This document shows positions 1-64,000 of a stretch of 64,000 bases of DNA, one piece after another. The stretch is taken from sequence record PZ445551.1. The stretch is one strand, 5' to 3'. The position numbers and the translations under genes were made by a program. The notes beneath the pieces are model-generated. The model saw only the letters and a program-made list of their open reading frames with translations, had not been told where the DNA came from and did no database searches. The stretch is from a phage. Position 1 is the first letter of the stretch. Each line of letters starts with the position of its first letter.

Positions 1-30
1 GTGGATGCTATTGTTGCTAAACGCACATAA
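1..30 (+). CDS. 3' end of an upstream gene (partial; frame 1 runs from window edge to TAA at 28-30)
   Basis: Open frame entering from the window edge, followed directly by a terminator hairpin. Confidence 0.3.
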   Translation: MDAIVAKRT

Positions 31-33
31 TCA

Positions 34-58
34 AAGCCCCTTCGGGGGCTTATTGTTT
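34..58 (+). terminator. Rho-independent terminator (AGCCCC-ttcg-GGGGCT + T-rich tail)
   Basis: Perfect GC stem with UUCG tetraloop followed by TATTGTTT, sits just upstream of the RBS of the 70-2898 gene. Confidence 0.6.
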
Positions 59-69
59 AAGGAGATTAA

Positions 70-2898
70 ATGTATCCTATTCCTTTATTTATGTCAACAA
101 CATCAGCTTCAGTAGTAACAGCTACATCTATAACCACTTCCTCTATTGGTATTGCAATAGTTGGTAGTAAAAAACAACTGACATATACAGTTACACCCGA
201 AGATGGTGCGTTATTTGATATAGCTTTTTCATCTTCAGATAATACCAAAATGGTTATAGATAATAATGGTATGATGGAGTTTGTTGCTGAAGGTGGTTTT
301 GATGCAATAATGACAGCTAAAAATAATTTAGGTGCTGTCTTAACTGATCAATCTGGTGGTTATGCTTCAGAATTAAGTGTGTACACTGAAAGTCTATCGG
401 CTATGGATGTAGGCACTACTCAACAGTTGGTTGCTACAATCAGTCCAGAAGGTGCTAAAGACCTTCCAGACATGGTAATTACATACACCACAACAGATCC
501 AGAAGTAGCTACTGTAAGCCCTACAGGATTAATAACTGCTCTTAAAGATGGCAATTGCCGTATAGGTTGTACTGCAACGTATCAAGGAACAGTTGTGGCC
601 TCTGATAGTTCTTATTTAGGTGTTAATGCTATTCCTGTTATTTCTAATGTAACAGCCGTGGCAAACAGTTATGGAGACGTTCGTGTTGCTTGGGATGTAA
701 CTGATCCGCTAGACGGTGATACTTATACTGTAGAAGTATTAGATTTAAGTAATAACAGTGTCCAATGGACTACAACAACCACGAATACTTACGCCTACTT
801 TGATATCTCTGACTCTATTCCTCTTTATGGGTTTGCTCCAACATACCTTAAAATTAGCGTTAAGAGCACCAAAGCAGCAGCCGTTATCTTTAATAATTCA
901 ATAGCTACAGATGATTCATTCATTAAAGAAGTTATTGTCTTTGCTGGACAAGATAACGTAAATGCACACTTTACAGAACTATCTGGTGCAAATAAAGCAG
1001 CAATGAGTAGCACAACAGCCCGTAATGCATATGCTACGCAACGTGGTTTAGCAAATGCTGAAGTTCTTCCGTTAAATACAGCTTCTGGATCATCAGCAGC
1101 AGATAAATATGCAGATGATAAAGCTGGAACAGGTACACCAGACAACTACTGGTATGATCTGGATAACACAGCAGATGGGCCATGTTTAACTAACTTTATC
1201 ACTAAAGTCACACCTTATGCAAGTAAGGTTAAAGCAATTATTTGGGGACAAGGTGAAAATGATGCTGTATCAGCATCTTCAACTGTTGCAGGTAGGTACA
1301 GTAACACTACACGTTACCATGATGCCACGATAGCCATTTTTGATAAGATGCGTACAATAGTTCCTGCTTCTCAAGCAAAAATTGTTTGGCAGATCCTAGG
1401 ACGTTCTTATTTATATGGTGTAGAAGTTAATGGTGTGGATTGGCAGAAGTACAGAAATGTACAAAGAACCATCTCTACAGCACGTGATGATGTTATCATT
1501 GGTTCTTGGGTAGATGGTGCTGAACGTTACAGTGGCTATGTTTATGAAGAAGGTATTGATGGTCGTATCCATTATGTTTCTTCTGTATACCAAACAGCAG
1601 CTACAAAACTTGCTAAATCGGCAGCAGACGGTACAGACTTAACATCAACGTCACCTGTTTGGGTTGATATGGCTGTTCCAACTGGAGCAACAGCTACTTC
1701 CCAACCTAATCAAGATACAATTTTAGCATGGGATGCTCAAGGCTATAGTAAACACTACTTCCGTAATATTAACGTCTTAACCGCATCTGTATTAACTGAA
1801 CAAACGCTTAATACGAACAGTTATACGTTTACCTATGCAGATCAAGTAGAACAATATGGTTTTGCAGCAGGAACTACTATATTTGATGTTGCATATTATG
1901 ATGAAGCAAATGATGTGTTATCTCCTTTAGTACGTTTTAATGTTAACGTTACAGCAGGAACCGTAGAAGATAAACCTGTCGTGATGGACTATGATTTGAC
2001 GCAAGAAACTCTTCCAGCAGATGTGCGCGTAAACAGGAGCAACCATTATGCTAGGGCTTCTGGAGATATCCTTGTACCGACAGAGGTTTCTGCTCCTATA
2101 GCACCTTTAGAATATATTGGTACAACGCCACAAGGTAGACGTGTTGTAGCAGCCAGCCGTACATATATCTTTGTCAACAATAACTTGACAACAGCTTCCC
2201 CGTGGTTGAAGACGAACTTGACAGTTACAGCATCAACAATCAACTCTCCGGTTGGAACTACAGCTAACACTTACAAGTTAACACCTTCTACAACTTCAGG
2301 ACAACATATTTTATCAGCGGTGAATACAGCTTCTGATATTACAGCAGGTAAACAATGGGCTGCATCTGTATTCTTGAAGCCAGACGGGATCACTAAAGTG
2401 AAGCTCAAATTGACTTCAGGAGATGAGGTTAACGAAGGGACTTATGATCTTGAAGCTGGAACATTTACAGGCACAGATGCAAATATGATCGACATGGGGA
2501 ATGGTTGGTATCGTGTAATCTTACATAAAGTAACGATTGCTAAACAAGCCTCTATGACTTATGAGATTATAGCTTTGAATGCCAGTGGATCAGACACTTT
2601 TGCAGGAGACGGCACTGGAGGTCTTATTGCTTGGGTTCCACAACTTGAAATGGGTGATATGACAAACCCAGTTTGGGCGGGGACACCATTTGTTTGTACT
2701 TATGCACGAGACACAGATAGTGCTGCCACCTTCACTATTCCTAAGAACGGACACACTGGCGTGGATATTTACCACACAGATGGAACTGTGCAAAGAGAGA
2801 TTTTCACTGGCACAGCTACTACTTGGATGTTGTCATTCAACGCCGCAAGTGCGGATTGGGGATCGAAATTCATTTCTGGTTTGAAATATTACGACTAA
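70..2898 (+). CDS. Tail fibre / receptor-binding protein with Ig-like (BIG2-type) domain and a possible carbohydrate-esterase (sialate-O-acetylesterase/SGNH-like) domain
   Basis: 942-aa ORF with SD aaggag upstream; Thr/Ser-rich N-terminus; BIG2-like motif (TGLITALKDGNCRIGCTATYQG); W-QGEND esterase-like motif in the middle; terminator immediately downstream. Confidence 0.65.
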   Translation: MYPIPLFMSTTSASVVTATSITTSSIGIAIVGSKKQLTYTVTPEDGALFDIAFSSSDNTKMVIDNNGMMEFVAEGGFDAIMTAKNNLGAVLTDQSGGYASELSVYTESLSAMDVGTTQQLVATISPEGAKDLPDMVITYTTTDPEVATVSPTGLITALKDGNCRIGCTATYQGTVVASDSSYLGVNAIPVISNVTAVANSYGDVRVAWDVTDPLDGDTYTVEVLDLSNNSVQWTTTTTNTYAYFDISDSIPLYGFAPTYLKISVKSTKAAAVIFNNSIATDDSFIKEVIVFAGQDNVNAHFTELSGANKAAMSSTTARNAYATQRGLANAEVLPLNTASGSSAADKYADDKAGTGTPDNYWYDLDNTADGPCLTNFITKVTPYASKVKAIIWGQGENDAVSASSTVAGRYSNTTRYHDATIAIFDKMRTIVPASQAKIVWQILGRSYLYGVEVNGVDWQKYRNVQRTISTARDDVIIGSWVDGAERYSGYVYEEGIDGRIHYVSSVYQTAATKLAKSAADGTDLTSTSPVWVDMAVPTGATATSQPNQDTILAWDAQGYSKHYFRNINVLTASVLTEQTLNTNSYTFTYADQVEQYGFAAGTTIFDVAYYDEANDVLSPLVRFNVNVTAGTVEDKPVVMDYDLTQETLPADVRVNRSNHYARASGDILVPTEVSAPIAPLEYIGTTPQGRRVVAASRTYIFVNNNLTTASPWLKTNLTVTASTINSPVGTTANTYKLTPSTTSGQHILSAVNTASDITAGKQWAASVFLKPDGITKVKLKLTSGDEVNEGTYDLEAGTFTGTDANMIDMGNGWYRVILHKVTIAKQASMTYEIIALNASGSDTFAGDGTGGLIAWVPQLEMGDMTNPVWAGTPFVCTYARDTDSAATFTIPKNGHTGVDIYHTDGTVQREIFTGTATTWMLSFNAASADWGSKFISGLKYYD

Positions 2899-2900
2899 TA

Positions 2901-2930
2901 AAAAAGGAGCCTATTGGCTCCTTTTCTTTT
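2901..2930. terminator. Bidirectional intrinsic terminator (AGGAGCC-tatt-GGCTCCT flanked by A-run and T-run)
   Basis: Perfect 7-bp stem between convergent genes, with T tracts on both strands. Confidence 0.6.
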
Positions 2931-2933
2931 ATC

Positions 2934-3314
2934 TTAATCAGTGAAAATTACGCTTACATCTTCTTTAGAAAAGAGTTTATGATCTTCACCTTTTGTCTCA
3001 AGAGTTTCATACAGGTTAAGAAGTTCTGAAACATCTTTCTCTACCAGTTTCTTCAATGTTGCAATTTTCTGTTTGCGACTCTTAATACGTTCAGCTACAA
3101 CCTTACGTTGGTATCCAGCAGTACGATAACCTGAGAAAGTTACACCAGTGAGACTTGCAGTTACAGGATCGTAATGACGTTCAATCTGAAATTTATTAAA
3201 AGGTACAGCGTCATCACGAATAATCTTCCCGCCATTACTTACTTGACGAAGACCAGTAACTTGTTCTAGTCGTGCCATAGAAATCTTTGGAGACAGACCA
3301 GAGTCCAGGTTCAT
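2934..3314 (-). CDS. Hypothetical protein (longest ORF extends to 3365; start uncertain)
   Basis: ORF on the same strand as neighbours; internal ATG at 3314 avoids a 44-nt overlap with the upstream methyltransferase gene. Confidence 0.55.
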   Translation of the reverse strand: MNLDSGLSPKISMARLEQVTGLRQVSNGGKIIRDDAVPFNKFQIERHYDPVTASLTGVTFSGYRTAGYQRKVVAERIKSRKQKIATLKKLVEKDVSELLNLYETLETKGEDHKLFSKEDVSVIFTD

Positions 3315-3321
3315 ACCATTG

Positions 3322-4053
3322 TTAATCAGTGCTTTCAGGGTGATTTTGCTGTTCAGTGTACTCATTTAGTCGTTCCTCCGCTTGCTTAAAAATATTTACA
3401 TCGGCTTCACAGCCTAAGTATTCTCTACCTGTTAAAAGTGCCGCAACTTGTGTTGTTGCACTTCCAGAGAAGAAGTCTAAGACTACATCTCCTTCGTTGG
3501 TGTGTATATTAATAAGGTCACAAAACAAAGTCAAGTGTTTTTGTGTTGGATGAAAACGATCTGCTCCTTGATAGATAGGATACTCAAACACACCCTTATG
3601 GTAGGAAGCATTGAAGGTTGGCTTAGAACCTTTAACACAAACAATAGCCATTTCTTTAGCGTTACTAAGATAGTTAACACCACTGTTGATGGGTACAGGG
3701 TTTGTTTTAATCCATTCGATAGTACGGAACATACGAAAACCAAGCGGTTCAAGGATTTCACGTAGCTCCTGGATCTTCCAGATATCATACCAAACTATGC
3801 AAGTACCACCTTTTCTAAGCACCCTATAGGCTTCTTTGAATACTTCTTTAAAGTAAGGAATATCTACAACATCCCAATCACCAAAGTTGTAAGATACACG
3901 GAATCTATCCGTATCTTTTCCAGTAGGCTCTCCAGACTGAAAATTTGTGTCACGAGAAATAGCATATGGTGGGTCAGTAAGAATCAAATCTACACTATTG
4001 CTTTCGAGGGTTTGCAGGTAGTTTAATGCAGTGTTGTTTACAAATTCGCTCAT
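3322..4053 (-). CDS. DNA methyltransferase (beta-class N6-adenine / N4-cytosine, DPPY motif)
   Basis: Motif IV DLILTDPPY precedes motif I FFSGSATT; SD GGAG upstream of ATG. Confidence 0.8.
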   Translation of the reverse strand: MSEFVNNTALNYLQTLESNSVDLILTDPPYAISRDTNFQSGEPTGKDTDRFRVSYNFGDWDVVDIPYFKEVFKEAYRVLRKGGTCIVWYDIWKIQELREILEPLGFRMFRTIEWIKTNPVPINSGVNYLSNAKEMAIVCVKGSKPTFNASYHKGVFEYPIYQGADRFHPTQKHLTLFCDLINIHTNEGDVVLDFFSGSATTQVAALLTGREYLGCEADVNIFKQAEERLNEYTEQQNHPESTD

Positions 4054-4063
4054 TATATCTCCT

Positions 4064-4091
4064 TCAAAGAAAAGGAGCCGTTAGGCTCCTT
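4064..4091 (-). terminator. Intrinsic terminator (AAGGAGCC-taac-GGCTCCTT + U-tract on minus strand)
   Basis: GC stem-loop followed by TTTTCTTT on the minus strand, between 4114-5061 and the methyltransferase start. Confidence 0.5.
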
Positions 4092-4113
4092 ATATTCACA
4101 CAATACTTAACTA

Positions 4114-5061
4114 TTAGAAACAGTGCAGGAAGTTTCGACCATACTGCAAACCAATAGGAGCAAATGGGATATCATCATCGAAATCTTGAACAACAGGTTC
4201 TGGTTCTTTCGGTGCTGGCTCTTTCTTCTCTACTTTTTTAGTTTCTTTCTTAACTTCTTGTACTGGGGTAGACATTCCACGGATAGCAGCAGCTACTTTA
4301 TCAGACAAAGCAAGAACTTCACGAGCAGCTTCAATAATCTCTTCTGCCGTTACAGTTTTACCTGTATGATCACGACAAGCGTTAAGAATTGCGTGTCCAA
4401 CTGAAGCACCAAGATCATAGTCAGTCACATCAACGCCACGATCTTTAGCAATTTCTGCTTTCAGAGTAACAGTTGCAGATTGTACCACACCAGCCAAGTC
4501 GAAAGCATCACCTTTCACACCAGCACGTAGAAGCTCCAGAGCGCCGTTTACAGCGTGTCCTGTTTCAATCCCTACGGTATCACGTTTTTTGTAGTTAGGC
4601 TTGCTACCTTCGTTATTAGATGGCTTATTTCCACCTTTTGAAGAAGATTGTGCTTGCTGAACACCTTCTGTTGAAAGAATAGTGATTTTACCTTTAGAGG
4701 AATTGTAGTATGTTTTGCCATTCCATTCAGAAGGTTTAACATCCATAGTTAGTTCTACACCTTTTTCGATAGTAACCCACTTGTCACCATCTTTAACTTG
4801 CAGGTTTTCATGTTCTGGATGCAGCTTAACTTCACCTAGGCTAACCCAAACACCTTTATCATCAGCACTAGCACCTTTCTCTTTAATAAGCAGAGATGCT
4901 TTGTGAGTTGATTCAATTTTCTTATCTGGCTGACCTGCAACCTTAATATAAGAGACTTTCATTTCATCAAACTTATCCAGTTTGACATATTCAACGATAC
5001 CTTCAGCCCAGAATGCTTCTTTTTTAGTACGACGGTCGATTTCAGAATTAATTACTGGCAT
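4114..5061 (-). CDS. Putative DNA-binding protein carrying an E. coli SSB C-terminal-tip motif (DFDDDIPF) 15 residues from its end
   Basis: 315-aa ORF; Gly/Ser/Asn-rich linker; Lys/Glu-rich tail; exact DFDDDIPF octapeptide followed by APIGLQYGRNFLHCF (frame re-checked by hand). Confidence 0.65.
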   Translation of the reverse strand: MPVINSEIDRRTKKEAFWAEGIVEYVKLDKFDEMKVSYIKVAGQPDKKIESTHKASLLIKEKGASADDKGVWVSLGEVKLHPEHENLQVKDGDKWVTIEKGVELTMDVKPSEWNGKTYYNSSKGKITILSTEGVQQAQSSSKGGNKPSNNEGSKPNYKKRDTVGIETGHAVNGALELLRAGVKGDAFDLAGVVQSATVTLKAEIAKDRGVDVTDYDLGASVGHAILNACRDHTGKTVTAEEIIEAAREVLALSDKVAAAIRGMSTPVQEVKKETKKVEKKEPAPKEPEPVVQDFDDDIPFAPIGLQYGRNFLHCF

Positions 5062-5077
5062 AAATTCTCCTCTATAA

Positions 5078-5476
5078 TTACATTACTTTAACACAAAACT
5101 CTCGTAAAAGAGTAGCGTCAGTTTCTTCCAACAGGTATTTACCAAGACCAATACCAAATCCTATTTCACCACTTTCGAAATGGAGGATTTGTATCTTTTC
5201 TCCACCAAGGTTAATTACTTTTGCTTTTCCAGGATTATCCAAAACATCTCGTATTGTATCCTGTAGTAGCATTAGTTCACGTTTTGTGATAGTGGTTTCA
5301 GATATCTCTTTGTTTTCTACTCTCACTGTTAAACGGTTGTATCCACCAAAGAGACATAGTATTTGAATAAAAAAGGTATTATCTTGAGGTTCAACATCTT
5401 TTTTAGTTAGCTCAAGACGATTAGTTTCTCTACTATAGAACGTCTCGACTAAGATTTTAGAACGATTATCTGTCAT
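5078..5476 (-). CDS. Hypothetical protein
   Basis: 132-aa ORF in the replication-gene operon, tightly spaced with neighbours. Confidence 0.55.
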   Translation of the reverse strand: MTDNRSKILVETFYSRETNRLELTKKDVEPQDNTFFIQILCLFGGYNRLTVRVENKEISETTITKRELMLLQDTIRDVLDNPGKAKVINLGGEKIQILHFESGEIGFGIGLGKYLLEETDATLLREFCVKVM

Positions 5477-5519
5477 TCAAGTCCTCATAATAACACATAA
5501 TTATAATGTTTGTCAACAC

Positions 5520-6113
5520 TTAAATTTTAAATTCTTCACTGTTAAATGAATCCAGTGTACGTACTTCTGGTTCTTTGGGAATGAAAACGTCTTTTACAAA
5601 GCGGAACATAGGGAAACGTTCTGCCATTTTACGGACGTGTGCTTCTTTACCTGTGTATCGGTGATTAATAGTACAAATATTAGTTTTCAGTGCAAATTCA
5701 AAGTCTGGATGATATACATAATTTTGACCATCCCAGTAACACAAGCAAATAGCTACATCAAAGTTCCATACGATTTCACTGCGTACACCCTCTTCCATGA
5801 TCATAAAGTTAAACTTAAGATCTTTATAGTATGCTTCAAATACCCATTTCAAATGTGGTAGTTCGGCATAAGTGTGTTCTGTTTGCTTAGTAAGTTGTTT
5901 AACATTACGTGCACCAACACCCAACATCAAAAATTTCTCTACTAATACGAGTGTATTGTGGTTAGGCATACGCAAGTAAATGTCAATATCTTGCGCAGGT
6001 TTCTCTAATCGCCAATCACGTACAGCGCCGCCAGCTACAATTGCAAACGGATCTACCAGTTGGCACATACGTAATACTTCTAAAGCTCGTACTTTTTGAT
6101 CTTCAATATTCAT
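5520..6113 (-). CDS. Minimal nucleotidyltransferase (Pol-beta superfamily, GGAVRD head motif as in CCA-adding enzymes / poly(A) polymerases)
   Basis: N-terminal AIVAGGAVRDWRL...DIDIY matches the class II tRNA-nucleotidyltransferase head signature; 197 aa. Confidence 0.6.
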   Translation of the reverse strand: MNIEDQKVRALEVLRMCQLVDPFAIVAGGAVRDWRLEKPAQDIDIYLRMPNHNTLVLVEKFLMLGVGARNVKQLTKQTEHTYAELPHLKWVFEAYYKDLKFNFMIMEEGVRSEIVWNFDVAICLCYWDGQNYVYHPDFEFALKTNICTINHRYTGKEAHVRKMAERFPMFRFVKDVFIPKEPEVRTLDSFNSEEFKI

Positions 6114-6250
6114 ATTTTCTCCTATCTCTTATGGTCTTTGCGTTATTCTAGATGTTCAAACATCTAATTATGAAATGGTTTAAAAGTGCGGAACAACCTT
6201 GGCAATTACAGATTGTTCCACATAAAAACTCCTTTAAAATCAAAGATTTG

Positions 6251-8830
6251 TCAATGACAACTAGCCCATGAGTTACCAACATCGTAACCAGCAGTTAGAG
6301 GTACATTAAGATTGTAATACTCACCAGCTTTATTAACAGCGATAGATGCTAATTCTCCAGCACGACTGTAGGCTGTAAACCAACCACCTTTTGGAGACTC
6401 ATGTACGTTAGCCCAAATCTTGCCAGTACGTTTCTCTTCCTCTTCTTTCCAGGCATTAACTTTATCCAAACATTCTTTATCAATTTTCTTTTGTTCTTCT
6501 GGATCATCAACTTGAGTCCAACCTAAAGATTCTTTAGAGAACCATTTAAAATGCACCAGATCACGAGTTACTTCAAGCTGTGCTTCATCGTGATATGCAA
6601 TCATTTGTTGAACGAATGACTTATTTTTCCAGTCATCAACAAAAAAGTCAACAGCTAATCCTTCTTCTTCGATAAGATCGTCGTAGATAACCATTGCTCT
6701 TTTTGCACAAATAACACCACCGCTCTGGAACAGGGAGTTAAGTATTGCGTGTGCAGATCGTGTAGGTACTTTCCTACCATCAATACCAAGAATGTATTTC
6801 TTACCTGTTTTAACCCAAAAGTCATGCAGACGTTCTTTAAGAAGAGCAAGAGGCTTTGCAGCTTCCCAGAAAGCATCGTATACAAGCTGTCCTGTATACA
6901 TATCACTACCAATGGTTTTTGCTACTTTTGCAGCTTGAGCACCATAAGTAATACCATACTTAACAGATTTAGCAGGGCTTCGTTCAAACTTACGACCAAT
7001 AGTATCAGAAATACGTCGAGCCATCATTGTATGAACATCATTAGGTTTTTCCAACAATAGAGCATTACAATATTCGTGTGGTTCCTGCTCGTACCGCCAA
7101 CAGTAGTGTGATTCTATTTTTGCCTCAAGAGAATCAAAGTCATAACCAATTTGGAAGTATTTTGGAACTTCTACACCAAATAAGTTACGCATTTCATATC
7201 CGTACAGAGATGTTACACGTGGGATATTTGCTACTAACCTATGTTTCATACGAGATGTAGCTGCATCACACGTTGCAGCAGGAGTTGGTATACGACCATC
7301 AGCCCTTACTGCTGCCAGATAACCCTTATCGTAATCCTCTTCATCTTCTTCCCAATCAGCACCACCCCCTAGAATAGAGTTCCTACGGTGTTTATACGTA
7401 AGATACTGCACAATCTGCGTAGCATAAGGAAACTTTTCACCTAGTGCTTCCAAGTTAGGACAAATATCCTTCTCTTGCCCTTTTGTAAAGGAAGGGTTAG
7501 TAAGCACTTTAACACCACGACCTTTAGCTTTAGCAATACGATCTCTTAGTTTCCATTCCAAAGTTTCTGGTGTGCACTCCAGATGATCACATCTATCCTG
7601 GCAGAAGTTAGATGCTAATGTTTGATCAACATAGTCACGAATAGCTTTCTCCATTTGTGCTTCATCTTTCTTAATCTTAGTGCCAGATTTAAGAGTGATA
7701 TCTTTATCTTTATATTCAGATGGACTCCAACCTAAACCAACTAACCAATTTTTAATATGTGTAGTGTCATCTAAAGTAGCAGGTACTGTAGGATCACAAA
7801 TAGGTTCTTCTGCTGGAATAGGTAGTTTAAACTCTTTACCTAATGCAAATAACCACCAACCATCTTCTTTTTGTACAAGTTCACCAGAATGTTTCTCTGC
7901 AAACTTTATCATGTTACTTGAAGGTTCACCATTCTTTTTAAACTGTAGTTTAGGTGGAATGAATGATTTCAAATAACCTTTAGTAGCAGGTTTAGGAGGT
8001 AGTACAGGTTCTGCCTCTAAACGACATGCTTCCATTCGAGCATCCAGATCACGAATATTATCTTCTGCTTGTTTCATATTGAAAGCAAAGCCACGGTGCT
8101 CTTGACGTGTAATAATATCAGCTACACGTTGTTCTAAGTTAAATGGTTCAGACCACTTATTATAATCACCCCACTCTTCCATCAAATAACGGAACACTGC
8201 GGTGTTAGCTTTGTTATCGTAAATACAGTAATACAGCATATCTGCTGCAAATGTTCTAAATCTTTCAGTTTCAGGGATGTTTTTTCTGAAATCAATTTTA
8301 ACATCCCCTCCAGCTTTCTTAGATAACTCTGCCAGACTATGACCACCGAAGCGATCAGGGTTTAGTGTCTTACTTAAGATCATAGTATCACAAATTTCAA
8401 TGTTACTATTACCCCAAGTATTGTACTTAATACTGTAGTTGAGTTTAAAAAATAATTTAATTGCCAGTAAGTCGAAGTTAATGATGTTGTGTCCAACTAC
8501 TTTGGTAATTTTATAGTTTGAATTACCTTTAAATTTACCTGTTCCATTTACAAAATCAGGAAAATCTTTAAGAGGGAAATGGGTATATTCTAAATGCTCA
8601 TATTCCTCCAGTCGGTATTCATACTTTCCGTCAGTCTCAATATACGGACGACCATCGAAAAGATATTTATCACCATCATGGAAAGCAATAATCTCTCCAG
8701 TATCATGACTTTCGCACACAATACAGTGCATTGCAAAACTATCTTTTAAACGATATGGACTTGCCAAGTAATCTACACTTTCGTCATTAAGCAAGTTGTT
8801 ACTTTCAATGTCGAAAGTAAAAGCTCCCAT
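6251..8830 (-). CDS. DNA polymerase, family A (T7 gp5-like) with 3'-5' exonuclease domain
   Basis: Exo I motif FDIES at N-terminus; Pol motif B (RSPAKSVKYGITYG) and motif C (YHDE); 859 aa. Confidence 0.9.
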   Translation of the reverse strand: MGAFTFDIESNNLLNDESVDYLASPYRLKDSFAMHCIVCESHDTGEIIAFHDGDKYLFDGRPYIETDGKYEYRLEEYEHLEYTHFPLKDFPDFVNGTGKFKGNSNYKITKVVGHNIINFDLLAIKLFFKLNYSIKYNTWGNSNIEICDTMILSKTLNPDRFGGHSLAELSKKAGGDVKIDFRKNIPETERFRTFAADMLYYCIYDNKANTAVFRYLMEEWGDYNKWSEPFNLEQRVADIITRQEHRGFAFNMKQAEDNIRDLDARMEACRLEAEPVLPPKPATKGYLKSFIPPKLQFKKNGEPSSNMIKFAEKHSGELVQKEDGWWLFALGKEFKLPIPAEEPICDPTVPATLDDTTHIKNWLVGLGWSPSEYKDKDITLKSGTKIKKDEAQMEKAIRDYVDQTLASNFCQDRCDHLECTPETLEWKLRDRIAKAKGRGVKVLTNPSFTKGQEKDICPNLEALGEKFPYATQIVQYLTYKHRRNSILGGGADWEEDEEDYDKGYLAAVRADGRIPTPAATCDAATSRMKHRLVANIPRVTSLYGYEMRNLFGVEVPKYFQIGYDFDSLEAKIESHYCWRYEQEPHEYCNALLLEKPNDVHTMMARRISDTIGRKFERSPAKSVKYGITYGAQAAKVAKTIGSDMYTGQLVYDAFWEAAKPLALLKERLHDFWVKTGKKYILGIDGRKVPTRSAHAILNSLFQSGGVICAKRAMVIYDDLIEEEGLAVDFFVDDWKNKSFVQQMIAYHDEAQLEVTRDLVHFKWFSKESLGWTQVDDPEEQKKIDKECLDKVNAWKEEEEKRTGKIWANVHESPKGGWFTAYSRAGELASIAVNKAGEYYNLNVPLTAGYDVGNSWASCH

Positions 8831-8900
8831 TCTCCCTCCTTAAAATATTTCTAAAGTCTTAATTTGTTAATACTGTACCATAAATTAATTGTTTTGTAAA

Positions 8901-8914
8901 GGGGCTTTCGCCCC
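8901..8914. other. GC stem-loop (GGGGC-tttc-GCCCC) between a small gene and the polymerase gene
   Basis: Perfect 5-bp GC stem; weak U-tract in the minus (coding) direction, so function (attenuator, RNA stability or processing) is unclear. Confidence 0.35.
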
Positions 8915-8920
8915 TTCTTG

Positions 8921-9316
8921 TTATTTATTGTCAGCACTTAATTGTACTTTAATAAGGCAATTAGGGACACCATTGGTATTTCTCAAGCCTACACGTTCAA
9001 TTTTAACTGTCCCTGTTAAGCCACTAAAAGTGGAAACAATGTTATTAATGTTTTCATCCTTACTAGTGATATCAAGAACAACTTTATCACTAACATTTTT
9101 CAACATACGATCTACAAGCTCTCCCACAAAACCACTGGTAGTTTGAATGAGAAGGTATAGACAACCATCCTCAAACCACAAATGTTCACCATAAGCATAA
9201 CCGTATGGTTCTAATTCTGATCCGTCTTGAAATTTAAACTTAGCAATAGTTTTCGTATAATCATACGCTAAAGCAGAAGGGCATACCCCATAGAGGATAT
9301 TTTCATTGTCTTTCAT
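8921..9316 (-). CDS. Hypothetical protein (start set at internal ATG with strong SD)
   Basis: SD AAGGAG 8 nt upstream of ATG at 9316; the longest ORF would overlap the primase gene by 119 nt. Confidence 0.55.
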   Translation of the reverse strand: MKDNENILYGVCPSALAYDYTKTIAKFKFQDGSELEPYGYAYGEHLWFEDGCLYLLIQTTSGFVGELVDRMLKNVSDKVVLDITSKDENINNIVSTFSGLTGTVKIERVGLRNTNGVPNCLIKVQLSADNK

Positions 9317-9326
9317 ATTTTTCTCC

Positions 9327-11099
9327 TTAATAAGAACCAGCAGAAATATTTTCTGGGTTACTTGTGTATTGATCGTAATCGTGAAGTGTAGCTGTTTTAA
9401 TCTCATAGAAGAAACTACCTGCTGCACCAGTCTCTGAGAACTCACGGTTCTTTAGAATGTAGCAATATGTGCGGTTACGTTCCATAGGATCTTCAGCTTG
9501 TTTATCACGCTCCAGCGCAATTGTGATACCAGCACCTTTAGCAAGGAAGCTACTACCCATTGCATCATCTTCTACAATATGTTCATTACTATTGTTAGAA
9601 GACTTTTTAACGTGTGAAATTACAACAATGGTTATTGCATACTCTTTCATAATGCGTTTCAGCCACGTCGCAAGTTCCTCTTGTTGTGACACGTCCATAC
9701 CAGAAAGCAAATCAGAATAAGGGTCGATAACAAGAATGGTTACTCCGAAATAAATAATCATTTCCAGAACCTTCTCTTTAATCACATCTACGTTAGCTCC
9801 ACGATCATCACAAACATAGAAACGTGGTGTTCCATCTTCCCGTTCGTAAAAATCACGAATCTTTTCTTCATTATCTTTTAAAATCTTTTCCTTCTCTTCT
9901 TTCGTTTTACGGTGAAGAGGGATATGCAAGAATGAAGACAGTAAGTTACGAGAATACTTCTTATACGTTGCCTCCAAAGATAAAATACCAAGAGTATGTT
10001 CTGGGTGTGCAAGAATAATGTGTTTCGTAATCTCGTTAACCAACAGTGTCTTACCGATACTTGTTTTTGCAAGTATAACAGTAATTTCTTCTTCTACCAA
10101 GCCTCCACCTAACATATTAGAAGCAACACGCATGAATGGAGGAAGGGTAATCATTTTAGCTTCCAGGCATTCCAAGGCTGCTTCATACAGTACGTTAGAA
10201 GCGTAAACACCAGCAGGTGTGTATAGTTTAGCTTTGAAAAAGCGATCAATAAAATGATCAATTTTTCCTTCTACTAGTGCCTGGTTAGGATCTTTAACAT
10301 CAGTTAGTTCCATCACGTAAACTTTATTACGTGGTAAGATTTTAACACATTTCTCAACTGCTGCACGTCCAGCTTCATCATTATCCATACATAGAACAAT
10401 CTTTTTAAATTGATCTAAGAATTTATAACGATGTTGAAGCTGCTTATGCAGAGATGTTTCGCCACAAGTACCAGATACTACAGCAGGAACAGGATATTTA
10501 CCACCCTTGTTATAATCTTTTAGCATCTGTGTTGCAGCCAGCATATCGTGTTCACCACCAACGATTAGAATAGTACCGCTGTGGTTACGATATTTAAACT
10601 CCCCAAAAAGATCACAATCCTTTCCTGTTTCACCGATAGGATGTGAGAAATCTTTTGGATCGATACGTTGTTTATACCCAGCAATATTGTAATCTTTAGT
10701 TGTAGGGTATAGTGTTGAAATTACTTCGCCAGTAGCTTCATCGTACATATAGCGTACACCGAAAGGCTTAGAGATATCTTCACGAATACCGCGATAACCT
10801 TTTGGATTAGTTCCAGTGCTGGCTTTTAGTTTATCATGTACTTCTGGATTAAACTCACTACCCAAGATATCCTCCTCTTCAATTTCTTCGCCGTGTGCAT
10901 TTAACCATTTTTGATCAGGGATAGTAAAGCCACAAGAAAAACAATGTGCGCCTCGATGGTCTTCATCGGCATCTAAGCCATATACCATCAAATTGTTTTG
11001 TGATCGATCACGCCCTCCTTTCATACAACGAGGACACCCAGTATGTCCTTCTTGACTTAGATCAATGTTATACCCATATTTATTTACAACATAAGACAC
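9327..11099 (-). CDS. Bifunctional DNA primase-helicase (T7 gp4-like: zinc ribbon, TOPRIM, DnaB-type helicase)
   Basis: N-terminal Cys4 zinc motif (CPRC...CFSCGF), TOPRIM DxD (CMDNDEAG), Walker A AKTSIGKT; 590 aa. Confidence 0.9.
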   Translation of the reverse strand: MSYVVNKYGYNIDLSQEGHTGCPRCMKGGRDRSQNNLMVYGLDADEDHRGAHCFSCGFTIPDQKWLNAHGEEIEEEDILGSEFNPEVHDKLKASTGTNPKGYRGIREDISKPFGVRYMYDEATGEVISTLYPTTKDYNIAGYKQRIDPKDFSHPIGETGKDCDLFGEFKYRNHSGTILIVGGEHDMLAATQMLKDYNKGGKYPVPAVVSGTCGETSLHKQLQHRYKFLDQFKKIVLCMDNDEAGRAAVEKCVKILPRNKVYVMELTDVKDPNQALVEGKIDHFIDRFFKAKLYTPAGVYASNVLYEAALECLEAKMITLPPFMRVASNMLGGGLVEEEITVILAKTSIGKTLLVNEITKHIILAHPEHTLGILSLEATYKKYSRNLLSSFLHIPLHRKTKEEKEKILKDNEEKIRDFYEREDGTPRFYVCDDRGANVDVIKEKVLEMIIYFGVTILVIDPYSDLLSGMDVSQQEELATWLKRIMKEYAITIVVISHVKKSSNNSNEHIVEDDAMGSSFLAKGAGITIALERDKQAEDPMERNRTYCYILKNREFSETGAAGSFFYEIKTATLHDYDQYTSNPENISAGSY

Positions 11100-11111
11100 A
11101 TGATTCTCCTA

Positions 11112-11381
11112 CTAAAATGATTCGTTTGTCTCCATAATATATTGCATTTCCAAATCTTCCATATGTTTCTTAAATTGGTAAACAATTTCCGATGGGGAAA
11201 TATCTATATCAAAAAGTTCTTTTGTACCAGAATAAAACCTAATACCATCAACAATAAGACCACCATAATAATCCCAATCACTTTCTCGTGAGAAAGGGTT
11301 AGGTTCTTCATAATAGTAATCTACTTCAACAATAATAGGTTCTTTATTATCTTGTTTATACTCAAAATCAAAAGTGTTCAT
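11112..11381 (-). CDS. Hypothetical protein (acidic, 89 aa)
   Basis: ORF in operon context, start adjacent to the upstream stop. Confidence 0.5.
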   Translation of the reverse strand: MNTFDFEYKQDNKEPIIVEVDYYYEEPNPFSRESDWDYYGGLIVDGIRFYSGTKELFDIDISPSEIVYQFKKHMEDLEMQYIMETNESF

Positions 11382-12325
11382 TATAAATCCTCGATAAGCA
11401 GTCTGCGGGTTTCATTTAAATCATCAATATTGTAGTTATCTCTTACATACTTAGCAAGAGCCAATCCTTTCTCAATACAAACATCAGGAGATTCGATTAA
11501 GTATTCTACAATATCTTTCCACTCTTTAACTGAATCAGCAAAGAAGATTAGATCTTTAAATTCTTCAGTATAATAGTTCTCTCGTGGCGAACAAACGAGT
11601 GGCAAACCTTTAGCACCAGCTTCAAGAATTTTTAAATTACTTTTGGCATTATTAAAATGATTATTTACTAATGGAGCTATGGAGATTTGATGACCATCAT
11701 ACGCTTCCATATAACACTCATAAGGACGAATACCTTCATAAACACAATCTGGTTGAATATCTTCTTTAATTTGCAACCATTGAGCACTACTTAACTCTTC
11801 GTGATCTCTACGAAATCCACATAAAGTTAAATCTTTACCAAAATCAGGAAGAATTGCTAAATCATGTTTATGTGTTTCACTTCCCGCCCAAACCAGTGGA
11901 CTTTTAGAATAACGGTCTTTCGTAAGAACAAACTGTCCTTCATCAAAAGGTAGTCCGTTAGGCACAATATGTACATTATCATTGTATTGGCTTAATTCAA
12001 CCTTTAATGCCGGAGTTGTTGTAGTTACAAGATCGCTTCTTTCAAGGAACCATTTTAGGTCATCTCGGATTTGATTTTCAAATAGTCCTTCAAGCATGTG
12101 CCCTTCAGGAATAATTAAAGAATCATCCAGATCCATTACCAATTTAAACCCAAGTTGTTTAAGAGCCAGGAAACCTGGCTTTCCACGTGTTGGTACTCCA
12201 TTGAACACAAAAATATTATGCTTAGGATTAATGGTCAGTTTGCGTTTATATGGCAAAATGATTCTATGAAAATCACATACACTATACTTTTCATTTCCGC
12301 GTGTGTCAAGAATAATATTAGGCAT
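11381..12325 (-). CDS. Glycosyltransferase (GT-B-like), paralog of 12337-13311
   Basis: Shares LTKDRYS...WAG and SNLKILEAGAKGLP motifs with the adjacent paralog; 314 aa. Confidence 0.65.
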   Translation of the reverse strand: MPNIILDTRGNEKYSVCDFHRIILPYKRKLTINPKHNIFVFNGVPTRGKPGFLALKQLGFKLVMDLDDSLIIPEGHMLEGLFENQIRDDLKWFLERSDLVTTTTPALKVELSQYNDNVHIVPNGLPFDEGQFVLTKDRYSKSPLVWAGSETHKHDLAILPDFGKDLTLCGFRRDHEELSSAQWLQIKEDIQPDCVYEGIRPYECYMEAYDGHQISIAPLVNNHFNNAKSNLKILEAGAKGLPLVCSPRENYYTEEFKDLIFFADSVKEWKDIVEYLIESPDVCIEKGLALAKYVRDNYNIDDLNETRRLLIEDL

Positions 12326-12336
12326 ATAACTCCTTG

Positions 12337-13311
12337 TTAAAGACTTTCAATAACTTGACGACGCAGTTCATTGGCATCTGCAAGATTATAATTAAGACGA
12401 ACGTGTTCTGCAAGCATCATACCACGATCTTCTGTGTATCTAGGGTTCCTCATTAGCTTGACAACTTCATAATGCCAAGATGCTTTAGAGTCTGCATAGA
12501 TAACAGCCTTTGCATCTACCGGATTGAAGTACGGCAGCACAGGAGAACAGATAATAGGAAGACCCTTTGCACCTGCTTCCAAAATCTTCAAATTGCTTTT
12601 ACAGTTGTTGAAGTCATTATCTACCAGAGGAGCAATTGCAATACTGTGACCGTCATACACAGACATATACTCACCTAAATTTTTAATAGCTGGTTTATAC
12701 TGTGCATTTGGAATTTTACGTTTTACTTTAACCCACTCCGCAGTAGTTAGATACTGACTATTATTTCCAACAGGTGCAGAAGGATACACTTCATACCCTG
12801 CAATTGTCAATAGCGTATCATCAAATGTATTAGCTACAAGAGATAAATCAGGTTCATGGCTTGCTCCTCCCGCCCAAATAATAGGCGTGTCAGAATAACG
12901 GTCTTTTGTCAAAGTAAATTGACCTTCGTCGTAAGGTAGTGCGTTTCTAACAACGACAACATTACGATTTAAATGACGAATTTTGTAAGCTAGGTATTCT
13001 GTTGTTACAGTAACCACATCTGCTAACTTAATCATCTCTACAATAGTCTTTGAGTGATTAGTAAATACGCCAGCCATATAATGTTCAGGATTAAGCGAAT
13101 AAAAATCATCTAAATCAACAATAATCTTAACACCTTGTGCCTTCAGGCGTTTAACTTCGTCTGATCCACGAGAATACACTCTATTAAAAACTAAAACGTC
13201 TTTCTTAGGTTTAAACGTATTTCCAGCAAATGGCATTACAATACGATGGTAATCACAACCACTGCCTAACTTATTATCACACTTAAGTACAGGAGTATTA
13301 GGATTTACCAT
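12337..13311 (-). CDS. Glycosyltransferase (GT-B-like), paralog of 11381-12325
   Basis: Start set at ATG 13311 (SD GGAGG upstream; N-terminus then aligns with the paralog); longest ORF runs to 13350. Confidence 0.65.
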   Translation of the reverse strand: MVNPNTPVLKCDNKLGSGCDYHRIVMPFAGNTFKPKKDVLVFNRVYSRGSDEVKRLKAQGVKIIVDLDDFYSLNPEHYMAGVFTNHSKTIVEMIKLADVVTVTTEYLAYKIRHLNRNVVVVRNALPYDEGQFTLTKDRYSDTPIIWAGGASHEPDLSLVANTFDDTLLTIAGYEVYPSAPVGNNSQYLTTAEWVKVKRKIPNAQYKPAIKNLGEYMSVYDGHSIAIAPLVDNDFNNCKSNLKILEAGAKGLPIICSPVLPYFNPVDAKAVIYADSKASWHYEVVKLMRNPRYTEDRGMMLAEHVRLNYNLADANELRRQVIESL

Positions 13312-13984
13312 ATTTTTGAGCCTCCTCATAAGAGATAAAAGTTTTACCATTGCGAAGATCCTCCAGTGATTGTTTATATTGTTCCCAGTTTACACCAATC
13401 CCCTGTTCTTTCTCTTCTTTTGACAGATTCGCAAAAGGTAAAGGATTGTCTCCAAACACATCGTCAGGATGGATAAACGCCATAATTCGAATAGGACATG
13501 GTACGCCGTGAATACCTCGGTTCAAACCTGCCAGTGGAACGCGCTGAATCCACTCTGCATCTTCATATCCATAACCGTGGGTGTATGAGCGGAAATAGCC
13601 AGCTTTCTCAATAACTGCACGGGAATACATACCAAACTGGCACATGCCTAGCTCCCAAATAACCACTTCTCCTTCAATACCTTTTACTTTATCTTTAAAG
13701 TATTCAGGCATACCAAAGAAATCCCAACCATTTTCCTTCGCCTGTTTTACAAAATATGTTTCCCAACCTGGAACAACAGGATAGCAATCATCATCAAAAA
13801 TAAACCAGTAGTCATACCCTTCATCATAAAACTTTTTCATCAGTTCATTACGGGCATATGCAACACCTTTTCGTTCACGATCATACTGTACAACAAAAGT
13901 AGCATTAGGATCAGTCACAAGATAATCTTTAAGAGGACGCTTACCTACAGTAATAACACCAACACCAATTTTTGTATTTTCCAA
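13298..13984 (-). CDS. Glycosyltransferase, GT-A fold (family 2-like, DxD motif)
   Basis: GVGVITVGKR N-terminus and FIFDDDCYP DxD-type motif; 228 aa. Confidence 0.6.
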   Translation of the reverse strand: MENTKIGVGVITVGKRPLKDYLVTDPNATFVVQYDRERKGVAYARNELMKKFYDEGYDYWFIFDDDCYPVVPGWETYFVKQAKENGWDFFGMPEYFKDKVKGIEGEVVIWELGMCQFGMYSRAVIEKAGYFRSYTHGYGYEDAEWIQRVPLAGLNRGIHGVPCPIRIMAFIHPDDVFGDNPLPFANLSKEEKEQGIGVNWEQYKQSLEDLRNGKTFISYEEAQKYGKS

Positions 13985-13993
13985 AATAACTCC

Positions 13994-14557
13994 TTAAATA
14001 ATTTTATTCATGTCTTGACAATGTAAAAGGTGTGAAACAGCTTTTCTAGGATCATCATTACCTAAACGGTATGTGTGAAATAAATATAACCCACGTAGTA
14101 AACCTAGCCTTTTATTGTTAGCGTGCAATGCTTTAGAGAAAATTATATCAAACTGTATTGATCTTTCCTCAAAAGGCATTTCATTCCACAGACTCTTACG
14201 AAAGAGAAGAAAGAATCCTGCTAAGATAGCATCTGTAGGTACTTCCTCTATTGAGTTTCCCCATTCTAGATGTGCTCTTTTTGCAATCTCAATGTGGTGT
14301 AATATATTCGGATCTTCACTTCTTTCATTATTAAATAATTGATATGTTGATCCCAATCTGTTACAAGATGCACCAAGAACATCAAAATCAGGATTTGAAC
14401 GGACAATTGATTCCAGCCAAGCAGGTTGTTCTGGAAGAAGAAACATTGTATCAATGTCTCTTAGGCAAATCCAACTATCTTCTGGTAAGACACTTATTGT
14501 GTCATTGATACCTTTTCCAATATCTCCAGAAAGATAGGGAGTTATGTGAAATATCAT
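13994..14557 (-). CDS. Hypothetical protein, possible nucleotide-sugar transferase
   Basis: 187-aa ORF co-operonic with the glycosyltransferases; LRDIDTMF DxD-like motif. Confidence 0.5.
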   Translation of the reverse strand: MIFHITPYLSGDIGKGINDTISVLPEDSWICLRDIDTMFLLPEQPAWLESIVRSNPDFDVLGASCNRLGSTYQLFNNERSEDPNILHHIEIAKRAHLEWGNSIEEVPTDAILAGFFLLFRKSLWNEMPFEERSIQFDIIFSKALHANNKRLGLLRGLYLFHTYRLGNDDPRKAVSHLLHCQDMNKII

Positions 14558-14614
14558 ACTCCCTCCGTATTATTACTTTAGCATTTTTAGACTAAAAAGT
14601 CCAAATGGTTTTAC

Positions 14615-14809
14615 CTATTGATTACGTTTTGCGAGTTCCATTTGGATAGCTAAACTGTGATCTCGTGCTTCCATATACTCTTTATATGTTTCATTAAGAT
14701 GATCACGACAAACATCACGCAGTTTAATCAGTTTATCTGTAGGGATACCACTAAGATCATCCCAAGATTTTACAACTTCACCAGTATCATTGATCCCAAT
14801 GGTTTTCAT
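14615..14809 (-). CDS. Hypothetical small protein
   Basis: 64-aa ORF. Confidence 0.45.
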   Translation of the reverse strand: MKTIGINDTGEVVKSWDDLSGIPTDKLIKLRDVCRDHLNETYKEYMEARDHSLAIQMELAKRNQ

Positions 14810-15017
14810 CTACAACCTCCTTAATTGCTACAGCACAGTTTTTGCAGATACACTGCCCTTTACCTTTAGAAATCTGGATGTAAGGTTCATTTTCATTTTC
14901 GCCCTTACGTGAGTCATATATTACAGAATTGAAGCACACAACGCAAATATTTTTTAAGATTGTATACTTATCAACTTTCTTTTTTGTTTTAAAGTTAACT
15001 TCAATAACATCAGCCAT
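14787..15017 (-). CDS. Small zinc-ribbon protein (CxxC...CxxC)
   Basis: Two CxxC pairs (CVVCF...CICKNC); start set at ATG 15017 forming an ATGA overlap with the upstream stop. Confidence 0.5.
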   Translation of the reverse strand: MADVIEVNFKTKKKVDKYTILKNICVVCFNSVIYDSRKGENENEPYIQISKGKGQCICKNCAVAIKEVVDENHWDQ

Positions 15018-15295
15018 CAGTGTAACACTCCCAGTATGTTGCTTTGTGACATAACCATAGAACATTCAACATTATCGTGACTACGTGAAAAACGTTCCCA
15101 AACATCTTCATCGACTCGTAAAGCTATACAAGGATAGACGTTATCATTGATCATTTCAATTGAATAAACATCCACATTGTCTTCGTCTTCGATGAACATC
15201 ATTGCAAACTGTTCTAAATGTTTCCTAATGTAATGTACATCCTCTTCTGTAAGACCAATAACAAGATAACTTGCAACGATAACGCCATCTTTCAT
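15017..15295 (-). CDS. Hypothetical protein
   Basis: 92-aa ORF. Confidence 0.5.
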   Translation of the reverse strand: MKDGVIVASYLVIGLTEEDVHYIRKHLEQFAMMFIEDEDNVDVYSIEMINDNVYPCIALRVDEDVWERFSRSHDNVECSMVMSQSNILGVLH

Positions 15296-15305
15296 CTATA
15301 TCTCC

Positions 15306-15815
15306 TTAGCGATAGAATTGATGTTCTTTGTAGCGGTACACTAGAACCATATCTTTTTCCCAGTGTGCTCTTATTGTAGATTTTTTAAAGTATAATGCTC
15401 CTTTTGTAATATCTAATGCAATTCGTAATTCTGGAAAATGCGTATCGAGATAAAGTAGACGTTCTGCTATAGCCTTAGCTTCCTTCCACTTATCACGTTC
15501 CATAACGTTGAATGTCTTTGTGTAAGAGAATTGTCCTTTTTGAAACAAAACTTCTTTTATAGTATCAGGGAAATATGAATCTCTAGCCCTATTCAATACT
15601 ACATTACCAACAGCAGACATACCGCGCTTTCCTTGATTACGACTTTCTGCATAGATTGCACAAGCTAATAGATTTTCTTTACTATCACGCTTTGTACACT
15701 TGTGAACTACTTTAGCAGTTTTTACGTTTGCAGCTTCGGCTTGCGCCACAACAGGTGTAAATGTAAAAGCAGTTAAGGATAGTAACGCAATTGCGACAAA
15801 GGTTTTTATTGACAA
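15306..15815 (-). CDS. Secreted cell-wall hydrolase (SleB/CwlJ Hydrolase_2-like), candidate endolysin
   Basis: N-terminal signal peptide (AFTFTPVVAQA); Hydrolase_2 signature CAIYAESRNQ...AVGNVVLNR. Confidence 0.7.
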   Translation of the reverse strand: MSIKTFVAIALLSLTAFTFTPVVAQAEAANVKTAKVVHKCTKRDSKENLLACAIYAESRNQGKRGMSAVGNVVLNRARDSYFPDTIKEVLFQKGQFSYTKTFNVMERDKWKEAKAIAERLLYLDTHFPELRIALDITKGALYFKKSTIRAHWEKDMVLVYRYKEHQFYR

Positions 15816-15878
15816 ACTTGCCTCCTATTTTGTTAAACGAACTTTTATTGTAACACAGAAGAGGCTGTTTTGCAAGTG

Positions 15879-15897
15879 GAGGGGGATTATCCCCCTC
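15879..15897. other. Perfect palindromic stem-loop (GAGGGGGA-tta-TCCCCCTC)
   Basis: 8-bp G/C stem in an intergenic position; no clear U-tract. Confidence 0.35.
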
Positions 15898-15907
15898 TTA
15901 CACTCTG

Positions 15908-16510
15908 TTAGATATTGTAAACCTTCGTATGAGTTACTACACCATCTTCTACAAAATCAATACGTTCTTGATCCGTAACTAGTGCAGACAACACTTTAAA
16001 TTTAATTTTTACACGTTCAAAAGCTGGTTGACCATCTTTAAGATAATTATGTTCGGTTGTCACTGTCTTGTTTACAAAATCAACTTTCGCTTTACCGTTT
16101 TCGCGTAGGTGGAATGTTTTTCCTGCTTTGTACACAATTTCAACATTACCTTCGAGAATAATTCCTTCAAAAAGTTCACCCTCTTCTTCATTTTCTTCAC
16201 TTTTGAACAGACGACGAAACTCTTCCATATCAAGATAAACAACATCTTCAGAATAACTATCAGTAAGGTATGTCTTACCATCCATTAACCCGAAATATTG
16301 CCAGATCGCAGAATAAACATCACTAGTTGATCCAAGGGTTTCTCTGAGTTTAGTTCCACGGATTACTTCATAAACTTCAAAATTGAAACCAGACTGCAAA
16401 GCATCAAACAGTACATCACTAACTTCTACAGCATAATCTTGATTGTTGTCAACATCCACAAGAAAATTGCCGCTACGAATAAGTTTTTGACCTTCTAAAG
16501 TAATACCCAT
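15908..16510 (-). CDS. Hypothetical protein (possibly a divergent TerD-like paralog)
   Basis: 200-aa ORF immediately downstream of the TerD gene; weak N-terminal resemblance only. Confidence 0.55.
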   Translation of the reverse strand: MGITLEGQKLIRSGNFLVDVDNNQDYAVEVSDVLFDALQSGFNFEVYEVIRGTKLRETLGSTSDVYSAIWQYFGLMDGKTYLTDSYSEDVVYLDMEEFRRLFKSEENEEEGELFEGIILEGNVEIVYKAGKTFHLRENGKAKVDFVNKTVTTEHNYLKDGQPAFERVKIKFKVLSALVTDQERIDFVEDGVVTHTKVYNI

Positions 16511-16535
16511 TGTTTTCTCCTCTTTTATTTAAAAT

Positions 16536-16556
16536 ATGCGCCCCGAAGGGCGCTAT
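16536..16556 (-). terminator. Intrinsic terminator (GCGCCC-UUCG-GGGCGC + AU-rich tail)
   Basis: Perfect stem and tetraloop between the TerD stop and the RBS of the next gene. Confidence 0.5.
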
Positions 16557-16562
16557 GATTTA

Positions 16563-17159
16563 TTACTCGAACCAATCGTCGCCAGCGCCAAACGCTTTAA
16601 CTACATCGTAAATGTCAAGCCCAGCTTTACCCACACCATACGCTTTCAGTTTCCATTCGCTATCTTCTCGCACCAGGGAGGCAACGTGGCAAATGGTGTT
16701 ACCTGCAAGTTCTGGAGCCAAGAAGTCAAAGTCCAGCAGTTCAACATTACGTTCATCATCGAAGATTTTAAGGAAACCTTCGGTAGCGTGACCAAGGCGT
16801 TTCTTACCCGTTTCGTCATCAATAGTAATTACGAATGCAATTTCCTGTGCTTCAGCAGAGATATTATCCAGTGTAACATCAATCTGCTCCATCTGTCCTA
16901 CACCATCACGAACATCTTCACCTGCAAAAGTAGAACGTTCAGGATCAAATTTCTGCGCGTAGCACACCAGGTGACGAGGAGACAACAGTTCCGGCAGACC
17001 AGATGCATTGTGTCGGCAAATCAGAGCACTAACATCCAGATCCAGTTTTTCGTTAGATTTCCAAGAGAATTCCAGACGAATGCGTTTCAGTGCTGGTGCA
17101 ATCTTTTTCAGAGAAACTTTTTCGCTAGAACCTTTTTTCAGGGAAATTTTCTGAGTCAT
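16563..17159 (-). CDS. TerD-domain protein (tellurite-resistance / stress-response TerD family)
   Basis: N-terminal ISLKKG...VSLKK, LDLDVSA, GEDVRDG and C-terminal GxGKAG pattern typical of TerD; 198 aa. Confidence 0.8.
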   Translation of the reverse strand: MTQKISLKKGSSEKVSLKKIAPALKRIRLEFSWKSNEKLDLDVSALICRHNASGLPELLSPRHLVCYAQKFDPERSTFAGEDVRDGVGQMEQIDVTLDNISAEAQEIAFVITIDDETGKKRLGHATEGFLKIFDDERNVELLDFDFLAPELAGNTICHVASLVREDSEWKLKAYGVGKAGLDIYDVVKAFGAGDDWFE

Positions 17160-17231
17160 AATTTATTATCTCCTTTGTTGTTAATTTACGTTGTCTATTT
17201 TACTAATCTTTTCTACAAAGTCAAGCGTTTT

Positions 17232-18026
17232 TTACGCTTTTGCTCCAAATTTTTTAACCCACTCACCAAACTCTTCGGATAGCAGTTTATCGTAAAGTTC
17301 TTCGTCAGACAAGGACAAATCTGCAATACCGATAAAATCAACATTATCGTATTCTTTTGCCAAGTCTTTCAGGAATTTAAAGTTTGCATTACCTACACCA
17401 ACCATAAACCAGTAAACAGGTGTATTGCGGTGTTTGTTCAGTAAGCTACGTACTGCTGAAGTATCCATGTTCTCCCCGTCAGTTTGGAAGAAAATCATTG
17501 CAGGAGTACGATCAACTTGTGCATCAGTATCTACAACCTGTTCTACAACAGTACGTGTTACTTCTACAAGTTCTTTTTTACCAGTTAGTTTAGCAAGGAA
17601 ACCTTTAGCCGGAACTTCTTCATACTCAACGACTTCGCGTGTAATATTTTTCATAGGTACACTACCGAAGTATGTATCATAGATCTCTTGCATTACTGGA
17701 GCATAAGCAGTACCACCGTTGATGCAAACATTAGACATGCAAGAGCCGACATAATCATCATACACATCAGCCGTTGCAGGAGGCAGTTCAAAAGAAGAAC
17801 TATTGAAAGCCCACATGTCAATCTGTGCATTATCATCAAACTTCATACCAAACGGCAGCAGTTTACCTACAAAATCGCTAACAGTGCCATCACGATACAG
17901 CTCACACATACTACCCGAAATATCTAAGGCGCTACCTACACGAAGAACAACATCGTTAATCTTTTTCTTACGCAGGGATACAGTAAGAGTTTCTTGACGT
18001 TTTTTAAGACTGATTTTATTGGACAT
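17232..18026 (-). CDS. von Willebrand factor A (vWA) domain protein, TerY-like
   Basis: MIDAS motif DISGSM; sits next to TerD as in Ter operons. Confidence 0.7.
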   Translation of the reverse strand: MSNKISLKKRQETLTVSLRKKKINDVVLRVGSALDISGSMCELYRDGTVSDFVGKLLPFGMKFDDNAQIDMWAFNSSSFELPPATADVYDDYVGSCMSNVCINGGTAYAPVMQEIYDTYFGSVPMKNITREVVEYEEVPAKGFLAKLTGKKELVEVTRTVVEQVVDTDAQVDRTPAMIFFQTDGENMDTSAVRSLLNKHRNTPVYWFMVGVGNANFKFLKDLAKEYDNVDFIGIADLSLSDEELYDKLLSEEFGEWVKKFGAKA

Positions 18027-18027
18027 A

Positions 18028-18297
18028 TTATTTCTCCTTTCTGACTGTAATGTTAGTAACTTCTAAATCCACTTCTACCACTTCTGTATCATATAAAATA
18101 CAGTTAAGTTGACCTCTTTGTGAACCGTTAAGACACATTGCTTGGTTTGTATTAACCTTAATAAACACTAAGTTTCTGAACGTATCTAAACCAGCATCTT
18201 GATAGGCAACATAATATACGAATGTATCACCTGTGTCAAGTTCTCCAAAACATTTAGGTTCATCTGATTTGTCGTCTTTGATATTAAATTTAAGCAC
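18028..18297 (-). CDS. Hypothetical protein
   Basis: 89-aa ORF. Confidence 0.5.
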   Translation of the reverse strand: MLKFNIKDDKSDEPKCFGELDTGDTFVYYVAYQDAGLDTFRNLVFIKVNTNQAMCLNGSQRGQLNCILYDTEVVEVDLEVTNITVRKEK

Positions 18298-18853
18298 TGT
18301 TTTCTCCTTTACCTGCTCTCAAGCCTAAATAGAAAGCCTCTCTAGTGATTTTTTGCAACTCGTTTAAAGAGATAGTTACAACTAAATCATCTTCAATTTC
18401 TAGCTTTGAGTCTTCTTCTGTCTCAATGCAAGTATTATGCACTTTGTGGTAAGGATTGTCAACACGTTTAAATTTATTATTTTCAGTGCTGAAGAAGCAA
18501 TCTGGATCTTCTTCTCCATCACCCCAACCCTGGTTAGGGTCTTCTTCAGATCTTTCTGTTGGGATCTCACCTGTAAAGTGTTCTTCTAATACCAGAGCAA
18601 TCCCATCTCCAAGATCGGAAGAGAACATCAAATTACAAACTTCTTCCCAAGGCATAGACCACTTGAATCTTTTACGATTGCCATGTTTATCTTCTTCGTT
18701 AGAGAAAACACTACCATAGCTATCATAATTCCCATACATCTCTTCGACAACCTTACCACCTTTCAAAAGAAATAGGTAGCAAGGAGAGCCATCGAAAGAG
18801 GTAGAAAGAGCAGCATTACCAGACTCTTTGCACAAGAAACTAAAACACCCCAT
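18290..18853 (-). CDS. Hypothetical protein (acidic C-terminal half)
   Basis: 187-aa ORF. Confidence 0.55.
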   Translation of the reverse strand: MGCFSFLCKESGNAALSTSFDGSPCYLFLLKGGKVVEEMYGNYDSYGSVFSNEEDKHGNRKRFKWSMPWEEVCNLMFSSDLGDGIALVLEEHFTGEIPTERSEEDPNQGWGDGEEDPDCFFSTENNKFKRVDNPYHKVHNTCIETEEDSKLEIEDDLVVTISLNELQKITREAFYLGLRAGKGENSA

Positions 18854-19053
18854 TATACACCAGCCTTAAGATCAATTAAAGCCAAAGTTGTTTCAGAGTG
18901 TGTTTGCTCGTCTACAGGTGCAGTCATATGATAATACAAAAAATCTTCGGCATCATACCAATCTGATTCTTGACCTTGTTTCCAACCATCAATGAAAGCA
19001 TCTTCCATAATGGTTTGCAATTCTTCACGAGTTAAGTGAATATCTTTACTCAT
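18853..19053 (-). CDS. Hypothetical small acidic protein
   Basis: 66-aa ORF with ATGA-type overlap to its neighbour. Confidence 0.5.
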   Translation of the reverse strand: MSKDIHLTREELQTIMEDAFIDGWKQGQESDWYDAEDFLYYHMTAPVDEQTHSETTLALIDLKAGV

Positions 19054-19259
19054 TACACATTCTCCTCTTTTACCAATTCCATCGTTGAACTATCAAAACC
19101 ATCTTTAGAAGAATAGGTATAGACAGAACGTAGTTCTCGCAGGACAGTGAATACATTAGGATCATCTAACCAAGCATCCTGGAGGAGAACATAACGATCT
19201 TCATTGTCATACTGAACAGCAATCATAGAACCAGACAGTTTGTAAATTTTAATATTCAT
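19053..19259 (-). CDS. Hypothetical small protein
   Basis: Start set at ATG 19259 with SD AAGGAG upstream; longest ORF runs to 19286. Confidence 0.5.
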   Translation of the reverse strand: MNIKIYKLSGSMIAVQYDNEDRYVLLQDAWLDDPNVFTVLRELRSVYTYSSKDGFDSSTMELVKEENV

Positions 19260-19272
19260 AATATATTTCTCC

Positions 19273-20376
19273 TTAAAGTAGACCACGTTTAACAGTTTGA
19301 ATCATACCATCTTCAAGAGATTGCACTTCTTGAATGTAATCAATACGCGCAGCACGGGCTTCAGTGTTTATTCGGTTAGTTTCTTCCAACATTTTAACTA
19401 AGTTTTCTTGATCGCGACGTAATGTTTCAATATCCAATACTTGACGATTAGCAAGTTGTGTAGCTTCAATTTGGTTTTGTGCAGCCAGATCACTACCCAT
19501 TGCAATAGCAGCATTAAATTCATTCAGCACATTGTTCTGTGTATCGGCTGCTTTCTTCTGGCGTAGACTTTCAATATACATAGAAAAGTTTGCAGAGTAA
19601 GCAGGGATAACATTATTCACAATATTACGGGCTGATCGCATCAAACTTGTAGATACTTTCTGCATACTTTGTACACGTGGCCCCATCTGAACACACAGTA
19701 AACGCAAGGCTTTCAGGTCTGCAATACGAATTTCAAGCAGATCCATAGTATCACGAGTACGTTGACGCTCTTCTACTTCATTTTCAGGTAGTGTATTAAG
19801 GCGAACTTCTTCTTTTTCATAAGTAGCTGTTAGAAGCTCTATATCCCTGTTTAAGCTAAGAGCATATTTTGCAATAGCCTCTTCTAAACGTTGCAGATAT
19901 CGTAAAGAATCTTCTTCTTTTTTCAAGTCTGTTTGTAGTGTCTTTACCAAACCTTCAATACGATTATTGATGGTGTCAAATTCACCAAACAAATCTTCTT
20001 TCATACCTAATACTTTCTTAACTAGTTTACCTAAGCCTTTAGATTGTTTAATAGAGTTAGGATCAAGTTGCTTTGCTTGCTTAATAAGTGCAGTTAAACG
20101 TTCACTCATTTCATCCCCCTGAGATGAACGCTGGTGTTTAAGCACTTCAGCATTAAGGTTACGAAGAGTAAGTCCTGCATCAGCACCAACTTGTTCAATC
20201 TCTTCACGAGACATTGGAGGCAGCATTTGTACAGGTCGTGCAACAGCAGGGGCATATACAGGGCTTGCATCCATAGCACTTGGAGCAAACAAAGACTTAC
20301 TTTTTTCTGTTGTTGCCGTGAATACACTCATTTCAGACGGTTTGCTTTTTACGGCACTGATAAAAGGACTGGACAT
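19273..20376 (-). CDS. TelA/KlaA-like toxic-anion-resistance family protein
   Basis: 367-aa, mostly alpha-helical, repeated heptad-like segments consistent with TelA; clusters with TerD, vWA and TerC. Confidence 0.6.
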   Translation of the reverse strand: MSSPFISAVKSKPSEMSVFTATTEKSKSLFAPSAMDASPVYAPAVARPVQMLPPMSREEIEQVGADAGLTLRNLNAEVLKHQRSSQGDEMSERLTALIKQAKQLDPNSIKQSKGLGKLVKKVLGMKEDLFGEFDTINNRIEGLVKTLQTDLKKEEDSLRYLQRLEEAIAKYALSLNRDIELLTATYEKEEVRLNTLPENEVEERQRTRDTMDLLEIRIADLKALRLLCVQMGPRVQSMQKVSTSLMRSARNIVNNVIPAYSANFSMYIESLRQKKAADTQNNVLNEFNAAIAMGSDLAAQNQIEATQLANRQVLDIETLRRDQENLVKMLEETNRINTEARAARIDYIQEVQSLEDGMIQTVKRGLL

Positions 20377-20444
20377 TCAATTTCCTCCATATTCTTTAGT
20401 AGATGGTGATACCTCTGTACCACCATCATAACACAAATTAAGTA

Positions 20445-21296
20445 TTAAACAAACATATCTAAATAATTTGTAGTAATAAATGCTCCATCTGCTTCCAGAT
20501 TAACATAACCAGTAGCATTAGTGGTTAAGAAATCCAGATCGAAGGACTCTTTAACACCCCGTACCTCAACACGAGAGATATCGAATACAGGTAGTGTAAC
20601 AGCCTCTTCGTGCAATACCGTACCTTTGTAGGTTGCCTTAATGATAAACTTGATATTACCCGTTCCAGCATCATACAAAACACTTTCAAACCCTTTGAGA
20701 GTATACTTATCACCAGAAGTGAAGTGCAAAGTTGCTTTGTTTACAGTACGTTTTTTACGAGGAGTTCCTTTCACACGTTTATGATCACTACGTTTTTTGT
20801 ATTTAGGAATGAATACAAACGATACATTGTGAAGAAAGGTATCAACATCAAGGATTTTAATATCCTCTGTTGCAGCAAATTTTGAAGTTGTTGCATCAAA
20901 ATGCTTTTCCCGGCGATCATACATAAAGATATCAAACCGATCTTCTAAATCAAACAAATTATGTATTTTAATTTCAGAATGCTTGCGCATTGCAGCAACC
21001 TTGAACTCTTCAAAACGTGGGTGTTCTACAAGTTCTTCAAGTTTTACACCAAAGACAGTATATTGCTTCGGAGTTTTTTCTGGTGTTGGCATTACAGAAG
21101 CATAATCACCGATTGCGCTTTTAAAGCAAAATTGTTCTTGACCTGTATTTTTACCAACGAATTTACAGTATTCGTCATCGTGCATACTTTCCTGGGTAGT
21201 ATCAACAAACTCAAAACCATCTTTATTCTTCTCAAGAATTTCTTGATTAAAGATCCAACCTTCCAGGCGATATACTTTACCAACTTCTAGTTTCAT
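20445..21296 (-). CDS. Hypothetical protein
   Basis: 283-aa ORF. Confidence 0.6.
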   Translation of the reverse strand: MKLEVGKVYRLEGWIFNQEILEKNKDGFEFVDTTQESMHDDEYCKFVGKNTGQEQFCFKSAIGDYASVMPTPEKTPKQYTVFGVKLEELVEHPRFEEFKVAAMRKHSEIKIHNLFDLEDRFDIFMYDRREKHFDATTSKFAATEDIKILDVDTFLHNVSFVFIPKYKKRSDHKRVKGTPRKKRTVNKATLHFTSGDKYTLKGFESVLYDAGTGNIKFIIKATYKGTVLHEEAVTLPVFDISRVEVRGVKESFDLDFLTTNATGYVNLEADGAFITTNYLDMFV

Positions 21297-21331
21297 CTGT
21301 TTCTCCTTCTTATTTAATCTGTATTAAATTA

Positions 21332-21922
21332 TTAACGACGACGTGAGCTACTAAAACTACGTTTCGACGAAGAATAACTTTTCGAAGACTTACTATAAGA
21401 GCTAATAGGGCTTGAGTAAGACTTACGAGCAGAGTAATTACTATTCACTTTTGTTGTTGATGGGCGTGAATACGTTTGTACACTTTGCTGCTTAATTGTG
21501 TTTTGTTTAGTGGTTGTATATGTATTTCCTTGTTTATCATAAAAACTATGCTTTTGTGTTGTATATGCTTTACTATTAGTTGTAGGAGCAGCGTTGTTAT
21601 TGATAATTGTTGTATTGCTACCGCCATCTCTATAACCACCACCGCCACTATTACCACTCAACATATGACCAAGGAGCATACCTGTAGCAAATTCACCTAC
21701 ACCAGAAGAACCACTACCGCCTCCTTGCACAACAACTGTTGAAGGTTGTGCAGGTGCTGCTTGAACAACTTGAGGTGCAGGTTGATTTACATATTGTTCA
21801 TCTACCATCTGATTTGGTGTTTGTTGGTAACGTTGATTTTGTACATTTTCAGAATCATCACAACCTACCAGCAATACACTACCTAAAACAACTGCAACAA
21901 TAAAAGATTTAATGTTTTTCAT
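21332..21922 (-). CDS. Lipoprotein with Gly-rich middle and Ser/Tyr/Lys-rich C-terminus
   Basis: Signal peptide with lipobox LLVGC after start MKNIKSF; low-complexity tail SYSKSSKSYSSSKRS. Confidence 0.55.
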   Translation of the reverse strand: MKNIKSFIVAVVLGSVLLVGCDDSENVQNQRYQQTPNQMVDEQYVNQPAPQVVQAAPAQPSTVVVQGGGSGSSGVGEFATGMLLGHMLSGNSGGGGYRDGGSNTTIINNNAAPTTNSKAYTTQKHSFYDKQGNTYTTTKQNTIKQQSVQTYSRPSTTKVNSNYSARKSYSSPISSYSKSSKSYSSSKRSFSSSRRR

Positions 21923-22115
21923 TTGTAACCCTCTCATTTAAAGTCTCAACACAATTTTTAAAATCCCTAGAGAAACAATACATCTGTTCTCCGTTCCTGT
22001 TGATAGTAATTGTATGGTTATCAATATATGTTGTCAAGATAAAAATCAAACAAAACAACCCTAGAGCAAAACAAATATTTTCAAACAGAATCCAAAGAAC
22101 ACGTAAAACCACCAT
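21909..22115 (-). CDS. Small membrane protein
   Basis: 68-aa hydrophobic ORF; SD GAGGTGA upstream. Confidence 0.45.
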   Translation of the reverse strand: MVVLRVLWILFENICFALGLFCLIFILTTYIDNHTITINRNGEQMYCFSRDFKNCVETLNERVTNEKH

Positions 22116-22127
22116 CAGATCACCTCA

Positions 22128-22150
22128 ATAAAGCCCCCGAAGGGGCTTAA
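22128..22150 (-). terminator. Intrinsic terminator (GCCCC-UUCG-GGGGC + UUUAUU)
   Basis: Stem-loop plus U-rich tract on the minus strand after the TerC gene. Confidence 0.5.
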
Positions 22151-22166
22151 TGAATTAAGCAACAGC

Positions 22167-23132
22167 CTAGTCTTCTTTTTCAGGGAAGATTAAACTTGCA
22201 ATAACACCCAGCCCAAGAGTACCTAACACAATATACATACTGATCGTCGGATCAATGTGTGCTGGCAGGAAACTCACTTTTGCGTGCAGAGTTTCTGCAA
22301 ACGGGTGATACATCAGTTTTACACCCACAAATACCAGGACTACGATAACTGCTTTCTCCAGATGAACCAAATACTTCAGTGCAACACTAAGAACAAAGAA
22401 CAGAGCACGTAAACCTAAGATTGCACAGAGCATCGAAGAGAACACCAGCAGAGGTTCTTGTGTCACTGCAATTACTGCTGGAACAGAGTCTACTGCAAAG
22501 ATTACGTCAACCATTTCCATTACAAACACACAAACCAGAGCCGGAGTTGCTACACGAACACCATTTTTGATTGTGAAGAACTTCTCACCATCCATCTGAT
22601 CAGATACAGGGAACAGCTTACGAACAATGCGAGTAGCCCAGTGTTTAGAGTAATCAACTTCTGCATCATTATCTCCAGCGAATACCATTTTAGCCGCACA
22701 GAAAAGGATGACAGCACCGAAGAAGATATTAACATACCAGCCCAAACTCAACAAGTAAGTACCTACTGCTACAAACACACCTCGGAAGACAATCGCACCT
22801 GCAATACCCCAAAGTAGAATCTTGTGTTGCAAGTGTGTGCTTTTAATACCAAAACTTGCGAATACTGCCACAAATACTACTAAGTTATCTACAGAAAGAG
22901 ATTTCTCCAACACATACCCACTCAAGAACAAGCTCGCAAAATCAGCACCGTGTTGGAAGTATACAAAACCATAGTAGGCTAATGATACCCCAATCCAGAA
23001 AATTGACCAACCAACTGCCGATTTAAATGAAATCTCTTTGTTTTCTCTGTGTCCAAAGAAATCAATACAAATCGACAACACTAAAATACCCACTAAAACA
23101 ACCACATCAATAATTGGGAAACCCAGTTGCAT
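22167..23132 (-). CDS. TerC-family integral membrane protein
   Basis: Multi-pass membrane protein with TerC signatures (EKSLSVDNLVVF, DSVPAVIAVTQ, ILGLRALFF). Confidence 0.85.
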   Translation of the reverse strand: MQLGFPIIDVVVLVGILVLSICIDFFGHRENKEISFKSAVGWSIFWIGVSLAYYGFVYFQHGADFASLFLSGYVLEKSLSVDNLVVFVAVFASFGIKSTHLQHKILLWGIAGAIVFRGVFVAVGTYLLSLGWYVNIFFGAVILFCAAKMVFAGDNDAEVDYSKHWATRIVRKLFPVSDQMDGEKFFTIKNGVRVATPALVCVFVMEMVDVIFAVDSVPAVIAVTQEPLLVFSSMLCAILGLRALFFVLSVALKYLVHLEKAVIVVLVFVGVKLMYHPFAETLHAKVSFLPAHIDPTISMYIVLGTLGLGVIASLIFPEKED

Positions 23133-23150
23133 TCTTTTCTCCTCTTTAAT

Positions 23151-23169
23151 GCGGAGGACAATCCTCCGC
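23151..23169. other. Palindromic stem-loop (GCGGAGGA-caa-TCCTCCGC) upstream of the TerC RBS
   Basis: Perfect 8-bp stem in the intergenic region. Confidence 0.4.
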
Positions 23170-23209
23170 TCTATGTCTTATACTATAAACTGTTTTTAAA
23201 GAAAGTCAA

Positions 23210-23458
23210 CTAGTTCAGTTCTGTAATTTTAAGTTTATCTTCTTTGTTAATGATAGGGAAAGCTACAGCATCACCTACGTCATCAATAAAGCAAATAGCA
23301 ATACCACCTTCCACTTTGCTAATCTGACCATTAAAGGCGTGATACGGGGCAGGAACTTGATCTCCATCTTCAAGGAGAATAGCCTCGTAAACCTTGCCGA
23401 TAGTACAATCACGAGTGTTTCTAAATTTTTCAAGCACTTCAACATTTACTTTACGCAT
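23210..23458 (-). CDS. Hypothetical protein
   Basis: 82-aa ORF. Confidence 0.5.
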   Translation of the reverse strand: MRKVNVEVLEKFRNTRDCTIGKVYEAILLEDGDQVPAPYHAFNGQISKVEGGIAICFIDDVGDAVAFPIINKEDKLKITELN

Positions 23459-23472
23459 ATAAAAATCCTCTC

Positions 23473-23679
23473 TTATTTGTTAGATTGAAAGATACCACGA
23501 AGTACCGCAAGAATGAACGTCACACAGACTACACTCCAAAACGTTACAGGAACATGATGCCAGTCTAAGCCGATAATGTCAATCATATAGTTGTATGCTA
23601 AAAGCAGTAGCCAACTAGGGATTAACACAATCAAGAACACAACAATAAAACAACCTAATACTGCTAAAACACCTGCCAT
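23473..23679 (-). CDS. Small membrane protein
   Basis: 68-aa ORF with two hydrophobic helices. Confidence 0.5.
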   Translation of the reverse strand: MAGVLAVLGCFIVVFLIVLIPSWLLLLAYNYMIDIIGLDWHHVPVTFWSVVCVTFILAVLRGIFQSNK

Positions 23680-23688
23680 ACTTTCTCC

Positions 23689-24405
23689 TTATTTCAGTTT
23701 GTAAACAATTACATTTAAACCTTTGTTTACTAGAGTTTCTTCGATCATAAGTTTTACAATATTCCAAGAACCTCCAGCCAAACCACAACCAAGCATTGGT
23801 AAACCTACAATTTTACCGCCTGAAGATACAACATCGTCTCCCATACTATCTAACGCATTATAGATAGCTTCATAATTCAGGTCACGCTTACCTTCCTCAC
23901 GACGACTATAACCATATTGTCCATATAAATTATAAATTGTCAAATTGTTTTCTGTATACTTGGTAAACGTACCTAATTTTTTATAATCACCACGTTTAGT
24001 GGCACAGTCTGCTTTAAACGCCCCAGGCCACTTACTTTTAATTTTTGGTGCAATACCACTACCCATAGTGCAAAAACAGTTACAGCAGTGTGCTATAGCG
24101 TCTATATCGCCTCTCTCGGCTGCTGCTAAAAGATCACCGTATACCTCAATGATACCTGCTGGATAACTTGTTACAATTTCATCTTCCCAGTACATTTTCT
24201 CTACACCACCGATCAGTGCAAAGTTTTGTGTAATGCGATCATCAATATAGTTAAGACCTGAAACATACACAGCATATTCATCCTGTGCTGTAATACCTTG
24301 TACACGAATTCTTAAGACACCATCTTTATCTGTTGCTACACGCCCAAAATCTTTTTCTGTAATATTGGTGATAGGATCTCCGAAAGTCATTACTTTATTA
24401 GACAT
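23689..24405 (-). CDS. Macro-domain protein of the TARG1/DarG type (ADP-ribose hydrolase) with an N-terminal extension
   Basis: C-terminal half matches TARG1/DarG macro signatures (AHCCNCFCTMGSGIA ... LGCGLAGGSW ... VIVYK); start at ATG 24405 with SD AGGGG. Confidence 0.65.
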   Translation of the reverse strand: MSNKVMTFGDPITNITEKDFGRVATDKDGVLRIRVQGITAQDEYAVYVSGLNYIDDRITQNFALIGGVEKMYWEDEIVTSYPAGIIEVYGDLLAAAERGDIDAIAHCCNCFCTMGSGIAPKIKSKWPGAFKADCATKRGDYKKLGTFTKYTENNLTIYNLYGQYGYSRREEGKRDLNYEAIYNALDSMGDDVVSSGGKIVGLPMLGCGLAGGSWNIVKLMIEETLVNKGLNVIVYKLK

Positions 24406-25255
24406 AATAATCCCCTTTAACATTAGATTTGTCGATAATGTTGCTTTCAAAAAATTGACGTAAGAAATCAAAATTCTCTTTGTATTTTTCAATATTATTG
24501 TAACCTTCTGCAAGGCAACCAAAGAACAGTTGTTCTACATAATACAAAGGAAGTTGTGAAAGTGCAATTTTAAAGTCAACTTCGCTTTGACTCATTAGAT
24601 ACTTAATAGGACGAACCAAACATTTAGCATCAGTTTCTTGCTTAATCATTTTAATAAAAGCTGCCAGATTATTAATATAGTTGAAGTTAAGTGCAGCTTC
24701 GGTATTGGCTTCTGTACCTTCATACTTTGCAAAGTACAGGAAAAACGTATCGTTTTCAACACCTTCTTTGTCTAAAATTTCAATAAGTTTTTCTTCGTGT
24801 GTTCCTGTAATATTAACATCATCAATGAAAATCAGAGTTTTATTACCCCAGAAATCACGATTGATAGAGAAAGTGTCACCATCGATCAAAGCCTTACGAT
24901 CTTCTTTGCTAAGAAATCCATAATCATTGATATAGCTCACTTTACGATGAACGATATCCCACTCCACTGCTTTACCTCCTTTGATAGAGATTAGGTAGTT
25001 GATGTGATCTACAAAATGTTCAGATAACACTGTAGCTGCATTTTTCACATAGTTATATGGAGATGGAATAACAACAAAACTTTCATTTACCAGTCGTTCT
25101 TCATACTTAGAAAAGAAACTTTCAGCCAGAATGCGCCCCATTCTTTTTGCTGCCTGGTTACTACCAAACTTTAACTTGGAATAATCTGCAATGTTAAATT
25201 TTGCTTCCTTCAGGTTAGTAAAAGTATTAGCAAAATGTTGAATTTGATTACGCAT
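24398..25255 (-). CDS. Phosphoribosyltransferase (PRTase type I) domain protein
   Basis: PRPP-binding motif TLIFIDDVNITGTHEEK; 285 aa. Confidence 0.7.
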   Translation of the reverse strand: MRNQIQHFANTFTNLKEAKFNIADYSKLKFGSNQAAKRMGRILAESFFSKYEERLVNESFVVIPSPYNYVKNAATVLSEHFVDHINYLISIKGGKAVEWDIVHRKVSYINDYGFLSKEDRKALIDGDTFSINRDFWGNKTLIFIDDVNITGTHEEKLIEILDKEGVENDTFFLYFAKYEGTEANTEAALNFNYINNLAAFIKMIKQETDAKCLVRPIKYLMSQSEVDFKIALSQLPLYYVEQLFFGCLAEGYNNIEKYKENFDFLRQFFESNIIDKSNVKGDYYV

Positions 25256-25904
25256 TAATAAGTTCCTCTTTTTTAAGTTTAGCCAACAAGTCTTCTGGAT
25301 TAATAATATGACAGAACTTCATCCCTATGTCAACAGCTTTTCCATCATAAATCAAACTATCTCCAACGTGTAAAATCTCCTCTGGTGCGAGATCAAACGT
25401 CACCATTTCATCAAAAGAGAGTTTAAAAAACCTAGGATCTGGTTTACACAAGCAAAACTCGTCAGAAAAATGCATAAAGTCGAATGGTAATTTTGTTAAA
25501 CCAGAATATACAGCTAAGAAACTACCTGGTACAAAATTAGTATTACTCTTAATACTCAAAGAGTAGGTTGAACTTAGCTCTTCCAACTTCTTGCAAAGTT
25601 CAGGATTCAATGTTGGAGGATGTTTTATAAACATTGCTAAACAGTCTCTTTTTAACCCATCCACTTTATCAAGATCAATGTTCAAATGAGCAGAAAGTGT
25701 TACCCAAGCATCCTTAGACGTTCCACAAATGCCTTTTTCTGCTTTTAAATCCAAGAGAGTTTTTACCTCTTTATATACGGTAGCTGCTTCTGCCTCAGAA
25801 CAAGAGGCATACTCGGCAATAACCTTGTTGCGCTCTTCTGCATACAAAGGGTTAGCAGTAATAAGAGTATTCCATACATCAAAAGAAATATGCTTAACAG
25901 TCAT
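25248..25904 (-). CDS. HAD-superfamily hydrolase (haloacid-dehalogenase-like phosphatase)
   Basis: Motif I ISFDVWNTL and motif IV HVGDSLIYDG; start at ATG 25904 with SD GGAGG. Confidence 0.65.
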   Translation of the reverse strand: MTVKHISFDVWNTLITANPLYAEERNKVIAEYASCSEAEAATVYKEVKTLLDLKAEKGICGTSKDAWVTLSAHLNIDLDKVDGLKRDCLAMFIKHPPTLNPELCKKLEELSSTYSLSIKSNTNFVPGSFLAVYSGLTKLPFDFMHFSDEFCLCKPDPRFFKLSFDEMVTFDLAPEEILHVGDSLIYDGKAVDIGMKFCHIINPEDLLAKLKKEELINA

Positions 25905-26073
25905 TTTTAATCCTCCGTCCAAAAGAATATCATCTGCTTAATTTTATTGATTTCTTGATGTAGTAACTTTCCAGCATGTGATTGATCTTTAATATTGACA
26001 GCAAGAATTTCAAGTTCCGTTAGTTTTTCTTGGATAGTTTTATATTCATCATCTGTAAGCATTTTCTTCCCCT

Positions 26074-26277
26074 TTAGAATGGTAATCTTTGTATGTCACT
26101 TATCCCCACACCAAGAAGTCTAGCAATATCCTTATCTAAAAGCAACTCTTTTTGTTCTAAAATGTTAATCAGATCTCCTAATACTTCTTTAATGTCACGA
26201 TCATTTTTAGCAACGTGACCACCTGCTGTATCAACTTTATCTTTAAAAACAAAGTAATGATCCATAATACCCTCCAT
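26074..26277 (-). CDS. Hypothetical small protein
   Basis: 67-aa ORF; SD GGAGG upstream. Confidence 0.5.
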   Translation of the reverse strand: MEGIMDHYFVFKDKVDTAGGHVAKNDRDIKEVLGDLINILEQKELLLDKDIARLLGVGISDIQRLPF

Positions 26278-26282
26278 ATAAA

Positions 26283-26306
26283 TAAAGGAGGCTTTCGCCT
26301 CCTTTT
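26283..26306 (-). terminator. Intrinsic terminator (AAGGAGGC-gaaa-GCCTCCTT + U-rich)
   Basis: Perfect 8-bp stem with GNRA-type loop after the ATPase gene. Confidence 0.5.
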
Positions 26307-26311
26307 ATCAC

Positions 26312-27472
26312 TTAGTAAGAACGACCACCAAACACATACTCTGTGTAGTTTTTACGTTCTTTGTTTTTAATAACAACTTCAATGTTGTTGCCTTTATCAT
26401 CGGTGAACACAAAGTGATAACCGTCACCACCCATTGTACGGATGTGTTTTTCATCATACGTCAGCAAGATACGGTCTACACCCCAGTAGTAGTCACCTTC
26501 TTCATCTTTGTCTTCTACTGTAACGACTCCTTCCATTTCAGGAAGATGCTCTTCTCCTGACTTATGATCTACAGCTACAACATAACGATTACCGCTAAAC
26601 AAACCTTGTGCTGTCATACCGTCAATATCGGTATCTGACGAAACATCTCCTGTACGATCTACACCGTTAACTTTCAGGAGTTTAACTTCTTTTGCAGCAT
26701 AGCGGTGTTCAGTGATACTGATACCCATTAATGCAAGTGCATCAGAGAATTTGTCATTAGGGTAACGGTTAAGTTCTTCTACTAATGACTGAACAATATC
26801 AAAGTTCAAGTCCACGGACAGATTATAAAGCGTTTCAAAATCTGGTAAAAAGGCTTTGTTCTCCAGATTTTTAGCCAGATAATCATCCATAGTAGCTTTA
26901 GGTAGTTTCTTATAGCTAAAACTGTAGAAAATACGGCTAGGACGATTACGCAAAAATTCTGATACATAACCATCATTTTTAGTCAATACAAACAGCTTGT
27001 CGTAGCCACCAACACCATCCAGCAGGGTAAGCAAACCATCTTGTGCATCTTTTTCAGCATACAGTTTATCAAATTCATCGATCATAATCATCACAGGTTG
27101 TGTGATTTTAGACATAAAATTGATAAAGCCTTCACCATTAAAAGCACTACCGATAGAAATAGTAGGAATACCCATTTCACGAAGAGCAGAAGACAGCATT
27201 TTAGCTTGCAAAGTTTTACCGCTACCTTTCGTACCCTCAAGGAGAACACCTGTGTTTTTACCTTTGCGGCTAAGGAACGTCTTGATAATACGTTCTGATT
27301 TATCATCAGTATCACCGTATGTTACTGAAGGGACTTCCATATCGTTTTTAGGATACAGGAAGAACTCACCACTTTGAGTAACACCTACACCAAAAGTTCC
27401 TGCTGGAATTTCTTCGATATCTGTACCAGACTTCTGACGCAGGAAGATTTGATTGCCGAATACTGTAAACAT
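26312..27472 (-). CDS. P-loop NTPase (AAA-like ATPase), paralog of 41452-42579
   Basis: Walker A GTKGSGKT, Walker B IMIDEFDK; long collinear similarity to the plus-strand paralog. Confidence 0.8.
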   Translation of the reverse strand: MFTVFGNQIFLRQKSGTDIEEIPAGTFGVGVTQSGEFFLYPKNDMEVPSVTYGDTDDKSERIIKTFLSRKGKNTGVLLEGTKGSGKTLQAKMLSSALREMGIPTISIGSAFNGEGFINFMSKITQPVMIMIDEFDKLYAEKDAQDGLLTLLDGVGGYDKLFVLTKNDGYVSEFLRNRPSRIFYSFSYKKLPKATMDDYLAKNLENKAFLPDFETLYNLSVDLNFDIVQSLVEELNRYPNDKFSDALALMGISITEHRYAAKEVKLLKVNGVDRTGDVSSDTDIDGMTAQGLFSGNRYVVAVDHKSGEEHLPEMEGVVTVEDKDEEGDYYWGVDRILLTYDEKHIRTMGGDGYHFVFTDDKGNNIEVVIKNKERKNYTEYVFGGRSY

Positions 27473-27492
27473 AGTTTTCTCCTCTATTTAAT

Positions 27493-27963
27493 TTAGTCAG
27501 ATTCCCAAATGTTGTCTTTCTTAACCCACATTCGTTGATTATCTGAACCTCTATAACGTTTCGTTGTTGGTTGATTCATATCATACTTACCATCTATCAC
27601 TATGTCAACCAGTTTTTTAATTTTTTCTGGAATTTCTTCAAAAAGATATCCTGTATATAAGACAATATCTTTTTTGTTTCCAAAACAATCTCTTACCTTT
27701 TCAAGAACATACTCTACAGTGTCAATGTTCTCTTTGTCAAGAGGTTCACCACCTAAAACTGTTAATCCTTTAATGAAAGGTCGAGATAAATCTTTCAAGA
27801 TAAGATCTAATGTTTCAGTAGTGAACTCTTGTCCGTAGTTATACGACCAGGCTTTCTGGTTAAAGCAGCCACGGCAACCGTGGCTACAACCGCTCACCCA
27901 CAAAGAGCATCTTACACCGTCACCGTTGAGCATGTCAACAGGTTCATATCCGGCGTAATTCAA
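27493..27963 (-). CDS. nrdG: Anaerobic ribonucleoside-triphosphate reductase activating protein (radical SAM)
   Basis: Cys cluster CSLWVSGCSHGCRGCFN; lies immediately downstream of nrdD with a 4-nt overlap. Confidence 0.85.
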   Translation of the reverse strand: MNYAGYEPVDMLNGDGVRCSLWVSGCSHGCRGCFNQKAWSYNYGQEFTTETLDLILKDLSRPFIKGLTVLGGEPLDKENIDTVEYVLEKVRDCFGNKKDIVLYTGYLFEEIPEKIKKLVDIVIDGKYDMNQPTTKRYRGSDNQRMWVKKDNIWESD

Positions 27964-29759
27964 AAATGTTTCTCCCTTTCTAATACTTCTTGCATTTTAC
28001 CTTTATTATAAGGGCGAGAGTTAGGGGCAGAAAGGTATCCTGACACTCTTCTGATCACAGATATGGATTCTTCTTCATGATTGCCACAACTTGGACACTC
28101 GAAGCCTTTAGCCGTTGCTTTAAATTCACCATGAAAACCACATTTGAAACACTGATCTACAGGTTGGTTCACACCAAAATAAGGAATTTTGTTGTAGGCA
28201 TAATCTACAAGAGTTTCCAGTGCTTGCAAGTTATTTTTAAGGTTTGGTGTTTCTACATAACCTATGTTCCCACCATTACTGATTTGTGCAAAACCTTCCT
28301 CATAATCCCACTTTTGGAACGGGGTAGTGTGCATCCATACAGGTTGATGGAAAGAGTTTGTCAAGTAGTCACGATCAATAGAACCAGGATAGCGATCATT
28401 TAATGCTTTGGCAAATTTATAGCACAAGGATTCTGCTGGTGTTCCATACAAACTAAAAGCTAAACCAGAACGTTCTTTAAATGTGCCACAGATATCCTTC
28501 ATATATTGAAGGATGTTTTTACCCATTGCTTTTGGATTGGTGTTACCTGGGTATAAAATCTCCATAGCTTCTGCTAAACCTACATAACCGATACTAATAG
28601 AGGCATAACCACCTTCGAATAGTTTACCAATCTCTTCATTAGCTTCTAGTCGAGCTAAAGCCCCTTCCATAAACAATGTAGGGTTTTGAGATGCTTTGGT
28701 ATGTCTAATACGGTTAACACGTAGCATATGTGCCTTATACGCCATCTCCATATGTTGTTCCAACAGTTCAGTAAATAAGATGCCCTTTTCACGGGACTCT
28801 GCTGCAATGATAGGTAAGTTTAAAGAAACTACGCCTAAGTTGAAACGACCATCATATTTTTCACCTTGCTCTGTTGCATAGTATGACAAGAAGCTACGGC
28901 AACCCATGCTTGTGACGCGACCATCTGAAGATCCTGTAACTTCTTTGTTTAAAGGTACAGAGATAAAATCAGGATAAATGCGTTCAGCACAACACTCCAT
29001 CGCCAGTTGCTTCAGATCATAATTTGGATCGCCAGCTTTCATGTTAACACCATCTTCCAAGAAGAAGATAACTTTAGGAAACACAGGAGTTACCCTATCT
29101 TTTCCTAATCCTTGTTTGTGCACCATTAGGTAGTTTTTAGTGATCATTCTACCAAAAGCAGAGGTATCCAAACCTAAACTAATTGTTATAAAAGGTGACT
29201 GACCATTTACACTCATTAGAGTGTTCACCTGGTAGATTAAAGTTTGCATTGCATCATAGACCTGTTTATCTACCATACGCATAGCAATATCATAATCGCC
29301 AACATCGGCATATATTTTATTAAAACTTGCTTTAACGTATTGACTAAGCCCAGTATCAACATGTGCACAAGTTTGTCCACCATATTGGCTAGAAGCTACT
29401 GCTTGAATAATTTGAGTTAGGACAGTAGTCGCCACACCGATAGATTTTGGTTTTTCAATATGTGCATTACCAATACGGAAACCGTTCTCAAGCATATCTT
29501 GGTAATTTACTAGGCAACAATTAGTTAAAGGTGAGAGTAAATAATCTAAATCGTGGATGTGACCATACCCACTTTTATGCCATTCTGCTAAATCTTCAGG
29601 TAAAATATGGGTCATTGCCATGTGCTTGCTTAGGATACCTGCTAGTAAATCTCGGTGAGTATTAACAATCATTGCAGGTTTGTTTGCATTTTCACGAGTA
29701 AATTCTTCGGATGTTTGTTCGAGGAATCCGATTACATCCTCATATAGTTTTTGGGTCAT
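27960..29759 (-). CDS. nrdD: Anaerobic ribonucleoside-triphosphate reductase (class III RNR)
   Basis: C-terminal glycyl-radical motif RVSGYL and Zn motif CFKCG...CPSCG; 599 aa. Confidence 0.9.
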   Translation of the reverse strand: MTQKLYEDVIGFLEQTSEEFTRENANKPAMIVNTHRDLLAGILSKHMAMTHILPEDLAEWHKSGYGHIHDLDYLLSPLTNCCLVNYQDMLENGFRIGNAHIEKPKSIGVATTVLTQIIQAVASSQYGGQTCAHVDTGLSQYVKASFNKIYADVGDYDIAMRMVDKQVYDAMQTLIYQVNTLMSVNGQSPFITISLGLDTSAFGRMITKNYLMVHKQGLGKDRVTPVFPKVIFFLEDGVNMKAGDPNYDLKQLAMECCAERIYPDFISVPLNKEVTGSSDGRVTSMGCRSFLSYYATEQGEKYDGRFNLGVVSLNLPIIAAESREKGILFTELLEQHMEMAYKAHMLRVNRIRHTKASQNPTLFMEGALARLEANEEIGKLFEGGYASISIGYVGLAEAMEILYPGNTNPKAMGKNILQYMKDICGTFKERSGLAFSLYGTPAESLCYKFAKALNDRYPGSIDRDYLTNSFHQPVWMHTTPFQKWDYEEGFAQISNGGNIGYVETPNLKNNLQALETLVDYAYNKIPYFGVNQPVDQCFKCGFHGEFKATAKGFECPSCGNHEEESISVIRRVSGYLSAPNSRPYNKGKMQEVLEREKHF

Positions 29760-29775
29760 TAATCCTCCGTGGAAA

Positions 29776-29803
29776 ATAAAAGCCAGCTTAATGCTGGCTT
29801 TAG
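29776..29803 (-). terminator. Intrinsic terminator (AAAGCCAGC-loop-GCTGGCTTT + UUUUAUUUU)
   Basis: Stem-loop and U-tract on the minus strand, immediately before the nrdD RBS. Confidence 0.55.
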
Positions 29804-29848
29804 GGTGGATCTTTATTTTAAATCTTTTTCGTAAGATTGTCCTTGATC

Positions 29849-30799
29849 TTAGTCAAGGTTTTTGGTAATACGTGTACAACCGTCAGAAGTCAAACCGTCA
29901 ACTTGAGTTTCCCAAGTGCCATGAATATTTCGGAACAATGTTGTTACACCTTTTGGTTCATTAATAATGATTGCCATAACAAGTTTAGGATCGATAACAG
30001 ACATAATCTTTTCCTCAATACCCTCTGTAATAACATTATTGCGCACAATATTAATTGCATCTTCTTGTACAGTAAGAACACTTACGTTCTTAAGAGTATA
30101 TACCTGCTGTGTAGTGTAAATGATACGAACATAACTTACAGAACGAGTAGGCACAGGTTTACGCGGTCGGCGAAAACGTGGTTTTGGTGAAGATTCAGTC
30201 TTACTTTCATTTTTTGAATAATACTCCTCAAACAGTTTAGTAAATGTTTTTACATCAACTACAAACCGATCTTTCCTATATGGAGAATTCTTATGTGCAC
30301 CATTAATACCACTGTTTTCATCGAAGAAAGTAATGTTTTCTTCAGTTGAATACATTAGATAATGATCTGCATTTTTCCAATGTGGTTGTGGACAACGAGG
30401 ATTACAAACGGAAAGCAGATAACTAATATCTTCTTCCGTGGCATCAGTATCCAGGAAACACGTATTATGCACAGTCAGTTGTACTTTTTCAGCCATATCT
30501 TTTTCTTTATCCTCTTTAGCAAGATATTCAGTACGAATAATCTCCAGAAAACCTTCAGGTGTTACTTCCATAAATTTATATTCAGGATGAAGCTCCATAT
30601 ATTCAAATCCACAACCATCTAATTGCTGTAGGAAGTTAGGGTAGAAGAACAAATCATTAACACTGTGAATCAGATCATTGATTTCTGCTTCAGTTGTGTA
30701 ACCAAAACTCTTGTGAATTGCTTCGTTAAGAATATGCAGGATACCCATCTCTTCTGCTGCTTTTTTAACTTCCAGTTTATTAGCGTAAAATGCAATCAT
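29849..30799 (-). CDS. Hypothetical protein
   Basis: 316-aa ORF. Confidence 0.6.
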   Translation of the reverse strand: MIAFYANKLEVKKAAEEMGILHILNEAIHKSFGYTTEAEINDLIHSVNDLFFYPNFLQQLDGCGFEYMELHPEYKFMEVTPEGFLEIIRTEYLAKEDKEKDMAEKVQLTVHNTCFLDTDATEEDISYLLSVCNPRCPQPHWKNADHYLMYSTEENITFFDENSGINGAHKNSPYRKDRFVVDVKTFTKLFEEYYSKNESKTESSPKPRFRRPRKPVPTRSVSYVRIIYTTQQVYTLKNVSVLTVQEDAINIVRNNVITEGIEEKIMSVIDPKLVMAIIINEPKGVTTLFRNIHGTWETQVDGLTSDGCTRITKNLD

Positions 30800-30816
30800 T
30801 ATGTTCTCCTTCTAAA

Positions 30817-31251
30817 TTAGTTTAAAATTTCTTTTGCAATGGTAGAAGCAAGTTTTCCATCATATTGATTCGGATACTCTGCTTTAAGGTGTTTCATCAT
30901 ATCTGGCATTTTCTTGCCTGTCAAGGCAAATTCTTCAGCAATAGCTCGAAGATCATCTTCAGATAGCATTTCTGGCAAATATTTTTCCAGAGTGGTGATA
31001 TCACGCATAGCTCGCTCACACTTGCTAATGGAGGCATTAACTTTCTTAAGCGAGTCTAGTTCCTCTTTAGCGTGTGCAATACCAATCTTAACAATGTTAA
31101 TCATAATATCGTCTTCTGATTTATTCAGATTTGCCTTTTGAGTACGAGCAAGGTCAAACTCACCAATAATATTAGTTAACAAAGCAAAAGCACCCTTATC
31201 GGTTGTACGTGCTAAGATACGATCTGCTTTCATTTGTGTCACAATAGACAT
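30817..31251 (-). CDS. Hypothetical protein
   Basis: 144-aa helical ORF. Confidence 0.55.
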   Translation of the reverse strand: MSIVTQMKADRILARTTDKGAFALLTNIIGEFDLARTQKANLNKSEDDIMINIVKIGIAHAKEELDSLKKVNASISKCERAMRDITTLEKYLPEMLSEDDLRAIAEEFALTGKKMPDMMKHLKAEYPNQYDGKLASTIAKEILN

Positions 31252-31263
31252 TCTATTCTCCTC

Positions 31264-31836
31264 TTATTTGCTAATGCTTTGAATCTTATTTACAACACGG
31301 TTTATTGCCAGTGAAGCCCTAGGCTCCGCAATACCTGTTGCATAGATATAAGGATGACCTTTTGGAGACTCCCTCATACCGAATGAACCTAATTCTAAAC
31401 CATATTCATCCTCTACGTCAACCCCAATATTAGTGGGTACTAAATATGTTTTAACTCCATAATAAGTAGAGAAGAAACAGCGCATAGAGTTAGCATACTC
31501 TTCAATTGTAGCATCAGGGTAGAACTCAATCAACTCCAATTTCAAGAAAATATTAAAATGGGTATCATCTAAATTTTCTTCTGTGCGGTAACATGGTGTT
31601 AGTGCCATATACGGATTACCTACTGCAAATTCAAAACCATCCTTCTCCATTTGCAGGAAAGATTGTTCTGCACTAGCTACATAGTATTTACCGTTAGGAT
31701 GCCCTAATGGGCGATCCTCTTTATTTTCTGGTAGTGTGTACGCCAGTATATCAGCATCCACGAGATATGGAACTTCCAACATTTGTGCAAACCGACCATA
31801 GTAATCAATAGCTTGAGCTATTACTGCAACATTCAT
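31264..31836 (-). CDS. Hypothetical protein
   Basis: 190-aa ORF. Confidence 0.55.
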   Translation of the reverse strand: MNVAVIAQAIDYYGRFAQMLEVPYLVDADILAYTLPENKEDRPLGHPNGKYYVASAEQSFLQMEKDGFEFAVGNPYMALTPCYRTEENLDDTHFNIFLKLELIEFYPDATIEEYANSMRCFFSTYYGVKTYLVPTNIGVDVEDEYGLELGSFGMRESPKGHPYIYATGIAEPRASLAINRVVNKIQSISK

Positions 31837-32084
31837 GATCGACCTCCATTGCGGAATGCACGTTTAGTAATGTTTGACATAGTGATCAAATCTTGAAGCG
31901 TCATACCAGGAAAATGCTGTTCAAGAACACCTTCAACAGCGCCTACAATATCTGATAACTCAATAAGTTGCATCAGCTTGCAATCTTGATCAATAGCATC
32001 TTGAAGTTCATAAAGCTCTTCTTGAATCTTAGCAACAGAACCATATTCCTCTTTGCTAATCTCCTTCAAATGATACCCTGCCAC
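31833..32084 (-). CDS. Possible MazG/HisE-like nucleotide pyrophosphohydrolase (small all-alpha)
   Basis: 83 aa with EExxE-like acidic helix (IQEELYELQDAI); weak assignment. Confidence 0.4.
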   Translation of the reverse strand: MAGYHLKEISKEEYGSVAKIQEELYELQDAIDQDCKLMQLIELSDIVGAVEGVLEQHFPGMTLQDLITMSNITKRAFRNGGRS

Positions 32085-32094
32085 TTTAACCCCC

Positions 32095-33831
32095 TTAGTT
32101 TACCAGTTTATTTATATCTGGTAAAAGATTTATTTCACCTAAGAAATCACCTTCACCTTCCTCTAGCCAACTCTCATATGCTTGTGCATGATTATAGTTA
32201 CCATCAAAAGAATCTGCAACAAATTTTTCTACAGTTTTTCGAGATGTGCCAGCACCAAATACACCAAGTTTAATACCATTGATCGGTAAAGTGGTACTTG
32301 TGGGTACTTTCTCTGTTGCAACACGGTTGATATCTATAATCTCCTGTACGGTTGTGTTCCATTGTAAGCATTTAACACAACGGGTATGCGCTACATACAG
32401 TAGGTTTCGCTCTGCCTCTTCCAGTCCTACCCATTCACCAGTCTTTTTATCATAGTTGGAAGGAAAATCATTAGCAACAATAACCTGATCCCACTCCAAA
32501 CCTTTAGACTTGTGTGCTGTAGTCAGTGTGACTTTTGCTGTAGGAGAATTTCTATGCGTTCTAAGTGTATGTGCTATAGTGTTTGCCTTACCAGAAACTA
32601 CGATGTTTAACAAGCGTTTAGCATCTGGATCAGCCTCTGCACACTCAACAAATTCATCCCAGTCTGCGTAAGGTAATACAGTTTCATGTTTTACTTTCTC
32701 AATATCTCCTCTACGAAGAGCATTAACACTATCTACCATAGAGATAAAATCCCTGGTATCTACGTTAATAATAATTTCTTCCCCATCTGCAATACGATCC
32801 ATTGCCTCCATAAGCAAGGTTAAATTCTTGCGAAAGATGATAGTGTAAGGTTTTGTATAGTCTACAACATCTGATTTGTAGCTACCTACTACAGTATCAA
32901 AGCCTTTACCAACCAAAGGGTGACGCAAAGGTTCTTTATCGCTTAAAATCATATTGGCAATGTTTGCCACTTTGGGGCCAAAACGGAAGCAAGCAGTTAA
33001 TGGAAGCTCTGCCCCATATGTAGATGTTTCCTTCATCATATTTTGGCTTCCACGGAACTGGTAGATGCTCTGATATTCGTCACCCACCACTACTACTTGT
33101 TTTGCAGATTTAGCATTTCGCAGAATAGACAAGAATGCAGGGTTAACATCCTGGAATTCATCACCAAAAATAATATCATAACCAAGATCAGCACCAGACA
33201 ATTCAAACAATTTTACATAGGTGTCATGCGTCATCAAAGTATCTGTGTTAGGATCGATGCGCTCTCGCCACAATTGTTTTGCATACTTAACTACTTCTGT
33301 AATTAGTTTGTGTTCGTTAATACCTTTTCTTTTAATATCTGCAAGATGTACACCAGGAAAATGTTTACGGCTGATAAAAGGATCATCCGAAAATTCAAAC
33401 TTACCTACGGTTTGTTTGATCATTAAACCAATCATAGCACGAGTTAACAGTGTTTTCCCTCGTTTATCAATAAGATTATTAATCTTAAATTTCTTTGCTA
33501 TTTCGCTACCTGTACCTGCAACGTTAACATACTGTCCTTCTGGTCGTGACAGTTTTGCACGTAAACGATGATCCAGGAATTGATAGCAAATAGAATGCAA
33601 TGTACGGCATTCTACATTTAGTGGCATCTTACGCCGTGCTTCTTCTGCCATGCTTTTATTGAAAGCTAAGTAAAGAATGCGATCTTCTGTACTGTTAGCC
33701 AGCAAATAAAGTGTTGACGTTTTGCCTGATCCAGATTTAGCTTGGATAGTTAAAAAGCGATGGTCTGGAAAAGCCTCCTTAATAGCTGTTTGCTCTTCTG
33801 TTGGAGTGAAGCTCAACTCTTTCTTAGCCAT
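32095..33831 (-). CDS. Superfamily-1 DNA helicase (UvrD/PcrA-like)
   Basis: Walker A AKSGSGKTST, motif TLHSICYQ, Walker B GDEFQD; start at ATG 33831 with SD AAGAGAGG. Confidence 0.75.
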   Translation of the reverse strand: MAKKELSFTPTEEQTAIKEAFPDHRFLTIQAKSGSGKTSTLYLLANSTEDRILYLAFNKSMAEEARRKMPLNVECRTLHSICYQFLDHRLRAKLSRPEGQYVNVAGTGSEIAKKFKINNLIDKRGKTLLTRAMIGLMIKQTVGKFEFSDDPFISRKHFPGVHLADIKRKGINEHKLITEVVKYAKQLWRERIDPNTDTLMTHDTYVKLFELSGADLGYDIIFGDEFQDVNPAFLSILRNAKSAKQVVVVGDEYQSIYQFRGSQNMMKETSTYGAELPLTACFRFGPKVANIANMILSDKEPLRHPLVGKGFDTVVGSYKSDVVDYTKPYTIIFRKNLTLLMEAMDRIADGEEIIINVDTRDFISMVDSVNALRRGDIEKVKHETVLPYADWDEFVECAEADPDAKRLLNIVVSGKANTIAHTLRTHRNSPTAKVTLTTAHKSKGLEWDQVIVANDFPSNYDKKTGEWVGLEEAERNLLYVAHTRCVKCLQWNTTVQEIIDINRVATEKVPTSTTLPINGIKLGVFGAGTSRKTVEKFVADSFDGNYNHAQAYESWLEEGEGDFLGEINLLPDINKLVN

Positions 33832-33832
33832 T

Positions 33833-34309
33833 TCAACCTCTCTTAATTTGTTTAACAAGCATAGGAACAAAATCTCGTTTTAAAATTTGTTCAATAATAT
33901 GATCAGGTAGCTGTTGGAAATTATAATTAAAAGCTACTGTCTCACCTTTAGGTGTTTCTACCCGCACATATAACATGTTACGAAGTTTATCCACTTGTGC
34001 TGTGTATTCTAAACCATGTAATTGATGTAATGCAAACATCAAATCATCAGTTTCAGTTTGGAATCTATCCCTTCCCTGCATCAAGGACAAGGAAAAAGGT
34101 AGATTTTCCCTAAGAGCCACCTTCTTAGGCACTAGTGAAGGGAAATACTCCCCAATAACTTCCTGTGTAAGCTGAATACACTCTTTTTCAAGCTGGTTTT
34201 GTTCCTTGAGTTCACAAACACTCTTTTGTAAAGTGTTAACCTCTTTTTGCAAAGCTGCTAGTTGAGCACTTAACTTTCTTTTTTGATTACGACCAAAACG
34301 TTTAGACAT
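33833..34309 (-). CDS. Hypothetical protein (coiled-coil N-terminus)
   Basis: 158-aa ORF. Confidence 0.55.
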   Translation of the reverse strand: MSKRFGRNQKRKLSAQLAALQKEVNTLQKSVCELKEQNQLEKECIQLTQEVIGEYFPSLVPKKVALRENLPFSLSLMQGRDRFQTETDDLMFALHQLHGLEYTAQVDKLRNMLYVRVETPKGETVAFNYNFQQLPDHIIEQILKRDFVPMLVKQIKRG

Positions 34310-34317
34310 ATTTCCCC

Positions 34318-34833
34318 CTAGTAAAACCCTTTAACAATCTGTATTAACTCGGCACAACGGTTGACCAACTTTTCCTCATACAATACACGTTGTGGCATAT
34401 GTTGTATAATATACTCCATTTGCTCATGCCATGTCCACTTTTCTTTTTTGTCTGGGATAACATCACTAGCACGAGAATTATCTTTTAATGTTTGTATAAT
34501 CCAATTGCTTGGAAAGTGCTCTCCACCTTTCTTAAATGGTTTATAGTGGCCTAGAGTGAATTGAGAATCCCCTGTTAGAGCACCCAATTTATTTAGATGG
34601 ATAATCAAACTACGAAACACATAGTATTCATAGATGTTATCCACCGTATAGCAAGCATAATATTTCAAGATGCCCTTATCTCGCGGATACTTACCAACAT
34701 CCAGATTGCACCAGTTGACATTTTCTGGATCATAGTGGTGTTCCTTAAGCCATATTTCTCTTTCATCAAAGTCTGGATATATTACCGCTCTGCTTACAGA
34801 GTCAACAAGTGGAGATTGAGCATCAAAAAACAT
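34318..34833 (-). CDS. Hypothetical protein
   Basis: 171-aa ORF. Confidence 0.55.
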   Translation of the reverse strand: MFFDAQSPLVDSVSRAVIYPDFDEREIWLKEHHYDPENVNWCNLDVGKYPRDKGILKYYACYTVDNIYEYYVFRSLIIHLNKLGALTGDSQFTLGHYKPFKKGGEHFPSNWIIQTLKDNSRASDVIPDKKEKWTWHEQMEYIIQHMPQRVLYEEKLVNRCAELIQIVKGFY

Positions 34834-34854
34834 TATATTTTCCTTATTGGTTTG

Positions 34855-35220
34855 TTAAACGTTTTCTAAATCTTTTAAGGCATTACCCAACGTTAGAACA
34901 ATAACATCGTTTGCTGCCTCTTCCCCATTGATATTGGTGAAATTTGGTGTGACAAAAGTAACCATATAAAACTCGTCCACCTGGAAGATAGCAATAACAC
35001 CATCCATCTTAACATCTTGACGAAAGGAAAAACCAATCATCTTCTCTTGCAAAGGCATATCCCCTTCCTTCATTACCGCTAGGGAGTTTTCAGGAATGTT
35101 ATATTTATCTGCTCCGATGTAGATGTACGTAATGTTATCTTTATCGTGATGATACAGGGTTGCTTTTTCCATATCTAAACCTGACAGATCAAATACGTTA
35201 ATTTCTTGTGTAGTCTTCAT
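34855..35220 (-). CDS. Hypothetical protein
   Basis: Start at ATG 35220 with SD GGAGG; longest ORF runs to 35295. Confidence 0.5.
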   Translation of the reverse strand: MKTTQEINVFDLSGLDMEKATLYHHDKDNITYIYIGADKYNIPENSLAVMKEGDMPLQEKMIGFSFRQDVKMDGVIAIFQVDEFYMVTFVTPNFTNINGEEAANDVIVLTLGNALKDLENV

Positions 35221-35584
35221 AAATATCCTCCCAAATCCAATAATCATCTGTGTAAGTAGGATGCCTTTTATCCCACTCTGTTCTAGCCCAAGCAACCGCT
35301 GCTACCAACACATCACCATGACAAGGTTGAGGTGAGCAGAAGCAAACTAAGTCTTTCCCTTCTAATTCTAACAAATCCTCAAGAGTGATTTTACCACAAC
35401 GAATTTGTTCCCACAACCACTCTTTATATCTTTGTATAGTTGATCCTCGTGGTTCATCATCCTTTAACTTAAAAGGATTTGCAAACTTTGAGGCTTTTAA
35501 CCCCATATGAGGCATAGCTCTGCCAATGTACACTGCACCTTCAGGTATTACTTTACCTAAGTGGTAAAAATTTAATACTTTCAT
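35198..35584 (-). CDS. Hypothetical protein with CxC...CHGD motif
   Basis: Start at ATG 35584 abutting the upstream stop; Cys/His cluster DLVCFCSPQPCHGD. Confidence 0.5.
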   Translation of the reverse strand: MKVLNFYHLGKVIPEGAVYIGRAMPHMGLKASKFANPFKLKDDEPRGSTIQRYKEWLWEQIRCGKITLEDLLELEGKDLVCFCSPQPCHGDVLVAAVAWARTEWDKRHPTYTDDYWIWEDIYEDYTRN

Positions 35585-35585
35585 A

Positions 35586-35936
35586 TTAACCCAAACACAT
35601 TTGTGCAATCAAGCCCTGTATAAATTTATTAGCTTCTTTACTGTCGTAGTCAGTCTCTTCTGGATATCCATCTTCATCGTACACAACTGTACCTTCAATA
35701 TACCCTGCCTCAATTAAGGCGCGGATCATATCAAATTGCCAGCATGAGTTACCAAATGGACGTTTACCATTAAAACACTCTTCTTCTCTCCATAACGTAG
35801 AGAGTAGTTGTCGGAAATATTCCCGTACAGTGACAGTACCAAGATCTGAATCCTCAAACATAACATCCAGGGCATCAGGATTGCTTTTCTCTACATAAGG
35901 GATATATTTAACACCATTAATAGTTACATCAAGCAT
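35586..35936 (-). CDS. Hypothetical protein
   Basis: 116-aa ORF. Confidence 0.55.
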   Translation of the reverse strand: MLDVTINGVKYIPYVEKSNPDALDVMFEDSDLGTVTVREYFRQLLSTLWREEECFNGKRPFGNSCWQFDMIRALIEAGYIEGTVVYDEDGYPEETDYDSKEANKFIQGLIAQMCLG

Positions 35937-36299
35937 TTATTTCTCCTTATCATCATATTCTAAGAACATATCTGCACGATATGCTTTACGCTCTTCAAAC
36001 TTAGCAGGATCTACAACAATAAGCAATACAAGGTTAACATCTAAATACTTCTTAACAAATAGAAATAAATCTTTTCCACAGTTAAAACCTACACCAGTAT
36101 AGGCATCCCCATATTGATCTACTGATTTAATCTTCTTACTAACCGTACACTCTATGCTATTCTTTTCTTCTTGGTATAAGGCTTTCCCACCCCAATATGT
36201 AAAGAATTTAGTACCGTCAGCACCAAGTTTAAAACCCTCTGTTGCATGTCCCGCAAATGAAAGTAAACATAACCAAGTGATCATCAGGTACTTTAGCAT
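35937..36299 (-). CDS. Secreted / periplasmic hypothetical protein
   Basis: Start at ATG 36299; signal peptide MLKYLMITWLCLLSFAGHA. Confidence 0.5.
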   Translation of the reverse strand: MLKYLMITWLCLLSFAGHATEGFKLGADGTKFFTYWGGKALYQEEKNSIECTVSKKIKSVDQYGDAYTGVGFNCGKDLFLFVKKYLDVNLVLLIVVDPAKFEERKAYRADMFLEYDDKEK

Positions 36300-36300
36300 T

Positions 36301-36783
36301 TTAACCACCCAATTGCAAATGTTTAGAAAGAACAATATCCCACTGATCACCACAACCGTTATCTATGCGGAACATAATGTACGTATCATCTTCTTCTACG
36401 ACATATAATACCTCATAGGAATTACAACAGCCTTCCCAATTTTTAACAGCCTCTGGTGTATCATGTGTAAAAATTTCATTACCATCATATGACCAAAACA
36501 AAGGGGTAAGGTTTTCGAAGGTCAGTGAAGTAGGGTTTACTTCATCTTTAACTGCTTCCTCATATTCTTTATGCGTTTGTACTGCTTTAGTTAGTGTACT
36601 CATGTCTATCTCCTTTTCTCCTTCTTGACTATGGAGGATAGCAAACTCTCTAAACTCCACTTCACGCCATGTTTTCAGGTAGTGCTTTATAATTTTATCA
36701 ACATCTGCCTGTTCAACATTACTTTTCAAGCAATAGTAATCATGGTCTTCGCCCATTCTACCCCATATGCTATACATTGTCAT
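36301..36783 (-). CDS. Hypothetical protein
   Basis: 160-aa ORF. Confidence 0.55.
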   Translation of the reverse strand: MTMYSIWGRMGEDHDYYCLKSNVEQADVDKIIKHYLKTWREVEFREFAILHSQEGEKEIDMSTLTKAVQTHKEYEEAVKDEVNPTSLTFENLTPLFWSYDGNEIFTHDTPEAVKNWEGCCNSYEVLYVVEEDDTYIMFRIDNGCGDQWDIVLSKHLQLGG

Positions 36784-37051
36784 CTGATTGATCCTTTACA
36801 TTGTTCTTGGCATACACAGGAATAACATCATTGTGATCTTTATTACTTTCATCTGTTAAAGCCCAAAACAACTTACCTGCTGGATGTTTAAAGATGTAAG
36901 CAATAGGTTCCTCTTCCTGGGCTTCTTTGCTACGGATACCATCCCGCCAGGCAAGCCAAGTGTAGATCATCACTTCTTGACGTTCTTCTTCGTTAGGCCA
37001 CATATGTGGTGGAAAGTTTTTATCAAACCATTGCTTAAATTCTTCAGTCAT
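36770..37051 (-). CDS. Hypothetical protein
   Basis: 93-aa ORF; SD GGAG upstream. Confidence 0.55.
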   Translation of the reverse strand: MTEEFKQWFDKNFPPHMWPNEEERQEVMIYTWLAWRDGIRSKEAQEEEPIAYIFKHPAGKLFWALTDESNKDHNDVIPVYAKNNVKDQSDDNV

Positions 37052-37061
37052 AGTCTACTCC

Positions 37062-37226
37062 TTAGCGTACAAAGTTAACTTCTGCTTCTTTCAGCTTTGA
37101 CACTTCTACATAACCACCATGATCATCTTTAATCCATTCTTTTCCTTTACGGATGATAACAGGATATGTAGAGTGAGTAAGTTTAGGTACAGATCTTTTT
37201 GTTTTAGTGATAGAAATGTTTTGCAT
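37062..37226 (-). CDS. Small hypothetical protein (54 aa, below the ORF-track threshold)
   Basis: ATG at 37226 preceded by SD AAGGAG; stop at 37062; hand-translated. Confidence 0.4.
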   Translation of the reverse strand: MQNISITKTKRSVPKLTHSTYPVIIRKGKEWIKDDHGGYVEVSKLKEAEVNFVR

Positions 37227-37286
37227 AGTAGTCTCCTTAGTAAATTTTACATAGAGTCTAGATTATTTAGTAGATAGAGTCAATAA

Positions 37287-37553
37287 CTAATTACTGTTAG
37301 ATCTGTATTCTGTCTTCCATTCACAATGGTAAACTTCAACAGGTTCTAACTTCCAATGTTCAGGAACTAATTCAGGGCAATATCTACAAAAGAGAAATAG
37401 ATAGATAACTAAGACAGGTATTAAATAGTAAAATGGTATACGATCATAACCATACTTACGAGATAACATGTAGACATATAGATAGGGTATAACAATTAAT
37501 CCTATAACTATAAGTAAGAAGAGAAGTATAAACCTTAGTGTAGTAACATCCAT
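37287..37553 (-). CDS. Small membrane protein
   Basis: 88 aa with two hydrophobic helices. Confidence 0.5.
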   Translation of the reverse strand: MDVTTLRFILLFLLIVIGLIVIPYLYVYMLSRKYGYDRIPFYYLIPVLVIYLFLFCRYCPELVPEHWKLEPVEVYHCEWKTEYRSNSN

Positions 37554-37717
37554 AGTATTCTCCTATACAGTAATATACTCTGTTCCTGCCCCTCCATGAG
37601 TGACAGGAACAATATCTATAGAGAATACTAACTCGCTTCGCTCGTCACCTTTCAGGTTTAGGGTAGCATGTTTTTCTGAAAAAGTCAATACTCTCCACAA
37701 AACTTTACAAAATACTT

Positions 37718-37990
37718 TTACATAGGTACAACAGAGTCTGTTTTGAAGTCGTACATATGATTTACACCTGTGATTTTTGACATAGAGATTGCACGTTTAG
37801 CACCTGCAATTACCTGGTCTGTCTTCTTAATCTCTTTACGGAACTTACGTACAGTTAAAGAGAAGAAACGATGATCCATCCATTGACGATTCACACGATC
37901 ACGCTTGAAGTGACGGAAATCTTCAATCTGTTTATTGCGCAATCGGCGCAGTACATGCAATAGTTGATAGTAAGGGTGTTTATTTTTCAT
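37718..37990 (-). CDS. Hypothetical basic protein
   Basis: 90-aa Arg/Lys-rich ORF. Confidence 0.5.
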   Translation of the reverse strand: MKNKHPYYQLLHVLRRLRNKQIEDFRHFKRDRVNRQWMDHRFFSLTVRKFRKEIKKTDQVIAGAKRAISMSKITGVNHMYDFKTDSVVPM

Positions 37991-37993
37991 AAT

Positions 37994-38422
37994 TTATTCT
38001 CCAAATCGAAAATCGTCAATATCATCAAACCATACACAATGGCGAGTCCTTTCTTTTTCTGTTGCAGACATTGTTTCAACAGCTTTAGGACTAAGTACAA
38101 CAGGAATGTAACGAACAGGTCGTTCATAATAGTAGCCATACTTTTCTGTATTAGCTGCCTCAAAGACTTTACGGCGTTCTTCAAGATCTTCTATGGTGAA
38201 TCCTACCATATAACCATCATGTTTGCTACCCCATCCTTCCTCACTTTCAACAATCGGGATATAAAAGCCGTTACGCGTCCCTGACGCTGGTTCTTCTTGA
38301 GCCTGAAGGCAAGCCTCCCATCCTGCTTTAAAGACGTTATAGAGCGATTTACGCACGTTATGAGTGCCGCTTTCGCTTGCTGGATAGAGTTCATTAAACT
38401 TGTCTTGGATTTGTTGTGTCAT
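37994..38422 (-). CDS. Hypothetical protein
   Basis: 142-aa ORF. Confidence 0.55.
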   Translation of the reverse strand: MTQQIQDKFNELYPASESGTHNVRKSLYNVFKAGWEACLQAQEEPASGTRNGFYIPIVESEEGWGSKHDGYMVGFTIEDLEERRKVFEAANTEKYGYYYERPVRYIPVVLSPKAVETMSATEKERTRHCVWFDDIDDFRFGE

Positions 38423-38565
38423 ACTCGCCCCTTAGTGATTATTTGACCAGCTAAACAAATAGCTTGTAGTACAATAAAGAAGTAGCCTAATTTTACACTA
38501 CCCAATACCCAGAATGCAATGTTTGCAAACAAACAAAAAGCAATATTAAGTCTAAAGAATAACAT

Positions 38566-38766
38566 TTAATCCCCTTCATATTTAGGTAAAGGCATATATG
38601 CCACAATGGGAGGGTAATCAAAGTGAAAATGATGGTTCACCACAATAATCTTACCAGACATACTTTTATGCACTTCACAATACCCTTTTCCACCATCTTC
38701 CATTACCACCACATACTCACCTAGTGGGATATCGTATGGGTCTTCTACTTTCACCCATTCTGTCAT
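38566..38766 (-). CDS. Hypothetical small protein
   Basis: Start at ATG 38766 (MTEWVKV) with SD GAGGAG and an ATGA overlap to the upstream small ORF. Confidence 0.5.
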   Translation of the reverse strand: MTEWVKVEDPYDIPLGEYVVVMEDGGKGYCEVHKSMSGKIIVVNHHFHFDYPPIVAYMPLPKYEGD

Positions 38767-38918
38767 TTTGTAAACTCCTCGTAGTAAGGTAAAGCCTTGA
38801 TTAGTTGTTCTGAAGTGCCATTTTGCACCCACGTAACACCATTGTCAACAGAAACATACCCTTTTTTGTCAATAAATTTACGCAGACAGCCAGTGAACTT
38901 ATTTTTGTAGATAGCCAT
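38763..38918 (-). CDS. Small hypothetical protein (51 aa, below the ORF-track threshold)
   Basis: ATG at 38918 preceded by SD AAGGAG; hand-translated; stop overlaps the next start. Confidence 0.45.
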   Translation of the reverse strand: MAIYKNKFTGCLRKFIDKKGYVSVDNGVTWVQNGTSEQLIKALPYYEEFTK

Positions 38919-38930
38919 GTTTACTCCTTG

Positions 38931-39284
38931 TTACATCCACAGATTATGAAAATACTTAGCAAACAAAATACGACCTTCTAAACGATCTTGCCGCTGTTTT
39001 TCATTAACTTCTTCTGGTGGAGTTGAGTCCTTAAAAGAAGACTCCATTTTTTCAAGAATTTCTAACCAGTGTTCTGCTGCTCGTTCTTCCATATAAGGTA
39101 GATAGTCACCTTTAGCGTGTGGGTACATCCGACGAAGTAACCCACTAGGAATTTTAACATTGTTTGTGGCTATCACTTTTGCACGATACGCAGAAAGTGC
39201 ATTGTAGATCAGTTTACTTAGTGTCACATCCAGATCAAGAAGATCACTCTCTTCAAATTGAATTTCATCGTGTACAATTTTCAT
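38931..39284 (-). CDS. Hypothetical protein
   Basis: 117-aa ORF; 4-nt overlap with the upstream gene. Confidence 0.55.
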   Translation of the reverse strand: MKIVHDEIQFEESDLLDLDVTLSKLIYNALSAYRAKVIATNNVKIPSGLLRRMYPHAKGDYLPYMEERAAEHWLEILEKMESSFKDSTPPEEVNEKQRQDRLEGRILFAKYFHNLWM

Positions 39285-39568
39285 CGTGCCTTCTCCCGAT
39301 CTGCATCTAATTTCAACAAGAAAGCTGTATACTCTTCCGAACCTTGGTGTAAAAACATGTGATAAGAGCTTACCAGTTTCTTCGTTGTTGTATAACGTTC
39401 CATTTCCCCAACAACACCTCCACCTAGTGTGTAGAGCACAATACCTTCAACTCCAACATAGGTTACTACTTCAACCAAGTCTGTGTTATCCCAATAGTAG
39501 TTAGGTGACACAATAAGATCGCCCACTGCCAGTTTAATGTTTGCTACTTCGTCTTGTGAATAATACAT
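39281..39568 (-). CDS. Hypothetical protein
   Basis: 95-aa ORF. Confidence 0.55.
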   Translation of the reverse strand: MYYSQDEVANIKLAVGDLIVSPNYYWDNTDLVEVVTYVGVEGIVLYTLGGGVVGEMERYTTTKKLVSSYHMFLHQGSEEYTAFLLKLDADREKAR

Positions 39569-39580
39569 TTGGTTCTCCTC

Positions 39581-39871
39581 TCACATTAAGACACGTTTTG
39601 TGTTGATGGGTGCATTATCAAACATGTTTATCACTTTGTCAAGTTTGTGTATTAACTCGTTCGTAATGTTCCACTCTTTGTATGATCTCCATTGTTTCTT
39701 ATTCTCACCTACCTGGTGTAAAACTTTGATTGGTGCATTCAAACGTACATTGCGTTCTTTGTCCTCTTCAAAAGAGGCTAACCATTTTTCGTTATGTCCA
39801 TGAACAGCAATAATAATGCCAAAACCATCAAAAGTTTCTGTAATATTCTTAGTTGCTAGTGTGATGTTCAT
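39581..39871 (-). CDS. Hypothetical protein (first gene of the minus-strand block)
   Basis: 96-aa ORF adjacent to the divergent intergenic region. Confidence 0.55.
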   Translation of the reverse strand: MNITLATKNITETFDGFGIIIAVHGHNEKWLASFEEDKERNVRLNAPIKVLHQVGENKKQWRSYKEWNITNELIHKLDKVINMFDNAPINTKRVLM

Positions 39872-39990
39872 ATCTAACCTCTTTTGTTACGATACACACA
39901 GAGTACCAGAAATTAATTTCAGATCAAGTATTGACATACTGTTTTATTGTGCTAATCTTAATGCATACACAAATGAGAGGAGATAAACGA
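39872..39990. promoter_or_regulatory. Divergent intergenic control region (strand switch; TTGACA -35-like box for the plus-strand block)
   Basis: Genes to the left are all minus-strand, genes to the right all plus-strand; TTGACA about 50 nt upstream of the 39991 start. Confidence 0.4.
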
Positions 39991-40542
39991 ATGCAAAACA
40001 CCGATCTGACTTGGATAGAAGCCAAAGAAGCAATGTTAAAAGGCAAACGCGTTAAACATAAATACTTTTGCGAAGGAGAATGGTTTGAAATGCGTAACCG
40101 ATCCCTTGTAGATGAAAAAGGGAATGACATGCAACAATGGTTCAAAAATGAAATTTGGCAGGGAACAGGTTGGTCTGTAGTTGAAGAGCAGCCTAGCTCA
40201 AGCGCACTGTTTAGCCCTATTATGTATCGCGTTATCGGTGCTTTAGTTGTTGATCACAGGATTGCAGTGGAAAAAGAATGCTGGGAAGAGGTATCTTTTT
40301 TCAACCTGGCTTCTTATGCAAAAAGCCATATGCACTTGTTTGAAGAAGGGGATGAATTTGTTCTTCGTATGCGCTATGGCAAAGAATTCAGATTATCACT
40401 TGATAATGATGTAGACACTGTTGTAAAATGGTTAGCAGAGCATTACGCTTACGATGCAATTTGTGGTCGCAGCTTCGGCAACGAACGCTGGGACATGATT
40501 TGTGAAAAATATGATTTTGAGCCGGAGTACGGAGTTTTATAA
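39991..40542 (+). CDS. Hypothetical protein
   Basis: Start at ATG 39991 with SD GAGAGGAG; longest ORF from 39931 lacks an RBS. Confidence 0.6.
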   Translation: MQNTDLTWIEAKEAMLKGKRVKHKYFCEGEWFEMRNRSLVDEKGNDMQQWFKNEIWQGTGWSVVEEQPSSSALFSPIMYRVIGALVVDHRIAVEKECWEEVSFFNLASYAKSHMHLFEEGDEFVLRMRYGKEFRLSLDNDVDTVVKWLAEHYAYDAICGRSFGNERWDMICEKYDFEPEYGVL

Positions 40543-40793
40543 TGTTAAGTATCAAACCTAAAATGATAACAGAAGACGAAGCAGACTTTATTTTCAAATG
40601 TGGACGTGTATGGAGAGAATTCACAAAAGGAAATGAAGTGGTGGTTGTTGTTGAACACAAGATATCTATTCAGGATCTGTTTGGACAATATGTTGATGTT
40701 ATTAAATTAGGTATTGACAAGGGTTTAGTTGAGGTGTTAACATTAGATCAAGTTGAAGCAGAGCACCTCAATAAAGTAGTGGTTGAATTTTAA
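40542..40793 (+). CDS. Hypothetical protein
   Basis: 83-aa ORF, translationally coupled to its neighbour. Confidence 0.55.
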   Translation: MLSIKPKMITEDEADFIFKCGRVWREFTKGNEVVVVVEHKISIQDLFGQYVDVIKLGIDKGLVEVLTLDQVEAEHLNKVVVEF

Positions 40794-40813
40794 AATACAG
40801 ACGGGAGAAAGGT

Positions 40814-40987
40814 ATGAGTTTCTTTGTTACAGTATTTATGGCTATCTGGATTGTAGTCTCACTCGTTCTTTTCCTGGTGGGTTGTCTGGAAGAGATTAAG
40901 AAAGCGGTTATTTGCGGTTTCTTTGGCTTTATTATCTCTCCTGCCTGGATGTGGTTCTTCATTATTATTGGTTTCCTTAAAAGGTAA
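40814..40987 (+). CDS. Small membrane protein (57 aa, below the ORF-track threshold)
   Basis: ATG 40814 after GGGAGAAAGG; two hydrophobic segments; hand-translated. Confidence 0.45.
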   Translation: MSFFVTVFMAIWIVVSLVLFLVGCLEEIKKAVICGFFGFIISPAWMWFFIIIGFLKR

Positions 40988-41001
40988 GTGAGGAATAAAG
41001 A

Positions 41002-41439
41002 ATGAGTAAAACAAACGCAATCGCAGATAAAGCAACTGATGTACTTCTGAACATGGTTAACGTCACTATTCAAACAATGAGTGATGTTGTAGAGTTTGGA
41101 AAACAACAAATTCCAGAAGTAATTCATCAATTATTAGTGTGGAAAGCAGTATCCGCAGGTTTATGGCAACTTTTTAGTATTTGCTTTATGTTTATTACTT
41201 TTATTGCTGTGCGGAACCTCGTAAAAGCAATTAAAGATAAAGAATGCCTGTGGTCACGAGATCGCTATGGTGAAGTATCTGCTTTACCTATTGTTGGCCT
41301 TGTTGTCTGTGCTTTCTTTTTCTTTTTAGGATTTGTTATTTTCTTTTCGAATTTTGATTGGCTAAAAATCATTATTGCACCAAAAGTGTATCTGATTGAA
41401 TTTGCTGCTGATTTAATTCGTTCATCTCAACAAAAATAA
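41002..41439 (+). CDS. Membrane protein
   Basis: 145 aa with several hydrophobic helices. Confidence 0.6.
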   Translation: MSKTNAIADKATDVLLNMVNVTIQTMSDVVEFGKQQIPEVIHQLLVWKAVSAGLWQLFSICFMFITFIAVRNLVKAIKDKECLWSRDRYGEVSALPIVGLVVCAFFFFLGFVIFFSNFDWLKIIIAPKVYLIEFAADLIRSSQQK

Positions 41440-41451
41440 AAGGGGTTTAAA

Positions 41452-42579
41452 ATGAAATACACGATTTATGGTGATATTGTAAGTGTAAATAAAGATATGG
41501 GCGTGGAATCTAACTATCTTCCACCAGGATTCTATACTGTTAGTCGTGATCCCCTTGGCAATTATTTTTTAAGCCGTGGTAATCTGACAGGTGTACCGGA
41601 TGTTTTGTATGGTGAAACAGAAAAACGAGCAAATCACGTTATCCGTACATTCCATCGCCGGAGTGCACAAGGTAAAAACACAGGCTTGCTTCTGACAGGA
41701 ACTAAGGGCAGTGGTAAAACTATGTTAGCCAAACTCATTAGTCGTGACCTTGTAGAAGAAGGTATTCCAACTATTATGGTTACTCAAGCCTATAGTGATG
41801 CTAATTTCATTGAACTTATTAGCAAGATCACCGACAAAGCAGTGATTATTTTTGACGAGTTTGATAAAGTATATGAGAAGAAACAAGATCAAGAAGCACT
41901 TCTCACTTTGTTAGATGGTACTGGCAGTGGTAATAAACTGTTTATTCTGACTAAAAACAGTGGTTTTATCTCTGAATTCTTTTTAAATCGTCCTAGTCGT
42001 GTGTTTTATAATTTTAATTATGATAAAATCTCACTAGAAACTATGATTGACTATTTAGATAAAAACCTGGATAACAAAGCACACTTTGATAATTTCCAAA
42101 GACTTTGGGATGTAAGTTTAGAGTTGTCCTTTGATGTGATCCAAGGTATAGTAGAAGAACTTAATTTCTACCCTGATTTATCCTTTAAAGAATGTATCTC
42201 TATGATGGGCGTTTCTTTAGGTGGTGGTAATAAATGGGATATCAGCAGTGTTGTTATTAATGGGAAACTTCAGAAAGTTAGCTGGGTATCTAGTTGGCAT
42301 AACTTTACACCTGCAATCTTTTTAGGTGGCTCGTGCACACTAGACGTGTACTTGTCATCTCCAAGTGATGCAGACTCTAAAGAAGCCCTTGCTAATAGCT
42401 CTTACGTGGTTTTTGATGATGAAGGAGATGCTCGAATTCCATTGAATGCGACAAAAATGAAAGCAGATCTTATTACAGGCGGTAAAATCGTTGTGTTTAG
42501 TGATGATCCAGAAGATTCTTTCCGTATTGTTCTGGAACCAACTATCACCAATGGTGCAACTTTGGCAAGTGTGTTTTAA
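41452..42579 (+). CDS. P-loop NTPase (AAA-like ATPase), paralog of 26312-27472
   Basis: Walker A GTKGSGKT, Walker B IIFDEFDK; collinear with the minus-strand paralog over about 250 residues. Confidence 0.8.
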   Translation: MKYTIYGDIVSVNKDMGVESNYLPPGFYTVSRDPLGNYFLSRGNLTGVPDVLYGETEKRANHVIRTFHRRSAQGKNTGLLLTGTKGSGKTMLAKLISRDLVEEGIPTIMVTQAYSDANFIELISKITDKAVIIFDEFDKVYEKKQDQEALLTLLDGTGSGNKLFILTKNSGFISEFFLNRPSRVFYNFNYDKISLETMIDYLDKNLDNKAHFDNFQRLWDVSLELSFDVIQGIVEELNFYPDLSFKECISMMGVSLGGGNKWDISSVVINGKLQKVSWVSSWHNFTPAIFLGGSCTLDVYLSSPSDADSKEALANSSYVVFDDEGDARIPLNATKMKADLITGGKIVVFSDDPEDSFRIVLEPTITNGATLASVF

Positions 42580-42593
42580 GTAAGCCAGCAAAT

Positions 42594-42620
42594 AAAAACC
42601 CGCTCCGGCGGGTTTTCTTG
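42594..42620 (+). terminator. Rho-independent terminator (AACCCGC-tccg-GCGGGTT + TTCTTG)
   Basis: Stem-loop and T-tract immediately after the ATPase stop. Confidence 0.65.
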
Positions 42621-42653
42621 TATTGATACCAGATTTAATAAGAGGAGTAATAG

Positions 42654-43826
42654 ATGACAGCACCAAAATCATGGGAACAATATAAAGAAGAATTAACACC
42701 CCTTGCTAAAAATCACAATATTCAAATCCTGGGTTATGTTGGTGAATGGAAAGGGAACAAGACTAAACTTAAGCTATCTTGCCCTAAACATGGAGAGTGG
42801 AACACCACGAACATTAATGATTTTAAGAAGGGACGTGGTTGTCCTATCTGTTCTGGTAAGAAGCCGTTAACATGGGAAACAGAATTGCCGATCTTGGAAG
42901 AGATAGCACAGAAGAGGGGGTATCAGGTGTTAGGGTACGTGGGAGAATGGAAAGGGAATAAAACAAAACTTGATTTGTTGTGTCATTGTGGTAATAAATG
43001 GGATACTACAAGTATTAACAATTTTAAACGTGGTAGCGGTTGTCCACAATGTAAGAGGGAGAGACAAACAATGTCCGACGATCAACATATTGCAGATTTC
43101 TTTTCTACAGGGGAATTTAAGGAAGGCACTATCTTCACCAATACAGGGAAACGTAACAAGCGTGATGCAGTATGGATGGTTGAGTGTCCTGTTTGCTCCC
43201 ATGATGAATATGTTCAAGCAGGTGTTTGTGATGGTAAATTTTACTCTGCAGGACATAACCTTAAACAAGGGTATATTCCGTGTCGTTGTGGGAACTATCA
43301 GTATACAGAAGACCAGATCACCTATAGGGTAAAAAAGGAAGTAGAAGGGAAAGGGTATGTCTGGGTAGATTGGATTACCAAACCCTCTTCTATAGGTAAG
43401 TTTAAATATCTTTGTCTTGTGCATGGTGAGCAGATAGGGAGTGCTCGTAATTTATTAAGCCTCGGTCAAGGTTGTCCACAGTGTGCTGGTCATAATCAAC
43501 AGCAATTATATATTAATATTGTTAAAGATAATGATATTATAGTTGCCCTTAAGTTTGGTATATCTAAAGATAGCGATAGACGATTAAACGGTCAAAATAG
43601 CCGTAATCTGTTTTTTATGGAGCGTATTTGTTTATATGATTTTAGCACAGTGAAACAATGTAGGGCTGCTGAAAGAGCTATAAAGAAAAAATTAAAAACT
43701 GGTATTTTAACGGCAAGAGAGTTGAAAGATGGTTATACAGAAACAGTAAGTGTTTCTGATTTGGAAAATCTTCAAAAAATTATTACACAATATGGTGGCA
43801 AATTAGTATACAGTAAGGAGATGTAA
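42654..43826 (+). CDS. Protein with three zinc-ribbon-type repeats (GCPxC) and a C-terminal T5orf172/GIY-YIG-like domain
   Basis: Tandem repeats LGYVGEWKGNKTKL...GCPICSG / ...GCPQCK / ...GCPQCAG; C-terminus IVALKFGISKDSDRRL resembles T5orf172. Confidence 0.55.
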   Translation: MTAPKSWEQYKEELTPLAKNHNIQILGYVGEWKGNKTKLKLSCPKHGEWNTTNINDFKKGRGCPICSGKKPLTWETELPILEEIAQKRGYQVLGYVGEWKGNKTKLDLLCHCGNKWDTTSINNFKRGSGCPQCKRERQTMSDDQHIADFFSTGEFKEGTIFTNTGKRNKRDAVWMVECPVCSHDEYVQAGVCDGKFYSAGHNLKQGYIPCRCGNYQYTEDQITYRVKKEVEGKGYVWVDWITKPSSIGKFKYLCLVHGEQIGSARNLLSLGQGCPQCAGHNQQQLYINIVKDNDIIVALKFGISKDSDRRLNGQNSRNLFFMERICLYDFSTVKQCRAAERAIKKKLKTGILTARELKDGYTETVSVSDLENLQKIITQYGGKLVYSKEM

Positions 43827-44378
43827 ATGCGGATTACTGATAAGTATGTGTTCTTCTTCTCGGCAAAAGATGAATTTAGCAACTGGTATCTATCATCTTT
43901 TATTGAACCTTTAGCTCCCAAGTATAATAATTCTATTACAAGTTCTGTTGAATTTACTTGTGTGGAACAATATATGATGTGGAGAAAAGCATGTTTGTTT
44001 TATGATTACAACATTGCATCTTCTATTTTAACCGGAGATCTAAGATATACAGGAGAAAAAGAACAAGCATATTATAAGCGACTAGGCAGATTAGTTAAAG
44101 ATTATGATGAAGATACCTGGACTTCTTTACGGGAGAAGATTGTCAAACGTGGTTTGTATCTTAAATACACACAAAATGAAGATCTCAAAAATAAACTTAT
44201 AGCCTACGCAGATAAGGAGTTCGTAGAGGCAAGCCCTTATGATTCTATTTATGGTATCAAAATGGGGATGTGGGATCGGGACGTGGAAAATAAGGATTGT
44301 TGGAAAGGACAAAATCTTTTAGGAAAATGGCATACAGACCTTGCTGTTTATCTAAAAGCACAATCTGATATTTCCTGA
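43827..44378 (+). CDS. NADAR-domain protein (YbiA-like; candidate DNA ADP-ribosyl-guanine hydrolase)
   Basis: Motifs FFFSAKDEFSNW, CVEQYMMWRKA, W-KGQNLLGKW agree with the NADAR/YbiA pattern; 183 aa. Confidence 0.55.
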   Translation: MRITDKYVFFFSAKDEFSNWYLSSFIEPLAPKYNNSITSSVEFTCVEQYMMWRKACLFYDYNIASSILTGDLRYTGEKEQAYYKRLGRLVKDYDEDTWTSLREKIVKRGLYLKYTQNEDLKNKLIAYADKEFVEASPYDSIYGIKMGMWDRDVENKDCWKGQNLLGKWHTDLAVYLKAQSDIS

Positions 44379-44596
44379 TATTTTGAAAATTTTTATTTTT
44401 ATAAAAAGGGGTGTGGGTTTCATGTACGGAAATTCACCCTCTGCACAGTATATCCAGAGTAAGTAGTATTCTATACCCTGTTAATAAAGTATTTAATTTG
44501 TTTGTTGGACTATGGTATCTGATCTTTAAAAGGCATACTATCTCTTAACTACTACTTATAACAGAACAGTAAAATCATTTTTATAAAAAGTACAAA

Positions 44597-44800
44597 ATTA
44601 TTTAAAGTTTTTACAGATTTTTGGGTACAAATTTTGAAAATGAAAAGTTCAAGTTTGGTCAAAATTATTTAAAGTTTTTGTACGTATTTCTATTCAGATT
44701 TTGAAAATGAAAACTTCAATTTTTTAAAAATTCCCCAGTTTATTTAAAGTTTTTTTGCCTTTTTCCGTAGAAAAATCAAAAATGAAAAGTTCAATTTCGT
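44597..44800. repeat. Three tandem direct repeats (about 65-75 bp units: TATTTAAAGTTTTT ... GAAAATGAAAAGTTCAA)
   Basis: Repeated unit read directly in an AT-rich non-coding stretch. Confidence 0.6.
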
Positions 44801-44817
44801 GTTTTTATAGGTGTGTT

Positions 44818-44928
44818 AATGAGAATCATTTTCGTTTGTAAATGAGAATCATTATCATTTAACTATGTAAGTGATAATCATTCTCAGTAAGAGAATGAGA
44901 ATCCTTAGCAAATGAGAATTTTCTCATT
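44818..44928. promoter_or_regulatory. Cluster of five AATGAGAATCATT / GATAATCATTCTC iteron-like sites (Fur-box-like), including the perfect 18-bp palindrome AATGAGAATTTTCTCATT
   Basis: Repeated half-sites resembling the GATAAT hexamer of the Fur box; non-coding. Confidence 0.45.
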
Positions 44929-45044
44929 TAGAGAATAACGCGCAGGGGTGGTGTTTGTCTCGCGCTCCCGTGTCCCCTCGCCATACAATAAGAATAGCAT
45001 AACCAACAACAAAAGCAAGCGATTATTTTTATCTTTACATTTCT

Positions 45045-45458
45045 TTACAAATTTATTTTAGACGAGCTACCGGCGATCAACCTTCCAACCAGTGCCCCCT
45101 GGTATGTTAGCCCCGCCTTTACGCCGTGGGGGTGGCGCTTCCTCTTCTGTATGTAAAACAGTATAAGCCCGATCCCTGGGCTTGTCAAGATTATTTTTTG
45201 TTTTCTTGCCAGGATAGGACACCTAACCAAAAATACATGTCGCCCCGCGCCCCCTGGTGGGATCTTGCTTTCCCCGCCGCCACTGCAAGCCCATAGATAA
45301 CCATTTGCGAACGTATCAAAATGATCTATTTCTTCCACCTTATGATCGCCCAGGTTGAGAACGGTTTCAACCTTTAAGCCCGTTGCGCTTGCTACCTGGT
45401 GCACCGTGCCGCCTTGCCAGCCTAATGAGTGCATGAGGTGTGAAGTAGTATTTGTCAT
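45045..45458 (-). CDS. Hypothetical ORF inside a GC-rich island (coding status uncertain)
   Basis: 137-aa ORF on the opposite strand from flanking genes; region is visibly GC-richer than its surroundings; no clear SD. Confidence 0.25.
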   Translation of the reverse strand: MTNTTSHLMHSLGWQGGTVHQVASATGLKVETVLNLGDHKVEEIDHFDTFANGYLWACSGGGESKIPPGGAGRHVFLVRCPILARKQKIILTSPGIGLILFYIQKRKRHPHGVKAGLTYQGALVGRLIAGSSSKINL

Positions 45459-45829
45459 GGTATCGCCCTTTCTTTGATGTGTGCCCTGGTTGGCGCGGTA
45501 GAAAGATAATAGCCCTTTCCTTTATAGATAGCAAGCAAAAAAGAAATGAAAAAAAGATTAAAAAAGGGGTTGACGTTCCTCACCTGGTAGCGTATTATTC
45601 ATCTTGTCGAGGGGGGCGAGGCACAACGACAATAAACAAAAGGAGGGCGCAATGTAGGACGGGCAAAGGTGAGGATCTCCACAATCCACCGTCACAATAA
45701 CATTACTTATAAAAGGTTGATAACGATGATCAAGAAAGAAAACAGCTTGACGGTTGGAACGATTAACGCTATCATTTTCGCCGTTCCATTTTGGGTTGTA
45801 GTAGCGGTTATTATCTTTTAAAAATATTC

Positions 45830-45887
45830 TTGACAACGTTTTTTAATCTGATAAGATGTATCACATAGGGCGGCAATAGTGCCGCTC
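45830..45887 (+). promoter_or_regulatory. sigma70-like promoter (TTGACA -35) + 5' GC stem-loop cassette
   Basis: TTGACA at 45830; stem-loop GGGCGGC-aatagt-GCCGCTC; ATG at 45910. Confidence 0.55.
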
Positions 45888-45909
45888 ATAACAGAAGAGA
45901 GAAATAATC

Positions 45910-46182
45910 ATGGCATCATATAGCGCATCAATGATCGTAACGGGCATCACTGGTAAACCTATGCGCGGTGGCGGATCTTTCGCTAACATCAATATTGATG
46001 GGCGTTTATCCCTGGACGCAGCGATCACAGTGGCACGGGAAACGTTTAAAAAAGAATGTAATTTCAATAAACAAGATTATCTCGGTTTCGCTATTGAAAA
46101 AACCGCGCGCTTTGTTGATTATAAAAGCCCGAAAATGGTTGATACTACACTAAAAGCGCAAGATGTAGCATTTTTGCTTTAA
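45910..46182 (+). CDS. Hypothetical early protein
   Basis: 90-aa ORF behind a promoter/stem-loop cassette. Confidence 0.6.
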   Translation: MASYSASMIVTGITGKPMRGGGSFANINIDGRLSLDAAITVARETFKKECNFNKQDYLGFAIEKTARFVDYKSPKMVDTTLKAQDVAFLL

Positions 46183-46185
46183 GGC

Positions 46186-46246
46186 TTGACACTGAAAAAT
46201 AATTTGGTAATATATACTACATAGGGCGGGGAAATGGTTTCCCGCC
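46186..46246 (+). promoter_or_regulatory. sigma70-like promoter + 5' GC stem-loop cassette
   Basis: TTGACA at 46186; stem-loop GGGCGGGG-aaatggttt-CCCGCC; ATG at 46269. Confidence 0.55.
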
Positions 46247-46268
46247 AAATCAAAGAAAGGGTAACACA

Positions 46269-46631
46269 ATGAGCAAGCAAATCAATACTATCATGTTAAA
46301 CCTGGTATCTTTCCGCGATGACGTGAAAAATCTTTCGCGTGATGCAGTGGATGCACGGATCGAAAGCTATCGCTCACAGATCGCAACATTACCGCTAAAA
46401 CGTGATCAACATGCCGCTAATATGATGCTTAATGCTATGCTTAAAAAGATGATTCAATGTGATCTTACCCTGGCTTATGAATATGCTGGCGATCTCTTTG
46501 TAACATACAATAAGCCCGTTCCAGGTATGAGCACAACCGAAGAATTGCATGCCTTAAATCTGCGACAAGATGCATGGGATAATATGCGCCGCGTTATGGT
46601 ATGGGTAGAAAGCGGCAAAATTTACGCATAA
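46269..46631 (+). CDS. Hypothetical early protein
   Basis: 120-aa ORF behind a cassette. Confidence 0.6.
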   Translation: MSKQINTIMLNLVSFRDDVKNLSRDAVDARIESYRSQIATLPLKRDQHAANMMLNAMLKKMIQCDLTLAYEYAGDLFVTYNKPVPGMSTTEELHALNLRQDAWDNMRRVMVWVESGKIYA

Positions 46632-46670
46632 AGGCTTTACATTACACGAAAACCTGATAAGCTATCTTAA

Positions 46671-46690
46671 AGCGGGAATAGTTCCCGCTT
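46671..46690 (+). promoter_or_regulatory. 5' GC stem-loop (GCGGGAA-tag-TTCCCGC); upstream promoter weak or unclear
   Basis: Same class of stem-loop as the other cassettes, about 18 nt before ATG 46708. Confidence 0.4.
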
Positions 46691-46707
46691 TCATAGGATA
46701 AAACTTT

Positions 46708-46854
46708 ATGAAACAATATGTAATGAGTATTCACACCAAAAACGGCGCTACTGTTACGACTCCGGCACGGTTTGCACTTGTAAACCGTTGCAAGAGACTA
46801 AAACGAGAGTTAAAAAATAACCGTGCAACGGGCTTTAAACGCTGGGGAGGATAA
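46708..46854 (+). CDS. Small basic protein (48 aa, below the ORF-track threshold)
   Basis: ATG 46708 directly after the stem-loop; Lys/Arg-rich; hand-translated. Confidence 0.45.
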   Translation: MKQYVMSIHTKNGATVTTPARFALVNRCKRLKRELKNNRATGFKRWGG

Positions 46855-46856
46855 TC

Positions 46857-47117
46857 TTGTTTTTTCTAAAAGTTTTTGATAATGTGATCGCTTTTGAACA
46901 TGCTACAACGTTCGACCTAGCGAGATACGCTATCAGGTTTAAAGATAATGTTTATCCCCGTGCTGGAGGCGGTTACACTATTTTTAATCATCGTAACGCT
47001 CAATTAACGGATATAACTAATCCAGATCCTGGAGTGTATCGCATAGGCTGGCTACCGTCAAAAGACGCGGCAAGCATGTTTAAGGTGTGTAAACTACTAA
47101 CAGAAGAGGCAAATTAG
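46857..47117 (+). CDS. Hypothetical early protein (TTG start)
   Basis: 86-aa ORF; SD GGGGAGG 5 nt upstream of TTG. Confidence 0.5.
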   Translation: MFFLKVFDNVIAFEHATTFDLARYAIRFKDNVYPRAGGGYTIFNHRNAQLTDITNPDPGVYRIGWLPSKDAASMFKVCKLLTEEAN

Positions 47118-47118
47118 C

Positions 47119-47664
47119 ATGGGGCGTGAGTATGTGATCCAGTCCTGGGTAAAGCATGACGCTAATGATCCGCGCATAATACCAGATGACATGATCGATC
47201 ACATGGTAGGGTATAGCGGGGAGCAGATAGGAAATCGAGCGGCAAAGAGCAACGGCAACACAAAGGCGCGATCCGTTCGCCCTGGTTGGCTGGCAAATGG
47301 TAACGCTGACATTGCAAGCGCCGCAGATCCAAGCGATGACGCTAAAAATAATCCCTTATACAGCATTGATCCGGCTTTTAAGGTGTTAGAAGAGTATCCC
47401 GCTAAATTAGCCGCACTAGATAAGGCATACGAAGAAAAGCGCATGGCATGGACGGTATACAACACCGCTAAAATGGTGCTAGATGCAAAATTGATTAAAG
47501 CCCAGGAGAAGATCAATAAACTTGTTGCAGTAGCGCAAGAGGAAGACCAGGAGGAAGAGGAAGAAATCATGCCTACCCTGGAAGAGGAAGAGATCCAGCC
47601 ATACATGCCGACGGAAGAGGAAAAAAGACAAGCCCTAAAAAATTATGAAAATTGCATTGTGTAA
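47119..47664 (+). CDS. Hypothetical early protein with strongly acidic C-terminus
   Basis: 181-aa ORF; C-terminal QEEDQEEEEEIMPTLEEEE. Confidence 0.6.
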   Translation: MGREYVIQSWVKHDANDPRIIPDDMIDHMVGYSGEQIGNRAAKSNGNTKARSVRPGWLANGNADIASAADPSDDAKNNPLYSIDPAFKVLEEYPAKLAALDKAYEEKRMAWTVYNTAKMVLDAKLIKAQEKINKLVAVAQEEDQEEEEEIMPTLEEEEIQPYMPTEEEKRQALKNYENCIV

Positions 47665-47667
47665 GGC

Positions 47668-47723
47668 TTGACATATGCAAACAAGCCCCGTAATATGTAC
47701 CACATAAAGCGGGGCAACGCCCC
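47668..47723 (+). promoter_or_regulatory. sigma70-like promoter (TTGACA...TAATAT) + GC stem-loop GGGGC-aac-GCCCC
   Basis: Boxes and stem-loop read directly. Confidence 0.5.
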
Positions 47724-47745
47724 ATAAGGTGAAATAAAAAATCAC

Positions 47746-47773
47746 TTGACACCTGAAATCAGTAAGCTATAAT
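47746..47773 (+). promoter_or_regulatory. Consensus sigma70 promoter (TTGACA-N16-TATAAT)
   Basis: Exact -35 and -10 hexamers with a 16-nt spacer, 37 nt upstream of ATG 47811. Confidence 0.65.
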
Positions 47774-47810
47774 GCTTATATAGATTGAAACATTACTAAG
47801 GAATAAAAGC

Positions 47811-47990
47811 ATGGCTATTATTGCAAAAACTGAGATCGTAGGTTTAGATTCTATCATCCTGGCATATGAGGAAGCTATAGAAATGTATGTAGTGACCTAT
47901 GGTGATTATGTGCGTGAATACGAATACATTGATCTTGCTTTCGAATGTTACATTCGCCAGGTCAATAAAGCCTATGATGATTATCGTTAA
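47811..47990 (+). CDS. Small hypothetical protein (59 aa, below the ORF-track threshold)
   Basis: ATG 47811 after SD AAGGAATAA; hand-translated to TAA at 47988-47990. Confidence 0.5.
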   Translation: MAIIAKTEIVGLDSIILAYEEAIEMYVVTYGDYVREYEYIDLAFECYIRQVNKAYDDYR

Positions 47991-48085
47991 AAGTTTTAGT
48001 CTTGTGCTATTGACAACGAACGATAGTACAAGCATAATAACTTTTATCGGGAATACTCCTAACTAATCAAAAGAGATTAAAGACT

Positions 48086-48451
48086 ATGGCTAAAAATATC
48101 AATGTTTCTGCTTATGCTACCCTGGCTAACACTGCTAAAATTGAACTATCCAGCATTGAAGCGGTACATATTAGCGCCCGTCGCTGGTTTCAAAAGTCTT
48201 ATGGTAATACTTATTTCTCTTTGATGGTTGACGTTGAGATCGGCGGTAAACTGATTGAAGTCGTTAACGTTCCGTTTCACTATGGCTACGGGGATCATTT
48301 TGATACCGTTGCCCTAGAAGAGTTTAGCAAGGTTGTCAACCTGGAAGGTAAAGAGTTTTCAAATTATGCCTACCTTTCCCGTTTTTGCCGTGATAATGGG
48401 ATCGCTGTATACAGTCATGCAAGCGATGTTAAACGTAAAAAAGATTTATAA
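48086..48451 (+). CDS. Hypothetical early protein
   Basis: 121-aa ORF. Confidence 0.6.
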   Translation: MAKNINVSAYATLANTAKIELSSIEAVHISARRWFQKSYGNTYFSLMVDVEIGGKLIEVVNVPFHYGYGDHFDTVALEEFSKVVNLEGKEFSNYAYLSRFCRDNGIAVYSHASDVKRKKDL

Positions 48452-48457
48452 AAAGCA

Positions 48458-48516
48458 TTGACAGCACGAATAAAAAGCATATAATACTTATATCGAGAGC
48501 GGGAATAGTTCCCGCC
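48458..48516 (+). promoter_or_regulatory. Consensus sigma70 promoter (TTGACA-N16-TATAAT) + 5' stem-loop GCGGGAA-tag-TTCCCGC
   Basis: Boxes and stem-loop read directly; ATG at 48541. Confidence 0.6.
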
Positions 48517-48540
48517 TCACTGAAAAAAGAGATTAACATC

Positions 48541-48780
48541 ATGGCTAAATCTAAAATGTTCTTAGGTCACAAAAACAAAACTCATTGGAATGTAAGCCTT
48601 TGGATCAACAACGATGAAGGTTTTTATAATCTTGCGCGTGAATTTATCGCAGCTAACACCAATAAGAATGACGCAGCGCGTGATATGATGTTATTTCTTG
48701 AAAGTATGGATCAAGATAAAACGCCAGACGGTTACAAGTTCAGTAAAACTGCGATCCGCGCCGCGATGGTTGGAATGTAA
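48541..48780 (+). CDS. Hypothetical early protein
   Basis: 79-aa ORF. Confidence 0.55.
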   Translation: MAKSKMFLGHKNKTHWNVSLWINNDEGFYNLAREFIAANTNKNDAARDMMLFLESMDQDKTPDGYKFSKTAIRAAMVGM

Positions 48781-48885
48781 AGGAGACATAAAAATGAAAC
48801 ATCGTTCGACCTATCTCACAAAACGTTTTAGCTTAGATCATAAATTGGGCTATTACGGAAGAAATAGAAAATAATTTGACACTGT

Positions 48886-48935
48886 TTAAAATTCTGGTAT
48901 AGTTTATCACATAGGGCGGGAAATGGTTTCCCGCC
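48886..48935 (+). promoter_or_regulatory. sigma70-like promoter + 5' GC stem-loop cassette
   Basis: TTGACA at 48886; -10 TATAGT; stem-loop GGGCGGG-aaatggttt-CCCGCC; ATG at 48958. Confidence 0.55.
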
Positions 48936-48957
48936 AAATGAAAGAAAGGTTATCATT

Positions 48958-49185
48958 ATGGCTATCGTTATTGTTCGCGTATCCGGCACGGTTGGAATCT
49001 CCCAGGTAGTAGCAGTTATCACCGAGAAGAAAGGGGATGATCTTCACTCTTCCTTGAATAGCTGGGCGGTCGCTAACTTCGGGCAATGGTCGAGCGTTGA
49101 GTACATCGAATCCTACCAGGTGCCAACGATTAGCCTAACCGATCTAAATGTTGATCGCTTGTTGTGCCTGGATCAATTAAACTAA
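48958..49185 (+). CDS. Hypothetical early protein
   Basis: 75-aa ORF. Confidence 0.55.
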   Translation: MAIVIVRVSGTVGISQVVAVITEKKGDDLHSSLNSWAVANFGQWSSVEYIESYQVPTISLTDLNVDRLLCLDQLN

Positions 49186-49193
49186 AAATAATA

Positions 49194-49252
49194 TTGACAA
49201 GATAACTAAAATCAGTAAAATGTAATGCATAGGGCGGCAATAGTGCCGCTCC
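49194..49252 (+). promoter_or_regulatory. sigma70-like promoter + 5' GC stem-loop cassette
   Basis: TTGACA at 49194; -10 TAAAAT; stem-loop GGGCGGC-aatagt-GCCGCTC. Confidence 0.55.
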
Positions 49253-49272
49253 TAGTGAGAGAGATTATCAAG

Positions 49273-49488
49273 ATGGCTAATATCCGCACACTGTTAAAAA
49301 ATGCAAGTCAAGTTTTATTTTCAGATGACGAGTATTTCAACAAAGACATTACAGGCGTGAAAAATTTAAAAGACGTGAAGGATGTTATCGGTATTCGTGG
49401 ATCTTTACGTAAAGGTGACATATACGGTAACAAGGTGCAATATAAACTGTCAAAAGATTATGATTTTACTTTGACATTTATTTCATAA
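49273..49488 (+). CDS. Hypothetical early protein
   Basis: Start at ATG 49273 (MANIRTL) downstream of the stem-loop; 71 aa. Confidence 0.55.
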   Translation: MANIRTLLKNASQVLFSDDEYFNKDITGVKNLKDVKDVIGIRGSLRKGDIYGNKVQYKLSKDYDFTLTFIS

Positions 49489-49494
49489 AACCGC

Positions 49495-49555
49495 TTGCAA
49501 TACTACAAAAATAAAGTAAACTGTATTCATCAAGGCGGTGGAATAGCCCACCGCC
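49495..49555 (+). promoter_or_regulatory. Promoter-like boxes (TTGCAA...TAAACT) + stem-loop GGCGGTGG-aatagc-CCACCGCC
   Basis: Perfect 8-bp stem; promoter boxes are weaker than in the other cassettes. Confidence 0.45.
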
Positions 49556-49579
49556 TAACAAAGAGAAGAGGAAAACATC

Positions 49580-49750
49580 ATGATCACTTTTGCTACCCGT
49601 GAAGCCGCTCGCAACGTTGCACGTAAAGTTAACGCCGCCAACCTGGGCGCTACGCTTAAAGCCCCGGTAAAAGATGAATCAGGGAAATGGATCTTCCCTG
49701 GTCTGCGTCACGCTGATAAGCTGGGAACATTAACGTTAAAAAATAAATAA
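49580..49750 (+). CDS. Small hypothetical protein (56 aa, below the ORF-track threshold)
   Basis: ATG 49580 after SD GAGAAGAGGAAAA; hand-translated. Confidence 0.45.
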   Translation: MITFATREAARNVARKVNAANLGATLKAPVKDESGKWIFPGLRHADKLGTLTLKNK

Positions 49751-49757
49751 TATCCGC

Positions 49758-49816
49758 TTGACAGTAGCATGATTTATAAGTAAAGTAACAACAACGGCGG
49801 GAAATGGTTTCCCGCC
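49758..49816 (+). promoter_or_regulatory. sigma70-like promoter + 5' GC stem-loop cassette
   Basis: TTGACA at 49758; stem-loop GGCGGG-aaatggttt-CCCGCC; ATG at 49837. Confidence 0.55.
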
Positions 49817-49836
49817 ATCAATAAAGAGATAAGATT

Positions 49837-50196
49837 ATGAAATCAGTAAAAGCAATTAAAACTTACATTTTGTCGGCTATTTCTTTTGATGGTACTACAA
49901 CCGAAAAAGAAAAAATCACCGAACTGATGCGCCGTTTTAACTCTGAATACTGGTATCCCGATAATCAAAAACGTTACAATTATAACGTGATTAAGGCGAT
50001 AGCCTCATGGTTACAAGGTTTACCGTCAGAAATCAATATTGCTTTTGATTATAACGAGATCGATCACTTGTTAATTGAATGGAAGTACATAAAAGAAACA
50101 AGCAAAGAAACAACCGTTACCCGTGAGCGGGAAAATTATTGGTTATATATTGCAAGCATGATCGTAATCCTGGCAAAACAGCATAACGTGGCGTAA
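49837..50196 (+). CDS. Hypothetical early protein
   Basis: 119-aa ORF. Confidence 0.6.
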   Translation: MKSVKAIKTYILSAISFDGTTTEKEKITELMRRFNSEYWYPDNQKRYNYNVIKAIASWLQGLPSEINIAFDYNEIDHLLIEWKYIKETSKETTVTRERENYWLYIASMIVILAKQHNVA

Positions 50197-50211
50197 TTAA
50201 GAGGAAGAAAC

Positions 50212-50349
50212 ATGAACGCATCACAGCAGATCGAAAAATTCAACCGCAGCAAGGCGCGTAAAGATTGGAACGAAGAGATCACCAAAAAAGGCGACAAGCG
50301 GAACAAAACAAAGAGAGATCGCAGCACAAAAAGATACTGGAACGAATAA
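50212..50349 (+). CDS. Small basic protein (45 aa, below the ORF-track threshold)
   Basis: ATG 50212 after SD AAGAGGAAG; Lys/Arg-rich; followed by a terminator. Confidence 0.45.
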   Translation: MNASQQIEKFNRSKARKDWNEEITKKGDKRNKTKRDRSTKRYWNE

Positions 50350-50351
50350 CA

Positions 50352-50378
50352 AAAAGGGCGCAATAAGCGCCCTTTTAG
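50352..50378 (+). terminator. Rho-independent terminator (GGGCGC-aataa-GCGCCC + TTTT)
   Basis: Perfect stem followed by a T run. Confidence 0.6.
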
Positions 50379-50466
50379 CTTATATAGAGGCTTGTTACCC
50401 ATAGGCAATGGTAACGCCAGGATAAGCCTATAAACCACGTTAGACAGCTTTACAGGAGCTTTAAAA

Positions 50467-50649
50467 ATGAAATTAGACGAAATAAGCAAGGCACTAGCCC
50501 AGGGGCAAAGGTTATGCGCCCGATATCGTGATCAATATGGCTTCATAACTAGCGGCGTGATCCTGGGGATTGAAGGCAATAAGATTTTTATTGACACGTT
50601 GAAAAACGTTGTATATAGTGACAATATAATCTCAATAAAACATATATGA
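50467..50649 (+). CDS. Hypothetical small protein
   Basis: 60-aa ORF; SD AGGAG upstream. Confidence 0.5.
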   Translation: MKLDEISKALAQGQRLCARYRDQYGFITSGVILGIEGNKIFIDTLKNVVYSDNIISIKHI

Positions 50650-50657
50650 GGCAAGAA

Positions 50658-51059
50658 ATGAAAAAATTATTGATCGCTGGTTTAATCTCTTTTGGCATGG
50701 TTGGAACATCTAGCGCGGCGATATCCTCCACAGTAGCAGAATTAAGCGCCGTTGATGCAATGGAAAACGTCATGCTTATTAATAACGCGATCCCCGATGA
50801 AATCATGGAGGATTCACACATGATCGCTTATGGTGCTGTTACACAACTAACGGCAAAAATAGATAAATCTATTGTTAACGGCTTAAATGAAGATGTGCCA
50901 TGTGAAATTATTACCAGTGTGCTGACTACTCAAAATTTTACGCCGTGGTTAAAAAGTATTCAAAAAGTACACAGTACAGCCGCAGATCGTAGCAATGAAA
51001 AACTAGTGTCAGCACTTGCAACGTATACCCTAGCAAAATGCACCGAGATAAAAGATTGA
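50658..51059 (+). CDS. Secreted / periplasmic hypothetical protein
   Basis: Signal peptide MKKLLIAGLISFGMVGTSSA; start at ATG 50658. Confidence 0.55.
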   Translation: MKKLLIAGLISFGMVGTSSAAISSTVAELSAVDAMENVMLINNAIPDEIMEDSHMIAYGAVTQLTAKIDKSIVNGLNEDVPCEIITSVLTTQNFTPWLKSIQKVHSTAADRSNEKLVSALATYTLAKCTEIKD

Positions 51060-51084
51060 CAACATAGAAAGCACGTTATAAGAT
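51056..51084 (+). promoter_or_regulatory. sigma70-like promoter (TTGACA-N17-TAAGAT), no stem-loop
   Basis: Hexamers read directly upstream of ATG 51107. Confidence 0.45.
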
Positions 51085-51106
51085 ACACACAACAAAGGAG
51101 AACTAC

Positions 51107-51409
51107 ATGAACGGCATAGCTAAAACGTTTTTTCTTTTTTCTGGTGTAAATGATCCATCAATAAAAGTCGATAGTGTAAAAGAAAACAATACTATCACCG
51201 CTAAATTGTTTCAAGATGAAACAAATAACGTGCTAATCATTAATCTTAAAGAAGTAACTAAAGGTTATTATACTATTGCTTACCATGCGATTTATCATGC
51301 TGGTACTAGTGAGGAAGTGCAAACAAGCAACAACGAAAGCGCGGCGCTACCTGGTGATCTGGTGCTGGGCGTTATCAGTTTAATTGTCAATGATTTTTTT
51401 AAGGAGTAA
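51107..51409 (+). CDS. Hypothetical protein
   Basis: 100-aa ORF; SD AAAGGAG. Confidence 0.55.
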   Translation: MNGIAKTFFLFSGVNDPSIKVDSVKENNTITAKLFQDETNNVLIINLKEVTKGYYTIAYHAIYHAGTSEEVQTSNNESAALPGDLVLGVISLIVNDFFKE

Positions 51410-51738
51410 AACCATGCCCTATTTACATTTATTTTTCGGTATCTTATTGACAGGATCTTTTTTCTTCTGTATGCTTGTTTCTATTGTAAACCACGTTTTA
51501 AGACATTAAGGAAACAGCATGAAAATTATTCCCGTACAATATAGCGTAATAAATCCAGCATACGAGGAAGGAAGGAAAACAAGCATGGCTTTATGTTGTA
51601 TTGCTACTATAGCCATGTTGTTATATATTGTGTTTTAATAGGTTTTATAGTTGTACGCTTTAAGGGCTTGACAATTTTTTGTTATGCTTTAAACTATATC
51701 TTGAAAACGGCAAAGGCCGCAAACAAAAGGGTAAAATT

Positions 51739-52062
51739 ATGAAATCTGTGATCGGTGTTTATTTGGATAACTCTGATTTTTTCTATCATCGCGCTCGTTT
51801 CCTTGATGCGATTGAAATGATAGAATCAGGCTTTAAAGAGTATCGCCTTGCACATGATGACCTGGAAGCATTACAGGGCAATAGTGTTTTTACATTGCAA
51901 GCTAAAGCACTATGCAAAAGCCGGATCGACATTGCGAGCAAAAAGATAGAACGCGGCATGTCCTGGTTGCGCACCGCAGAAATCAACATGGGGCAATGGT
52001 ACGGCGAAAACTTAGAAAATAAACATACTTTTGTCAATGTAGAAAATATTGAAGATTATTGA
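51739..52062 (+). CDS. Hypothetical protein
   Basis: Start at ATG 51739 (MKSVIGV); TTGACA at 51668 upstream; 107 aa. Confidence 0.55.
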   Translation: MKSVIGVYLDNSDFFYHRARFLDAIEMIESGFKEYRLAHDDLEALQGNSVFTLQAKALCKSRIDIASKKIERGMSWLRTAEINMGQWYGENLENKHTFVNVENIEDY

Positions 52063-52125
52063 TTGACAGCACACCTAACGGGTAGTATATTGTATCTCAT
52101 AGAGCGGGGAAATGGTTTCCCCGCC
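52063..52125 (+). promoter_or_regulatory. sigma70-like promoter + 5' GC stem-loop cassette
   Basis: TTGACA at 52063; -10 TATATT; stem-loop GAGCGGGG-aaatggttt-CCCCGCC. Confidence 0.55.
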
Positions 52126-52144
52126 TTAAAAGAAGAGATAAGCT

Positions 52145-52429
52145 ATGAAGATCACAAAAGCACTTTCCAACTATGCAGCACGTCGCGGATTATGTTTAAC
52201 CGTTGAAAATTTAGGGAAAGAAGATTTTTTGTGCTTTTGGGAGCTTGAGAATGATAATGAGTGGATCTTCTCTTATTCTATCTGCGAAGATCAAAACGGT
52301 TGTTTATTAACCTGGCGCGGTAATATCTATTTACCGGAAGAAATCAAAGAAGAATTACCAGGCACGATCATGACTGAGAAACAGCTTAAGGAAGTGATCA
52401 ATTTTGTAGGGCAAAACATTAAAAAATAA
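52145..52429 (+). CDS. Hypothetical early protein
   Basis: 94-aa ORF. Confidence 0.55.
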   Translation: MKITKALSNYAARRGLCLTVENLGKEDFLCFWELENDNEWIFSYSICEDQNGCLLTWRGNIYLPEEIKEELPGTIMTEKQLKEVINFVGQNIKK

Positions 52430-52430
52430 T

Positions 52431-52489
52431 TTGACACTAGGCAAACAACGTAGTAAAGTTTATCACATAGGGCGGCAATAGTGCCGCTC
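52431..52489 (+). promoter_or_regulatory. sigma70-like promoter + 5' GC stem-loop cassette
   Basis: TTGACA at 52431; -10 TAAAGT; stem-loop GGGCGGC-aatagt-GCCGCTC. Confidence 0.55.
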
Positions 52490-52510
52490 ATAACAGAAGA
52501 GAAACAAATC

Positions 52511-52681
52511 ATGATCCCGACTATGTTTTATGTATCGCGCAAAGGTCACAATATTTTTTGGTCTGAAGATTTAAATGAAGCTATGACGTTTGCCCGTGAT
52601 CGTGTCGCTATCGGTGGCGTTAACATCACTGTAACCGATGAAAACGGCATTGAATACTATAACGGCGACGATGAAGAGTAA
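52511..52681 (+). CDS. Small hypothetical protein
   Basis: Start at ATG 52511 downstream of the stem-loop; 56 aa. Confidence 0.5.
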   Translation: MIPTMFYVSRKGHNIFWSEDLNEAMTFARDRVAIGGVNITVTDENGIEYYNGDDEE

Positions 52682-52688
52682 TCAACAA

Positions 52689-52706
52689 GGCGGGATTAAT
52701 CCCGCC
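52689..52706 (+). promoter_or_regulatory. GC stem-loop GGCGGGAT-ta-ATCCCGCC preceding a small ORF
   Basis: Perfect palindrome; no clear promoter hexamers upstream. Confidence 0.35.
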
Positions 52707-52725
52707 TGTATTAAAGGGTAATATA

Positions 52726-52863
52726 ATGAAAACTTTCAACGCAACAGCCTCGACAATTGGTTATATTATTACAGTGCAAGCCGTTGACCTGGTAGCGGCA
52801 GCAAACAAGATTAAAAAGATGATCCCAACAGGCAGCGAATTTTCCGTTTGGGAAGTAAAATAA
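52726..52863 (+). CDS. Small hypothetical protein (45 aa, below the ORF-track threshold)
   Basis: ATG 52726 after AAAGGGTAATATA; hand-translated. Confidence 0.4.
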   Translation: MKTFNATASTIGYIITVQAVDLVAAANKIKKMIPTGSEFSVWEVK

Positions 52864-52866
52864 ATC

Positions 52867-52924
52867 TTGACAATAGTTTATTACTTGATAGAATGTATTT
52901 CGTAGGGCGGCAATAGTGCCGCTC
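52867..52924 (+). promoter_or_regulatory. sigma70-like promoter + 5' GC stem-loop cassette
   Basis: TTGACA at 52867; -10 TAGAAT; stem-loop GGGCGGC-aatagt-GCCGCTC. Confidence 0.55.
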
Positions 52925-52945
52925 ACAACTAAAAGAGAAATCATC

Positions 52946-53140
52946 ATGGCGCTTAAAAAATTAACAAGCAATACTCGTTGGGATGAAATCGACGGGGAAG
53001 TATACATTTTCGCCCGTAAACCAGGTGATCAAAAATGGTCAAAGGCTTTTACTTGCCACCCTGCAACAATAGATCTAATAAAAAGTAAAGGTTTACGTGA
53101 AGCAGTAGCGAGAAGTTTACTGATCCCTTATAAAAAATAG
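52946..53140 (+). CDS. Small hypothetical protein
   Basis: Start at ATG 52946 (MALKKL); 64 aa. Confidence 0.5.
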   Translation: MALKKLTSNTRWDEIDGEVYIFARKPGDQKWSKAFTCHPATIDLIKSKGLREAVARSLLIPYKK

Positions 53141-53141
53141 T

Positions 53142-53203
53142 TTGACAATATGCTGTTATCTGGTAAAGTGTACGACATAGGGCGGGGCAATAAGGCAACG
53201 CCC
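53142..53203 (+). promoter_or_regulatory. sigma70-like promoter + 5' GC stem-loop cassette
   Basis: TTGACA at 53142; -10 TAAAGT; stem-loop GGGCGGGGC ... GCAACGCCC. Confidence 0.5.
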
Positions 53204-53221
53204 ATTAATGAGGGTAGAATC

Positions 53222-53326
53222 ATGTTAGAGAAAATTTTCACGGTTGTAGTAGTTGGCCTGGCGTTATCGGTTGGATTGGTTGCAACTATGGCTAACATGA
53301 TCCTATCTTCCCACGGTATTGGATAA
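53222..53326 (+). CDS. Small hydrophobic peptide (34 aa)
   Basis: ATG 53222 after GAGGGTAGAATC; one transmembrane-like segment; hand-translated. Confidence 0.35.
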   Translation: MLEKIFTVVVVGLALSVGLVATMANMILSSHGIG

Positions 53327-53336
53327 GGTGAATCAA

Positions 53337-53552
53337 ATGATCACGAATAAGACAGGTAAAACAGAATTTTTACGCGGCTTGCAAATAGGTAAACCTGAGA
53401 TCTGGCATTGCACTAAATCCGCGCATAATGAAATGAAAGATTTTACCGCTACTTTACAACGTGTTAAAATATCTATCACGCAGAAAAAAGCCTTGTTAGT
53501 AGTAGAAAACGAGATACCGCAAACCATTATTATTGTCGAGCGTACAGCATGA
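53337..53552 (+). CDS. Hypothetical small protein
   Basis: Start at ATG 53337 with SD AAGGTGA; 71 aa. Confidence 0.5.
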   Translation: MITNKTGKTEFLRGLQIGKPEIWHCTKSAHNEMKDFTATLQRVKISITQKKALLVVENEIPQTIIIVERTA

Positions 53553-53935
53553 AAACTGAAATCATTATTGAAATCATCAACGGTTATAAAGAAGCCTTTA
53601 TTTTTGCTGAATCAGCCAGGGATCATGAAGGCTATTTTATTGATAACTTAGACGATTATGATTTTTCAGATCAAGCCCATCAGCGGATCATTCATGACGT
53701 AGCGGCTTATTGTGATGCCAATGATGCTGCTATCTCTGAGGCAATGAGCGACGGCGCTACAGCAAACCAGATCGGGAATGATTTACATTTTACCCGTAAC
53801 GGTCACGGCGTAGGCTTTTGGGATCGCCCTGAAATATACACTACTAACACCGCCAACCGCCTAACAAATGCAGCTAAATTAATGCCATCGGTGCATGCTT
53901 ACATTGGTGAAGATAATTTGATTTATATTGAATAA
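53549..53935 (+). CDS. Hypothetical acidic protein
   Basis: 128-aa ORF, Asp/Glu-rich; 4-nt overlap with the upstream gene. Confidence 0.6.
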   Translation: MKTEIIIEIINGYKEAFIFAESARDHEGYFIDNLDDYDFSDQAHQRIIHDVAAYCDANDAAISEAMSDGATANQIGNDLHFTRNGHGVGFWDRPEIYTTNTANRLTNAAKLMPSVHAYIGEDNLIYIE

Positions 53936-53941
53936 AAAGTA

Positions 53942-54000
53942 TTGACACCGATCCCCCATATGGTATTATTTACCACGTAGGCGGGAAATGGTTTCCCGCC
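53942..54000 (+). promoter_or_regulatory. sigma70-like promoter + 5' GC stem-loop cassette
   Basis: TTGACA at 53942; -10 TATTAT; stem-loop GGCGGG-aaatggttt-CCCGCC. Confidence 0.55.
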
Positions 54001-54023
54001 AGGTAATCAAAAAGGTAAATACT

Positions 54024-54413
54024 ATGCGCAACCTGGTTTCTGTTTCTAACGTTGAAAAATTTCAATCCTTGCAGGGTATCGTTAACAACGTAGCGCCTTT
54101 TTTAGTCAATGGCTTGATTGCAAAGATGAAAAATAAACATCATGCGGCATGGTCTGCTTACTGCTTTGATAATGATGAAAAAGCGGCTGAAATGATGTTA
54201 GATATGCTGTTAAATAGTGTAGAAACATCTTTACCGGAAAACATCGCAGAAGAGATCACCTATCGTTATAATATGGCGATCACTTACCAGGAGGTTGCGC
54301 AATTTAATATGATGGATGATGACGAACAACAGGATCAGGAAATGTTTTGGGAGTATGCAGATCGTCAATCGGCTTTTGATGAAAAGTTAGCGATGTATTA
54401 TAACGAATATTAA
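54024..54413 (+). CDS. Hypothetical acidic protein (candidate DNA mimic)
   Basis: Start at ATG 54024; 129 aa; C-terminal MMDDDEQQDQEMFWEY. Confidence 0.55.
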   Translation: MRNLVSVSNVEKFQSLQGIVNNVAPFLVNGLIAKMKNKHHAAWSAYCFDNDEKAAEMMLDMLLNSVETSLPENIAEEITYRYNMAITYQEVAQFNMMDDDEQQDQEMFWEYADRQSAFDEKLAMYYNEY

Positions 54414-54423
54414 TACACGGTAA

Positions 54424-54455
54424 AAGAAAGGGGCGCACTAAGCGCCCTTTTTTGT
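54424..54455 (+). terminator. Rho-independent terminator (GGGCGC-actaa-GCGCCC + TTTTTT)
   Basis: Perfect stem with a T6 run. Confidence 0.7.
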
Positions 54456-54799
54456 ATTCTTTTTTCACGATGGAAGTAACACGTAAAGAATAAACGTAAA
54501 AGGTGGTGTAAAACAGCCTAAAACCGATTATAACCGCTTAAACAAGGTAGTAATGACTAATCACCTTGCCAGGATGAAAAAGCTGTTATAAAGCTATTTA
54601 GAGCGTTTAAAGCACATAGGAAATAATTTGCTTTTTATCTTGCCTTTTATCCTGCTTTTGATTATTATTATGGAACGGGCGGCACCTGGGGACAGGGGAA
54701 GGTAATCACCGGAAGATCCCGCTATATATTGATAGCTAATATCTATTAAACAACAAAACATCAAAGGAATAAACTATCAAATCTTTACAATTCTACCTA

Positions 54800-54859
54800 T
54801 TGACACAGGATCACCCTTATAATAAGATGTATCCAGTAGGGCGGGAAATGGTTTCCCGC
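54800..54859 (+). promoter_or_regulatory. sigma70-like promoter + 5' GC stem-loop cassette
   Basis: TTGACA at 54800; -10 TAAGAT; stem-loop GGGCGGG-aaatggttt-CCCGC. Confidence 0.55.
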
Positions 54860-54878
54860 TTGATATAGGAATCATACC

Positions 54879-55112
54879 ATGATCGAACAAATTAAAAGCA
54901 CTACACCAAATGTTAACGGCAATGTTTCACACTTTATCGGGGATAATGAAAGGGGTACACCATACGCCGCCGTAACCGTGCAACCTAATGGCGATTATTG
55001 GTTTACCGTGTACGGATCATATTCTTTCGGACGCCCGGCACATGATAAGATCTTGCAAGCGGTTAAGCCTACTGGGAAGAATATCACAGCAGAAAAATTT
55101 TATAAAAAATAG
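54879..55112 (+). CDS. Hypothetical early protein
   Basis: 77-aa ORF. Confidence 0.55.
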   Translation: MIEQIKSTTPNVNGNVSHFIGDNERGTPYAAVTVQPNGDYWFTVYGSYSFGRPAHDKILQAVKPTGKNITAEKFYKK

Positions 55113-55113
55113 C

Positions 55114-55142
55114 TTGCTTTATAGTCTCTGTTAATTTATAGT
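55114..55142 (+). promoter_or_regulatory. sigma70-like promoter (TTGCTT-N17-TATAGT)
   Basis: Hexamers read directly upstream of ATG 55188. Confidence 0.45.
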
Positions 55143-55187
55143 TATCGTGTAGGGCAAACAATTTTAAACGGTAAACGAGGAATCACC

Positions 55188-55571
55188 ATGAGCAATATCA
55201 GCAACCTGGCGGCTACTGTAAACGGTAAAGATTTTAACGGCGCTGTAGATCGTGATCCTATGTGGTGCTTATCAGTGTTTAAAGGCGATCTGGTTGAAGT
55301 TAGAACAACCGAAGGGTATAGCGATGATTATAAATGCGAGATCCATTTACACAACTGGTACACGGGTAAAACTTATGCGCTGAATCATGCGTTTATCGGC
55401 AAGGTTGAATATAGAGAAATGATCGACGAAGAAACGGGGCAAGATTTTAGCGAGCATGTTTATATTCGTTCCGAGACATTAGCCGAACGTTTGATCGAGA
55501 AAATGAAAGCAAAAAATAAAATTAATTTATCTCATTGGATTGATATAACAAACGATCCAGCTTATCAGTAA
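55188..55571 (+). CDS. Hypothetical early protein
   Basis: 127-aa ORF; SD GAGGAATCACC. Confidence 0.6.
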   Translation: MSNISNLAATVNGKDFNGAVDRDPMWCLSVFKGDLVEVRTTEGYSDDYKCEIHLHNWYTGKTYALNHAFIGKVEYREMIDEETGQDFSEHVYIRSETLAERLIEKMKAKNKINLSHWIDITNDPAYQ

Positions 55572-55583
55572 ATAACATTTCAT

Positions 55584-55613
55584 ACCAGGGCGCACAAAGC
55601 GCCCTTTCTTTTT
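55584..55613 (+). terminator. Rho-independent terminator (AGGGCGC-acaaa-GCGCCCT + TTCTTTTT)
   Basis: Perfect stem with T-tract right after the 55188-55571 stop. Confidence 0.7.
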
Positions 55614-55817
55614 ACCTAAATAAAGATGATAGCTTTTACCTATCAAAAACGTTCACCGAAAAAAGTGAATAGATCGCGGTATCGAGCTAATCAAGGAGCA
55701 GATGAACAACCATACCATGAAGATCATAAGGCGCTTACAACGTGTTTTAGACCGCTTATTTTTAATTTCTCAATGTAACTATCTGGCAAAAACAGCCTTT
55801 TTCTTGTCTTTCCTCTT

Positions 55818-55893
55818 AAATGATAATCATTCTTATTTATAGCTGATTATTTATGCAATAAACTGAATAATGCAATAATGATAATCATTCTTA
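55818..55893. promoter_or_regulatory. Two Fur-box-like sites (AATGATAATCATTCTTA)
   Basis: Two copies, each matching most of the E. coli Fur consensus GATAATGATAATCATTATC. Confidence 0.45.
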
Positions 55894-56250
55894 ACTTATG
55901 ACCATCTAACCTATAAAATAATAAGTTATCTAACTAAATTAAAACTAATTATCTCACCTTTATTTATAACTTACTGTTACTATCTCATTGATAACCTTAT
56001 ATTAAACAACAATAACCAATATAAATCATTACTAAGCTAAATATAATCTATCTAACCTTTAAAACTATAACTATAATCTATCGAATTGTTGCACAAAGTA
56101 ACTATTAAATTGTTAGTAACATTACTAAATAATTAATATCCTATCTATTTATGATCTAATCTTTATCTTCCTATCTATTACCTAAATAATCATTTCATAC
56201 AGTAATCATTTCATACAATAATTATAACAAGAAATATAATTCGCAAGCGT

Positions 56251-56430
56251 ATCATTAGCAGCCTATGCCGGACACATAGGCGGCTAATAATAACGCAACT
56301 ACACACCCCACATAATAACCATCACCGATAGTTATTATTTGTGCTTATGTAGCTTGCAACAATTGCAAGCGCAACAATATACATGGTATATTGTATCCCT
56401 TACATTGTTGCGGTGCGTTATTATTAGCTA
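56251..56430. repeat. Large imperfect inverted repeat with nested palindromes (CCTATG/CATAGG; CTTGCAA-caa-TTGCAAG; GCTAATAATAACGCAAC / GTTGCG..GTTATTATTAGC)
   Basis: Inverted-repeat arms read directly in an AT-rich non-coding region; could form a cruciform or hairpin. Confidence 0.5.
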
Positions 56431-56756
56431 ATGTTTAGAACATTGGCTATAATATAAGCTAAGTAATAAGCTATGCAATAATAAACATGGTGAATAATGA
56501 CATTGATGATCATAATGCGCCACCTTCCAGGGGGCGCTATGTGAACACAAAGAAATCTTTCTTGTCAAGAAAAAATATTGCCATTATTGCGCAAAATTAT
56601 TTATATCTGAATAGATGATTTTTCATACTATTGCCCCATATAACATACCTCATTTGTTGAGCATAGTTATAGCCTATTTGTTGAGCCTACTTTCTTAAAA
56701 GCGCAATAAATCAGAATTATCTTGATTTTTAGTCTGTTTTATAGTATAGAAAGTAT

Positions 56757-56778
56757 GCAAATGATAATCATTATCAGC
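56757..56778. promoter_or_regulatory. Fur-box-like site containing AATGATAATCATTATC (16/16 match to consensus positions 4-19)
   Basis: Direct match to the canonical Fur box core. Confidence 0.5.
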
Positions 56779-56940
56779 TATCTTCCACGGGTAGCACTAT
56801 TTCACGCCAGATCATTTCATTTGGCAAGGTGTATATAGATGTTTAGACTTGCCAAGCCATTGATTTACTTAGAATTTATCTGTTTTGTTGTGAGTAGAGC
56901 CTTTCTTGCTCAGAAAATAATCAAAAGTCTTATAAGTCAT

Positions 56941-56976
56941 TGAATGATAATGCAAATGATAATTATTCTCATTGAT
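56941..56976. promoter_or_regulatory. Fur-box-like repeats (TGAATGATAATGCAAATGATAATTATTCTCATTGAT)
   Basis: Tandem GATAAT-type hexamers. Confidence 0.4.
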
Positions 56977-57332
56977 ATTTGAGGGGGACGGTCGGCAGAA
57001 ATCGGGGGGCGCTGAAAATCGCGTTAAGCACCTCTCGCAAGCGAGCAGTATTTTGCGGCAAGTTATTGATATTATTGGCTTTACGCTTATGAAAAGGGGG
57101 TGTGTCGAAATAAATCGGGTATACCGGAAAATTTTTGTGGCATAGATATTTATTTGTCTATATTATGTACAAAAGGGTGTGTTAAAAATATTAGGTATAT
57201 ATAGAATAATTGATAGGGAAATCCTATACTAATTCCTCCATTAATGATGTTTCTATGTTACTGTTCTTGTAACAGATGAAAAGACGCTGTATGATGTGTG
57301 GCATGAAACGTAAATTTATAAAGGAGTCTGAT

Positions 57333-57692
57333 ATGTGTGTTCCTCTTAGCAGTCCACTGCTGTTAGAATTTTACAAAGCATGGATGGAAGATCATTCCTC
57401 AATGCATCGTGAGAATGTTGGTTTGTGTAATTGCCTTATGGATTACCTGGCAACCACTATGTCAAAGAAAAAACCTACGGAAGAAGATATAGAATATTTC
57501 AAGATGGTTCGTAGCAAAACGCTGGAAGAGATGAAACTGCAATTCACGTGTGCTGGGCTATCCTCCTTTCTACCCTTTAATTATGATCTTCTGTGTTATG
57601 AAGATGAAGGTAAGACACATTCTTGCCATACCAACCCAAAGAGATTGCAGTGGGTGAAAGATCGTATTGCCGATTCATGCAAGGGTGTGTAG
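57333..57692 (+). CDS. Cys/His-rich small protein, paralog family member 1
   Basis: Start at ATG 57333 with SD AAGGAG; motifs LLEFYKAW, GLCNCL, QFTCAGL, PFN, RLQWVKDRI shared with three paralogs. Confidence 0.6.
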   Translation: MCVPLSSPLLLEFYKAWMEDHSSMHRENVGLCNCLMDYLATTMSKKKPTEEDIEYFKMVRSKTLEEMKLQFTCAGLSSFLPFNYDLLCYEDEGKTHSCHTNPKRLQWVKDRIADSCKGV

Positions 57693-57693
57693 A

Positions 57694-57849
57694 ATGTTGG
57701 AATTGATTGGGATAGTTTGGTTAATGATAAAAGCAGGTTTCGTCGGTTTCGGACTTCTTATAATTTTGTGTATGTTCCTTAGTGCAATACAGGCATTCTT
57801 TTATCTGCTAGGTAGAATACTTAAGTTGGGAGGTGATAATGAAAAGTAA
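57694..57849 (+). CDS. Small membrane protein (51 aa)
   Basis: Hydrophobic helix IGIVWLMIKAGFVGFGLLIILCMFL; longest ORF from 57667. Confidence 0.45.
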   Translation: MLELIGIVWLMIKAGFVGFGLLIILCMFLSAIQAFFYLLGRILKLGGDNEK

Positions 57850-58207
57850 TATTCCGTTGAGTAGTGCAGCTTTAATACGATTCTATAAAGCATGGATTGC
57901 CAACCATCCTGCAATGAATCGCACAACGAGTGGCTTATGTGGTTGTCTGGTAGATTATGTAGATGATTTTGTTGGTGAGATAACTAGAGAAGAAGATAAA
58001 AGATGGCGTGATCGTTTGTTGGATAGTTTGAAATACGAAATGAGGAAACAATTTACATGTGCAGGACTGGACTACAATCTTCCGTTCAATGCAGATTGCA
58101 TGGATTACCTTTCAGAGTGTATAGACTTGGCGTGTCATACCAACACGTTACGTCTTCAATGGGTGAAAGACAGAATCGAAGATGCAAATAATGCTTGCAT
58201 TGAATAG
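57839..58207 (+). CDS. Cys/His-rich small protein, paralog family member 2
   Basis: SD GGGAGGTGATA; motifs LIRFYKAW, GLCGCL, QFTCAGL, PFN, RLQWVKDRI. Confidence 0.6.
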   Translation: MKSNIPLSSAALIRFYKAWIANHPAMNRTTSGLCGCLVDYVDDFVGEITREEDKRWRDRLLDSLKYEMRKQFTCAGLDYNLPFNADCMDYLSECIDLACHTNTLRLQWVKDRIEDANNACIE

Positions 58208-58277
58208 AAATGTCTGTACACTGTGTTCCATAAGATATACAATATCGCGCATAACAAACTACTAATGAGAGGTGTAA

Positions 58278-58736
58278 ATGAAAACTGTATCTTTGTATCT
58301 TGCTAACACGGAGCGTGTACATAATCTTGTAAAAGAATGCGGTGTGAGTGTTCAATTTAATACAGGAAAGCCTTCCGTGGTGACAGGCAGTGAGATATGT
58401 GTTATTGATTTCCTCAATGAATATTTTCGTGGAAAACCTATTGCTCGTCACTTCATTCAAGAAATGCGAGATGTACTACAGGCTTATGAATTCTACCCTG
58501 AAGTTTGTGAACGCTATGAAACGATTCTTAGCTCTGTAGAAGATCCAGATACTAGTGAAACAGGTGCTTCCCACTTGCTGTGGATGTTGAATGAAATTCA
58601 GGATGGGTGTAATGGTATGTCTGAAACCAAACGCCATCGTTGGCTAGGCTATATTCAGGGTGTTATGGTTATGAAAAACCTTATTACAGTGAATGATGAA
58701 CGTAACGCTACACGCCCAGTCTTTAATGGAGCATAA
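58278..58736 (+). CDS. Hypothetical protein
   Basis: 152-aa ORF; SD GAGAGGTG. Confidence 0.6.
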   Translation: MKTVSLYLANTERVHNLVKECGVSVQFNTGKPSVVTGSEICVIDFLNEYFRGKPIARHFIQEMRDVLQAYEFYPEVCERYETILSSVEDPDTSETGASHLLWMLNEIQDGCNGMSETKRHRWLGYIQGVMVMKNLITVNDERNATRPVFNGA

Positions 58737-58737
58737 C

Positions 58738-58953
58738 ATGAAAAGCATTAGGGTGTGTATCGAAAATAATTGTGGTTATCTGGGGTTGACACACGTCGCT
58801 TTCCCTCTTATATTGGATGCCGATATAGCTTACAGCGGAGTTGCTTATGTGTCATTCAAAACAATGAGCCAAGTACCTGGCTGGAATTGGGAAGTGGTTG
58901 ATGTTGTTGAAGGAGAAGACTATGTTTTCCTTCCACACGAATATACAGTTTAA
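58738..58953 (+). CDS. Hypothetical small protein
   Basis: Start at ATG 58738 with SD GGAGCATAAC; 71 aa. Confidence 0.5.
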   Translation: MKSIRVCIENNCGYLGLTHVAFPLILDADIAYSGVAYVSFKTMSQVPGWNWEVVDVVEGEDYVFLPHEYTV

Positions 58954-58967
58954 AAGAGGAAAAGAAG

Positions 58968-59144
58968 ATGGATAAACAAACTACTATGTACTTAGTAACA
59001 AAGAATACCCCAGGCTGGAGCCAATGCAGCACTGTTCCTTATAAGATCTGTGCAACATTAGAACTAGCACAACGTGCAGAAGCAGAAGTGAATGCCATGC
59101 AATACAGCTATGGTGAAATCATTCCTTTTACTCTTGAACAATAA
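58968..59144 (+). CDS. Small hypothetical protein (58 aa, below the ORF-track threshold)
   Basis: ATG 58968 after AAGAGGAAAAGAAG; hand-translated. Confidence 0.45.
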   Translation: MDKQTTMYLVTKNTPGWSQCSTVPYKICATLELAQRAEAEVNAMQYSYGEIIPFTLEQ

Positions 59145-59155
59145 GGATTTGTGTA

Positions 59156-59608
59156 ATGTTTGAAATTGGTAAAGTGTATCGTTTTAAGAACCCATCTTAT
59201 ATCCGTAAGTTTGCTAACGTGTCTGAGTGCAATAGCAGGATTGCTTCTTTCTTAGGTGATTCTTATTTTCGTGTATTAGATGTGGATGATTGGTATGGTG
59301 TCACTGCTTTGCAATCCTTGGCAGGAGAACAAGAAATTATCGCTCAAAATGAAGGAGACTTTCTTCAGTGTTACACGTTGCTTGCAAAAAGTGAGTTTGA
59401 GTATTTTGTAGAAGTCTTAGAGGAAGCACCAAAAAGTAAACACGAAGAGAAATACCTGCTTGTAGTGGATGGAGTTCCGATCATGGAAACCATCTCCCGT
59501 GAGGAAGTTGAAAAAGAGGCGAAACGTTACAAACTGGATCGTACACAGAGTGTAGTTGAAATCTATTCTCTTGTTGGTGTTGCAGATATTAGTGTGAACA
59601 TCGTATAA
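59156..59608 (+). CDS. Hypothetical protein
   Basis: 150-aa ORF. Confidence 0.6.
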   Translation: MFEIGKVYRFKNPSYIRKFANVSECNSRIASFLGDSYFRVLDVDDWYGVTALQSLAGEQEIIAQNEGDFLQCYTLLAKSEFEYFVEVLEEAPKSKHEEKYLLVVDGVPIMETISREEVEKEAKRYKLDRTQSVVEIYSLVGVADISVNIV

Positions 59609-59611
59609 TAT

Positions 59612-59824
59612 ATGTGTAATGACAGATACATTCTCCGTGTATCTGATAAGTCTCCTATGTTTGACTGGCGGGGCTGGTGGCTACTAGCTCCGATGCAAGG
59701 TCTGACAGACGTGGAAAAGGAGGCTTATGTGTATACAAAAGAAGAGATAGAAGATAGCCTTTATTTGACAGATAACATTAAGAATGGTATCTTTGAGTGT
59801 AAATTGAAAGGAGAGGAAGAATGA
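59612..59824 (+). CDS. Hypothetical small protein
   Basis: 70-aa ORF. Confidence 0.5.
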   Translation: MCNDRYILRVSDKSPMFDWRGWWLLAPMQGLTDVEKEAYVYTKEEIEDSLYLTDNIKNGIFECKLKGEEE

Positions 59825-60120
59825 CTATTACAGAAAAACTGCGCTGTATTGCAAAGCAAAGTGGAGAAGGTTTATGGTTTCCTATTGAGGAAATTATTCA
59901 GGACTGTTATGATCAGGCTAAGACTGGCAAATACTCCAAAGCATTTAAACCGTCTGTTTTCGGTTTGGATGACTATCCAAAAAATGAACAAGCAAAGAAA
60001 CGACAAGTTGATTTGATTGATCTTGCTATGGAAGCACTACGAGAGCATGGGCTTAGTAAGGTGTATGCTTTAAACACCAAAGAGGGCTTTGTAGATTCAG
60101 TGATCGTAGACTGGTATTAA
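59821..60120 (+). CDS. Hypothetical protein
   Basis: 99-aa ORF; 4-nt overlap with the upstream gene. Confidence 0.55.
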   Translation: MTITEKLRCIAKQSGEGLWFPIEEIIQDCYDQAKTGKYSKAFKPSVFGLDDYPKNEQAKKRQVDLIDLAMEALREHGLSKVYALNTKEGFVDSVIVDWY

Positions 60121-60129
60121 GGAGAAGCC

Positions 60130-60498
60130 ATGCAAGAAAATAATAAAGTGTGTAACATGAAAAGCAGCCCCTATTTGCTACAATTTTATGAGTGGTGGTT
60201 AGAACAAGAAGATACAAACTTTAGCAAAAAGCATTATGGTCTTTGCACGTGTCTTGTAGACTTCTTATACAATATTGCTTGGATAAAAGATGTTGAGAAT
60301 GTAGCAAACCTCCAGTCCTCTGTACGAGAGGAAATGAAGGAACAGTTTAAGAAAGCAGGTTTGAACCATTTACACCCATTTAATACAGATTTCTCACATT
60401 ACTTTACGGAAACAGAGTTAGGCATTGCACACCTTAACAAAGAACGTGTACAATGGGTGATTGATCGTATTCGTGATATGGAGGAATATAATGGTTAA
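60130..60498 (+). CDS. Cys/His-rich small protein, paralog family member 3
   Basis: Motifs LLQFYEWW, GLCTCL, QFKKAGL, PFN, RVQWVIDRI. Confidence 0.6.
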   Translation: MQENNKVCNMKSSPYLLQFYEWWLEQEDTNFSKKHYGLCTCLVDFLYNIAWIKDVENVANLQSSVREEMKEQFKKAGLNHLHPFNTDFSHYFTETELGIAHLNKERVQWVIDRIRDMEEYNG

Positions 60499-60700
60499 GT
60501 TTAAAACTTTCTGTGCAATCTCTGTTTGTCTTATTCTTGCATACGTGTTATTCTCTAGTATCATTCGTTTAGGTGAGTATATGGCAAGAGAAGCTCGTGA
60601 AAGTGAAGCTAAAAAAGAACAGTGCATCGTGTTAAAGCACCAAAGGGATGCTGAAAAATTTCTTGAACAGGATTGTGGGCGCTATGTGAATTATAATTAG
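60491..60700 (+). CDS. Small membrane-anchored protein
   Basis: Start at ATG 60491 with SD GGAGGAATATA; N-terminal transmembrane helix. Confidence 0.5.
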   Translation: MVKFKTFCAISVCLILAYVLFSSIIRLGEYMAREARESEAKKEQCIVLKHQRDAEKFLEQDCGRYVNYN

Positions 60701-60709
60701 GAGGGAAGT

Positions 60710-60958
60710 ATGTTAGATATTTTTACCTTTGATCGTGTTGGTACACCGATTACCGAAGAAGAACGTACCAAAATTGAACAAGAATTGGATGCTTTACGTG
60801 CGTCTCTTACAGACACAGCCTCACTACAACGTGAAGCTGCACATCTCACAGAGATCACTGGTATTCAGTGGAGCACGGAGTGGGTTGTAATTACAATTGA
60901 AGCGGATATTTGGGGACATGAAGAGACGCTACGTACCGGAGTAGTAACGGTTTGGTGA
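60710..60958 (+). CDS. Hypothetical small protein
   Basis: 82-aa ORF; SD GGAGGGAAG. Confidence 0.55.
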   Translation: MLDIFTFDRVGTPITEEERTKIEQELDALRASLTDTASLQREAAHLTEITGIQWSTEWVVITIEADIWGHEETLRTGVVTVW

Positions 60959-61004
60959 TAGATGTTATTCTTTTGTGTTTCTTGATATATAAATAGGAGG
61001 GTTT

Positions 61005-61229
61005 ATGGTAAAACGTCTGGAATGGGATGCGTGTACTGCTCACGCTTGTCACTGTAATATTGTGGAAGATCCTAATGGAGAAATGGTGTATTATGAGGAT
61101 TACGAAGCATTGCATAATGCTGTGATCGCTTTACTGGATGATATTAGCTCACGCTATCCAGGACAACAGTTTACGTGTCCACATATCCAACTATTAGCCA
61201 AACTTACGGAGTATCCAAGTGTTTCATAA
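61005..61229 (+). CDS. Hypothetical small protein
   Basis: 74-aa ORF; SD AGGAGGG. Confidence 0.55.
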   Translation: MVKRLEWDACTAHACHCNIVEDPNGEMVYYEDYEALHNAVIALLDDISSRYPGQQFTCPHIQLLAKLTEYPSVS

Positions 61230-61230
61230 T

Positions 61231-61398
61231 ATGGGTGTCCCTGAACAACTCCTCTTTATTGTAGGATTAGTGGGCTTATTAGCGGCTGGAGCCAAAGCCG
61301 CTTCTCACACGCATCACATAATGTTAAGATTTCTGTTCCTACTCCCTTCTATCCTTGTATTATTAGTCATATTGATTGATAACATTTTTCACAATTAA
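61231..61398 (+). CDS. Small membrane peptide (55 aa), weak RBS
   Basis: Hydrophobic ORF filling the gap between neighbouring genes; hand-translated; no clear SD. Confidence 0.3.
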   Translation: MGVPEQLLFIVGLVGLLAAGAKAASHTHHIMLRFLFLLPSILVLLVILIDNIFHN

Positions 61399-61407
61399 GG
61401 AGAGGTT

Positions 61408-61992
61408 ATGAGTAAAATTATACCAAGCAGTTATGAATTATTGCAGTTTTATGTATATTACTTAGACTGGGTTAATAGATCGAATGTTAAAGACAATGCG
61501 ATGTTTAGTAAAAACATCTGTTTAACAGAAAGTATCTTCCGTTATTGGCACACAGGCAGAAAGTGTACACACAGTGAAGCTATGCGTATTGTAGGTGAAT
61601 ACCTGGAGCAATTGCAAAAAGCAGAACTTCCTGTCCTTCACCCATTCAACGAATCTAAAGAAGAATTAGAACAAGAGTGTAGAGAAGGTAAGTGCCATTT
61701 AAATGAAAAACGTATCGAATGGGTGAGGCAACGTTTAGCCGATGCAGGAAAGACTCCTAGTGACTCTGACTATACGTGGTATGATGTAGAGGGTTTAGTT
61801 CAAGGTTTTGAGGCTTGTGCTATAGATAATACCAACTTTGCCAAAGTTTTATGTGAGGCTTATGATCTGGCAGATAAAATCCGAAATCACGGATGGAAAC
61901 AAGAGCATAAAGAATCATATGAACGCCTTGACAAGATTTTCAAACAGATCTATTCTAACCACAAGAAGATGTTCCAAATGGAGGATGTGTAA
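61408..61992 (+). CDS. Cys/His-rich protein, paralog family member 4 (extended C-terminus)
   Basis: Motifs LLQFYVYYL, PFN, RIEWVRQRL; SD AAGGAGAGG. Confidence 0.6.
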   Translation: MSKIIPSSYELLQFYVYYLDWVNRSNVKDNAMFSKNICLTESIFRYWHTGRKCTHSEAMRIVGEYLEQLQKAELPVLHPFNESKEELEQECREGKCHLNEKRIEWVRQRLADAGKTPSDSDYTWYDVEGLVQGFEACAIDNTNFAKVLCEAYDLADKIRNHGWKQEHKESYERLDKIFKQIYSNHKKMFQMEDV

Positions 61993-62678
61993 TGAAAGAG
62001 ATTATGTTTGAAGGGCATTGTTACGAAGTTCCAGACAATGCAAATTTCATGGCTCGTGATATCACTGGAGATGTGTTCTGGTTTGAAGATGAACCTATGT
62101 TTTCTTCGAACAAACACTGGTTTTCACAACAATCTTCTTCGGAAAATATGACTTTTGGCTACGTAGAGTCTAAAGTACGTTGCAAAGCAGCTTCTTCTTT
62201 GGTAAAAATTTCCCAAGATGACCAAGAAAATACTCAAGATGTTGTTAGTGCGCTACTGAAGTACATTGCAGAACTTGAGAAGAAAATTAAAGAAGCAGAA
62301 ACTAAGGTGAAAGCACGATCAGCAATCATCGAAACTATGTCTGAACGTATTTTAGAACTAGAAGATTTGTGTGGAGAGGCTTATCAAGTGGTTGGTGCGC
62401 TGGCGTGTGAAGCACAAATGTTTGAAACTTCAGAACAAGTTTCGCATATGTTAGATAATTTGAGTGAATGTAAAATGATTCATGATGATGTATTGCCATT
62501 TTGTTGCAATGTTAACAAAACAGAGCAAACACAAGATTCAGAAACAGTTTATGTTCCGCTAATGTGTGTTCCAGATCATCTAAAAGGTGTATTCTCTTGT
62601 AAATGGTCGCTGTTGAGCGTTACTAATTGTGGTGAAAACTATTCTGCCAACATTGAATTGCTAAAACACGTTAAATAA
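61992..62678 (+). CDS. Hypothetical protein (Cys-rich)
   Basis: 228-aa ORF. Confidence 0.6.
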   Translation: MKEIMFEGHCYEVPDNANFMARDITGDVFWFEDEPMFSSNKHWFSQQSSSENMTFGYVESKVRCKAASSLVKISQDDQENTQDVVSALLKYIAELEKKIKEAETKVKARSAIIETMSERILELEDLCGEAYQVVGALACEAQMFETSEQVSHMLDNLSECKMIHDDVLPFCCNVNKTEQTQDSETVYVPLMCVPDHLKGVFSCKWSLLSVTNCGENYSANIELLKHVK

Positions 62679-62688
62679 GGAGAGTAAT

Positions 62689-63093
62689 ATGTGGTCTGTT
62701 AAAATCAAATATAATGCGCAGTATTATGGTGGAAAGCCTTACGAAGTTGTTATTTGTGATTGTATCTCTAAAGAAGTTGCACAGCTTTGTGGCGCTGGTG
62801 TTAGTGAAGCTATGAACAAAATGCATAACTCTACTGTGCGTTACTTGGATCAAGATATTCCAGAAGATGTAAATGACTATGCTTACGAAGTTATTTACAG
62901 TGAAGGTAAGAAGCTCTCTATTGAAGATGCACTTAAAGCACTACCTGCTATGTGCAGCCCAACACCAAAAGCAGTTAAAGAGATTTTACCAGAATCCAAC
63001 CCCGATGAATATGCTGCTATGGTTGCTTCGGACATGTGGAATCTCTGTCGAGAAACTATGATTAAAAATCTGGTGGAAATGGCGCATGAGTAA
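62689..63093 (+). CDS. Hypothetical protein
   Basis: 134-aa ORF; SD AAGGAGAG. Confidence 0.6.
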   Translation: MWSVKIKYNAQYYGGKPYEVVICDCISKEVAQLCGAGVSEAMNKMHNSTVRYLDQDIPEDVNDYAYEVIYSEGKKLSIEDALKALPAMCSPTPKAVKEILPESNPDEYAAMVASDMWNLCRETMIKNLVEMAHE

Positions 63094-63304
63094 AACGCAC
63101 TTTATACATCCGTTTGATCCAAAGAACAAGGCGGTTATACACCGCCGTTGGACTGAAACGCGCATTACAAAATGTCCTGTGCCAGCAGCACAGGAATATA
63201 ACAAAACATATAAAGCAGAATTTGTGGAGTACACCTTTGTAAATAACAAAGGGAAGGAGGTTTATGTTCCAGAATACTGCCTTTGGATAAAATGGGAGGA
63301 ATAA
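63086..63304 (+). CDS. Hypothetical small protein
   Basis: 72-aa ORF; overlapping start/stop with neighbours. Confidence 0.5.
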   Translation: MSKTHFIHPFDPKNKAVIHRRWTETRITKCPVPAAQEYNKTYKAEFVEYTFVNNKGKEVYVPEYCLWIKWEE

Positions 63305-63471
63305 TGCAAACATTTTTTATCGACAAGTTCAATAAAAGTATGAACACGTGGATGGCAACATTCACTATGCAATTTGCGTCATTTAAAGAAGCTCAAGAAT
63401 GGTGCGATCAACACAAGGATTTTGATTTTTACTATCAAGTTAATGCAAACCTTTCTCCAGAGGAGAAATAA
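63304..63471 (+). CDS. Hypothetical small protein
   Basis: Start at ATG 63304 with SD GGGAGGAATA; 55 aa. Confidence 0.5.
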   Translation: MQTFFIDKFNKSMNTWMATFTMQFASFKEAQEWCDQHKDFDFYYQVNANLSPEEK

Positions 63472-63472
63472 T

Positions 63473-63817
63473 ATGTTGGCTGATATTGAAATCCTTATGT
63501 ACCGACAAGGTATGATCAAAATGTGGCTAGATTCTTTTAGCAACATATACTGCACAGTACGATCAGCAGACGAGCGTAAAACGCTTATTTTATCTGCTAT
63601 TGTTGATAAACAACGTTTCTTCAAAGAAATTTTGCAAACAGGCTTCTCCGATGCAGGAGTAGAGATTGCAACGCTTAGTCTTGGAGTGCTGTCTTACTTG
63701 GAATCCGTTGTTTTATATGTCTTCTCTTTAGAAGAACACTTGCAATTTGAAGCATTAAAACTTATCTTAGATGCTGCAATTGACATAGAACAAAATCGAA
63801 TTGATTCTTTTGAATAA
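63473..63817 (+). CDS. Hypothetical protein
   Basis: Start at ATG 63473 with SD GGAGAAATAAT; 114 aa. Confidence 0.55.
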   Translation: MLADIEILMYRQGMIKMWLDSFSNIYCTVRSADERKTLILSAIVDKQRFFKEILQTGFSDAGVEIATLSLGVLSYLESVVLYVFSLEEHLQFEALKLILDAAIDIEQNRIDSFE

Positions 63818-63833
63818 AAATAAGGAGGAAACT

Positions 63834-64000
63834 ATGCAAGAGGTTAAACATTATCCACATGGTCGTAGTTTTGTAGCTGTATGGCATGTTCCTGCTCGTA
63901 ATGAACTATTTTGCGCATCTTTTCATTACAAAGATGGACAATATTTCACCTATGACGAGACGATGGATGATTTCATCCCAGAGTGCGATCATGGGTATAC
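63834..64000 (+). CDS. Hypothetical protein (5' partial, runs off the window)
   Basis: ATG 63834 after SD AAGGAGGAAACT; open to the window end. Confidence 0.5.
   Translation, partial: MQEVKHYPHGRSFVAVWHVPARNELFCASFHYKDGQYFTYDETMDDFIPECDHGY

What the first reader, a model, noticed from the sequence alone, without database searches (positions are those of the whole stretch)
44940..45700. GC-rich island with ambiguous, opposite-strand coding between the repeat region and the early-gene array
About 750 bp that are visibly GC-richer than the flanking AT-rich phage DNA, containing poly-C/G runs, a 137-residue minus-strand ORF without a clear RBS, and an SD-ATG-TAG start-stop element at 45641-45657. 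The composition suggests horizontally acquired DNA, possibly a small RNA or a moron.
Basis: seen in the sequence. Interest (0 to 1): 0.5.

Follow-up and report, generated by a model that had tools for sequence, protein, structure and literature searches.

The report
Conserved pseudoknotted early phage small RNA
The GC-rich patch is not imported host DNA: it is made of an unannotated, widely conserved, pseudoknot-folded small RNA gene of rV5/phi92-like phages, a second promoter-plus-hairpin unit, and a real 88-residue gene that a one-base frameshift makes look like a 137-residue ORF.

Summary
Window 44940-45700 has 47.8% GC against 37.6% for the window, the highest of all 761-nt windows. The horizontal-transfer interpretation does not hold: E. 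coli genomes have no match, and the GC-rich non-coding blocks are the most conserved DNA of the locus across rV5/phi92-like phages.

The island has five parts:
- Block 1 (44940-44981) is the 5' hairpin of a leftward transcript from a conserved sigma-70 promoter.
- "RNA-A" (45154->45053, minus strand) is a ~100-nt element with a near-consensus promoter directly upstream in all 31 first-set variants. It folds as stem-loop, H-type pseudoknot and second hairpin, with compensatory changes in 10 of 15 pairs (49 distinct sequences; 0/500 shuffles). It matches no Rfam family and no tRNA.
- A terminator-like hairpin sits inside RNA-A's promoter spacer.
- The 137-aa ORF is the conserved 88-aa Phi92_gp224 family gene, with a +1 insertion in a homopolymer run (45250-45254).
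- A GC-rich leader hairpin follows the first rightward early promoter.

The SD-ATG-TAG is real but not conserved: phi92 reads ATG-CAG...TGA.

RNA-A is most likely an early, self-contained, trans-acting structured RNA. Its partner and function are unknown.

The parts
44940..44981 (-). Block 1: 5' stem-loop of a second leftward transcript ('RNA-B'), with the conserved apical sequence GAGACAAACACC at 44950-44961.
   Evidence: MFE hairpin GCGAGGGG.../...CCCCU(G)CGC. Homologous hairpin-forming sequence follows a promoter in 22 of 23 lineages. The RNAalifold consensus gives a 6-bp outer stem with many G-U pairs on this strand but only 1 covarying pair, so support for the structure is moderate.
44991..45018 (-). 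Promoter P_B (TTGCTT-N16-TATTCT) driving RNA-B.
   Evidence: It scores only 7/12 in the window. The equivalent site scores 8-10/12 in the other lineages, and 22 of 23 lineages keep a sigma-70-type promoter at this position, ending 5-10 nt (7 nt in 20 of them) before AT(A/G)GCG.
45032..45051 (-). Tandem TTGTAAAGA motifs one helical turn apart, between RNA-A and the -35 of P_B. Possibly a protein-binding or UP-like site.
   Evidence: Conserved as TTTGTAAAGAnnTGTAAAGA in enterobacterial lineages and absent in Aeromonas phages. Function not tested.
45053..45154 (-). RNA-A, a conserved structured non-coding RNA. SL1 is at 45122-45137. The SL1 loop pairs with GGGG at 45111-45114 to form an H-type pseudoknot. 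SL2 is at 45086-45106. The near-invariant segment AAGGUNGAUCGCCGGUAG is at 45067-45084.
   Evidence: Covariance-model hit of 107.4 bits, E 3.6e-28, the only copy in the window. Covariation: 10 of 15 pairs have changes on both sides, 86.8% of cells are paired, 0/500 shuffles reach this, and slid controls score at most 0.052 against 0.224. No Rfam family and no tRNA or tmRNA.
45160..45188 (-). Promoter P_A (TTGACA-N17-TATACT) of RNA-A. Its spacer holds a GC-rich inverted repeat (45165-45183) that also scores as a terminator-like hairpin for the upstream gp224 gene. Together they form a composite terminator/promoter.
   Evidence: 11/12 match, the best promoter in the region, and the hairpin is flagged in the same scan. 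A promoter of 9-12/12 with 17-18 nt spacing ends 3-7 nt before the model start in 31 of 31 variants, against a mean of 6.2/12 on the antisense side. The spacer hairpin is kept in many lineages with different sequences (by eye).
45191..45458 (-). Phi92_gp224-family gene (88 aa in relatives), disrupted here by a +1 insertion in the run C5/G5 at 45250-45254. The frameshifted reading gives the 137-aa ORF 45045-45458.
   Evidence: phrog_19316 at E 3.3e-44, matching residues 1-76 only. Alignment with phi92 and inny shows one extra G. Five relatives have G4 and the window has G5. The conserved C-terminus RGDMYFWLGVLSWQENKK* is encoded at 45247-45191 in the other frame. 18 homologue clusters down to 45% identity. 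The model is all-alpha with pLDDT 94 and has no PDB match.
45506..45534 (-). Promoter of the gp224 gene (TTGCTA-N17-TATTAT), divergent from the rightward early promoter.
   Evidence: Consensus scan, 9/12.
45570..45598 (+). First rightward early promoter (TTGACG-N17-TATTAT).
   Evidence: Consensus scan, 10/12. Conserved in phi92, inny and L018.
45606..45630 (+). GC-rich 5' leader hairpin (GTCG-aggggggcgaggcacaa-CGAC) of the rightward early transcript. It contains the G6 run.
   Evidence: Read from the sequence. The next early promoters have the same architecture, with ACATAGGGCGG...CCGCC hairpins.
45641..45657 (+). SD (AAGGAGG) plus ATG-TAG 'start-stop', a lineage variant of a 6-codon mini-ORF (MQDGQR*).
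   Evidence: ATG-TAG in the window, inny, Paula, L028 and L114. phi92 has ATG-CAG...TGA. L018 has ATG-CAA...TGA with a weakened SD.
45726..45821 (+). Small hydrophobic ORF (31 aa, MIKKENSLTVGTINAIIFAVPFWVVVAVIIF), probably the first real gene of the rightward early transcript.
   Evidence: Translation. The reading frame and hydrophobic character are kept, with conservative substitutions, in inny, phi92 and L018.

Best explanation
The island is a mosaic of functional elements that are GC-rich because they fold or code. It is not foreign DNA.

Its core is RNA-A (45154->45053, minus strand), a small non-coding RNA gene. Host sigma-70 RNA polymerase starts at a near-consensus promoter (45188->45160) and makes a ~100-nt RNA. 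The RNA folds into:
- a stem-loop (SL1);
- an H-type pseudoknot, formed when the C-rich SL1 loop pairs with a G-run a few bases downstream;
- a second hairpin (SL2) of variable length with a bulged base, capped in various relatives by GNRA-type or UUCG tetraloops;
- a nearly invariant 3' segment, AAGGUNGAUCGCCGGUAG.

Shown here: conservation, promoter, strand and fold.

Inferred: RNA-A is expressed early and acts in trans as a self-contained folded RNA. It would work by being bound, by a host or phage protein or another macromolecule, at its invariant junction and 3' segment, rather than as a linear antisense RNA. I put this mode of action at about 0.45. The partner and the biological role are unknown.

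Around RNA-A lie:
- a second promoter plus 5' hairpin (RNA-B, block 1) that reads into Fur-box-like palindromes and AT-rich repeats;
- the gp224-family 88-aa gene, which has its own promoter, a terminator-like hairpin embedded in RNA-A's promoter, and in this genome a one-base frameshift;
- the hairpin leader of the first rightward early transcript, which carries a non-conserved mini-ORF that here happens to be ATG-TAG.

The confidence of 0.75 refers to the anatomy: a structured RNA gene, a frameshifted conserved gene and leader hairpins, and not horizontal transfer.
For: Identity of the window: Escherichia phage VivaForever, a phi92-like Justusliebigvirus.

Conservation:
- The 125 nt at 45032-45157 are the only part of the locus alignable (72-87% identity) with Klebsiella, Cronobacter, Salmonella, Erwinia, Pectobacterium and Enterobacter phages of another subfamily.
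- nhmmer and the covariance model find the element in every related locus fetched. There were 31 distinct variants at first and 49 after the metagenome scan, including Aeromonas phages.

Fold:
- 10 of 15 pairs have changes on both sides, in 55 cells. 0/500 shuffles reach this, and slid controls are far lower.
- The pseudoknot pairing switches between CCCC/GGGG, CCAA/UUGG, CCAU/AUGG and CCAG/CUGG.
- SL1 changes from CGCC/GGCG to GGAC/GUCU in Aeromonas phages.
- SL2 is capped by GGAG, GAAG, GAAA, GCAA or UUCG in different lineages.

Strand:
- A sigma-70 promoter of 9-12/12 lies directly upstream in 31 of 31 variants.
- There are 6 G-U cells against 1 A-C cell.

Autonomy: in Aeromonas phages RNA-A is followed within about 30-45 nt by a GC hairpin with a U-rich tail and then by a convergent ORF, with no repeats or block 1.

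Not coding: the ORF over it is a frameshift artefact.

Not from the host: no match in E. coli genomes. Among reference bacterial genomes, the only true hit is one 4-kb MAG contig.
Against: - No expression data exist for any of these phages in the literature I could search. Transcription, RNA ends and abundance are therefore inferred from sequence alone.
- In the window and the other enterobacterial phages there is no intrinsic terminator after RNA-A. The transcript may run on through P_B and block 1 into the repeats.
- The single-sequence folding energy is no better than that of shuffled sequence, z about 0. The case for structure rests entirely on covariation.
- About 45% of distinct sequences carry a mismatch in SL2, and the fourth pseudoknot pair is unpaired in the majority type.
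- Three further helices I proposed (P0, J3, H3) are compatible but show no covariation above shuffles.
- The alignment used for counting was fitted to SL1 and SL2 by the model, though not to the pseudoknot.
- No partner or target was found. No complementary site occurs elsewhere in the window.
Confidence: 0.75

Rival explanations
1. RNA-A and RNA-B are cis-acting parts of a transcription-activated replication origin. Two tandem early promoters fire leftward into Fur-box-like palindromes and AT-rich iteron-like repeats. The folded 5' parts of the transcripts would help form or stabilise an R-loop or primer, as in ColE1 RNA II, the T7 primary origin or T4 oriF/oriG.
For: - In all enterobacterial lineages both promoters point into a long ORF-free region. 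That region holds palindromes and lineage-specific direct repeats, three of about 70 bp at 44577-44797 in the window.
- There is no terminator between RNA-A and that region.
- The origin of rV5-like phages is unknown, and GC skew did not reveal it.
- Some GenBank records start inside these repeats.
Against: - In Aeromonas phages RNA-A stands alone. It is followed by a terminator-like hairpin and a convergent gene, without block 1, palindromes or repeats. RNA-A's conserved function therefore cannot depend on reading into an origin.
- The cumulative GC skew of the window turns at about 40 kb, where gene orientation flips, not here.
- No initiator-binding or DnaA-box evidence was obtained.
Confidence: 0.2
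2. The conserved blocks act as DNA, not RNA. They could be a recognition site for a phage or host protein (packaging, replication, methylation or SeqA at GATC), or hairpins extruded in single-stranded DNA.
For: - The invariant segment contains GATC and CCGG, and the locus sits in a large regulatory intergenic region.
- Base-pair covariation would also be seen for a single-stranded DNA fold.
- Homing endonuclease genes have inserted right next to it. That shows its DNA sequence is a conserved target.
Against: - A promoter at a fixed distance in 31 of 31 variants, despite divergent promoter sequences.
- RNA-type tetraloops (GNRA, UUCG) cap SL2.
- G-U wobble pairs occur on one strand only: 6 against 1 for RNA-A, and many for block 1.
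- A pseudoknot with four covarying versions is not expected of a duplex protein-binding site.
Confidence: 0.07
3. This is the first reader's view: the island is horizontally acquired GC-rich DNA, a moron or host-derived fragment.
For: - The gp224 cassette has its own promoter and a terminator-like hairpin.
- Its GC3 is about 0.50, against 0.28-0.49 for five neighbouring genes.
- Its homologues were found only in phi92/phAPEC8-like phages and Serratia phage Kashira.
- PVP-SE1-like phages carry an unrelated small gene at the same position.
Against: - No match in 5,426 E. coli genomes for the whole 761 nt or for RNA-A.
- The non-coding GC-rich blocks are older than the split of the subfamilies.
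- The GC excess of blocks 1 and 2 is explained by helices.
Confidence: 0.1
4. The 137-aa minus-strand ORF is a genuine protein, and the conservation of 45053-45154 reflects coding constraint.
For: - The ORF is open in this genome.
- The GenBank record annotates most of it as a CDS.
Against: - All five close relatives checked have one G fewer and stop at 88 aa.
- 18 homologue clusters are mostly 86-93 aa with a conserved FWLGV C-terminus, which the 137-aa reading loses.
- The PHROG match ends at residue 76.
- The conserved C-terminus is still encoded out of frame.
- In distant phages the element is conserved with indels and without any ORF.
Confidence: 0.03

Closest known systems
Phage-encoded early small RNAs made by host RNA polymerase (for example lambda OOP and the T4 band C/D RNAs; from my own knowledge)
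   Same: A short non-coding transcript from a strong sigma-70 promoter in the early region. In the Aeromonas relatives it has its own terminator.
   Different: No sequence or Rfam relationship. RNA-A has a compact pseudoknot and junction core rather than an antisense relationship to a known gene. No complementary target was found in the window.
phi29 packaging RNA (pRNA; from my own knowledge)
   Same: An early-promoter-driven phage RNA of about 120 nt. Two 4-nt segments covary strictly among relatives, as do the loop-loop pairs of pRNA. Covariation cannot tell intramolecular pairing from intermolecular pairing.
   Different: The pRNA loops belong to two hairpins and pair between molecules to build a ring on the phi29-type connector. 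Here the second strand is a linker segment. There is no sequence similarity. The hosts are large myoviruses, which as far as I know package with a terminase and need no RNA.
HK022 put RNA (cis-acting antiterminator RNA; from my own knowledge)
   Same: A structured RNA with no ORF, transcribed from an early sigma-70 promoter.
   Different: put is two plain stem-loops and needs downstream terminators and genes to act on. RNA-A is pseudoknotted. It is followed by non-coding DNA and convergent genes, and in Aeromonas phages by a terminator and a convergent ORF.
ColE1 RNA II, T7 primary origin and T4 oriF/oriG (origin transcripts; from my own knowledge)
   Same: Promoters are oriented into an AT-rich repeat region, and a folded 5' RNA domain precedes it.
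   Different: No origin has been mapped in these phages. RNA-A occurs without any such region in Aeromonas phages.
PeSL composite promoter-terminator cassettes of T4-like phages (PMC4122927)
   Same: P_A combines an early sigma-70 promoter with a GC-rich stem-loop that can terminate the upstream gene. The rightward early genes are each preceded by a promoter-plus-hairpin cassette repeated through the region.
   Different: It belongs to a different phage group and there is no sequence relationship. A role in recombination or modular shuffling was not tested here, although the gp224 slot is variable and homing endonuclease genes have inserted nearby.
Start-stop mini-ORFs of E. coli (ATG immediately followed by a stop; from my own knowledge of ribosome-profiling work)
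   Same: A strong SD, ATG and TAG at 45641-45657.
   Different: The stop is CAG or CAA in phi92 and L018, giving a 6-codon ORF. The start-stop state is therefore not under visible selection.

Membership tests
Any Rfam 15 RNA family | A covariance-model match at or near the gathering score | tested here: not met
   Window 43500-47000 at E<=1 gave only an unrelated weak hit at 45858-45904, and none on RNA-A or block 1. Nine diverse homologous loci at E<=1 gave no hit on the element.
tRNA / tmRNA | Cloverleaf or tmRNA detected by ARAGORN | tested here: not met
   0 genes in the whole window. The tRNA features over the homologous region in OY978796 lie on palindromes and promoters and look misplaced.
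H-type pseudoknotted RNA | A hairpin loop pairs with a downstream single strand, supported by compensatory changes | tested here: met
   Helix 2 (loop to downstream G-run): 2 of 4 pairs have changes on both sides, with CG/AU at the third pair and AU/UA/GC at the fourth. 43 of 49 sequences have at least 4 contiguous pairs, in 7 sequence versions.
Independent sRNA gene | Own promoter immediately upstream | tested here: met
   31 of 31 variants score 9-12/12 against the sigma-70 consensus, ending 3-7 nt before the model start. The window scores 11/12.
Independent sRNA gene | Own intrinsic terminator | tested here: inconclusive
   A terminator-like hairpin with a U-rich tail follows in Aeromonas phages. 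None was found after RNA-A in the window.
Independent sRNA gene | A detectable transcript of defined length | not testable with these tools
   No transcriptome of these phages was found in the searchable literature.
Moron (autonomous promoter-gene-terminator insert) | Own promoter and terminator, atypical composition, patchy distribution | tested here: met
   Met for the gp224 cassette only: promoter at 45506-45534, hairpin at 45165-45183, GC3 0.50, and an unrelated gene in the same slot in PVP-SE1. Not met for RNA-A or block 1, which are ancestral.
Host-derived horizontally transferred DNA | Similarity to host chromosomes | tested here: not met
   No blastn match for 44940-45700 (E<=0.01) or for RNA-A (E<=10) in 5,426 complete E. 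coli genomes.
Phi92_gp224 protein family (phrog_19316) | Full-length homology, about 88 aa with a conserved FWLGV C-terminus | tested here: met
   Residues 1-76 match at E 3.3e-44. The C-terminal 18 residues are encoded in the adjacent frame. One extra G separates the frames.
Functional start-stop ORF | ATG-stop conserved among relatives | tested here: not met
   TAG in 5 loci plus the window's own record, and CAG or CAA in 2.
Fur box (flanking palindromes, outside the given coordinates) | Match to the 19-bp consensus GATAATGATAATCATTATC (consensus from my own knowledge) | tested here: met
   5 matches with at most 3 mismatches in the window against 0.05 expected. Two of them are at 44815-44856. 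Binding by Fur is not testable here.
phi29-type pRNA | Intermolecular loop-loop pairing, and association with a phi29-like packaging motor | not testable with these tools
   Covariation of two 4-nt segments exists, but it cannot distinguish intramolecular from intermolecular pairing. There is no sequence or Rfam similarity.

The most novel reading that the evidence does not exclude
RNA-A is the founding member of a new class of functional phage RNA. Its invariant junction core either (a) catalyses self-cleavage, making it a new small ribozyme, or (b) forms an RNP or decoy that captures a conserved host factor or defence protein early in infection. Together with RNA-B and the Fur-box-like palindromes, it may couple early phage development or replication to the host's iron status. 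The evidence fits a compact pseudoknot plus junction fold with about 17 invariant nucleotides, variable peripheral hairpins with stable tetraloops, universal presence in a broad-host-range phage group, and repeated targeting by homing endonucleases. None of this excludes catalysis or specific protein capture.
Probability: 0.12. Interest if true: 0.85.

Novelty: new variant of a known kind. Interest (0 to 1): 0.62.

Why it matters
rV5-, phi92- and PVP-SE1-like myoviruses are among the broadest-host-range coliphages and enterobacterial phages, and they are used in therapy cocktails. Their early programme and replication origin are essentially unknown.

A small RNA that has its own consensus promoter in every copy examined, and that is more conserved than almost any protein gene of the early region from Escherichia to Aeromonas phages, is likely to do something central. 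It is currently invisible in annotations. In this genome it is buried under a false 129-aa CDS, and in another record it lies under misplaced tRNA features.

It gives a concrete, testable entry point: delete it, mutate the pseudoknot, or pull it down. It also gives a new covariance model for annotating these genomes.

There is a practical lesson as well. The apparent 'ambiguous coding' comes from a homopolymer frameshift, which should be checked by resequencing.

Tried and rejected
- **Rfam** at permissive thresholds, on the window and on nine homologues: nothing.
- **ARAGORN:** nothing.
- **Single-sequence folding:** z about 0 on both strands for RNA-A and block 1, so thermodynamics alone is uninformative.
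- **RNAalifold on the MAFFT alignment:** it gave a poor structure that pairs CGGC with GCCG. I rejected it because the Aeromonas sequences break that pairing while compensating in SL1.
- **Extra helices P0 (5'/3' closing), J3 and H3:** compatible at 72-98% paired, but no covariation beyond shuffles. I kept them only as possibilities.
- **HDV-like ribozyme, hammerhead, T-loop or tRNA-like mimicry, DnaA box, and SD / 16S 3'-end complementarity** of AAGGUGGAUC: considered by eye and dropped. The defining cores or continuous pairing are not conserved.
- **Search for a bacterial homologue:** 24 exact 17-mer hits in 185,579 genomes, but only one, a 4-kb MAG contig, is a true covariance-model hit.
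- **Search for a complementary target in the window:** none.
- **E. coli genomes:** no match.
- **Literature** on sRNAs, origins or Fur boxes in these phages: nothing relevant, beyond the rV5 paper's unexplained 'non-coding' box and its inconclusive skew analysis.
- **One failed call:** PHROG with a mis-set ORF coordinate.
Full report
**Identity and observation.** The window is Escherichia phage VivaForever (PP925843.1, reverse strand), a phi92-like Justusliebigvirus. 146 phage records match the locus by megablast.

Region 44940-45700 is 47.8% GC against 37.6% for the window, the most extreme of all 761-nt windows (z about 4), and 45061-45460 is the richest 400-nt stretch in 64 kb. The C/G runs, the 137-aa minus ORF (45045-45458) and AAGGAGG-N4-ATG-TAG (45641-45657) are all there.

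The GC excess is patchy:

| Part | Coordinates | GC |
|---|---|---|
| Block 1 | 44940-44983 | 70.5% |
| Spacer | 44984-45052 | 24.6% |
| Conserved element (RNA-A) | 45053-45154 | 55.9% |
| gp224 gene | 45191-45458 | 49.3% |
| Rightward leader | 45570-45700 | 50.4% |

**The ORF.**
- phi92, inny and Paula annotate a 267-nt (88-aa) gene here, Phi92_gp224.
- The window's protein matches phrog_19316 at E 3.3e-44, but only over residues 1-76.
- A DNA alignment shows a single extra G in a G-run, which on the plus strand is C5 at 45250-45254.
- Five relatives have four Gs and the window has five.
- The conserved C-terminus RGDMYFWLGVLSWQENKK* is still encoded at 45247-45191 in the neighbouring frame.
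- The family has 18 clusters down to 45% identity, most of them 86-93 aa, with an invariant FW.G near the C-terminus.

The 137-aa ORF is therefore a frameshift read-through that runs over a promoter and a non-coding RNA. The GenBank record nevertheless annotates it as a CDS.

The protein has no Pfam family. Its model is a confident all-alpha fold (pLDDT 94) with no structural neighbour. The gene has its own promoter (45534->45506) and a terminator-like hairpin (45183->45165). Its GC3 is about 0.50. PVP-SE1-like phages carry an unrelated small gene in the same slot. This cassette, and only this, is moron-like.

**The conserved non-coding core.** A sensitive blastn search found 240 phage records. 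In the distant ones (Klebsiella, Cronobacter, Salmonella, Erwinia, Pectobacterium, Enterobacter and Raoultella phages of Vequintavirinae), only window 45032-45157 aligns, sometimes with block 1 as well, at 72-87% identity. It mostly falls in unannotated DNA.

I collected the region from GenBank records, IMG/VR and metagenomes. nhmmer and then a covariance model found the element in every related locus. It occurs once in the window, at 45053-45154 on the minus strand, with 107.4 bits. Aeromonas phages 2L372D and 4L372D carry it too. Pectobacterium phage P7 and Raoultella phage Ro1 carry two diverged copies. In Ro1 the copies flank an HNH homing endonuclease gene.

**Strand and transcription.** In all 31 first-set variants, a sigma-70-type promoter scoring 9-12 of 12, with 17-18 nt spacing, ends 3-7 nt before the element on the window's minus sense. 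This holds even though the hexamers and spacers differ between lineages. The mean is 9.8 against 6.2 on the other side. The window's promoter, TTGACA-N17-TATACT at 45188->45160, is the best promoter match in the region. Wobble pairs favour the same strand, with 6 G-U cells against 1 A-C cell.

**Structure.** On the model-based alignment of 49 distinct sequences I tested three helices:
- SL1, 4 bp;
- a 4-bp pseudoknot between the SL1 loop and the G-run that follows;
- SL2, 7 bp with a bulged base.

The counts are 86.8% of cells paired, 10 of 15 pairs with changes on both sides (55 cells), and a covariation score of 0.224. Shuffles give 0.080±0.009 (0/500 reach the observed value) and slid partners give at most 0.052 (the 31-sequence set gave the same picture).

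The pseudoknot was not part of the model used for aligning. It switches between CCCC/GGGG, CCAA/UUGG, CCAU/AUGG and CCAG/CUGG. SL1 changes from CGCC/GGCG to GGAC/GUCU in Aeromonas phages. SL2 varies in length and ends in GGAG, GAAG, GAAA, GCAA or UUCG loops, which is typical of selection on RNA.

The 3' segment AAGGUNGAUCGCCGGUAG is nearly invariant. Three more helices that would close the molecule into a junction are compatible but not supported by covariation. Folding energy of the single sequence is unremarkable. Rfam 15 and ARAGORN find nothing.

**Autonomy and origin.** In Aeromonas phages the element is followed by a GC hairpin with a U-rich tail and then by a convergent ORF. There is no block 1 and there are no repeats. 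RNA-A is therefore a self-contained unit.

It is not host-derived. E. coli genomes have no match to it or to the whole island. Among 24 exact 17-mer hits in reference bacterial genomes, only one small MAG contig is a true hit.

**Block 1 and the left flank.** In 22 of 23 enterobacterial lineages a second minus-strand promoter ends 5-10 nt (7 nt in 20 of them) before AT(A/G)GCG. In the window it is TTGCTT-N16-TATTCT at 45018->44991, a weak 7/12. The transcript begins with a long hairpin (44981->44940) that has a conserved apical GAGACAAACACC. The consensus fold has many G-U pairs on this strand but little covariation, so I regard it as a probable 5' stem-loop like those at the other early promoters.

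It is followed at once by palindromes of the type AATGAGAATCATTCTCATT. These match the E. coli Fur-box consensus (recalled from my own knowledge) far more often than chance: 5 hits at no more than 3 mismatches against 0.05 expected. Then come three AT-rich direct repeats of about 70 bp. This arrangement keeps alive the rival idea that the two promoters feed a transcription-activated origin. However, RNA-A's independence in Aeromonas phages argues that its own function is not tied to that.

**The right flank.** A divergent promoter pair (45534->45506 and 45570-45598) separates gp224 from the rightward early array. The rightward transcript starts with a GC-rich hairpin (45606-45630, containing the G6 run), then the SD-ATG-TAG, then a conserved 31-aa hydrophobic ORF (45726-45821).

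The start-stop is ATG-TAG in the window, inny, Paula and two metagenomic relatives. It is ATG-CAG/CAA-GAC-GGG-CAA-AGG-TGA in phi92 and L018, and the latter also has a weakened SD. It is a variant of a 6-codon mini-ORF, with no sign of selection for the start-stop state.

**Comparison with known systems.** P_A, with a terminator-like hairpin inside its spacer, together with the repeated promoter-hairpin cassettes to the right, resembles the composite promoter/terminator PeSL motifs of T4-like phages (PMC4122927). It shares no sequence with them.

RNA-A belongs to the general kind 'phage-encoded early small RNA', but to no described family. Its compact pseudoknot and junction core, with variable peripheral hairpins, looks more like a protein-binding, ligand-binding or catalytic RNA than like an antisense regulator.

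The rV5 genome paper shows an unexplained 'non-coding' box and could not locate an origin. I found no paper describing this RNA, but the searchable library is incomplete.

**Verdict.**
- The horizontal-transfer reading is rejected, except for the gp224 cassette.
- The ORF ambiguity is resolved as a frameshift.
- The interesting content is an unannotated, deeply conserved, pseudoknotted early RNA of unknown function, next to a second promoter-hairpin unit and Fur-box-like sites.
- Transcription and function remain to be shown experimentally.

Noticed in passing
window 44815-44935 and 55819-56973: There are two clusters of palindromes, AATGAGAATCATTCTCATT and variants, that fit the E. coli Fur-box consensus. 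Hits at no more than 3 mismatches number 5 against 0.05 expected, and the phage palindrome itself gives 9 against 0.13. The first cluster directly follows the block 1 hairpin and is conserved in 22 of 23 enterobacterial rV5-like lineages. The second lies in a separate ORF-free region. Fur boxes in a virulent phage would be unusual. Binding was not tested.
   Followed up: partly
window 55600-57200: A ~1.6-kb AT-rich stretch (GC about 0.29) has no ORF of 50 aa or more apart from two marginal ones, and the GC skew reverses locally. It contains four of the Fur-box-like sites. It may correspond to the unexplained 'non-coding' box in the published rV5 map.
   Followed up: no
window 44577-44797: Three AT-rich direct repeats of about 70 bp, 71-72% identical. 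Different, lineage-specific repeats occupy the same position in PVP-SE1, CR9, Hena1 and EC152. They look like iterons and are a candidate replication origin.
   Followed up: partly
window 45726-45821 (+): An unannotated 31-codon ORF encodes a hydrophobic peptide, MIKKENSLTVGTINAIIFAVPFWVVVAVIIF. inny, phi92 and L018 keep it with conservative substitutions. It is probably a small membrane protein.
   Followed up: partly
window 45830-45904, 46186-46250, ~49183, ~52461, ~52856: Repeated early cassettes: a near-consensus sigma-70 promoter followed by an ACATAGGGCGG...CCGCC 5' hairpin in front of each small early gene. They resemble the PeSL promoter/terminator cassettes of T4-like phages.
   Followed up: partly
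L035 (Raoultella phage Ro1) 448-1296; L007 (Pectobacterium phage P7) 2613-2909; L014 ~4900-5130: In Ro1, an HNH homing endonuclease gene is inserted immediately after RNA-A, with a second, diverged RNA-A copy behind it. P7 has the same two-copy arrangement without the endonuclease. In L014 an endonuclease-like ORF interrupts the block 1 hairpin. The conserved RNA genes seem to be homing targets.
   Followed up: partly
window 42654-43826 and 43827-44378 (+): The two genes left of the repeats encode a CapR-homology / T5orf172 (GIY-YIG-like endonuclease family) protein and a NADAR-domain protein. The latter family reverses ADP-ribosylation and has been linked to anti-DarT counter-defence.
   Followed up: no
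GenBank PP925843.1 98767-99156; OY978796.1 10349-11044: Annotation problems. VivaForever annotates the frameshifted ORF over RNA-A, plus several tiny ORFs across the non-coding region. In Klebsiella phage K45PH128C2, three 'tRNA' features sit on Fur-like palindromes, block 1 and an early promoter, and appear to be misplaced.
   Followed up: partly

What the first reader, a model, noticed from the sequence alone, without database searches (positions are those of the whole stretch)
45830..55142. Array of about 15 promoter-plus-5'-stem-loop cassettes, each driving one or two small ORFs
Across roughly 10 kb, a near-consensus sigma70 promoter (TTGACA-N16/17-TAnnnT) is followed a few bases later by a conserved (c)ATAGGGCGG-loop-CCGCC stem-loop, then an SD and ATG. 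Loop sequences fall into a few classes (aatagt, aaatggttt, aatagc) while the stems show compensatory changes, which argues for selection on RNA structure. The hairpins are followed by A-rich rather than U-rich sequence, so they are not terminators; they would sit at the extreme 5' end of the transcripts. This resembles the promoter-early stem-loop (PeSL) cassettes described for hyperplastic regions of T4-type phages, but here in a phage with T7-type replication genes. The small ORFs are likely host-takeover or anti-defence proteins.
Basis: seen in the sequence. Interest (0 to 1): 0.72.

Follow-up and report, generated by a model that had tools for sequence, protein, structure and literature searches.

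The report
Phage early-gene promoter-plus-hairpin cassette array
A 9-kb stretch of a phi92-type E. coli phage carries 15 copies of a small "strong promoter, then RNA hairpin, then ribosome site" unit, each in front of one to a few tiny genes of unknown function; the hairpin probably shields the start of each early mRNA from decay, and related phages swap genes at these units.

Summary
Fifteen near-consensus sigma-70 promoters on the + strand (45830-54879) are each followed, about 10 nt after the -10 box, by a stable GC-rich hairpin, a purine-rich ribosome-binding site and an ATG. One more copy lies on the minus strand at 23209, and one promoterless hairpin at 52688.

The window is Escherichia phage VivaForever, a 146-kb phi92-type myovirus (Stephanstirmvirinae). 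It is not a T7-type phage.

The same architecture recurs in Phapecoctavirus, Vequintavirinae and jumbo Asteriusvirus phages. Stem sequences differ between copies but stay self-complementary.

In T4-type PeSLs, scored here with the same script on RB49, the hairpin sits inside or across the promoter. Here it lies inside the cassette's own transcript, so this is not a PeSL in anatomy.

It does behave like one in evolution. Synteny breaks among nine relatives cluster in the cassettes, and one whole promoter-hairpin-gene module is shared with a jumbo phage.

Most likely mechanism (inferred, not shown): a 5'-terminal hairpin protects early mRNAs from RppH/RNase E. The repeated cassettes also serve as recombination sites.

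Public records annotate the hairpin as a "PHIRE promoter" (phAPEC8) or as reverse-strand terminators (Paula).

Verdict: a new variant of a known kind, of moderate interest.

The parts
45830..45912 (+). Cassette 1: -35 45830-35, -10 45852-57, hairpin 45868-87 (GGGCGGCAatagTGCCGCTC), ATG 45910
46186..46271 (+). Cassette 2: -10 46208-13, hairpin 46225-46 (GGCGGGGAAatggTTTCCCGCC), ATG 46269
46636..46710 (+). Cassette 3 (TTTACA -35): hairpin 46669-91 (AAAGCGGGAAtagTTCCCGCTTT), ATG 46708; drives 3 ORFs to 47664
47668..47813 (+). Cassette 4: short hairpin 47711-23 (GGGGCaacGCCCC), followed by a second, hairpin-less consensus promoter at 47746-73 and ATG 47811
48010..48088 (+). Promoter with a decayed hairpin (GGGAAtacTCC); the ESCO37 ortholog keeps GGGAAtacTTCCC; ATG 48086
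48458..48543 (+). Cassette 5: consensus TTGACA-16-TATAAT, hairpin 48499-515 (GCGGGAAtagTTCCCGC), ATG 48541 (79-aa DUF7249 gene). The module from the -35 box to the stop codon is shared with the jumbo phage JNE01
48876..48960 (+). Cassette 6: hairpin 48915-35 (GGCGGGAAAtggTTTCCCGCC), ATG 48958
49194..49275 (+). Cassette 7: hairpin 49232-51 (GGGCGGCAatagTGCCGCTC), ATG 49273
49495..49582 (+). Cassette 8 (TTGCAA -35): hairpin 49533-56 (AGGCGGTGGaatagcCCACCGCCT), ATG 49580
49758..49839 (+). Cassette 9: hairpin 49796-816 (GGCGGGAAAtggTTTCCCGCC), ATG 49837
50352..50376 (.). Canonical two-way intrinsic terminator (AAAAGGGCGC..GCGCCCTTTT) ending block 1 of the array
52063..52147 (+). Cassette 10: hairpin 52104-24 (GCGGGGAAAtggTTTCCCCGC), ATG 52145
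52431..52513 (+). Cassette 11: hairpin 52470-89 (GGGCGGCAatagTGCCGCTC), ATG 52511. Orthologs in Paula, KKE7M, PD06 and NHEP1 carry GGGCGGGAAAtggTTTCCCGCTC instead
52688..52728 (+). Promoterless hairpin 52688-707 (AGGCGGGAttaaTCCCGCCT), then SD and ATG 52726
52867..52948 (+). Cassette 12: hairpin 52905-24 (GGGCGGCAatagTGCCGCTC), ATG 52946
53142..53224 (+). Cassette 13: interrupted hairpin 53180-203 (GGGCGGGGCAATAAGGCAACGCCC), ATG 53222; drives 3 ORFs to 53935
53942..54026 (+). Cassette 14: hairpin 53980-54000 (GGCGGGAAAtggTTTCCCGCC), ATG 54024
54425..54453 (+). Canonical intrinsic terminator with a T-run, ending block 2
54800..54881 (+). Cassette 15: hairpin 54839-61 (GGGCGGGAAAtggTTTCCCGCTT, two G.U pairs at the base), ATG 54879
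55114..55190 (+). Weak promoter with a degenerate hairpin remnant (GTGTAGGGCAAAC..), ATG 55188 (Phage_30_8 family gene); terminator at 55587-605
23130..23209 (-). Outlying cassette on the minus strand: TTGACT-16-TATAGT, CATAGA, hairpin 23169-23151 (GCGGAGGAttgTCCTCCGC), ATG 23132; drives a 321-aa membrane protein

Best explanation
Each unit is a self-contained early-gene expression cassette read by the host sigma-70 RNA polymerase. It has an AT-rich upstream stretch, a near-consensus -35/-10 (often with an extended -10 TG) and a start site predicted at the A of the conserved CATAG.

The transcript therefore begins with about 3-5 unpaired bases followed by a stable hairpin, then an unstructured purine-rich leader with the SD. 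The hairpin most likely works as a 5'-terminal stabiliser: a base-paired 5' end is a poor substrate for RppH and for the 5'-end-dependent entry of RNase E, so these short early mRNAs would last longer.

The roughly 60-85-nt cassettes are repeated in direct orientation in front of nearly every gene or mini-operon. They are therefore also the places where modules are deleted, inserted, replaced and passed between phage lineages.

Shown here: the anatomy, its conservation, the constraint on the stem, and the breakpoints.

Inferred: the transcription start site, the effect on mRNA stability, and that cassettes cause recombination rather than merely mark it.
For: Anatomy and position
- 15 cassettes; in 12 the core stem starts 9-12 nt after the -10 box.
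- In an unbiased scan of 64 strong promoters from 7 loci in 6 genera, 32 of the 38 nearby GC-rich hairpins start 8-15 nt after the -10 box, with a mode of 10.
- Folding the predicted leaders gives 3-4 free 5' nt, a hairpin of -14 to -19 kcal/mol and an open SD region.

Structure is conserved rather than sequence
- Stems differ between copies: GGGCGGCA/TGCCGCTC, GGCGGGAAA/TTTCCCGCC, AGGCGGTGG/CCACCGCCT, GCGGAGGA/TCCTCCGC, GGGGCAAG/TTTGCCCC, AGGGAGAA/TTCTCCCT.
- On 29 loop-anchored variants, 6 of 9 pairs change on both sides. The covariation score is 0.54 against 0.24 in shuffles (0 of 500 reach it) and at most 0.20 when partners are slid.
- An orthologous cassette in front of the same gene changes C:G to U:A and gains a G:C pair between VivaForever and JNE01.
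- Among near-identical variants, single substitutions fall in loops (9) and flanks (14), but rarely in the core stem (about 3).

Not a terminator
- The tails are A-rich. The phage places canonical T-run terminators elsewhere in the array.

Mechanistic precedent
- RppH and RNase E need single-stranded 5' ends, which explains the long-known stabilising effect of 5' secondary structure (PMC3997798).

Modularity
- 24 of 42 unique alignment breakpoints against 9 relatives fall in hairpin cassettes, which make up 15% of the sequence (p = 4e-10).
- Adjacent alignments often overlap by 11-46 nt inside a cassette.
- The module from the -35 box to the stop codon at 48458-48780 is shared with Asteriusvirus JNE01.
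- Cassette copies share exact tracts of the order of 25-40 nt.
Against: - No transcription start site or mRNA half-life data exist for this phage group in the literature I could search.
- Tests for strand-specific (sense RNA) selection were inconclusive. Internal G.U against A.C mismatches were 3 against 4. Single-substitution events were 1 G.U against 2 A.C. Only the first pair outside the core favours G.U, 17 against 10.
- Hairpins were selected as hairpins, so the 'percent paired' figure is partly circular.
- Half of the strong promoters in these phages lack the hairpin, and some orthologs have lost it (48010, 55114), so it is not essential.
- If the start site is the upstream A, 5 nt would be unpaired, which is borderline for protection.
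- Breakpoint enrichment is weak once ORFs are excluded (24 of 32 against 57% expected, p = 0.026). Selection for intact genes could therefore explain much of it.
Confidence: 0.55

Rival explanations
1. PeSL-type attenuator. The hairpin stops or damps transcription reading in from the upstream cassette, so that each gene is expressed mainly from its own promoter.
For: PeSL stem-loops without classical U-tracts reduced lacZ read-through strongly in RB49 (PMC2839356). There are no terminators between most cassettes here. The promoterless hairpin at 52688 sits between two cistrons.
Against: The hairpin lies downstream of its own promoter, so any termination would equally kill the cassette's own transcript. 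The tails are A-rich. RB49 PeSL hairpins sit at -24 or -14, not +10. The phage uses canonical T-run terminators where blocks end.
Confidence: 0.1
2. Protein-recognition element. The hairpin, as RNA or as a DNA palindrome at +4 to +25, is bound by a phage or host factor that switches early genes off, antiterminates, or controls translation.
For: The position next to the start site is fixed. There is a recurrent GGGAA-nnn-TTCCC core and loops of the form (A)TRG. Stems are conserved while loops vary, which also fits a two-half-site operator. The wobble asymmetry does not favour RNA.
Against: Half-site sequences differ widely within one genome while staying self-complementary, which a single sequence-specific binder would not tolerate. 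Loops vary freely (CAC, AAC, CTC, TGT, ACG). No boxA-plus-boxB arrangement is seen across the classes. No Rfam family matches.
Confidence: 0.15
3. Recombination signal only. The conserved hairpin and promoter persist because they mobilise gene modules, by homologous or site-specific exchange. The RNA hairpin has no expression role.
For: Breakpoints concentrate in the cassettes and alignments overlap there. Modules are shared across phage families. [quoted passage not shown]
Against: This does not explain the strict +10 spacing from the -10 box, or the maintained complementarity of very different stems. Homology alone needs no palindrome.
Confidence: 0.1
4. The existing database readings are right: the 20-mer is a phage-specific promoter (PHIRE annotation in phAPEC8), or the hairpins are reverse-strand terminators (Paula annotation).
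For: GenBank JX561091 labels GTAGGGCGGCAATGGTGCCG a 'putative promoter determined with PHIRE'. LR865361 labels the hairpins as terminators, mostly on the strand opposite the genes.
Against: The 20-mer is simply the 5' arm, loop and part of the 3' arm of the hairpin, and it lies downstream of a near-consensus sigma-70 promoter. No reverse-strand genes or U-runs accompany the hairpins: the reverse tail reads CTATGTGATA. The papers read on related phage groups report reliance on host RNA polymerase.
Confidence: 0.02

Closest known systems
PeSL (promoter-early stem-loop) cassettes of T4-type phages (Arbiol et al. 2010, PMC2839356; Comeau et al. 2014, PMC4122927)
   Same: A composite of a strong sigma-70-type early promoter with an AT-rich upstream stretch, a GC stem-loop, an SD and an ATG. 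It is repeated in front of small ORFans in a plastic early region. Indels and gene replacements between close relatives have their ends in the elements.
   Different: The PeSL stem-loop lies upstream of the promoter, in the -35/-10 spacer, or across the -10 box. In RB49 I measured -24 and -14. It was shown to act as a terminator or attenuator for incoming transcription. Here the stem-loop starts about 10 nt after the -10 box and is part of the cassette's own mRNA. The host lineages also differ: Stephanstirmvirinae, Vequintavirinae and Asteriusvirus rather than Straboviridae.
5'-terminal stabilising stem-loops of E. coli mRNAs (ompA, papA, engineered bla; reviewed in PMC3997798)
   Same: A stable hairpin within a few nucleotides of the 5' end, independent of sequence, followed by an accessible ribosome-binding site. 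This is the mechanism proposed here.
   Different: Those are single-gene features shown by experiment. Here there is a repeated, portable element on dozens of phage early transcripts, and the 5' end and its effect are only predicted.
Lambda-type nut sites (boxA plus boxB hairpin)
   Same: A small promoter-proximal RNA hairpin in early phage transcripts.
   Different: No boxA-then-boxB order is conserved across the hairpin classes. The loops have 3-6 nt of variable sequence rather than a fixed pentaloop. There is one hairpin per gene rather than one per operon.

Membership tests
PeSL (T4-type promoter-early stem-loop) | Near-consensus sigma-70 early promoter with an AT-rich upstream region | tested here: met
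   Promoters score 8 to 12 of 12 against consensus, and six have an extended -10 TG. Upstream TAAAAATA-type tracts are present.
PeSL (T4-type promoter-early stem-loop) | Stem-loop placed upstream of, within, or overlapping the promoter boxes, so that it acts on transcripts coming from upstream | tested here: not met
   Here 32 of 38 hairpins start 8-15 nt downstream of the -10 box. The same script on RB49 gives -24 (7 cases) and -14 (3 cases). The published description agrees.
PeSL (T4-type promoter-early stem-loop) | Stem-loop is an effective transcription terminator or attenuator | not testable with these tools
   No U-tract follows the hairpins. A functional assay is needed.
PeSL (T4-type promoter-early stem-loop) | Clustered in hyperplastic regions next to ORFans, with indels and replacements between relatives ending in the elements | tested here: met
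   24 of 42 unique breakpoints lie in cassettes that make up 15% of the sequence, p = 4e-10. The ORFs have no known function.
5'-terminal stabilising stem-loop (ompA type) | Hairpin within a few nucleotides of the transcript's 5' end | tested here: inconclusive
   Promoter geometry predicts 3-5 unpaired nt. No start-site data are available.
5'-terminal stabilising stem-loop (ompA type) | A stable structure whose sequence is free to vary | tested here: met
   Folding energies of -14 to -19 kcal/mol with z-scores down to -5.3. Many stem sequences exist with complementarity kept.
5'-terminal stabilising stem-loop (ompA type) | Lengthens mRNA half-life by blocking RppH and 5'-end-dependent RNase E attack | not testable with these tools
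   The mechanism is taken from PMC3997798. It needs half-life assays.
Rho-independent terminator | GC-rich hairpin followed directly by a U-run on the transcribed strand | tested here: not met
   The terminator scan flags none of the cassette hairpins on the + strand. The tails read AAATCAAAG, ATAACAGAAG and similar.
Lambda nut site | A boxA motif 5' of a boxB hairpin with a conserved pentaloop | tested here: not met
   By inspection of the cassette sequences, no shared boxA lies upstream. The loops are TGG, TAG, ATAG and others.
Any Rfam family | A match at the curated gathering score | tested here: not met
   No matches at gathering threshold. The only sub-threshold hit is RT-17 at E = 0.095.

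The most novel reading that the evidence does not exclude
The promoter-hairpin unit is a cross-lineage, plug-and-play gene-cassette system of large virulent enterobacterial phages (Stephanstirmvirinae, Vequintavirinae, jumbo Asteriusvirus). In this reading the hairpin is not just a passive stabiliser but the handle for a dedicated factor, for example a phage protein that marks, caps or protects early transcripts, or one that catalyses cassette exchange. That would make it a lytic-phage counterpart of integron-like gene shuffling.
Probability: 0.1. Interest if true: 0.8.

Novelty: new variant of a known kind. Interest (0 to 1): 0.5.

Why it matters
- If the hairpins protect 5' ends, these phages carry a compact, portable rule for making short early mRNAs last in a cell whose RNA decay the phage may be disturbing. 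The rule would be directly reusable as a natural 5'-UTR part.
- The cassettes also extend the PeSL idea beyond T4-type phages, with a different architecture: regulatory repeats that double as recombination sites for ORFan shuffling. They show modules moving between unrelated phage families.
- In practice, database annotations of these sites as 'PHIRE promoters' or reverse-strand terminators should be corrected.

Tried and rejected
- **Wobble asymmetry (G.U against A.C) as proof of a sense-strand RNA structure.** Internal mismatches and single-substitution pairs show no bias. Only the first outer pair leans towards G.U. I treat this as inconclusive.
- **MAFFT alignments of the hairpins with flanks.** They were not structure-consistent. 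I used a gapless loop-anchored set instead.
- **Extra covariance-model hit at 15873-15901.** It is a terminator-like hairpin between genes, not a cassette.
- **Rfam.** No family matches.
- **Pfam and PHROGs on 20 ORFs.** No functional clue emerged.
- **The non-coding stretch 54660-54800.** Its predicted fold is no better than shuffled sequence.
- **The phi92 and PVP-SE1 genome papers.** They are not held in the library, so I cannot exclude that they mention the hairpins.
- **IMG/VR scan for one hairpin class with its promoter.** It returned 6 contigs. Four are 137-153 kb, matching these phage groups, and two are shorter (97 kb and 15 kb).
- **nut-like, reverse-terminator and PHIRE-promoter readings.** Rejected on anatomy.

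Full report
**What the window is.** Window 45800-55200 is 100% identical to Escherichia phage VivaForever (PP925843.1, record 89001-98401, reverse strand). It is 94-98% identical to phi92-type phages of the genus Justusliebigvirus, subfamily Stephanstirmvirinae. The genome is a 146-kb myovirus with tail sheath, baseplate, tRNA and NAD-salvage genes. The window also encodes a DNA polymerase I and a primase/helicase. The region corresponds to phi92 gp225-gp248. The phi92 343-bp terminal repeat maps to window 56684-57026. The array therefore lies 1.5-11 kb from the right physical end of the genome and is transcribed towards it.

**The observation.** Reading the sequence and scripted scans give 15 + strand cassettes. 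Their -35 boxes start at 45830, 46186, 46636, 47668, 48458, 48876, 49194, 49495, 49758, 52063, 52431, 52867, 53142, 53942 and 54800. Each cassette has these parts in order:
- an AT-rich stretch that usually contains the stop codon of the preceding ORF;
- a TTGACA-like -35 box, a 16-17-nt spacer and a TAnnnT -10 box (six have an extended -10 TG);
- a conserved (C)A(C)ATAG;
- a GC-rich hairpin, mostly of 7-10 bp;
- 16-23 nt of purine-rich, unstructured leader carrying a weak SD, and then the ATG.

Five other promoters in the array lack an intact hairpin (47746, 48010, 51056, 51668, 55114). Two of these carry recognisable remnants, and the 48010 ortholog in ESCO37 still pairs. One hairpin has no promoter (52688-52707). 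One full cassette lies far away on the minus strand (-35 at 23209, hairpin 23169-23151) in front of a 321-aa membrane protein.

**Is it more than chance?** The strict motif gave 2 matches against 0 in shuffles. A whole-genome scan for 'promoter then GC hairpin' gave 20 hits against 1-5 in shuffles, with 11 of the 20 inside the array. A covariance model built from 29 variants finds the array, the 23146-23176 copy and one unrelated terminator-like hairpin at 15873. It finds nothing in the remaining ~82 kb of the genome. The predicted 5' leaders fold into the hairpin with energies of -14 to -19 kcal/mol and z-scores of -1.9 to -5.3.

**Position of the hairpin.** This is the key anatomical fact. 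I took 64 strong promoters from seven non-redundant loci: VivaForever, ESCO37, phi1_175008, FENT2, POP15, NHEP1 and JNE01. Of the 38 GC-rich hairpins lying within -80 to +100 of the -10 box, 32 start 8-15 nt after it, with a mode of 10. The usual start site is about 7 nt after the -10 box, at a pyrimidine-purine step (established knowledge of E. coli promoters, not tested here). The transcript would then begin at an A of CACATAG, leaving 3-5 unpaired nucleotides before the stem.

**Structure or sequence?** Within one genome and across genera the stems differ but stay self-complementary. Examples are GGGCGGCA/TGCCGCTC, GGCGGGAAA/TTTCCCGCC, AGGCGGTGG/CCACCGCCT, GCGGAGGA/TCCTCCGC, GGGGCAAG/TTTGCCCC, GGTGGGGAA/TTCCCCACT and AGGGAGAA/TTCTCCCT.

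On a gapless, loop-anchored alignment of 29 variants, 6 of 9 pairs change on both sides. The covariation score is 0.54, against 0.24 in shuffles (0 of 500 reach it) and at most 0.20 when partners are slid. Two caveats apply. The set was chosen for being hairpins. Part of the 'covariation' is also a register shift of the shared GCGG core.

A cleaner case is the orthologous cassette in front of the DUF7249 gene. VivaForever has GCGGGAA-tag-TTCCCGC and the jumbo phage JNE01 has GTGGGGAA-tag-TTCCCCAC, a C:G to U:A change plus one inserted G:C pair. Among near-identical variants, single substitutions fall in loops (9) and flanks (14) but seldom in the core stem (about 3). This pattern argues against a single sequence-specific DNA-binding protein and for a structural role.

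I could not show that the sense RNA, rather than a symmetric DNA palindrome, is what selection sees. The G.U against A.C counts are balanced, apart from the first outer pair at 17 against 10.

**Not terminators.** The tails are A-rich, and the terminator scan flags no cassette hairpin on the + strand. Canonical GGGCGC...GCGCCC hairpins with T-runs sit at 50352-50376, 54425-54453 and 55587-55605 and divide the array into three blocks. A terminator placed 10 nt after its own promoter would also silence that promoter.

**Comparison with PeSLs.** The published PeSLs of RB49/phi1, PST and nt-1 combine a sigma-70-type early promoter with a stem-loop. That stem-loop lies just upstream of the promoter, between the -35 and -10 boxes, or over the -10 box. 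It terminates transcription coming from upstream (PMC2839356; PMC4122927). Running my own offset script on the RB49 plastic region gave hairpins starting at -24 (in the spacer, 7 cases) or -14 (straddling the -10 box, 3 cases). The value here is +10. The element therefore fails the anatomical definition of a PeSL.

It nonetheless shares the evolutionary behaviour. I aligned window 45001-56000 to nine relatives: Paula, ESCO8, KKE7M, muut, PD06, PHB05, phi92, ESCO37 and ZCKP1. This gave 42 unique alignment-end clusters. Of these, 24 lie in hairpin cassettes, which occupy 15% of the sequence (p = 4e-10). Most of the 'ORF' cases lie within 10 nt of an ORF end.

Neighbouring alignments often overlap by 11-46 nt inside a cassette, for example 54804/54794 in ESCO8, 53186/53160 in KKE7M and 46245/46200 in ESCO37. 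That is what exchange between homologous cassettes would leave. In Phapecoctavirus the 46269-46631 module sits in a different order. KKE7M carries, between cassettes 49194 and 49495, a cassette-plus-gene that is also found in the Vequintavirus NHEP1. The 48458-48780 module, running exactly from the -35 box to the stop codon, is shared at 78% identity with Asteriusvirus jumbo phages, and their early regions are full of the same cassette type.

One caveat matters. When ORFs are excluded the enrichment is modest (24 of 32 against 57% expected, p = 0.026). Selection for intact genes could therefore explain much of the pattern.

**Most likely mechanism.** RppH and the 5'-end-dependent route of RNase E both need a single-stranded 5' end. 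This accounts for the long-known stabilising effect of 5' hairpins on ompA, papA and bla mRNAs (PMC3997798). The cassette hairpins have the right position, stability and freedom of sequence for that role, and they leave the SD open. I therefore read each unit as a promoter, a 5' protective hairpin and an SD, with the repeats acting secondarily as recombination sites. The start site and any effect on half-life are inferred.

**What is already on record.** The rV5, CB7, CBB and PA5oct papers describe sigma-70-like early promoters clustered among small ORFs. They do not mention a hairpin after the promoter. The phAPEC8 GenBank record annotates the 20-mer GTAGGGCGGCAATGGTGCCG, which is the 5' arm, loop and part of the 3' arm, as a 'putative promoter determined with PHIRE', right after a 'host dependent promoter'. 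The Paula record annotates the hairpins as terminators, mostly on the strand opposite the genes. The repeat has therefore been seen but, in my reading, misassigned. The phi92 and PVP-SE1 genome papers were not available.

**The genes.** Twenty ORFs tested all fall in PHROGs of unknown function. Pfam finds only DUF7249 (48541-48780) and Phage_30_8 (55188-55571). 'Host take-over or anti-defence' is a reasonable guess from position, but nothing here supports it.

**Verdict.** The feature is real and highly non-random. It is best described as a new variant of the promoter-plus-stem-loop cassette idea. It shares its genomic role with PeSLs but has a different architecture, and its probable RNA function is that of a 5'-terminal stabiliser. 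It is shared by three groups of large enterobacterial phages.

Noticed in passing
window 56684-57026: Homolog (98% identity) of the phi92 343-bp direct terminal repeat. By analogy the physical genome end lies inside the window, about 1.5 kb after the last gene of the cassette array.
   Followed up: partly
window 44380-45830: A ~1.4-kb divergent, mostly non-coding region just upstream of the array. It has unusually G- or C-rich tracts (e.g. GAGGGGGGCGAGGCAC, CCCCGCCGCCAC), a conserved promoter-like site and only doubtful small ORFs. The muut record marks repeat_regions at the homologous place.
   Followed up: no
L006 (JNE01) 1485-3627 and other intergenic gaps: The jumbo phage JNE01 has many copies of a CAGTACTG palindrome in its non-coding DNA. 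The motif sometimes replaces the -35 region in front of a cassette-type hairpin (e.g. 6361-6420).
   Followed up: no
VivaForever record 52440-52530 (outside the window; L004 ~2440-2530): A promoter (TTGACT-17-TAGTAT), then 11 nt, then an unrelated hairpin AGGAGAGCtatGCTCTCCT and an SD, in front of a gene upstream of the ribonucleotide reductase genes. It has the same architecture with a different stem and is not found by the covariance model.
   Followed up: partly
window 48541-48780: The 79-aa DUF7249 gene occurs in Stephanstirmvirinae and, in two copies, in Asteriusvirus jumbo phages. Each copy has its own promoter-hairpin cassette.
   Followed up: partly
search results: Several near-identical genomes are deposited as Campylobacter, Pseudomonas (PsgM04F), Acinetobacter (ABPW7) or Serratia (KKP_3264) phages. 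The host labels look doubtful for what are phi92/phAPEC8-type coliphage genomes.
   Followed up: no
window 54454-54800: A ~350-nt gap without ORFs after a terminator. Some relatives (ESCO8, KKE7M) carry an extra promoter plus a small gene at this place. The predicted fold is no better than shuffled sequence.
   Followed up: partly
window 47553-47606: A tandem 27-nt repeat inside ORF 47119-47664 that encodes an acidic Glu-rich stretch.
   Followed up: no

What the first reader, a model, noticed from the sequence alone, without database searches (positions are those of the whole stretch)
55818..56976. Second set of Fur-box-like sites, including an exact AATGATAATCATTATC core, in the 55.6-57.3 kb AT-rich region
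The site at 56757-56778 contains a 16/16 match to the Fur consensus core, and further near-consensus boxes lie at 55818-55834, 55877-55893 and 56941-56976. Such strong host-regulator boxes are unexpected in a virulent phage intergenic region.
Basis: partly seen in the sequence, partly recalled or inferred. Interest (0 to 1): 0.6.

Follow-up and report, generated by a model that had tools for sequence, protein, structure and literature searches.

The report
Host Fur boxes at phage genome ends
A virulent E. coli phage carries textbook-quality binding sites for the host iron sensor Fur in the untranslated DNA at its physical genome ends. The same kind of site array turns up unreported in phage T5 and many other phages, so phages may routinely recruit Fur there.

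Summary
The window is phage VivaForever, a phi92-like Justusliebigvirus. Four Fur-consensus sites lie at 55816-34, 55874-92, 56757-75 and 56941-76. In the whole 146 kb genome the core AATGAKAATCATT (≤1 mismatch) occurs 8 times, all in two ORF-free gaps.

These sites match the 19-bp consensus (2-5 mismatches) as well as or better than the E. coli ent/fep operators (3-6). They persist at syntenic places in Phapecoctavirus. The phage encodes no Fur homologue.

The "intergenic region" is the terminal untranslated region. Sites C and D lie inside the 343-bp direct terminal repeat, so each virion carries them at both DNA ends. Sites B, C and D overlie weak, partly conserved rightward promoter-like hexamers.

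Arrays of the same box also occur in T5's injection-stop region and in T5-like SP01. They also occur in rV5-related phages and in more than 120 IMG/VR contigs, often near terminase genes, contig ends or DnaA boxes. I found no paper describing this.

Most likely these are genuine Fur·Fe2+ sites acting in cis. Whether they gate promoters, act on DNA ends or titrate Fur is unresolved. No binding or expression data exist.

The parts
55816..55834 (+). Fur-like site A (TTAAATGATAATCATTCTT). The 13-mer core is exact and the 19-mer has 5 mismatches.
   Evidence: A box is kept at the syntenic place in four Phapecoctavirus genomes as TGCAATGATAACCATTATC.
55874..55892 (+). Fur-like site B (AATAATGATAATCATTCTT), 3 mismatches. 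It overlaps a putative extended -10 element, TGCAATAAT, at 55871-55879.
   Evidence: TGCAATAAT is invariant in 12 Justusliebigvirus genomes. Phapecoctavirus has a perfect TATAAT 3 nt further upstream. The promoter itself is an inference.
56757..56775 (+). Fur-like site C (GCAAATGATAATCATTATC), 2 mismatches. It lies 73 bp inside the left boundary of the terminal repeat.
   Evidence: A putative weak promoter, TTATCT-17-TATAGT at 56717-56745 (score 7.2), would place the box at about +5 to +24. Site C resembles an FTR1 permease promoter on IncF-type plasmids.
56941..56976 (+). Fur-like site D, an array of overlapping hexamers (GAATGATAATGCAAATGATAATTATTCTCATTGAT). It ends 50 bp before the right boundary of the terminal repeat.
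   Evidence: It fills the spacer of TTGAAT-18-TATTCT at 56940-56969 (score 8.1). The block ATAAGTCATTGAAT is conserved across genera, and a 6-bp (one hexamer) indel keeps an xATTCT hexamer at 18 bp.
56684..57026 (.). Direct terminal repeat (343 bp). It is collapsed to one copy in this assembly and present at both ends of virion DNA.
   Evidence: The phi92 record annotates DTR-L at 1-343 and DTR-R at 148270-148612. Position 1 of phi92 corresponds to window 56684 and position 343 to window 57026, by direct reading. BME3 has a 342-bp DTR by PhageTerm (PMC12210895). Several relatives' records open at these points. Both boundaries read GTTR|AGC.
55893..56235 (+). G-depleted tract (4.1% G) that begins directly after site B. 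It may be the 5' part of a non-coding transcript.
   Evidence: 11 G in the poorest 300 nt, against a window mean of 54 +/- 11 and a next-lowest value of 27. Phapecoctavirus has an A/C-rich tract at the same place.
56261..56428 (+). Conserved multi-stem element with compensatory changes. It is a candidate structured RNA, or possibly a DNA structure.
   Evidence: 46 predicted pairs, 7 of them with changes on both sides between genera, and one C-G/U-G pair that favours the + strand. There is no Rfam match.
57170..57210 (+). Conserved promoter-like element (AAAAGGGTGTG followed by TTAAAA-17-AATAAT). It is the likeliest constitutive early promoter for the genes that start at 57276/57334.
   Evidence: It is conserved in Phapecoctavirus as GGGGTGTCAAAAATAATCGGTATATATGGGATAAT.
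44815..44930 (+). Cluster 1, the other finding: five boxes of the same family in the other ORF-free gap.
   Evidence: It is conserved in ukendt. The last box is also conserved in the Vequintavirinae phages PVP-SE1 and CB7, as TTGAAT-[box]-CAGAAT/CGGAAT.

Best explanation
The four elements are genuine high-affinity binding sites for the host iron sensor Fur in its Fe2+-loaded form. The phi92/phAPEC8 lineage keeps them in the untranslated DNA at and next to its physical genome ends.

In this phage, sites B, C and D each overlie a weak rightward sigma-70-type promoter:
- Site B covers an extended -10 element and the predicted start site.
- Site C covers about +5 to +24.
- Site D fills the spacer of TTGAAT-18-TATTCT.

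When the infected cell is iron-replete, Fur dimers would therefore occlude these promoters. That would shut off non-coding or leader transcription. One such transcript would run from site B into the G-poor tract and the structured element. Others would run from sites C and D out of the terminal repeat towards the early genes. When iron is scarce, or when replicating phage DNA has titrated the Fur pool, these promoters would open.

Shown here: the sequence match, its statistical excess, its conservation, its position in the terminal repeat, and the absence of a phage Fur homologue.

Inferred: Fur binding, the promoters, the transcripts and the direction of regulation.
For: - Match and excess.
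- Calibration: the established Fur-controlled fepA-fes, fepD-entS and fepB-entC regions score 6, 3/4 and 4/4 mismatches on the same measure. Site C is about 86-89% identical to the promoter of an iron-permease operon.
- Conservation: each of four Phapecoctavirus gaps has 2-3 sites with <=4 mismatches against about 0.015 expected (P <= 0.0005), at syntenic places A, C and D.
- Variation: changes within Justusliebigvirus are Fur-compatible, for example T to G giving GAGAAT.
- No Fur homologue by tblastn (best E = 2.6).
- Promoter geometry: TTGAAT plus 8 upstream bases is conserved at site D, and the hexamer indel preserves an xATTCT at 18 bp. The same TTGAAT-18-(C/G)AGAAT layout with a Fur box in the spacer is conserved in PVP-SE1 and CB7. 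TGCAATAAT or TATAAT is present at site B.
- All boxes share one orientation, which is the orientation of all flanking genes.
Against: - The promoter-like hexamers score no better than background. Scores of 7-8 occur about 9.5 times per kb in coding DNA, and the consensus scan found no excess.
- Several -10 candidates are not conserved base for base between genera.
- Cluster 1 has five boxes but at most one plausible promoter.
- The same boxes in T5 lie in the injection-stop region, where the well-annotated record lists no promoter.
- In other phages the boxes sit between promoters, or far from any.
- A lytic phage gains no obvious benefit from repressing early-region promoters in iron-replete cells.
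- There is no binding, transcript or iron-response data for any of these phages.
Confidence: 0.45

Rival explanations
1. Fur-recruiting platform at genome ends, acting on the DNA rather than on transcription. The boxes load Fur oligomers onto the first or last DNA segments to assist or time a DNA transaction. Candidates are genome entry, end protection, circle or concatemer formation, origin function, or terminase cutting at the repeat boundaries. Lambda cosB uses IHF in a comparable way. The promoter-like hexamers would then be incidental, because Fur hexamers (GATAAT) resemble -10 elements anyway.
For: - Sites C and D are inside the DTR, 73 bp and 50 bp from the two cut sites, and this arrangement is conserved in Phapecoctavirus.
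- T5 has 5-6 boxes of the same family at 9550-9720, inside its annotated injection-stop signal and next to a DnaA box. The published shear point is about 9618 (10.1101/866236).
- T5-like SP01 has 7 or more boxes, and that region is conserved in 455 records.
- Arrays lie 0.4-2.7 kb from terminase genes in five contigs representing three terminase families.
- Arrays are biased towards contig ends (KS P = 0.003).
- Arrays neighbour DnaA boxes in L091, L160 and L175.
Against: - Cluster 1 lies 12 kb from the termini.
- Sites A and B are 800 bp outside the DTR.
- No role of Fur in any such DNA transaction is known (my knowledge).
- The contig-end bias could simply reflect assemblies breaking at repeats.
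- The loci examined were selected for containing the box.
- There are no DnaA boxes in either gap of this phage.
Confidence: 0.2
2. Fur sponge. The boxes exist to soak up Fur. One purpose would be to derepress the host iron-starvation regulon (iron uptake, suf, nrdHIEF, RyhB) for the phage's iron-dependent ribonucleotide reductases. Another would be to keep released Fur off the AT-rich coding DNA of the phage.
For: - There are 8-10 strong sites per genome. Multiplied by replication, this becomes comparable to the cellular Fur pool. The FURTA assay shows that multicopy boxes derepress Fur targets (established knowledge).
- Arrays of 5-13 boxes, as in L105, exceed what an operator needs.
- The phage encodes class I and class III ribonucleotide reductases.
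- Arrays occur in genomes with GC content from 21% to 61%.
Against: - A sink does not need syntenic positions, a single orientation or a place in the terminal repeat, yet all three are conserved.
- T5 degrades host DNA early, so derepressing host genes cannot be the purpose there (established knowledge; annotation of A1).
Confidence: 0.15
3. The boxes are operators, iterons or packaging sites for a phage-encoded DNA-binding protein whose specificity happens to resemble that of Fur.
For: - Most early proteins have no recognisable domain.
- The phage sites share flanks beyond the Fur core, such as ATGCAAAT upstream and CATT downstream.
- Repeat arrays near terminase genes and origins are typical of phage-encoded binders.
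Against: - The same consensus recurs in unrelated phage families with different gene sets and GC contents.
- No T5 first-step-transfer protein, including the DNA-binding protein A2, has a detectable homologue in this phage.
- There is no Fur homologue.
- The sites vary exactly within the known degeneracy of Fur boxes.
Confidence: 0.12
4. Chance or low-complexity AT-rich sequence with no function.
For: The region is AT-rich (31.7% GC). The exact 16-mer alone occurs at roughly chance frequency across IMG/VR.
Against: None of 5000 composition-matched shuffles reached the observed counts. All 8 strong cores in the genome lie in 3.3 kb of non-coding DNA. The sites are conserved across two subfamilies.
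Confidence: 0.03

Closest known systems
Fur operators of enterobacterial iron-uptake promoters (iucA, fepA-fes, fepB-entC, plasmid FTR1 permease operon)
   Same: The 19-bp consensus and the hexamer-array architecture are the same. Site C is nearly the entC box (AAATGATAATCATTATT) and nearly the plasmid permease box. The GAGAAT variants match the aerobactin operator (my knowledge).
   Different: These boxes are on a virulent phage and are not next to any iron gene. Two lie inside a terminal repeat. Up to five occur in a row, and promoter overlap is only weakly supported.
Fur boxes on temperate phages (stx1 promoter of H-19B; sitABCD morons of lambdoid phages)
   Same: A host Fur box is carried on a phage genome. 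The sit case is described in PMC6969025. The stx1 case is from my knowledge.
   Different: In those cases a single box controls a cargo gene that serves the lysogen. Here there are arrays in untranslated core regions of a lytic phage, with no cargo gene.
Host nutrient-regulator boxes in lytic cyanophages (PhoB pho boxes, NtcA sites) (my knowledge)
   Same: A virulent phage uses a host nutrient-sensing transcription factor to read the host's physiological state.
   Different: Those boxes precede identifiable auxiliary metabolic or early genes. They do not form arrays and are not associated with genome ends.
Untranslated repeat region 3 / injection stop signal of phage T5
   Same: It holds boxes of the same family (AAATGAGAATCATT[ATCATT]) in an untranslated, highly conserved region of a terminal repeat of a virulent coliphage. 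Its function has been unknown for decades (10.1101/866236).
   Different: T5 has a 10-kb repeat, two-step DNA entry, eight DnaA boxes and other repeat families. VivaForever has a 343-bp repeat, no DnaA boxes and no homologues of A1 or A2.
IHF sites in lambda cosB (a host architectural protein at a packaging site) (my knowledge)
   Same: Binding sites for a host DNA-binding protein are placed tens of base pairs from terminase cut sites.
   Different: The protein is different. No evidence yet shows that Fur bends or organises DNA for a terminase.

Membership tests
Fur box (operator of the Fur regulon) | Match to GATAATGATAATCATTATC, or to an array of three or more GATAAT-type hexamers | tested here: met
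   The sites have 2, 3, 4 and 5 mismatches. Bona fide ent/fep operators score 3-6 on the same measure.
Fur box (operator of the Fur regulon) | Occurrence above chance and conservation in relatives | tested here: met
   (shuffles). (Phapecoctavirus; Vequintavirinae for cluster 1).
Fur box (operator of the Fur regulon) | Overlap with the -35/-10/+1 elements of a promoter | tested here: inconclusive
   Plausible hexamers exist at sites B, C and D. They are partly conserved, but their scores lie within background. No transcript data are available.
Fur box (operator of the Fur regulon) | Metal-dependent binding of Fur in vitro or in vivo | not testable with these tools
   This needs EMSA or footprinting, FURTA, or ChIP.
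Fur box (operator of the Fur regulon) | Iron- and fur-dependent expression of the adjacent transcript | not testable with these tools
   No transcriptome of any Stephanstirmvirinae phage was found.
Direct terminal repeat of phi92-like phages | Sequence identity to an annotated or experimentally derived DTR, with the same boundaries | tested here: met
   The phi92 DTR (1-343) aligns to window 56684-57026. BME3 has a 342-bp DTR by PhageTerm. Direct read-coverage evidence for VivaForever itself is not available.
T5-type injection-stop untranslated region | Array of AAATGAGAATCATT-type boxes in an untranslated part of a terminal repeat | tested here: met
   for T5. for this phage.
T5-type injection-stop untranslated region | Cluster of DnaA boxes, and the A1/A2 proteins | tested here: not met
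   There is no DnaA box in either gap. No A1 or A2 homologue was found. This phage is therefore not filed as a member of the family, only as sharing the box arrays.
Fur-regulated small RNA (RyhB/PrrF type) | Match to a described RNA family, or a conserved fold downstream of the box | tested here: not met
   Rfam gave only noise. The stretch after site D has no conserved fold (-2.3 kcal/mol). The structured element at 56261-56428 lies 370 nt downstream of site B and matches no family.

The most novel reading that the evidence does not exclude
Arrays of Fur boxes may be a general, so far unrecognised module of tailed-phage genomes. They would sit on the untranslated DNA at the genome ends, often together with DnaA boxes. 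That DNA includes the terminal repeats of phi92-like and T5-like phages and the regions beside terminase genes in small phages. There they would load the abundant host protein Fur to control a DNA transaction. Candidates are arrest or ratcheting of DNA entry (which would make the T5 injection stop signal testable), end protection, or terminase cutting. Gene regulation would not be the primary role.
Probability: 0.25. Interest if true: 0.85.

Novelty: new variant of a known kind. Interest (0 to 1): 0.7.

Why it matters
Fur is the master iron sensor of the host. A lytic phage that wires Fur onto its terminal repeat would be sensing or exploiting host iron status at the very first DNA that enters the cell. 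That bears on phage therapy, because infection sites are iron-starved while laboratory media are not.

The wider observation is that the same boxes sit in T5's enigmatic injection-stop region and in many uncultured phages. This turns a decades-old puzzle into simple experiments: a fur deletion host, box-scrambled phage, and Fur ChIP. It also suggests a host factor for phage DNA-end biology that nobody appears to have examined.

Tried and rejected
- **Known RNA families:** Rfam at gathering-free thresholds over both gaps gave only noise. There are no tRNAs.
- **A Fur-controlled sRNA after site D:** the hairpin plus T-run seen by eye has no conserved fold in Phapecoctavirus or in the E. coli look-alike.
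- **A phage-encoded Fur:** none found by tblastn.
- **A shared phage-encoded binder with T5:** no homologue of any T5 first-step-transfer protein.
- **Capture of a host promoter:** only the box itself and a few flanking bases resemble host or plasmid promoters.
- **The 74-nt E. coli match at 56973-57046:** I first read this as present in 1470 genomes. It is in only about 15 records, and it stays unexplained.
- **Functions of flanking early genes:** Pfam found nothing except Gp30.8 for the upstream gene.
- **Strand of the conserved gap-1 block:** both strands fold equally well.
- **Exact 16-mer scan of IMG/VR:** the count is near chance and uninformative by itself. Its value came only from rescanning the loci for arrays.
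- **Within-genus conservation:** the boxes are not clearly more conserved than the rest of this very conserved gap, so that test has little power.
- **Literature:** nine searches found no report of Fur sites in lytic coliphages.

Full report
**Identity of the window**

Window 55500-57400 is 100% identical to Escherichia phage VivaForever, PP925843.1. The whole window is record positions 80201-144200, reverse-complemented. Close relatives are classified as Justusliebigvirus (phi92-like) in the subfamily Stephanstirmvirinae.

The finding lies in a 1.7-kb stretch that careful annotations leave free of genes. On its left is the homologue of phi92 gp248, a Gp30.8-family protein, followed by a terminator at 55587-55605. 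On its right is the first of a long run of small rightward early-type genes.

**Checking the observation**

| Site | Coordinates | Mismatches to GATAATGATAATCATTATC |
|---|---|---|
| A | 55816-55834 | 5 |
| B | 55874-55892 | 3 |
| C | 56757-56775 | 2 |
| D | array over 56941-56976 | 4-5 |

The stated 16-mer is exact at 56760-56775, inside site C.

The excess over chance is large:
- Dinucleotide shuffles of the window give 0.04 positions with <=3 mismatches. The observed number is 4.
- Shuffles of the AT-rich gap alone never reach the observed counts (0 of 5000).
- In the complete genome, the core AATGAKAATCATT with <=1 mismatch occurs eight times. Four are in this gap and four are in the other ORF-free gap at 44815-44909. 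None is elsewhere.

**Are they Fur boxes?**

I calibrated the same mismatch measure on the enterobactin cluster of E. coli K-12. The three classical Fur-controlled divergent promoter regions score 6, 3/4 and 4/4 mismatches. The phage sites are therefore as good as or better than real operators.

Further support:
- Site C with its flanks is 86-89% identical over 33-35 nt to the promoter of an FTR1-family iron-permease operon on about 840 E. coli plasmids.
- Variation among twelve Justusliebigvirus genomes stays inside Fur-box degeneracy, for example GATAAT to GAGAAT.
- Four Phapecoctavirus genomes share only patches of about 70% identity in this gap. Each still has 2-3 sites with <=4 mismatches against about 0.015 expected. 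These sites lie at the places corresponding to A, C and D.
- At site D the two genera differ by a 6-bp indel, which is one Fur hexamer.
- The phage has no Fur homologue.

Binding itself is not shown. I put the probability that host Fur binds these sites at about 0.75.

**What the region really is**

The phi92 record annotates a 343-bp direct terminal repeat. Its first base corresponds to window 56684 and its last to 57026. BME3 has a 342-bp repeat by PhageTerm (PMC12210895). Records of several relatives open exactly at these points.

Sites C and D are therefore inside the terminal repeat, 73 bp and 50 bp from its two boundaries. Every virion carries them at both DNA ends. Sites A and B lie about 800 bp to the left, near the right physical end. 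The early genes begin 250 bp to the right of the left repeat.

Between site B and the repeat lie two unexpected features:
- A 343-nt tract with only 4% G begins directly after site B.
- A multi-stem element at about 56261-56428 has 46 predicted pairs. Seven of them show compensatory changes between the genera. It matches no Rfam family.

**Promoter context**

All boxes point the same way as the flanking genes.
- At site D the box array fills the spacer of TTGAAT-18-TATTCT. The TTGAAT and eight bases upstream are conserved across genera. The hexamer indel brings a CATTCT hexamer to the same distance.
- The same layout, TTGAAT-18-(C/G)AGAAT with a Fur box as spacer, is conserved next to cluster 1. 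It is present even in the Vequintavirinae phages PVP-SE1 and CB7.
- At site B an invariant TGCAATAAT (extended -10 type) overlaps the box. Phapecoctavirus has a perfect TATAAT there.
- At site C, TTATCT-17-TATAGT would start transcription just before the box.

These hexamers score no better than background, and no transcript data exist. The operator-over-promoter model is plausible but not established.

**A wider pattern**

I rescanned the loci fetched with the exact 16-mer and found striking arrays in unrelated viral contigs:
- L105 has 13 boxes with 0-1 mismatch in 560 bp.
- Contigs with 57% and 52% GC carry 5-6 boxes each.
- L091 has boxes on both sides of four DnaA boxes.

Five such arrays lie 0.4-2.7 kb from terminase large-subunit genes belonging to three families.

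One locus is T5-like Salmonella phage SP01. Its array region is conserved in 455 T5-like records and lies in the terminal repeat.

T5 itself has five to six boxes (AAATGAGAATCATT[ATCATT]) at 9550-9720. This is inside the annotated injection stop signal and next to a DnaA box. The published estimate of the first-step-transfer shear point is about 9618 (10.1101/866236). That paper never mentions Fur.

My own rough estimate, assuming 5x10^10 to 10^11 bases and ordinary composition, is that chance would give about one to ten. The hits include a contig with 61% GC, T5-sized contigs, a 90-kb contig with DnaA boxes and a 146-kb rV5-like contig. In whole short contigs the arrays lie closer to the ends than a uniform distribution predicts (P = 0.003). 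Assembly breaks at repeats could contribute to this.

No T5 first-step protein has a homologue in VivaForever. That argues against a shared phage-encoded binder. Nine literature searches found no description of Fur sites in lytic coliphages. The only phage-borne Fur box that turned up is the one before sitABCD in temperate lambdoid phages.

**Mechanism**

My best single account, at 0.45, has two parts. These are true Fur·Fe2+ sites acting in cis on the terminal untranslated region. In this phage they gate weak rightward promoters for non-coding or leader transcripts according to iron status or Fur availability.

The T5 and terminase-proximal arrays have no evident promoters. They keep a DNA-level role at genome ends alive as a rival (0.2). 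A Fur sponge (0.15) would in any case be a side effect of multicopy high-affinity sites. A phage-encoded look-alike binder (0.12) and chance (0.03) are less likely.

**Verdict**

The interpretation as Fur boxes is supported by sequence and comparison but is untested biochemically. The setting is new (terminal repeat, conserved over subfamilies, paralleled in T5), and I found no report of it. I rate it a new variant of a known kind, namely host-regulator operators on phage DNA. There is a substantial chance of something more general.

Noticed in passing
window 56684-57026: This stretch is the 343-bp direct terminal repeat of phi92-like phages, collapsed to one copy in this assembly. Both boundaries read GTTR|AGC (gttg|agcc on the left, gtta|agca on the right). 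A 13-bp repeat, ATTTGTTGAGCCT, occurs about three times at 56652-56689 and straddles the left boundary. The boundary blocks are conserved in Phapecoctavirus.
   Followed up: partly
window 55893-56235: A 343-nt tract with 4.1% G on the + strand is the strongest G depletion in the window: 11 G per 300 nt against a mean of 54 +/- 11. It starts right after Fur-like site B. Phapecoctavirus has an A/C-rich tract at the same place. It could be a Rho-loading or Hfq-binding RNA leader, or a DNA unwinding element.
   Followed up: partly
window 56261-56428: A conserved multi-stem element has 46 predicted pairs. Seven pairs show compensatory changes between Justusliebigvirus and Phapecoctavirus. It has no Rfam match and is a candidate new structured phage RNA.
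   Followed up: partly
window 56973-57046; L016 2501-2574: A 74-nt stretch spans the right repeat boundary. It is 75.7% identical to unannotated DNA just 3' of a 183-aa serine recombinase gene in about 15 E. coli chromosomes. No conserved RNA fold was found. It might be a shared terminase or recombination site, or a satellite.
   Followed up: partly
window 44936-45200: A GC-rich non-coding block next to Fur cluster 1 is conserved in 259 phage records, including Vequintavirinae (PVP-SE1, CB7, GAP31, Klebsiella phages). It folds equally well on both strands and has no Rfam or tRNA match. It is flanked by a strong leftward TTGACA-17-TATACT promoter-like site at 45188-45160.
   Followed up: partly
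window 44593-44723 (extending to about 44800): A 67-bp tandem repeat (2-3 copies) contains ATTTAAAGTTTTT motifs just left of Fur cluster 1. Similar repeats occur in phage ukendt. These may be iterons or promoter repeats.
   Followed up: no
window 44406, 57095, 57173 (+ strand): The motif AAAAGGGGTGTG occurs only three times in non-coding DNA of the 146-kb genome. Each copy is upstream of a block of early genes. The two copies right of the terminal repeat are conserved in Phapecoctavirus and precede -10-like hexamers.
   Followed up: partly
window 45570-45598, 45747-45775, 45830-45857: Three near-consensus sigma-70 promoter-like sites (TTGACG/TTGACA-16/17-TATTAT/TATCAT/TAAGAT) lie ahead of the early gene block that starts near 46000.
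   Followed up: no
L152 (T5 NC_005859 9550-9720); L028 4870-5080 (Salmonella phage SP01): T5 and T5-like phages carry arrays of Fur-consensus boxes inside the untranslated injection-stop region of their terminal repeats, next to DnaA boxes. The T5 literature I could read does not mention Fur.
   Followed up: partly
L105 10762-11325; L133 623-903; L088 4839-5118; L019 5711-5943; L100 4777-4996; L091 1195-1472; L167 10417-10585; L160 1368-1430; L199 1967-2010: Unrelated IMG/VR contigs with GC content from 21% to 61% hold arrays of 3-13 Fur-consensus boxes in non-coding DNA. The arrays often lie near terminase genes, contig ends, DnaA boxes or strong promoters.
   Followed up: partly
window 47713-47811: There is a weak sub-threshold Rfam match to RT-17 RNA (27.4 bits against a gathering score of 40.4; E = 0.11).
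   Followed up: no
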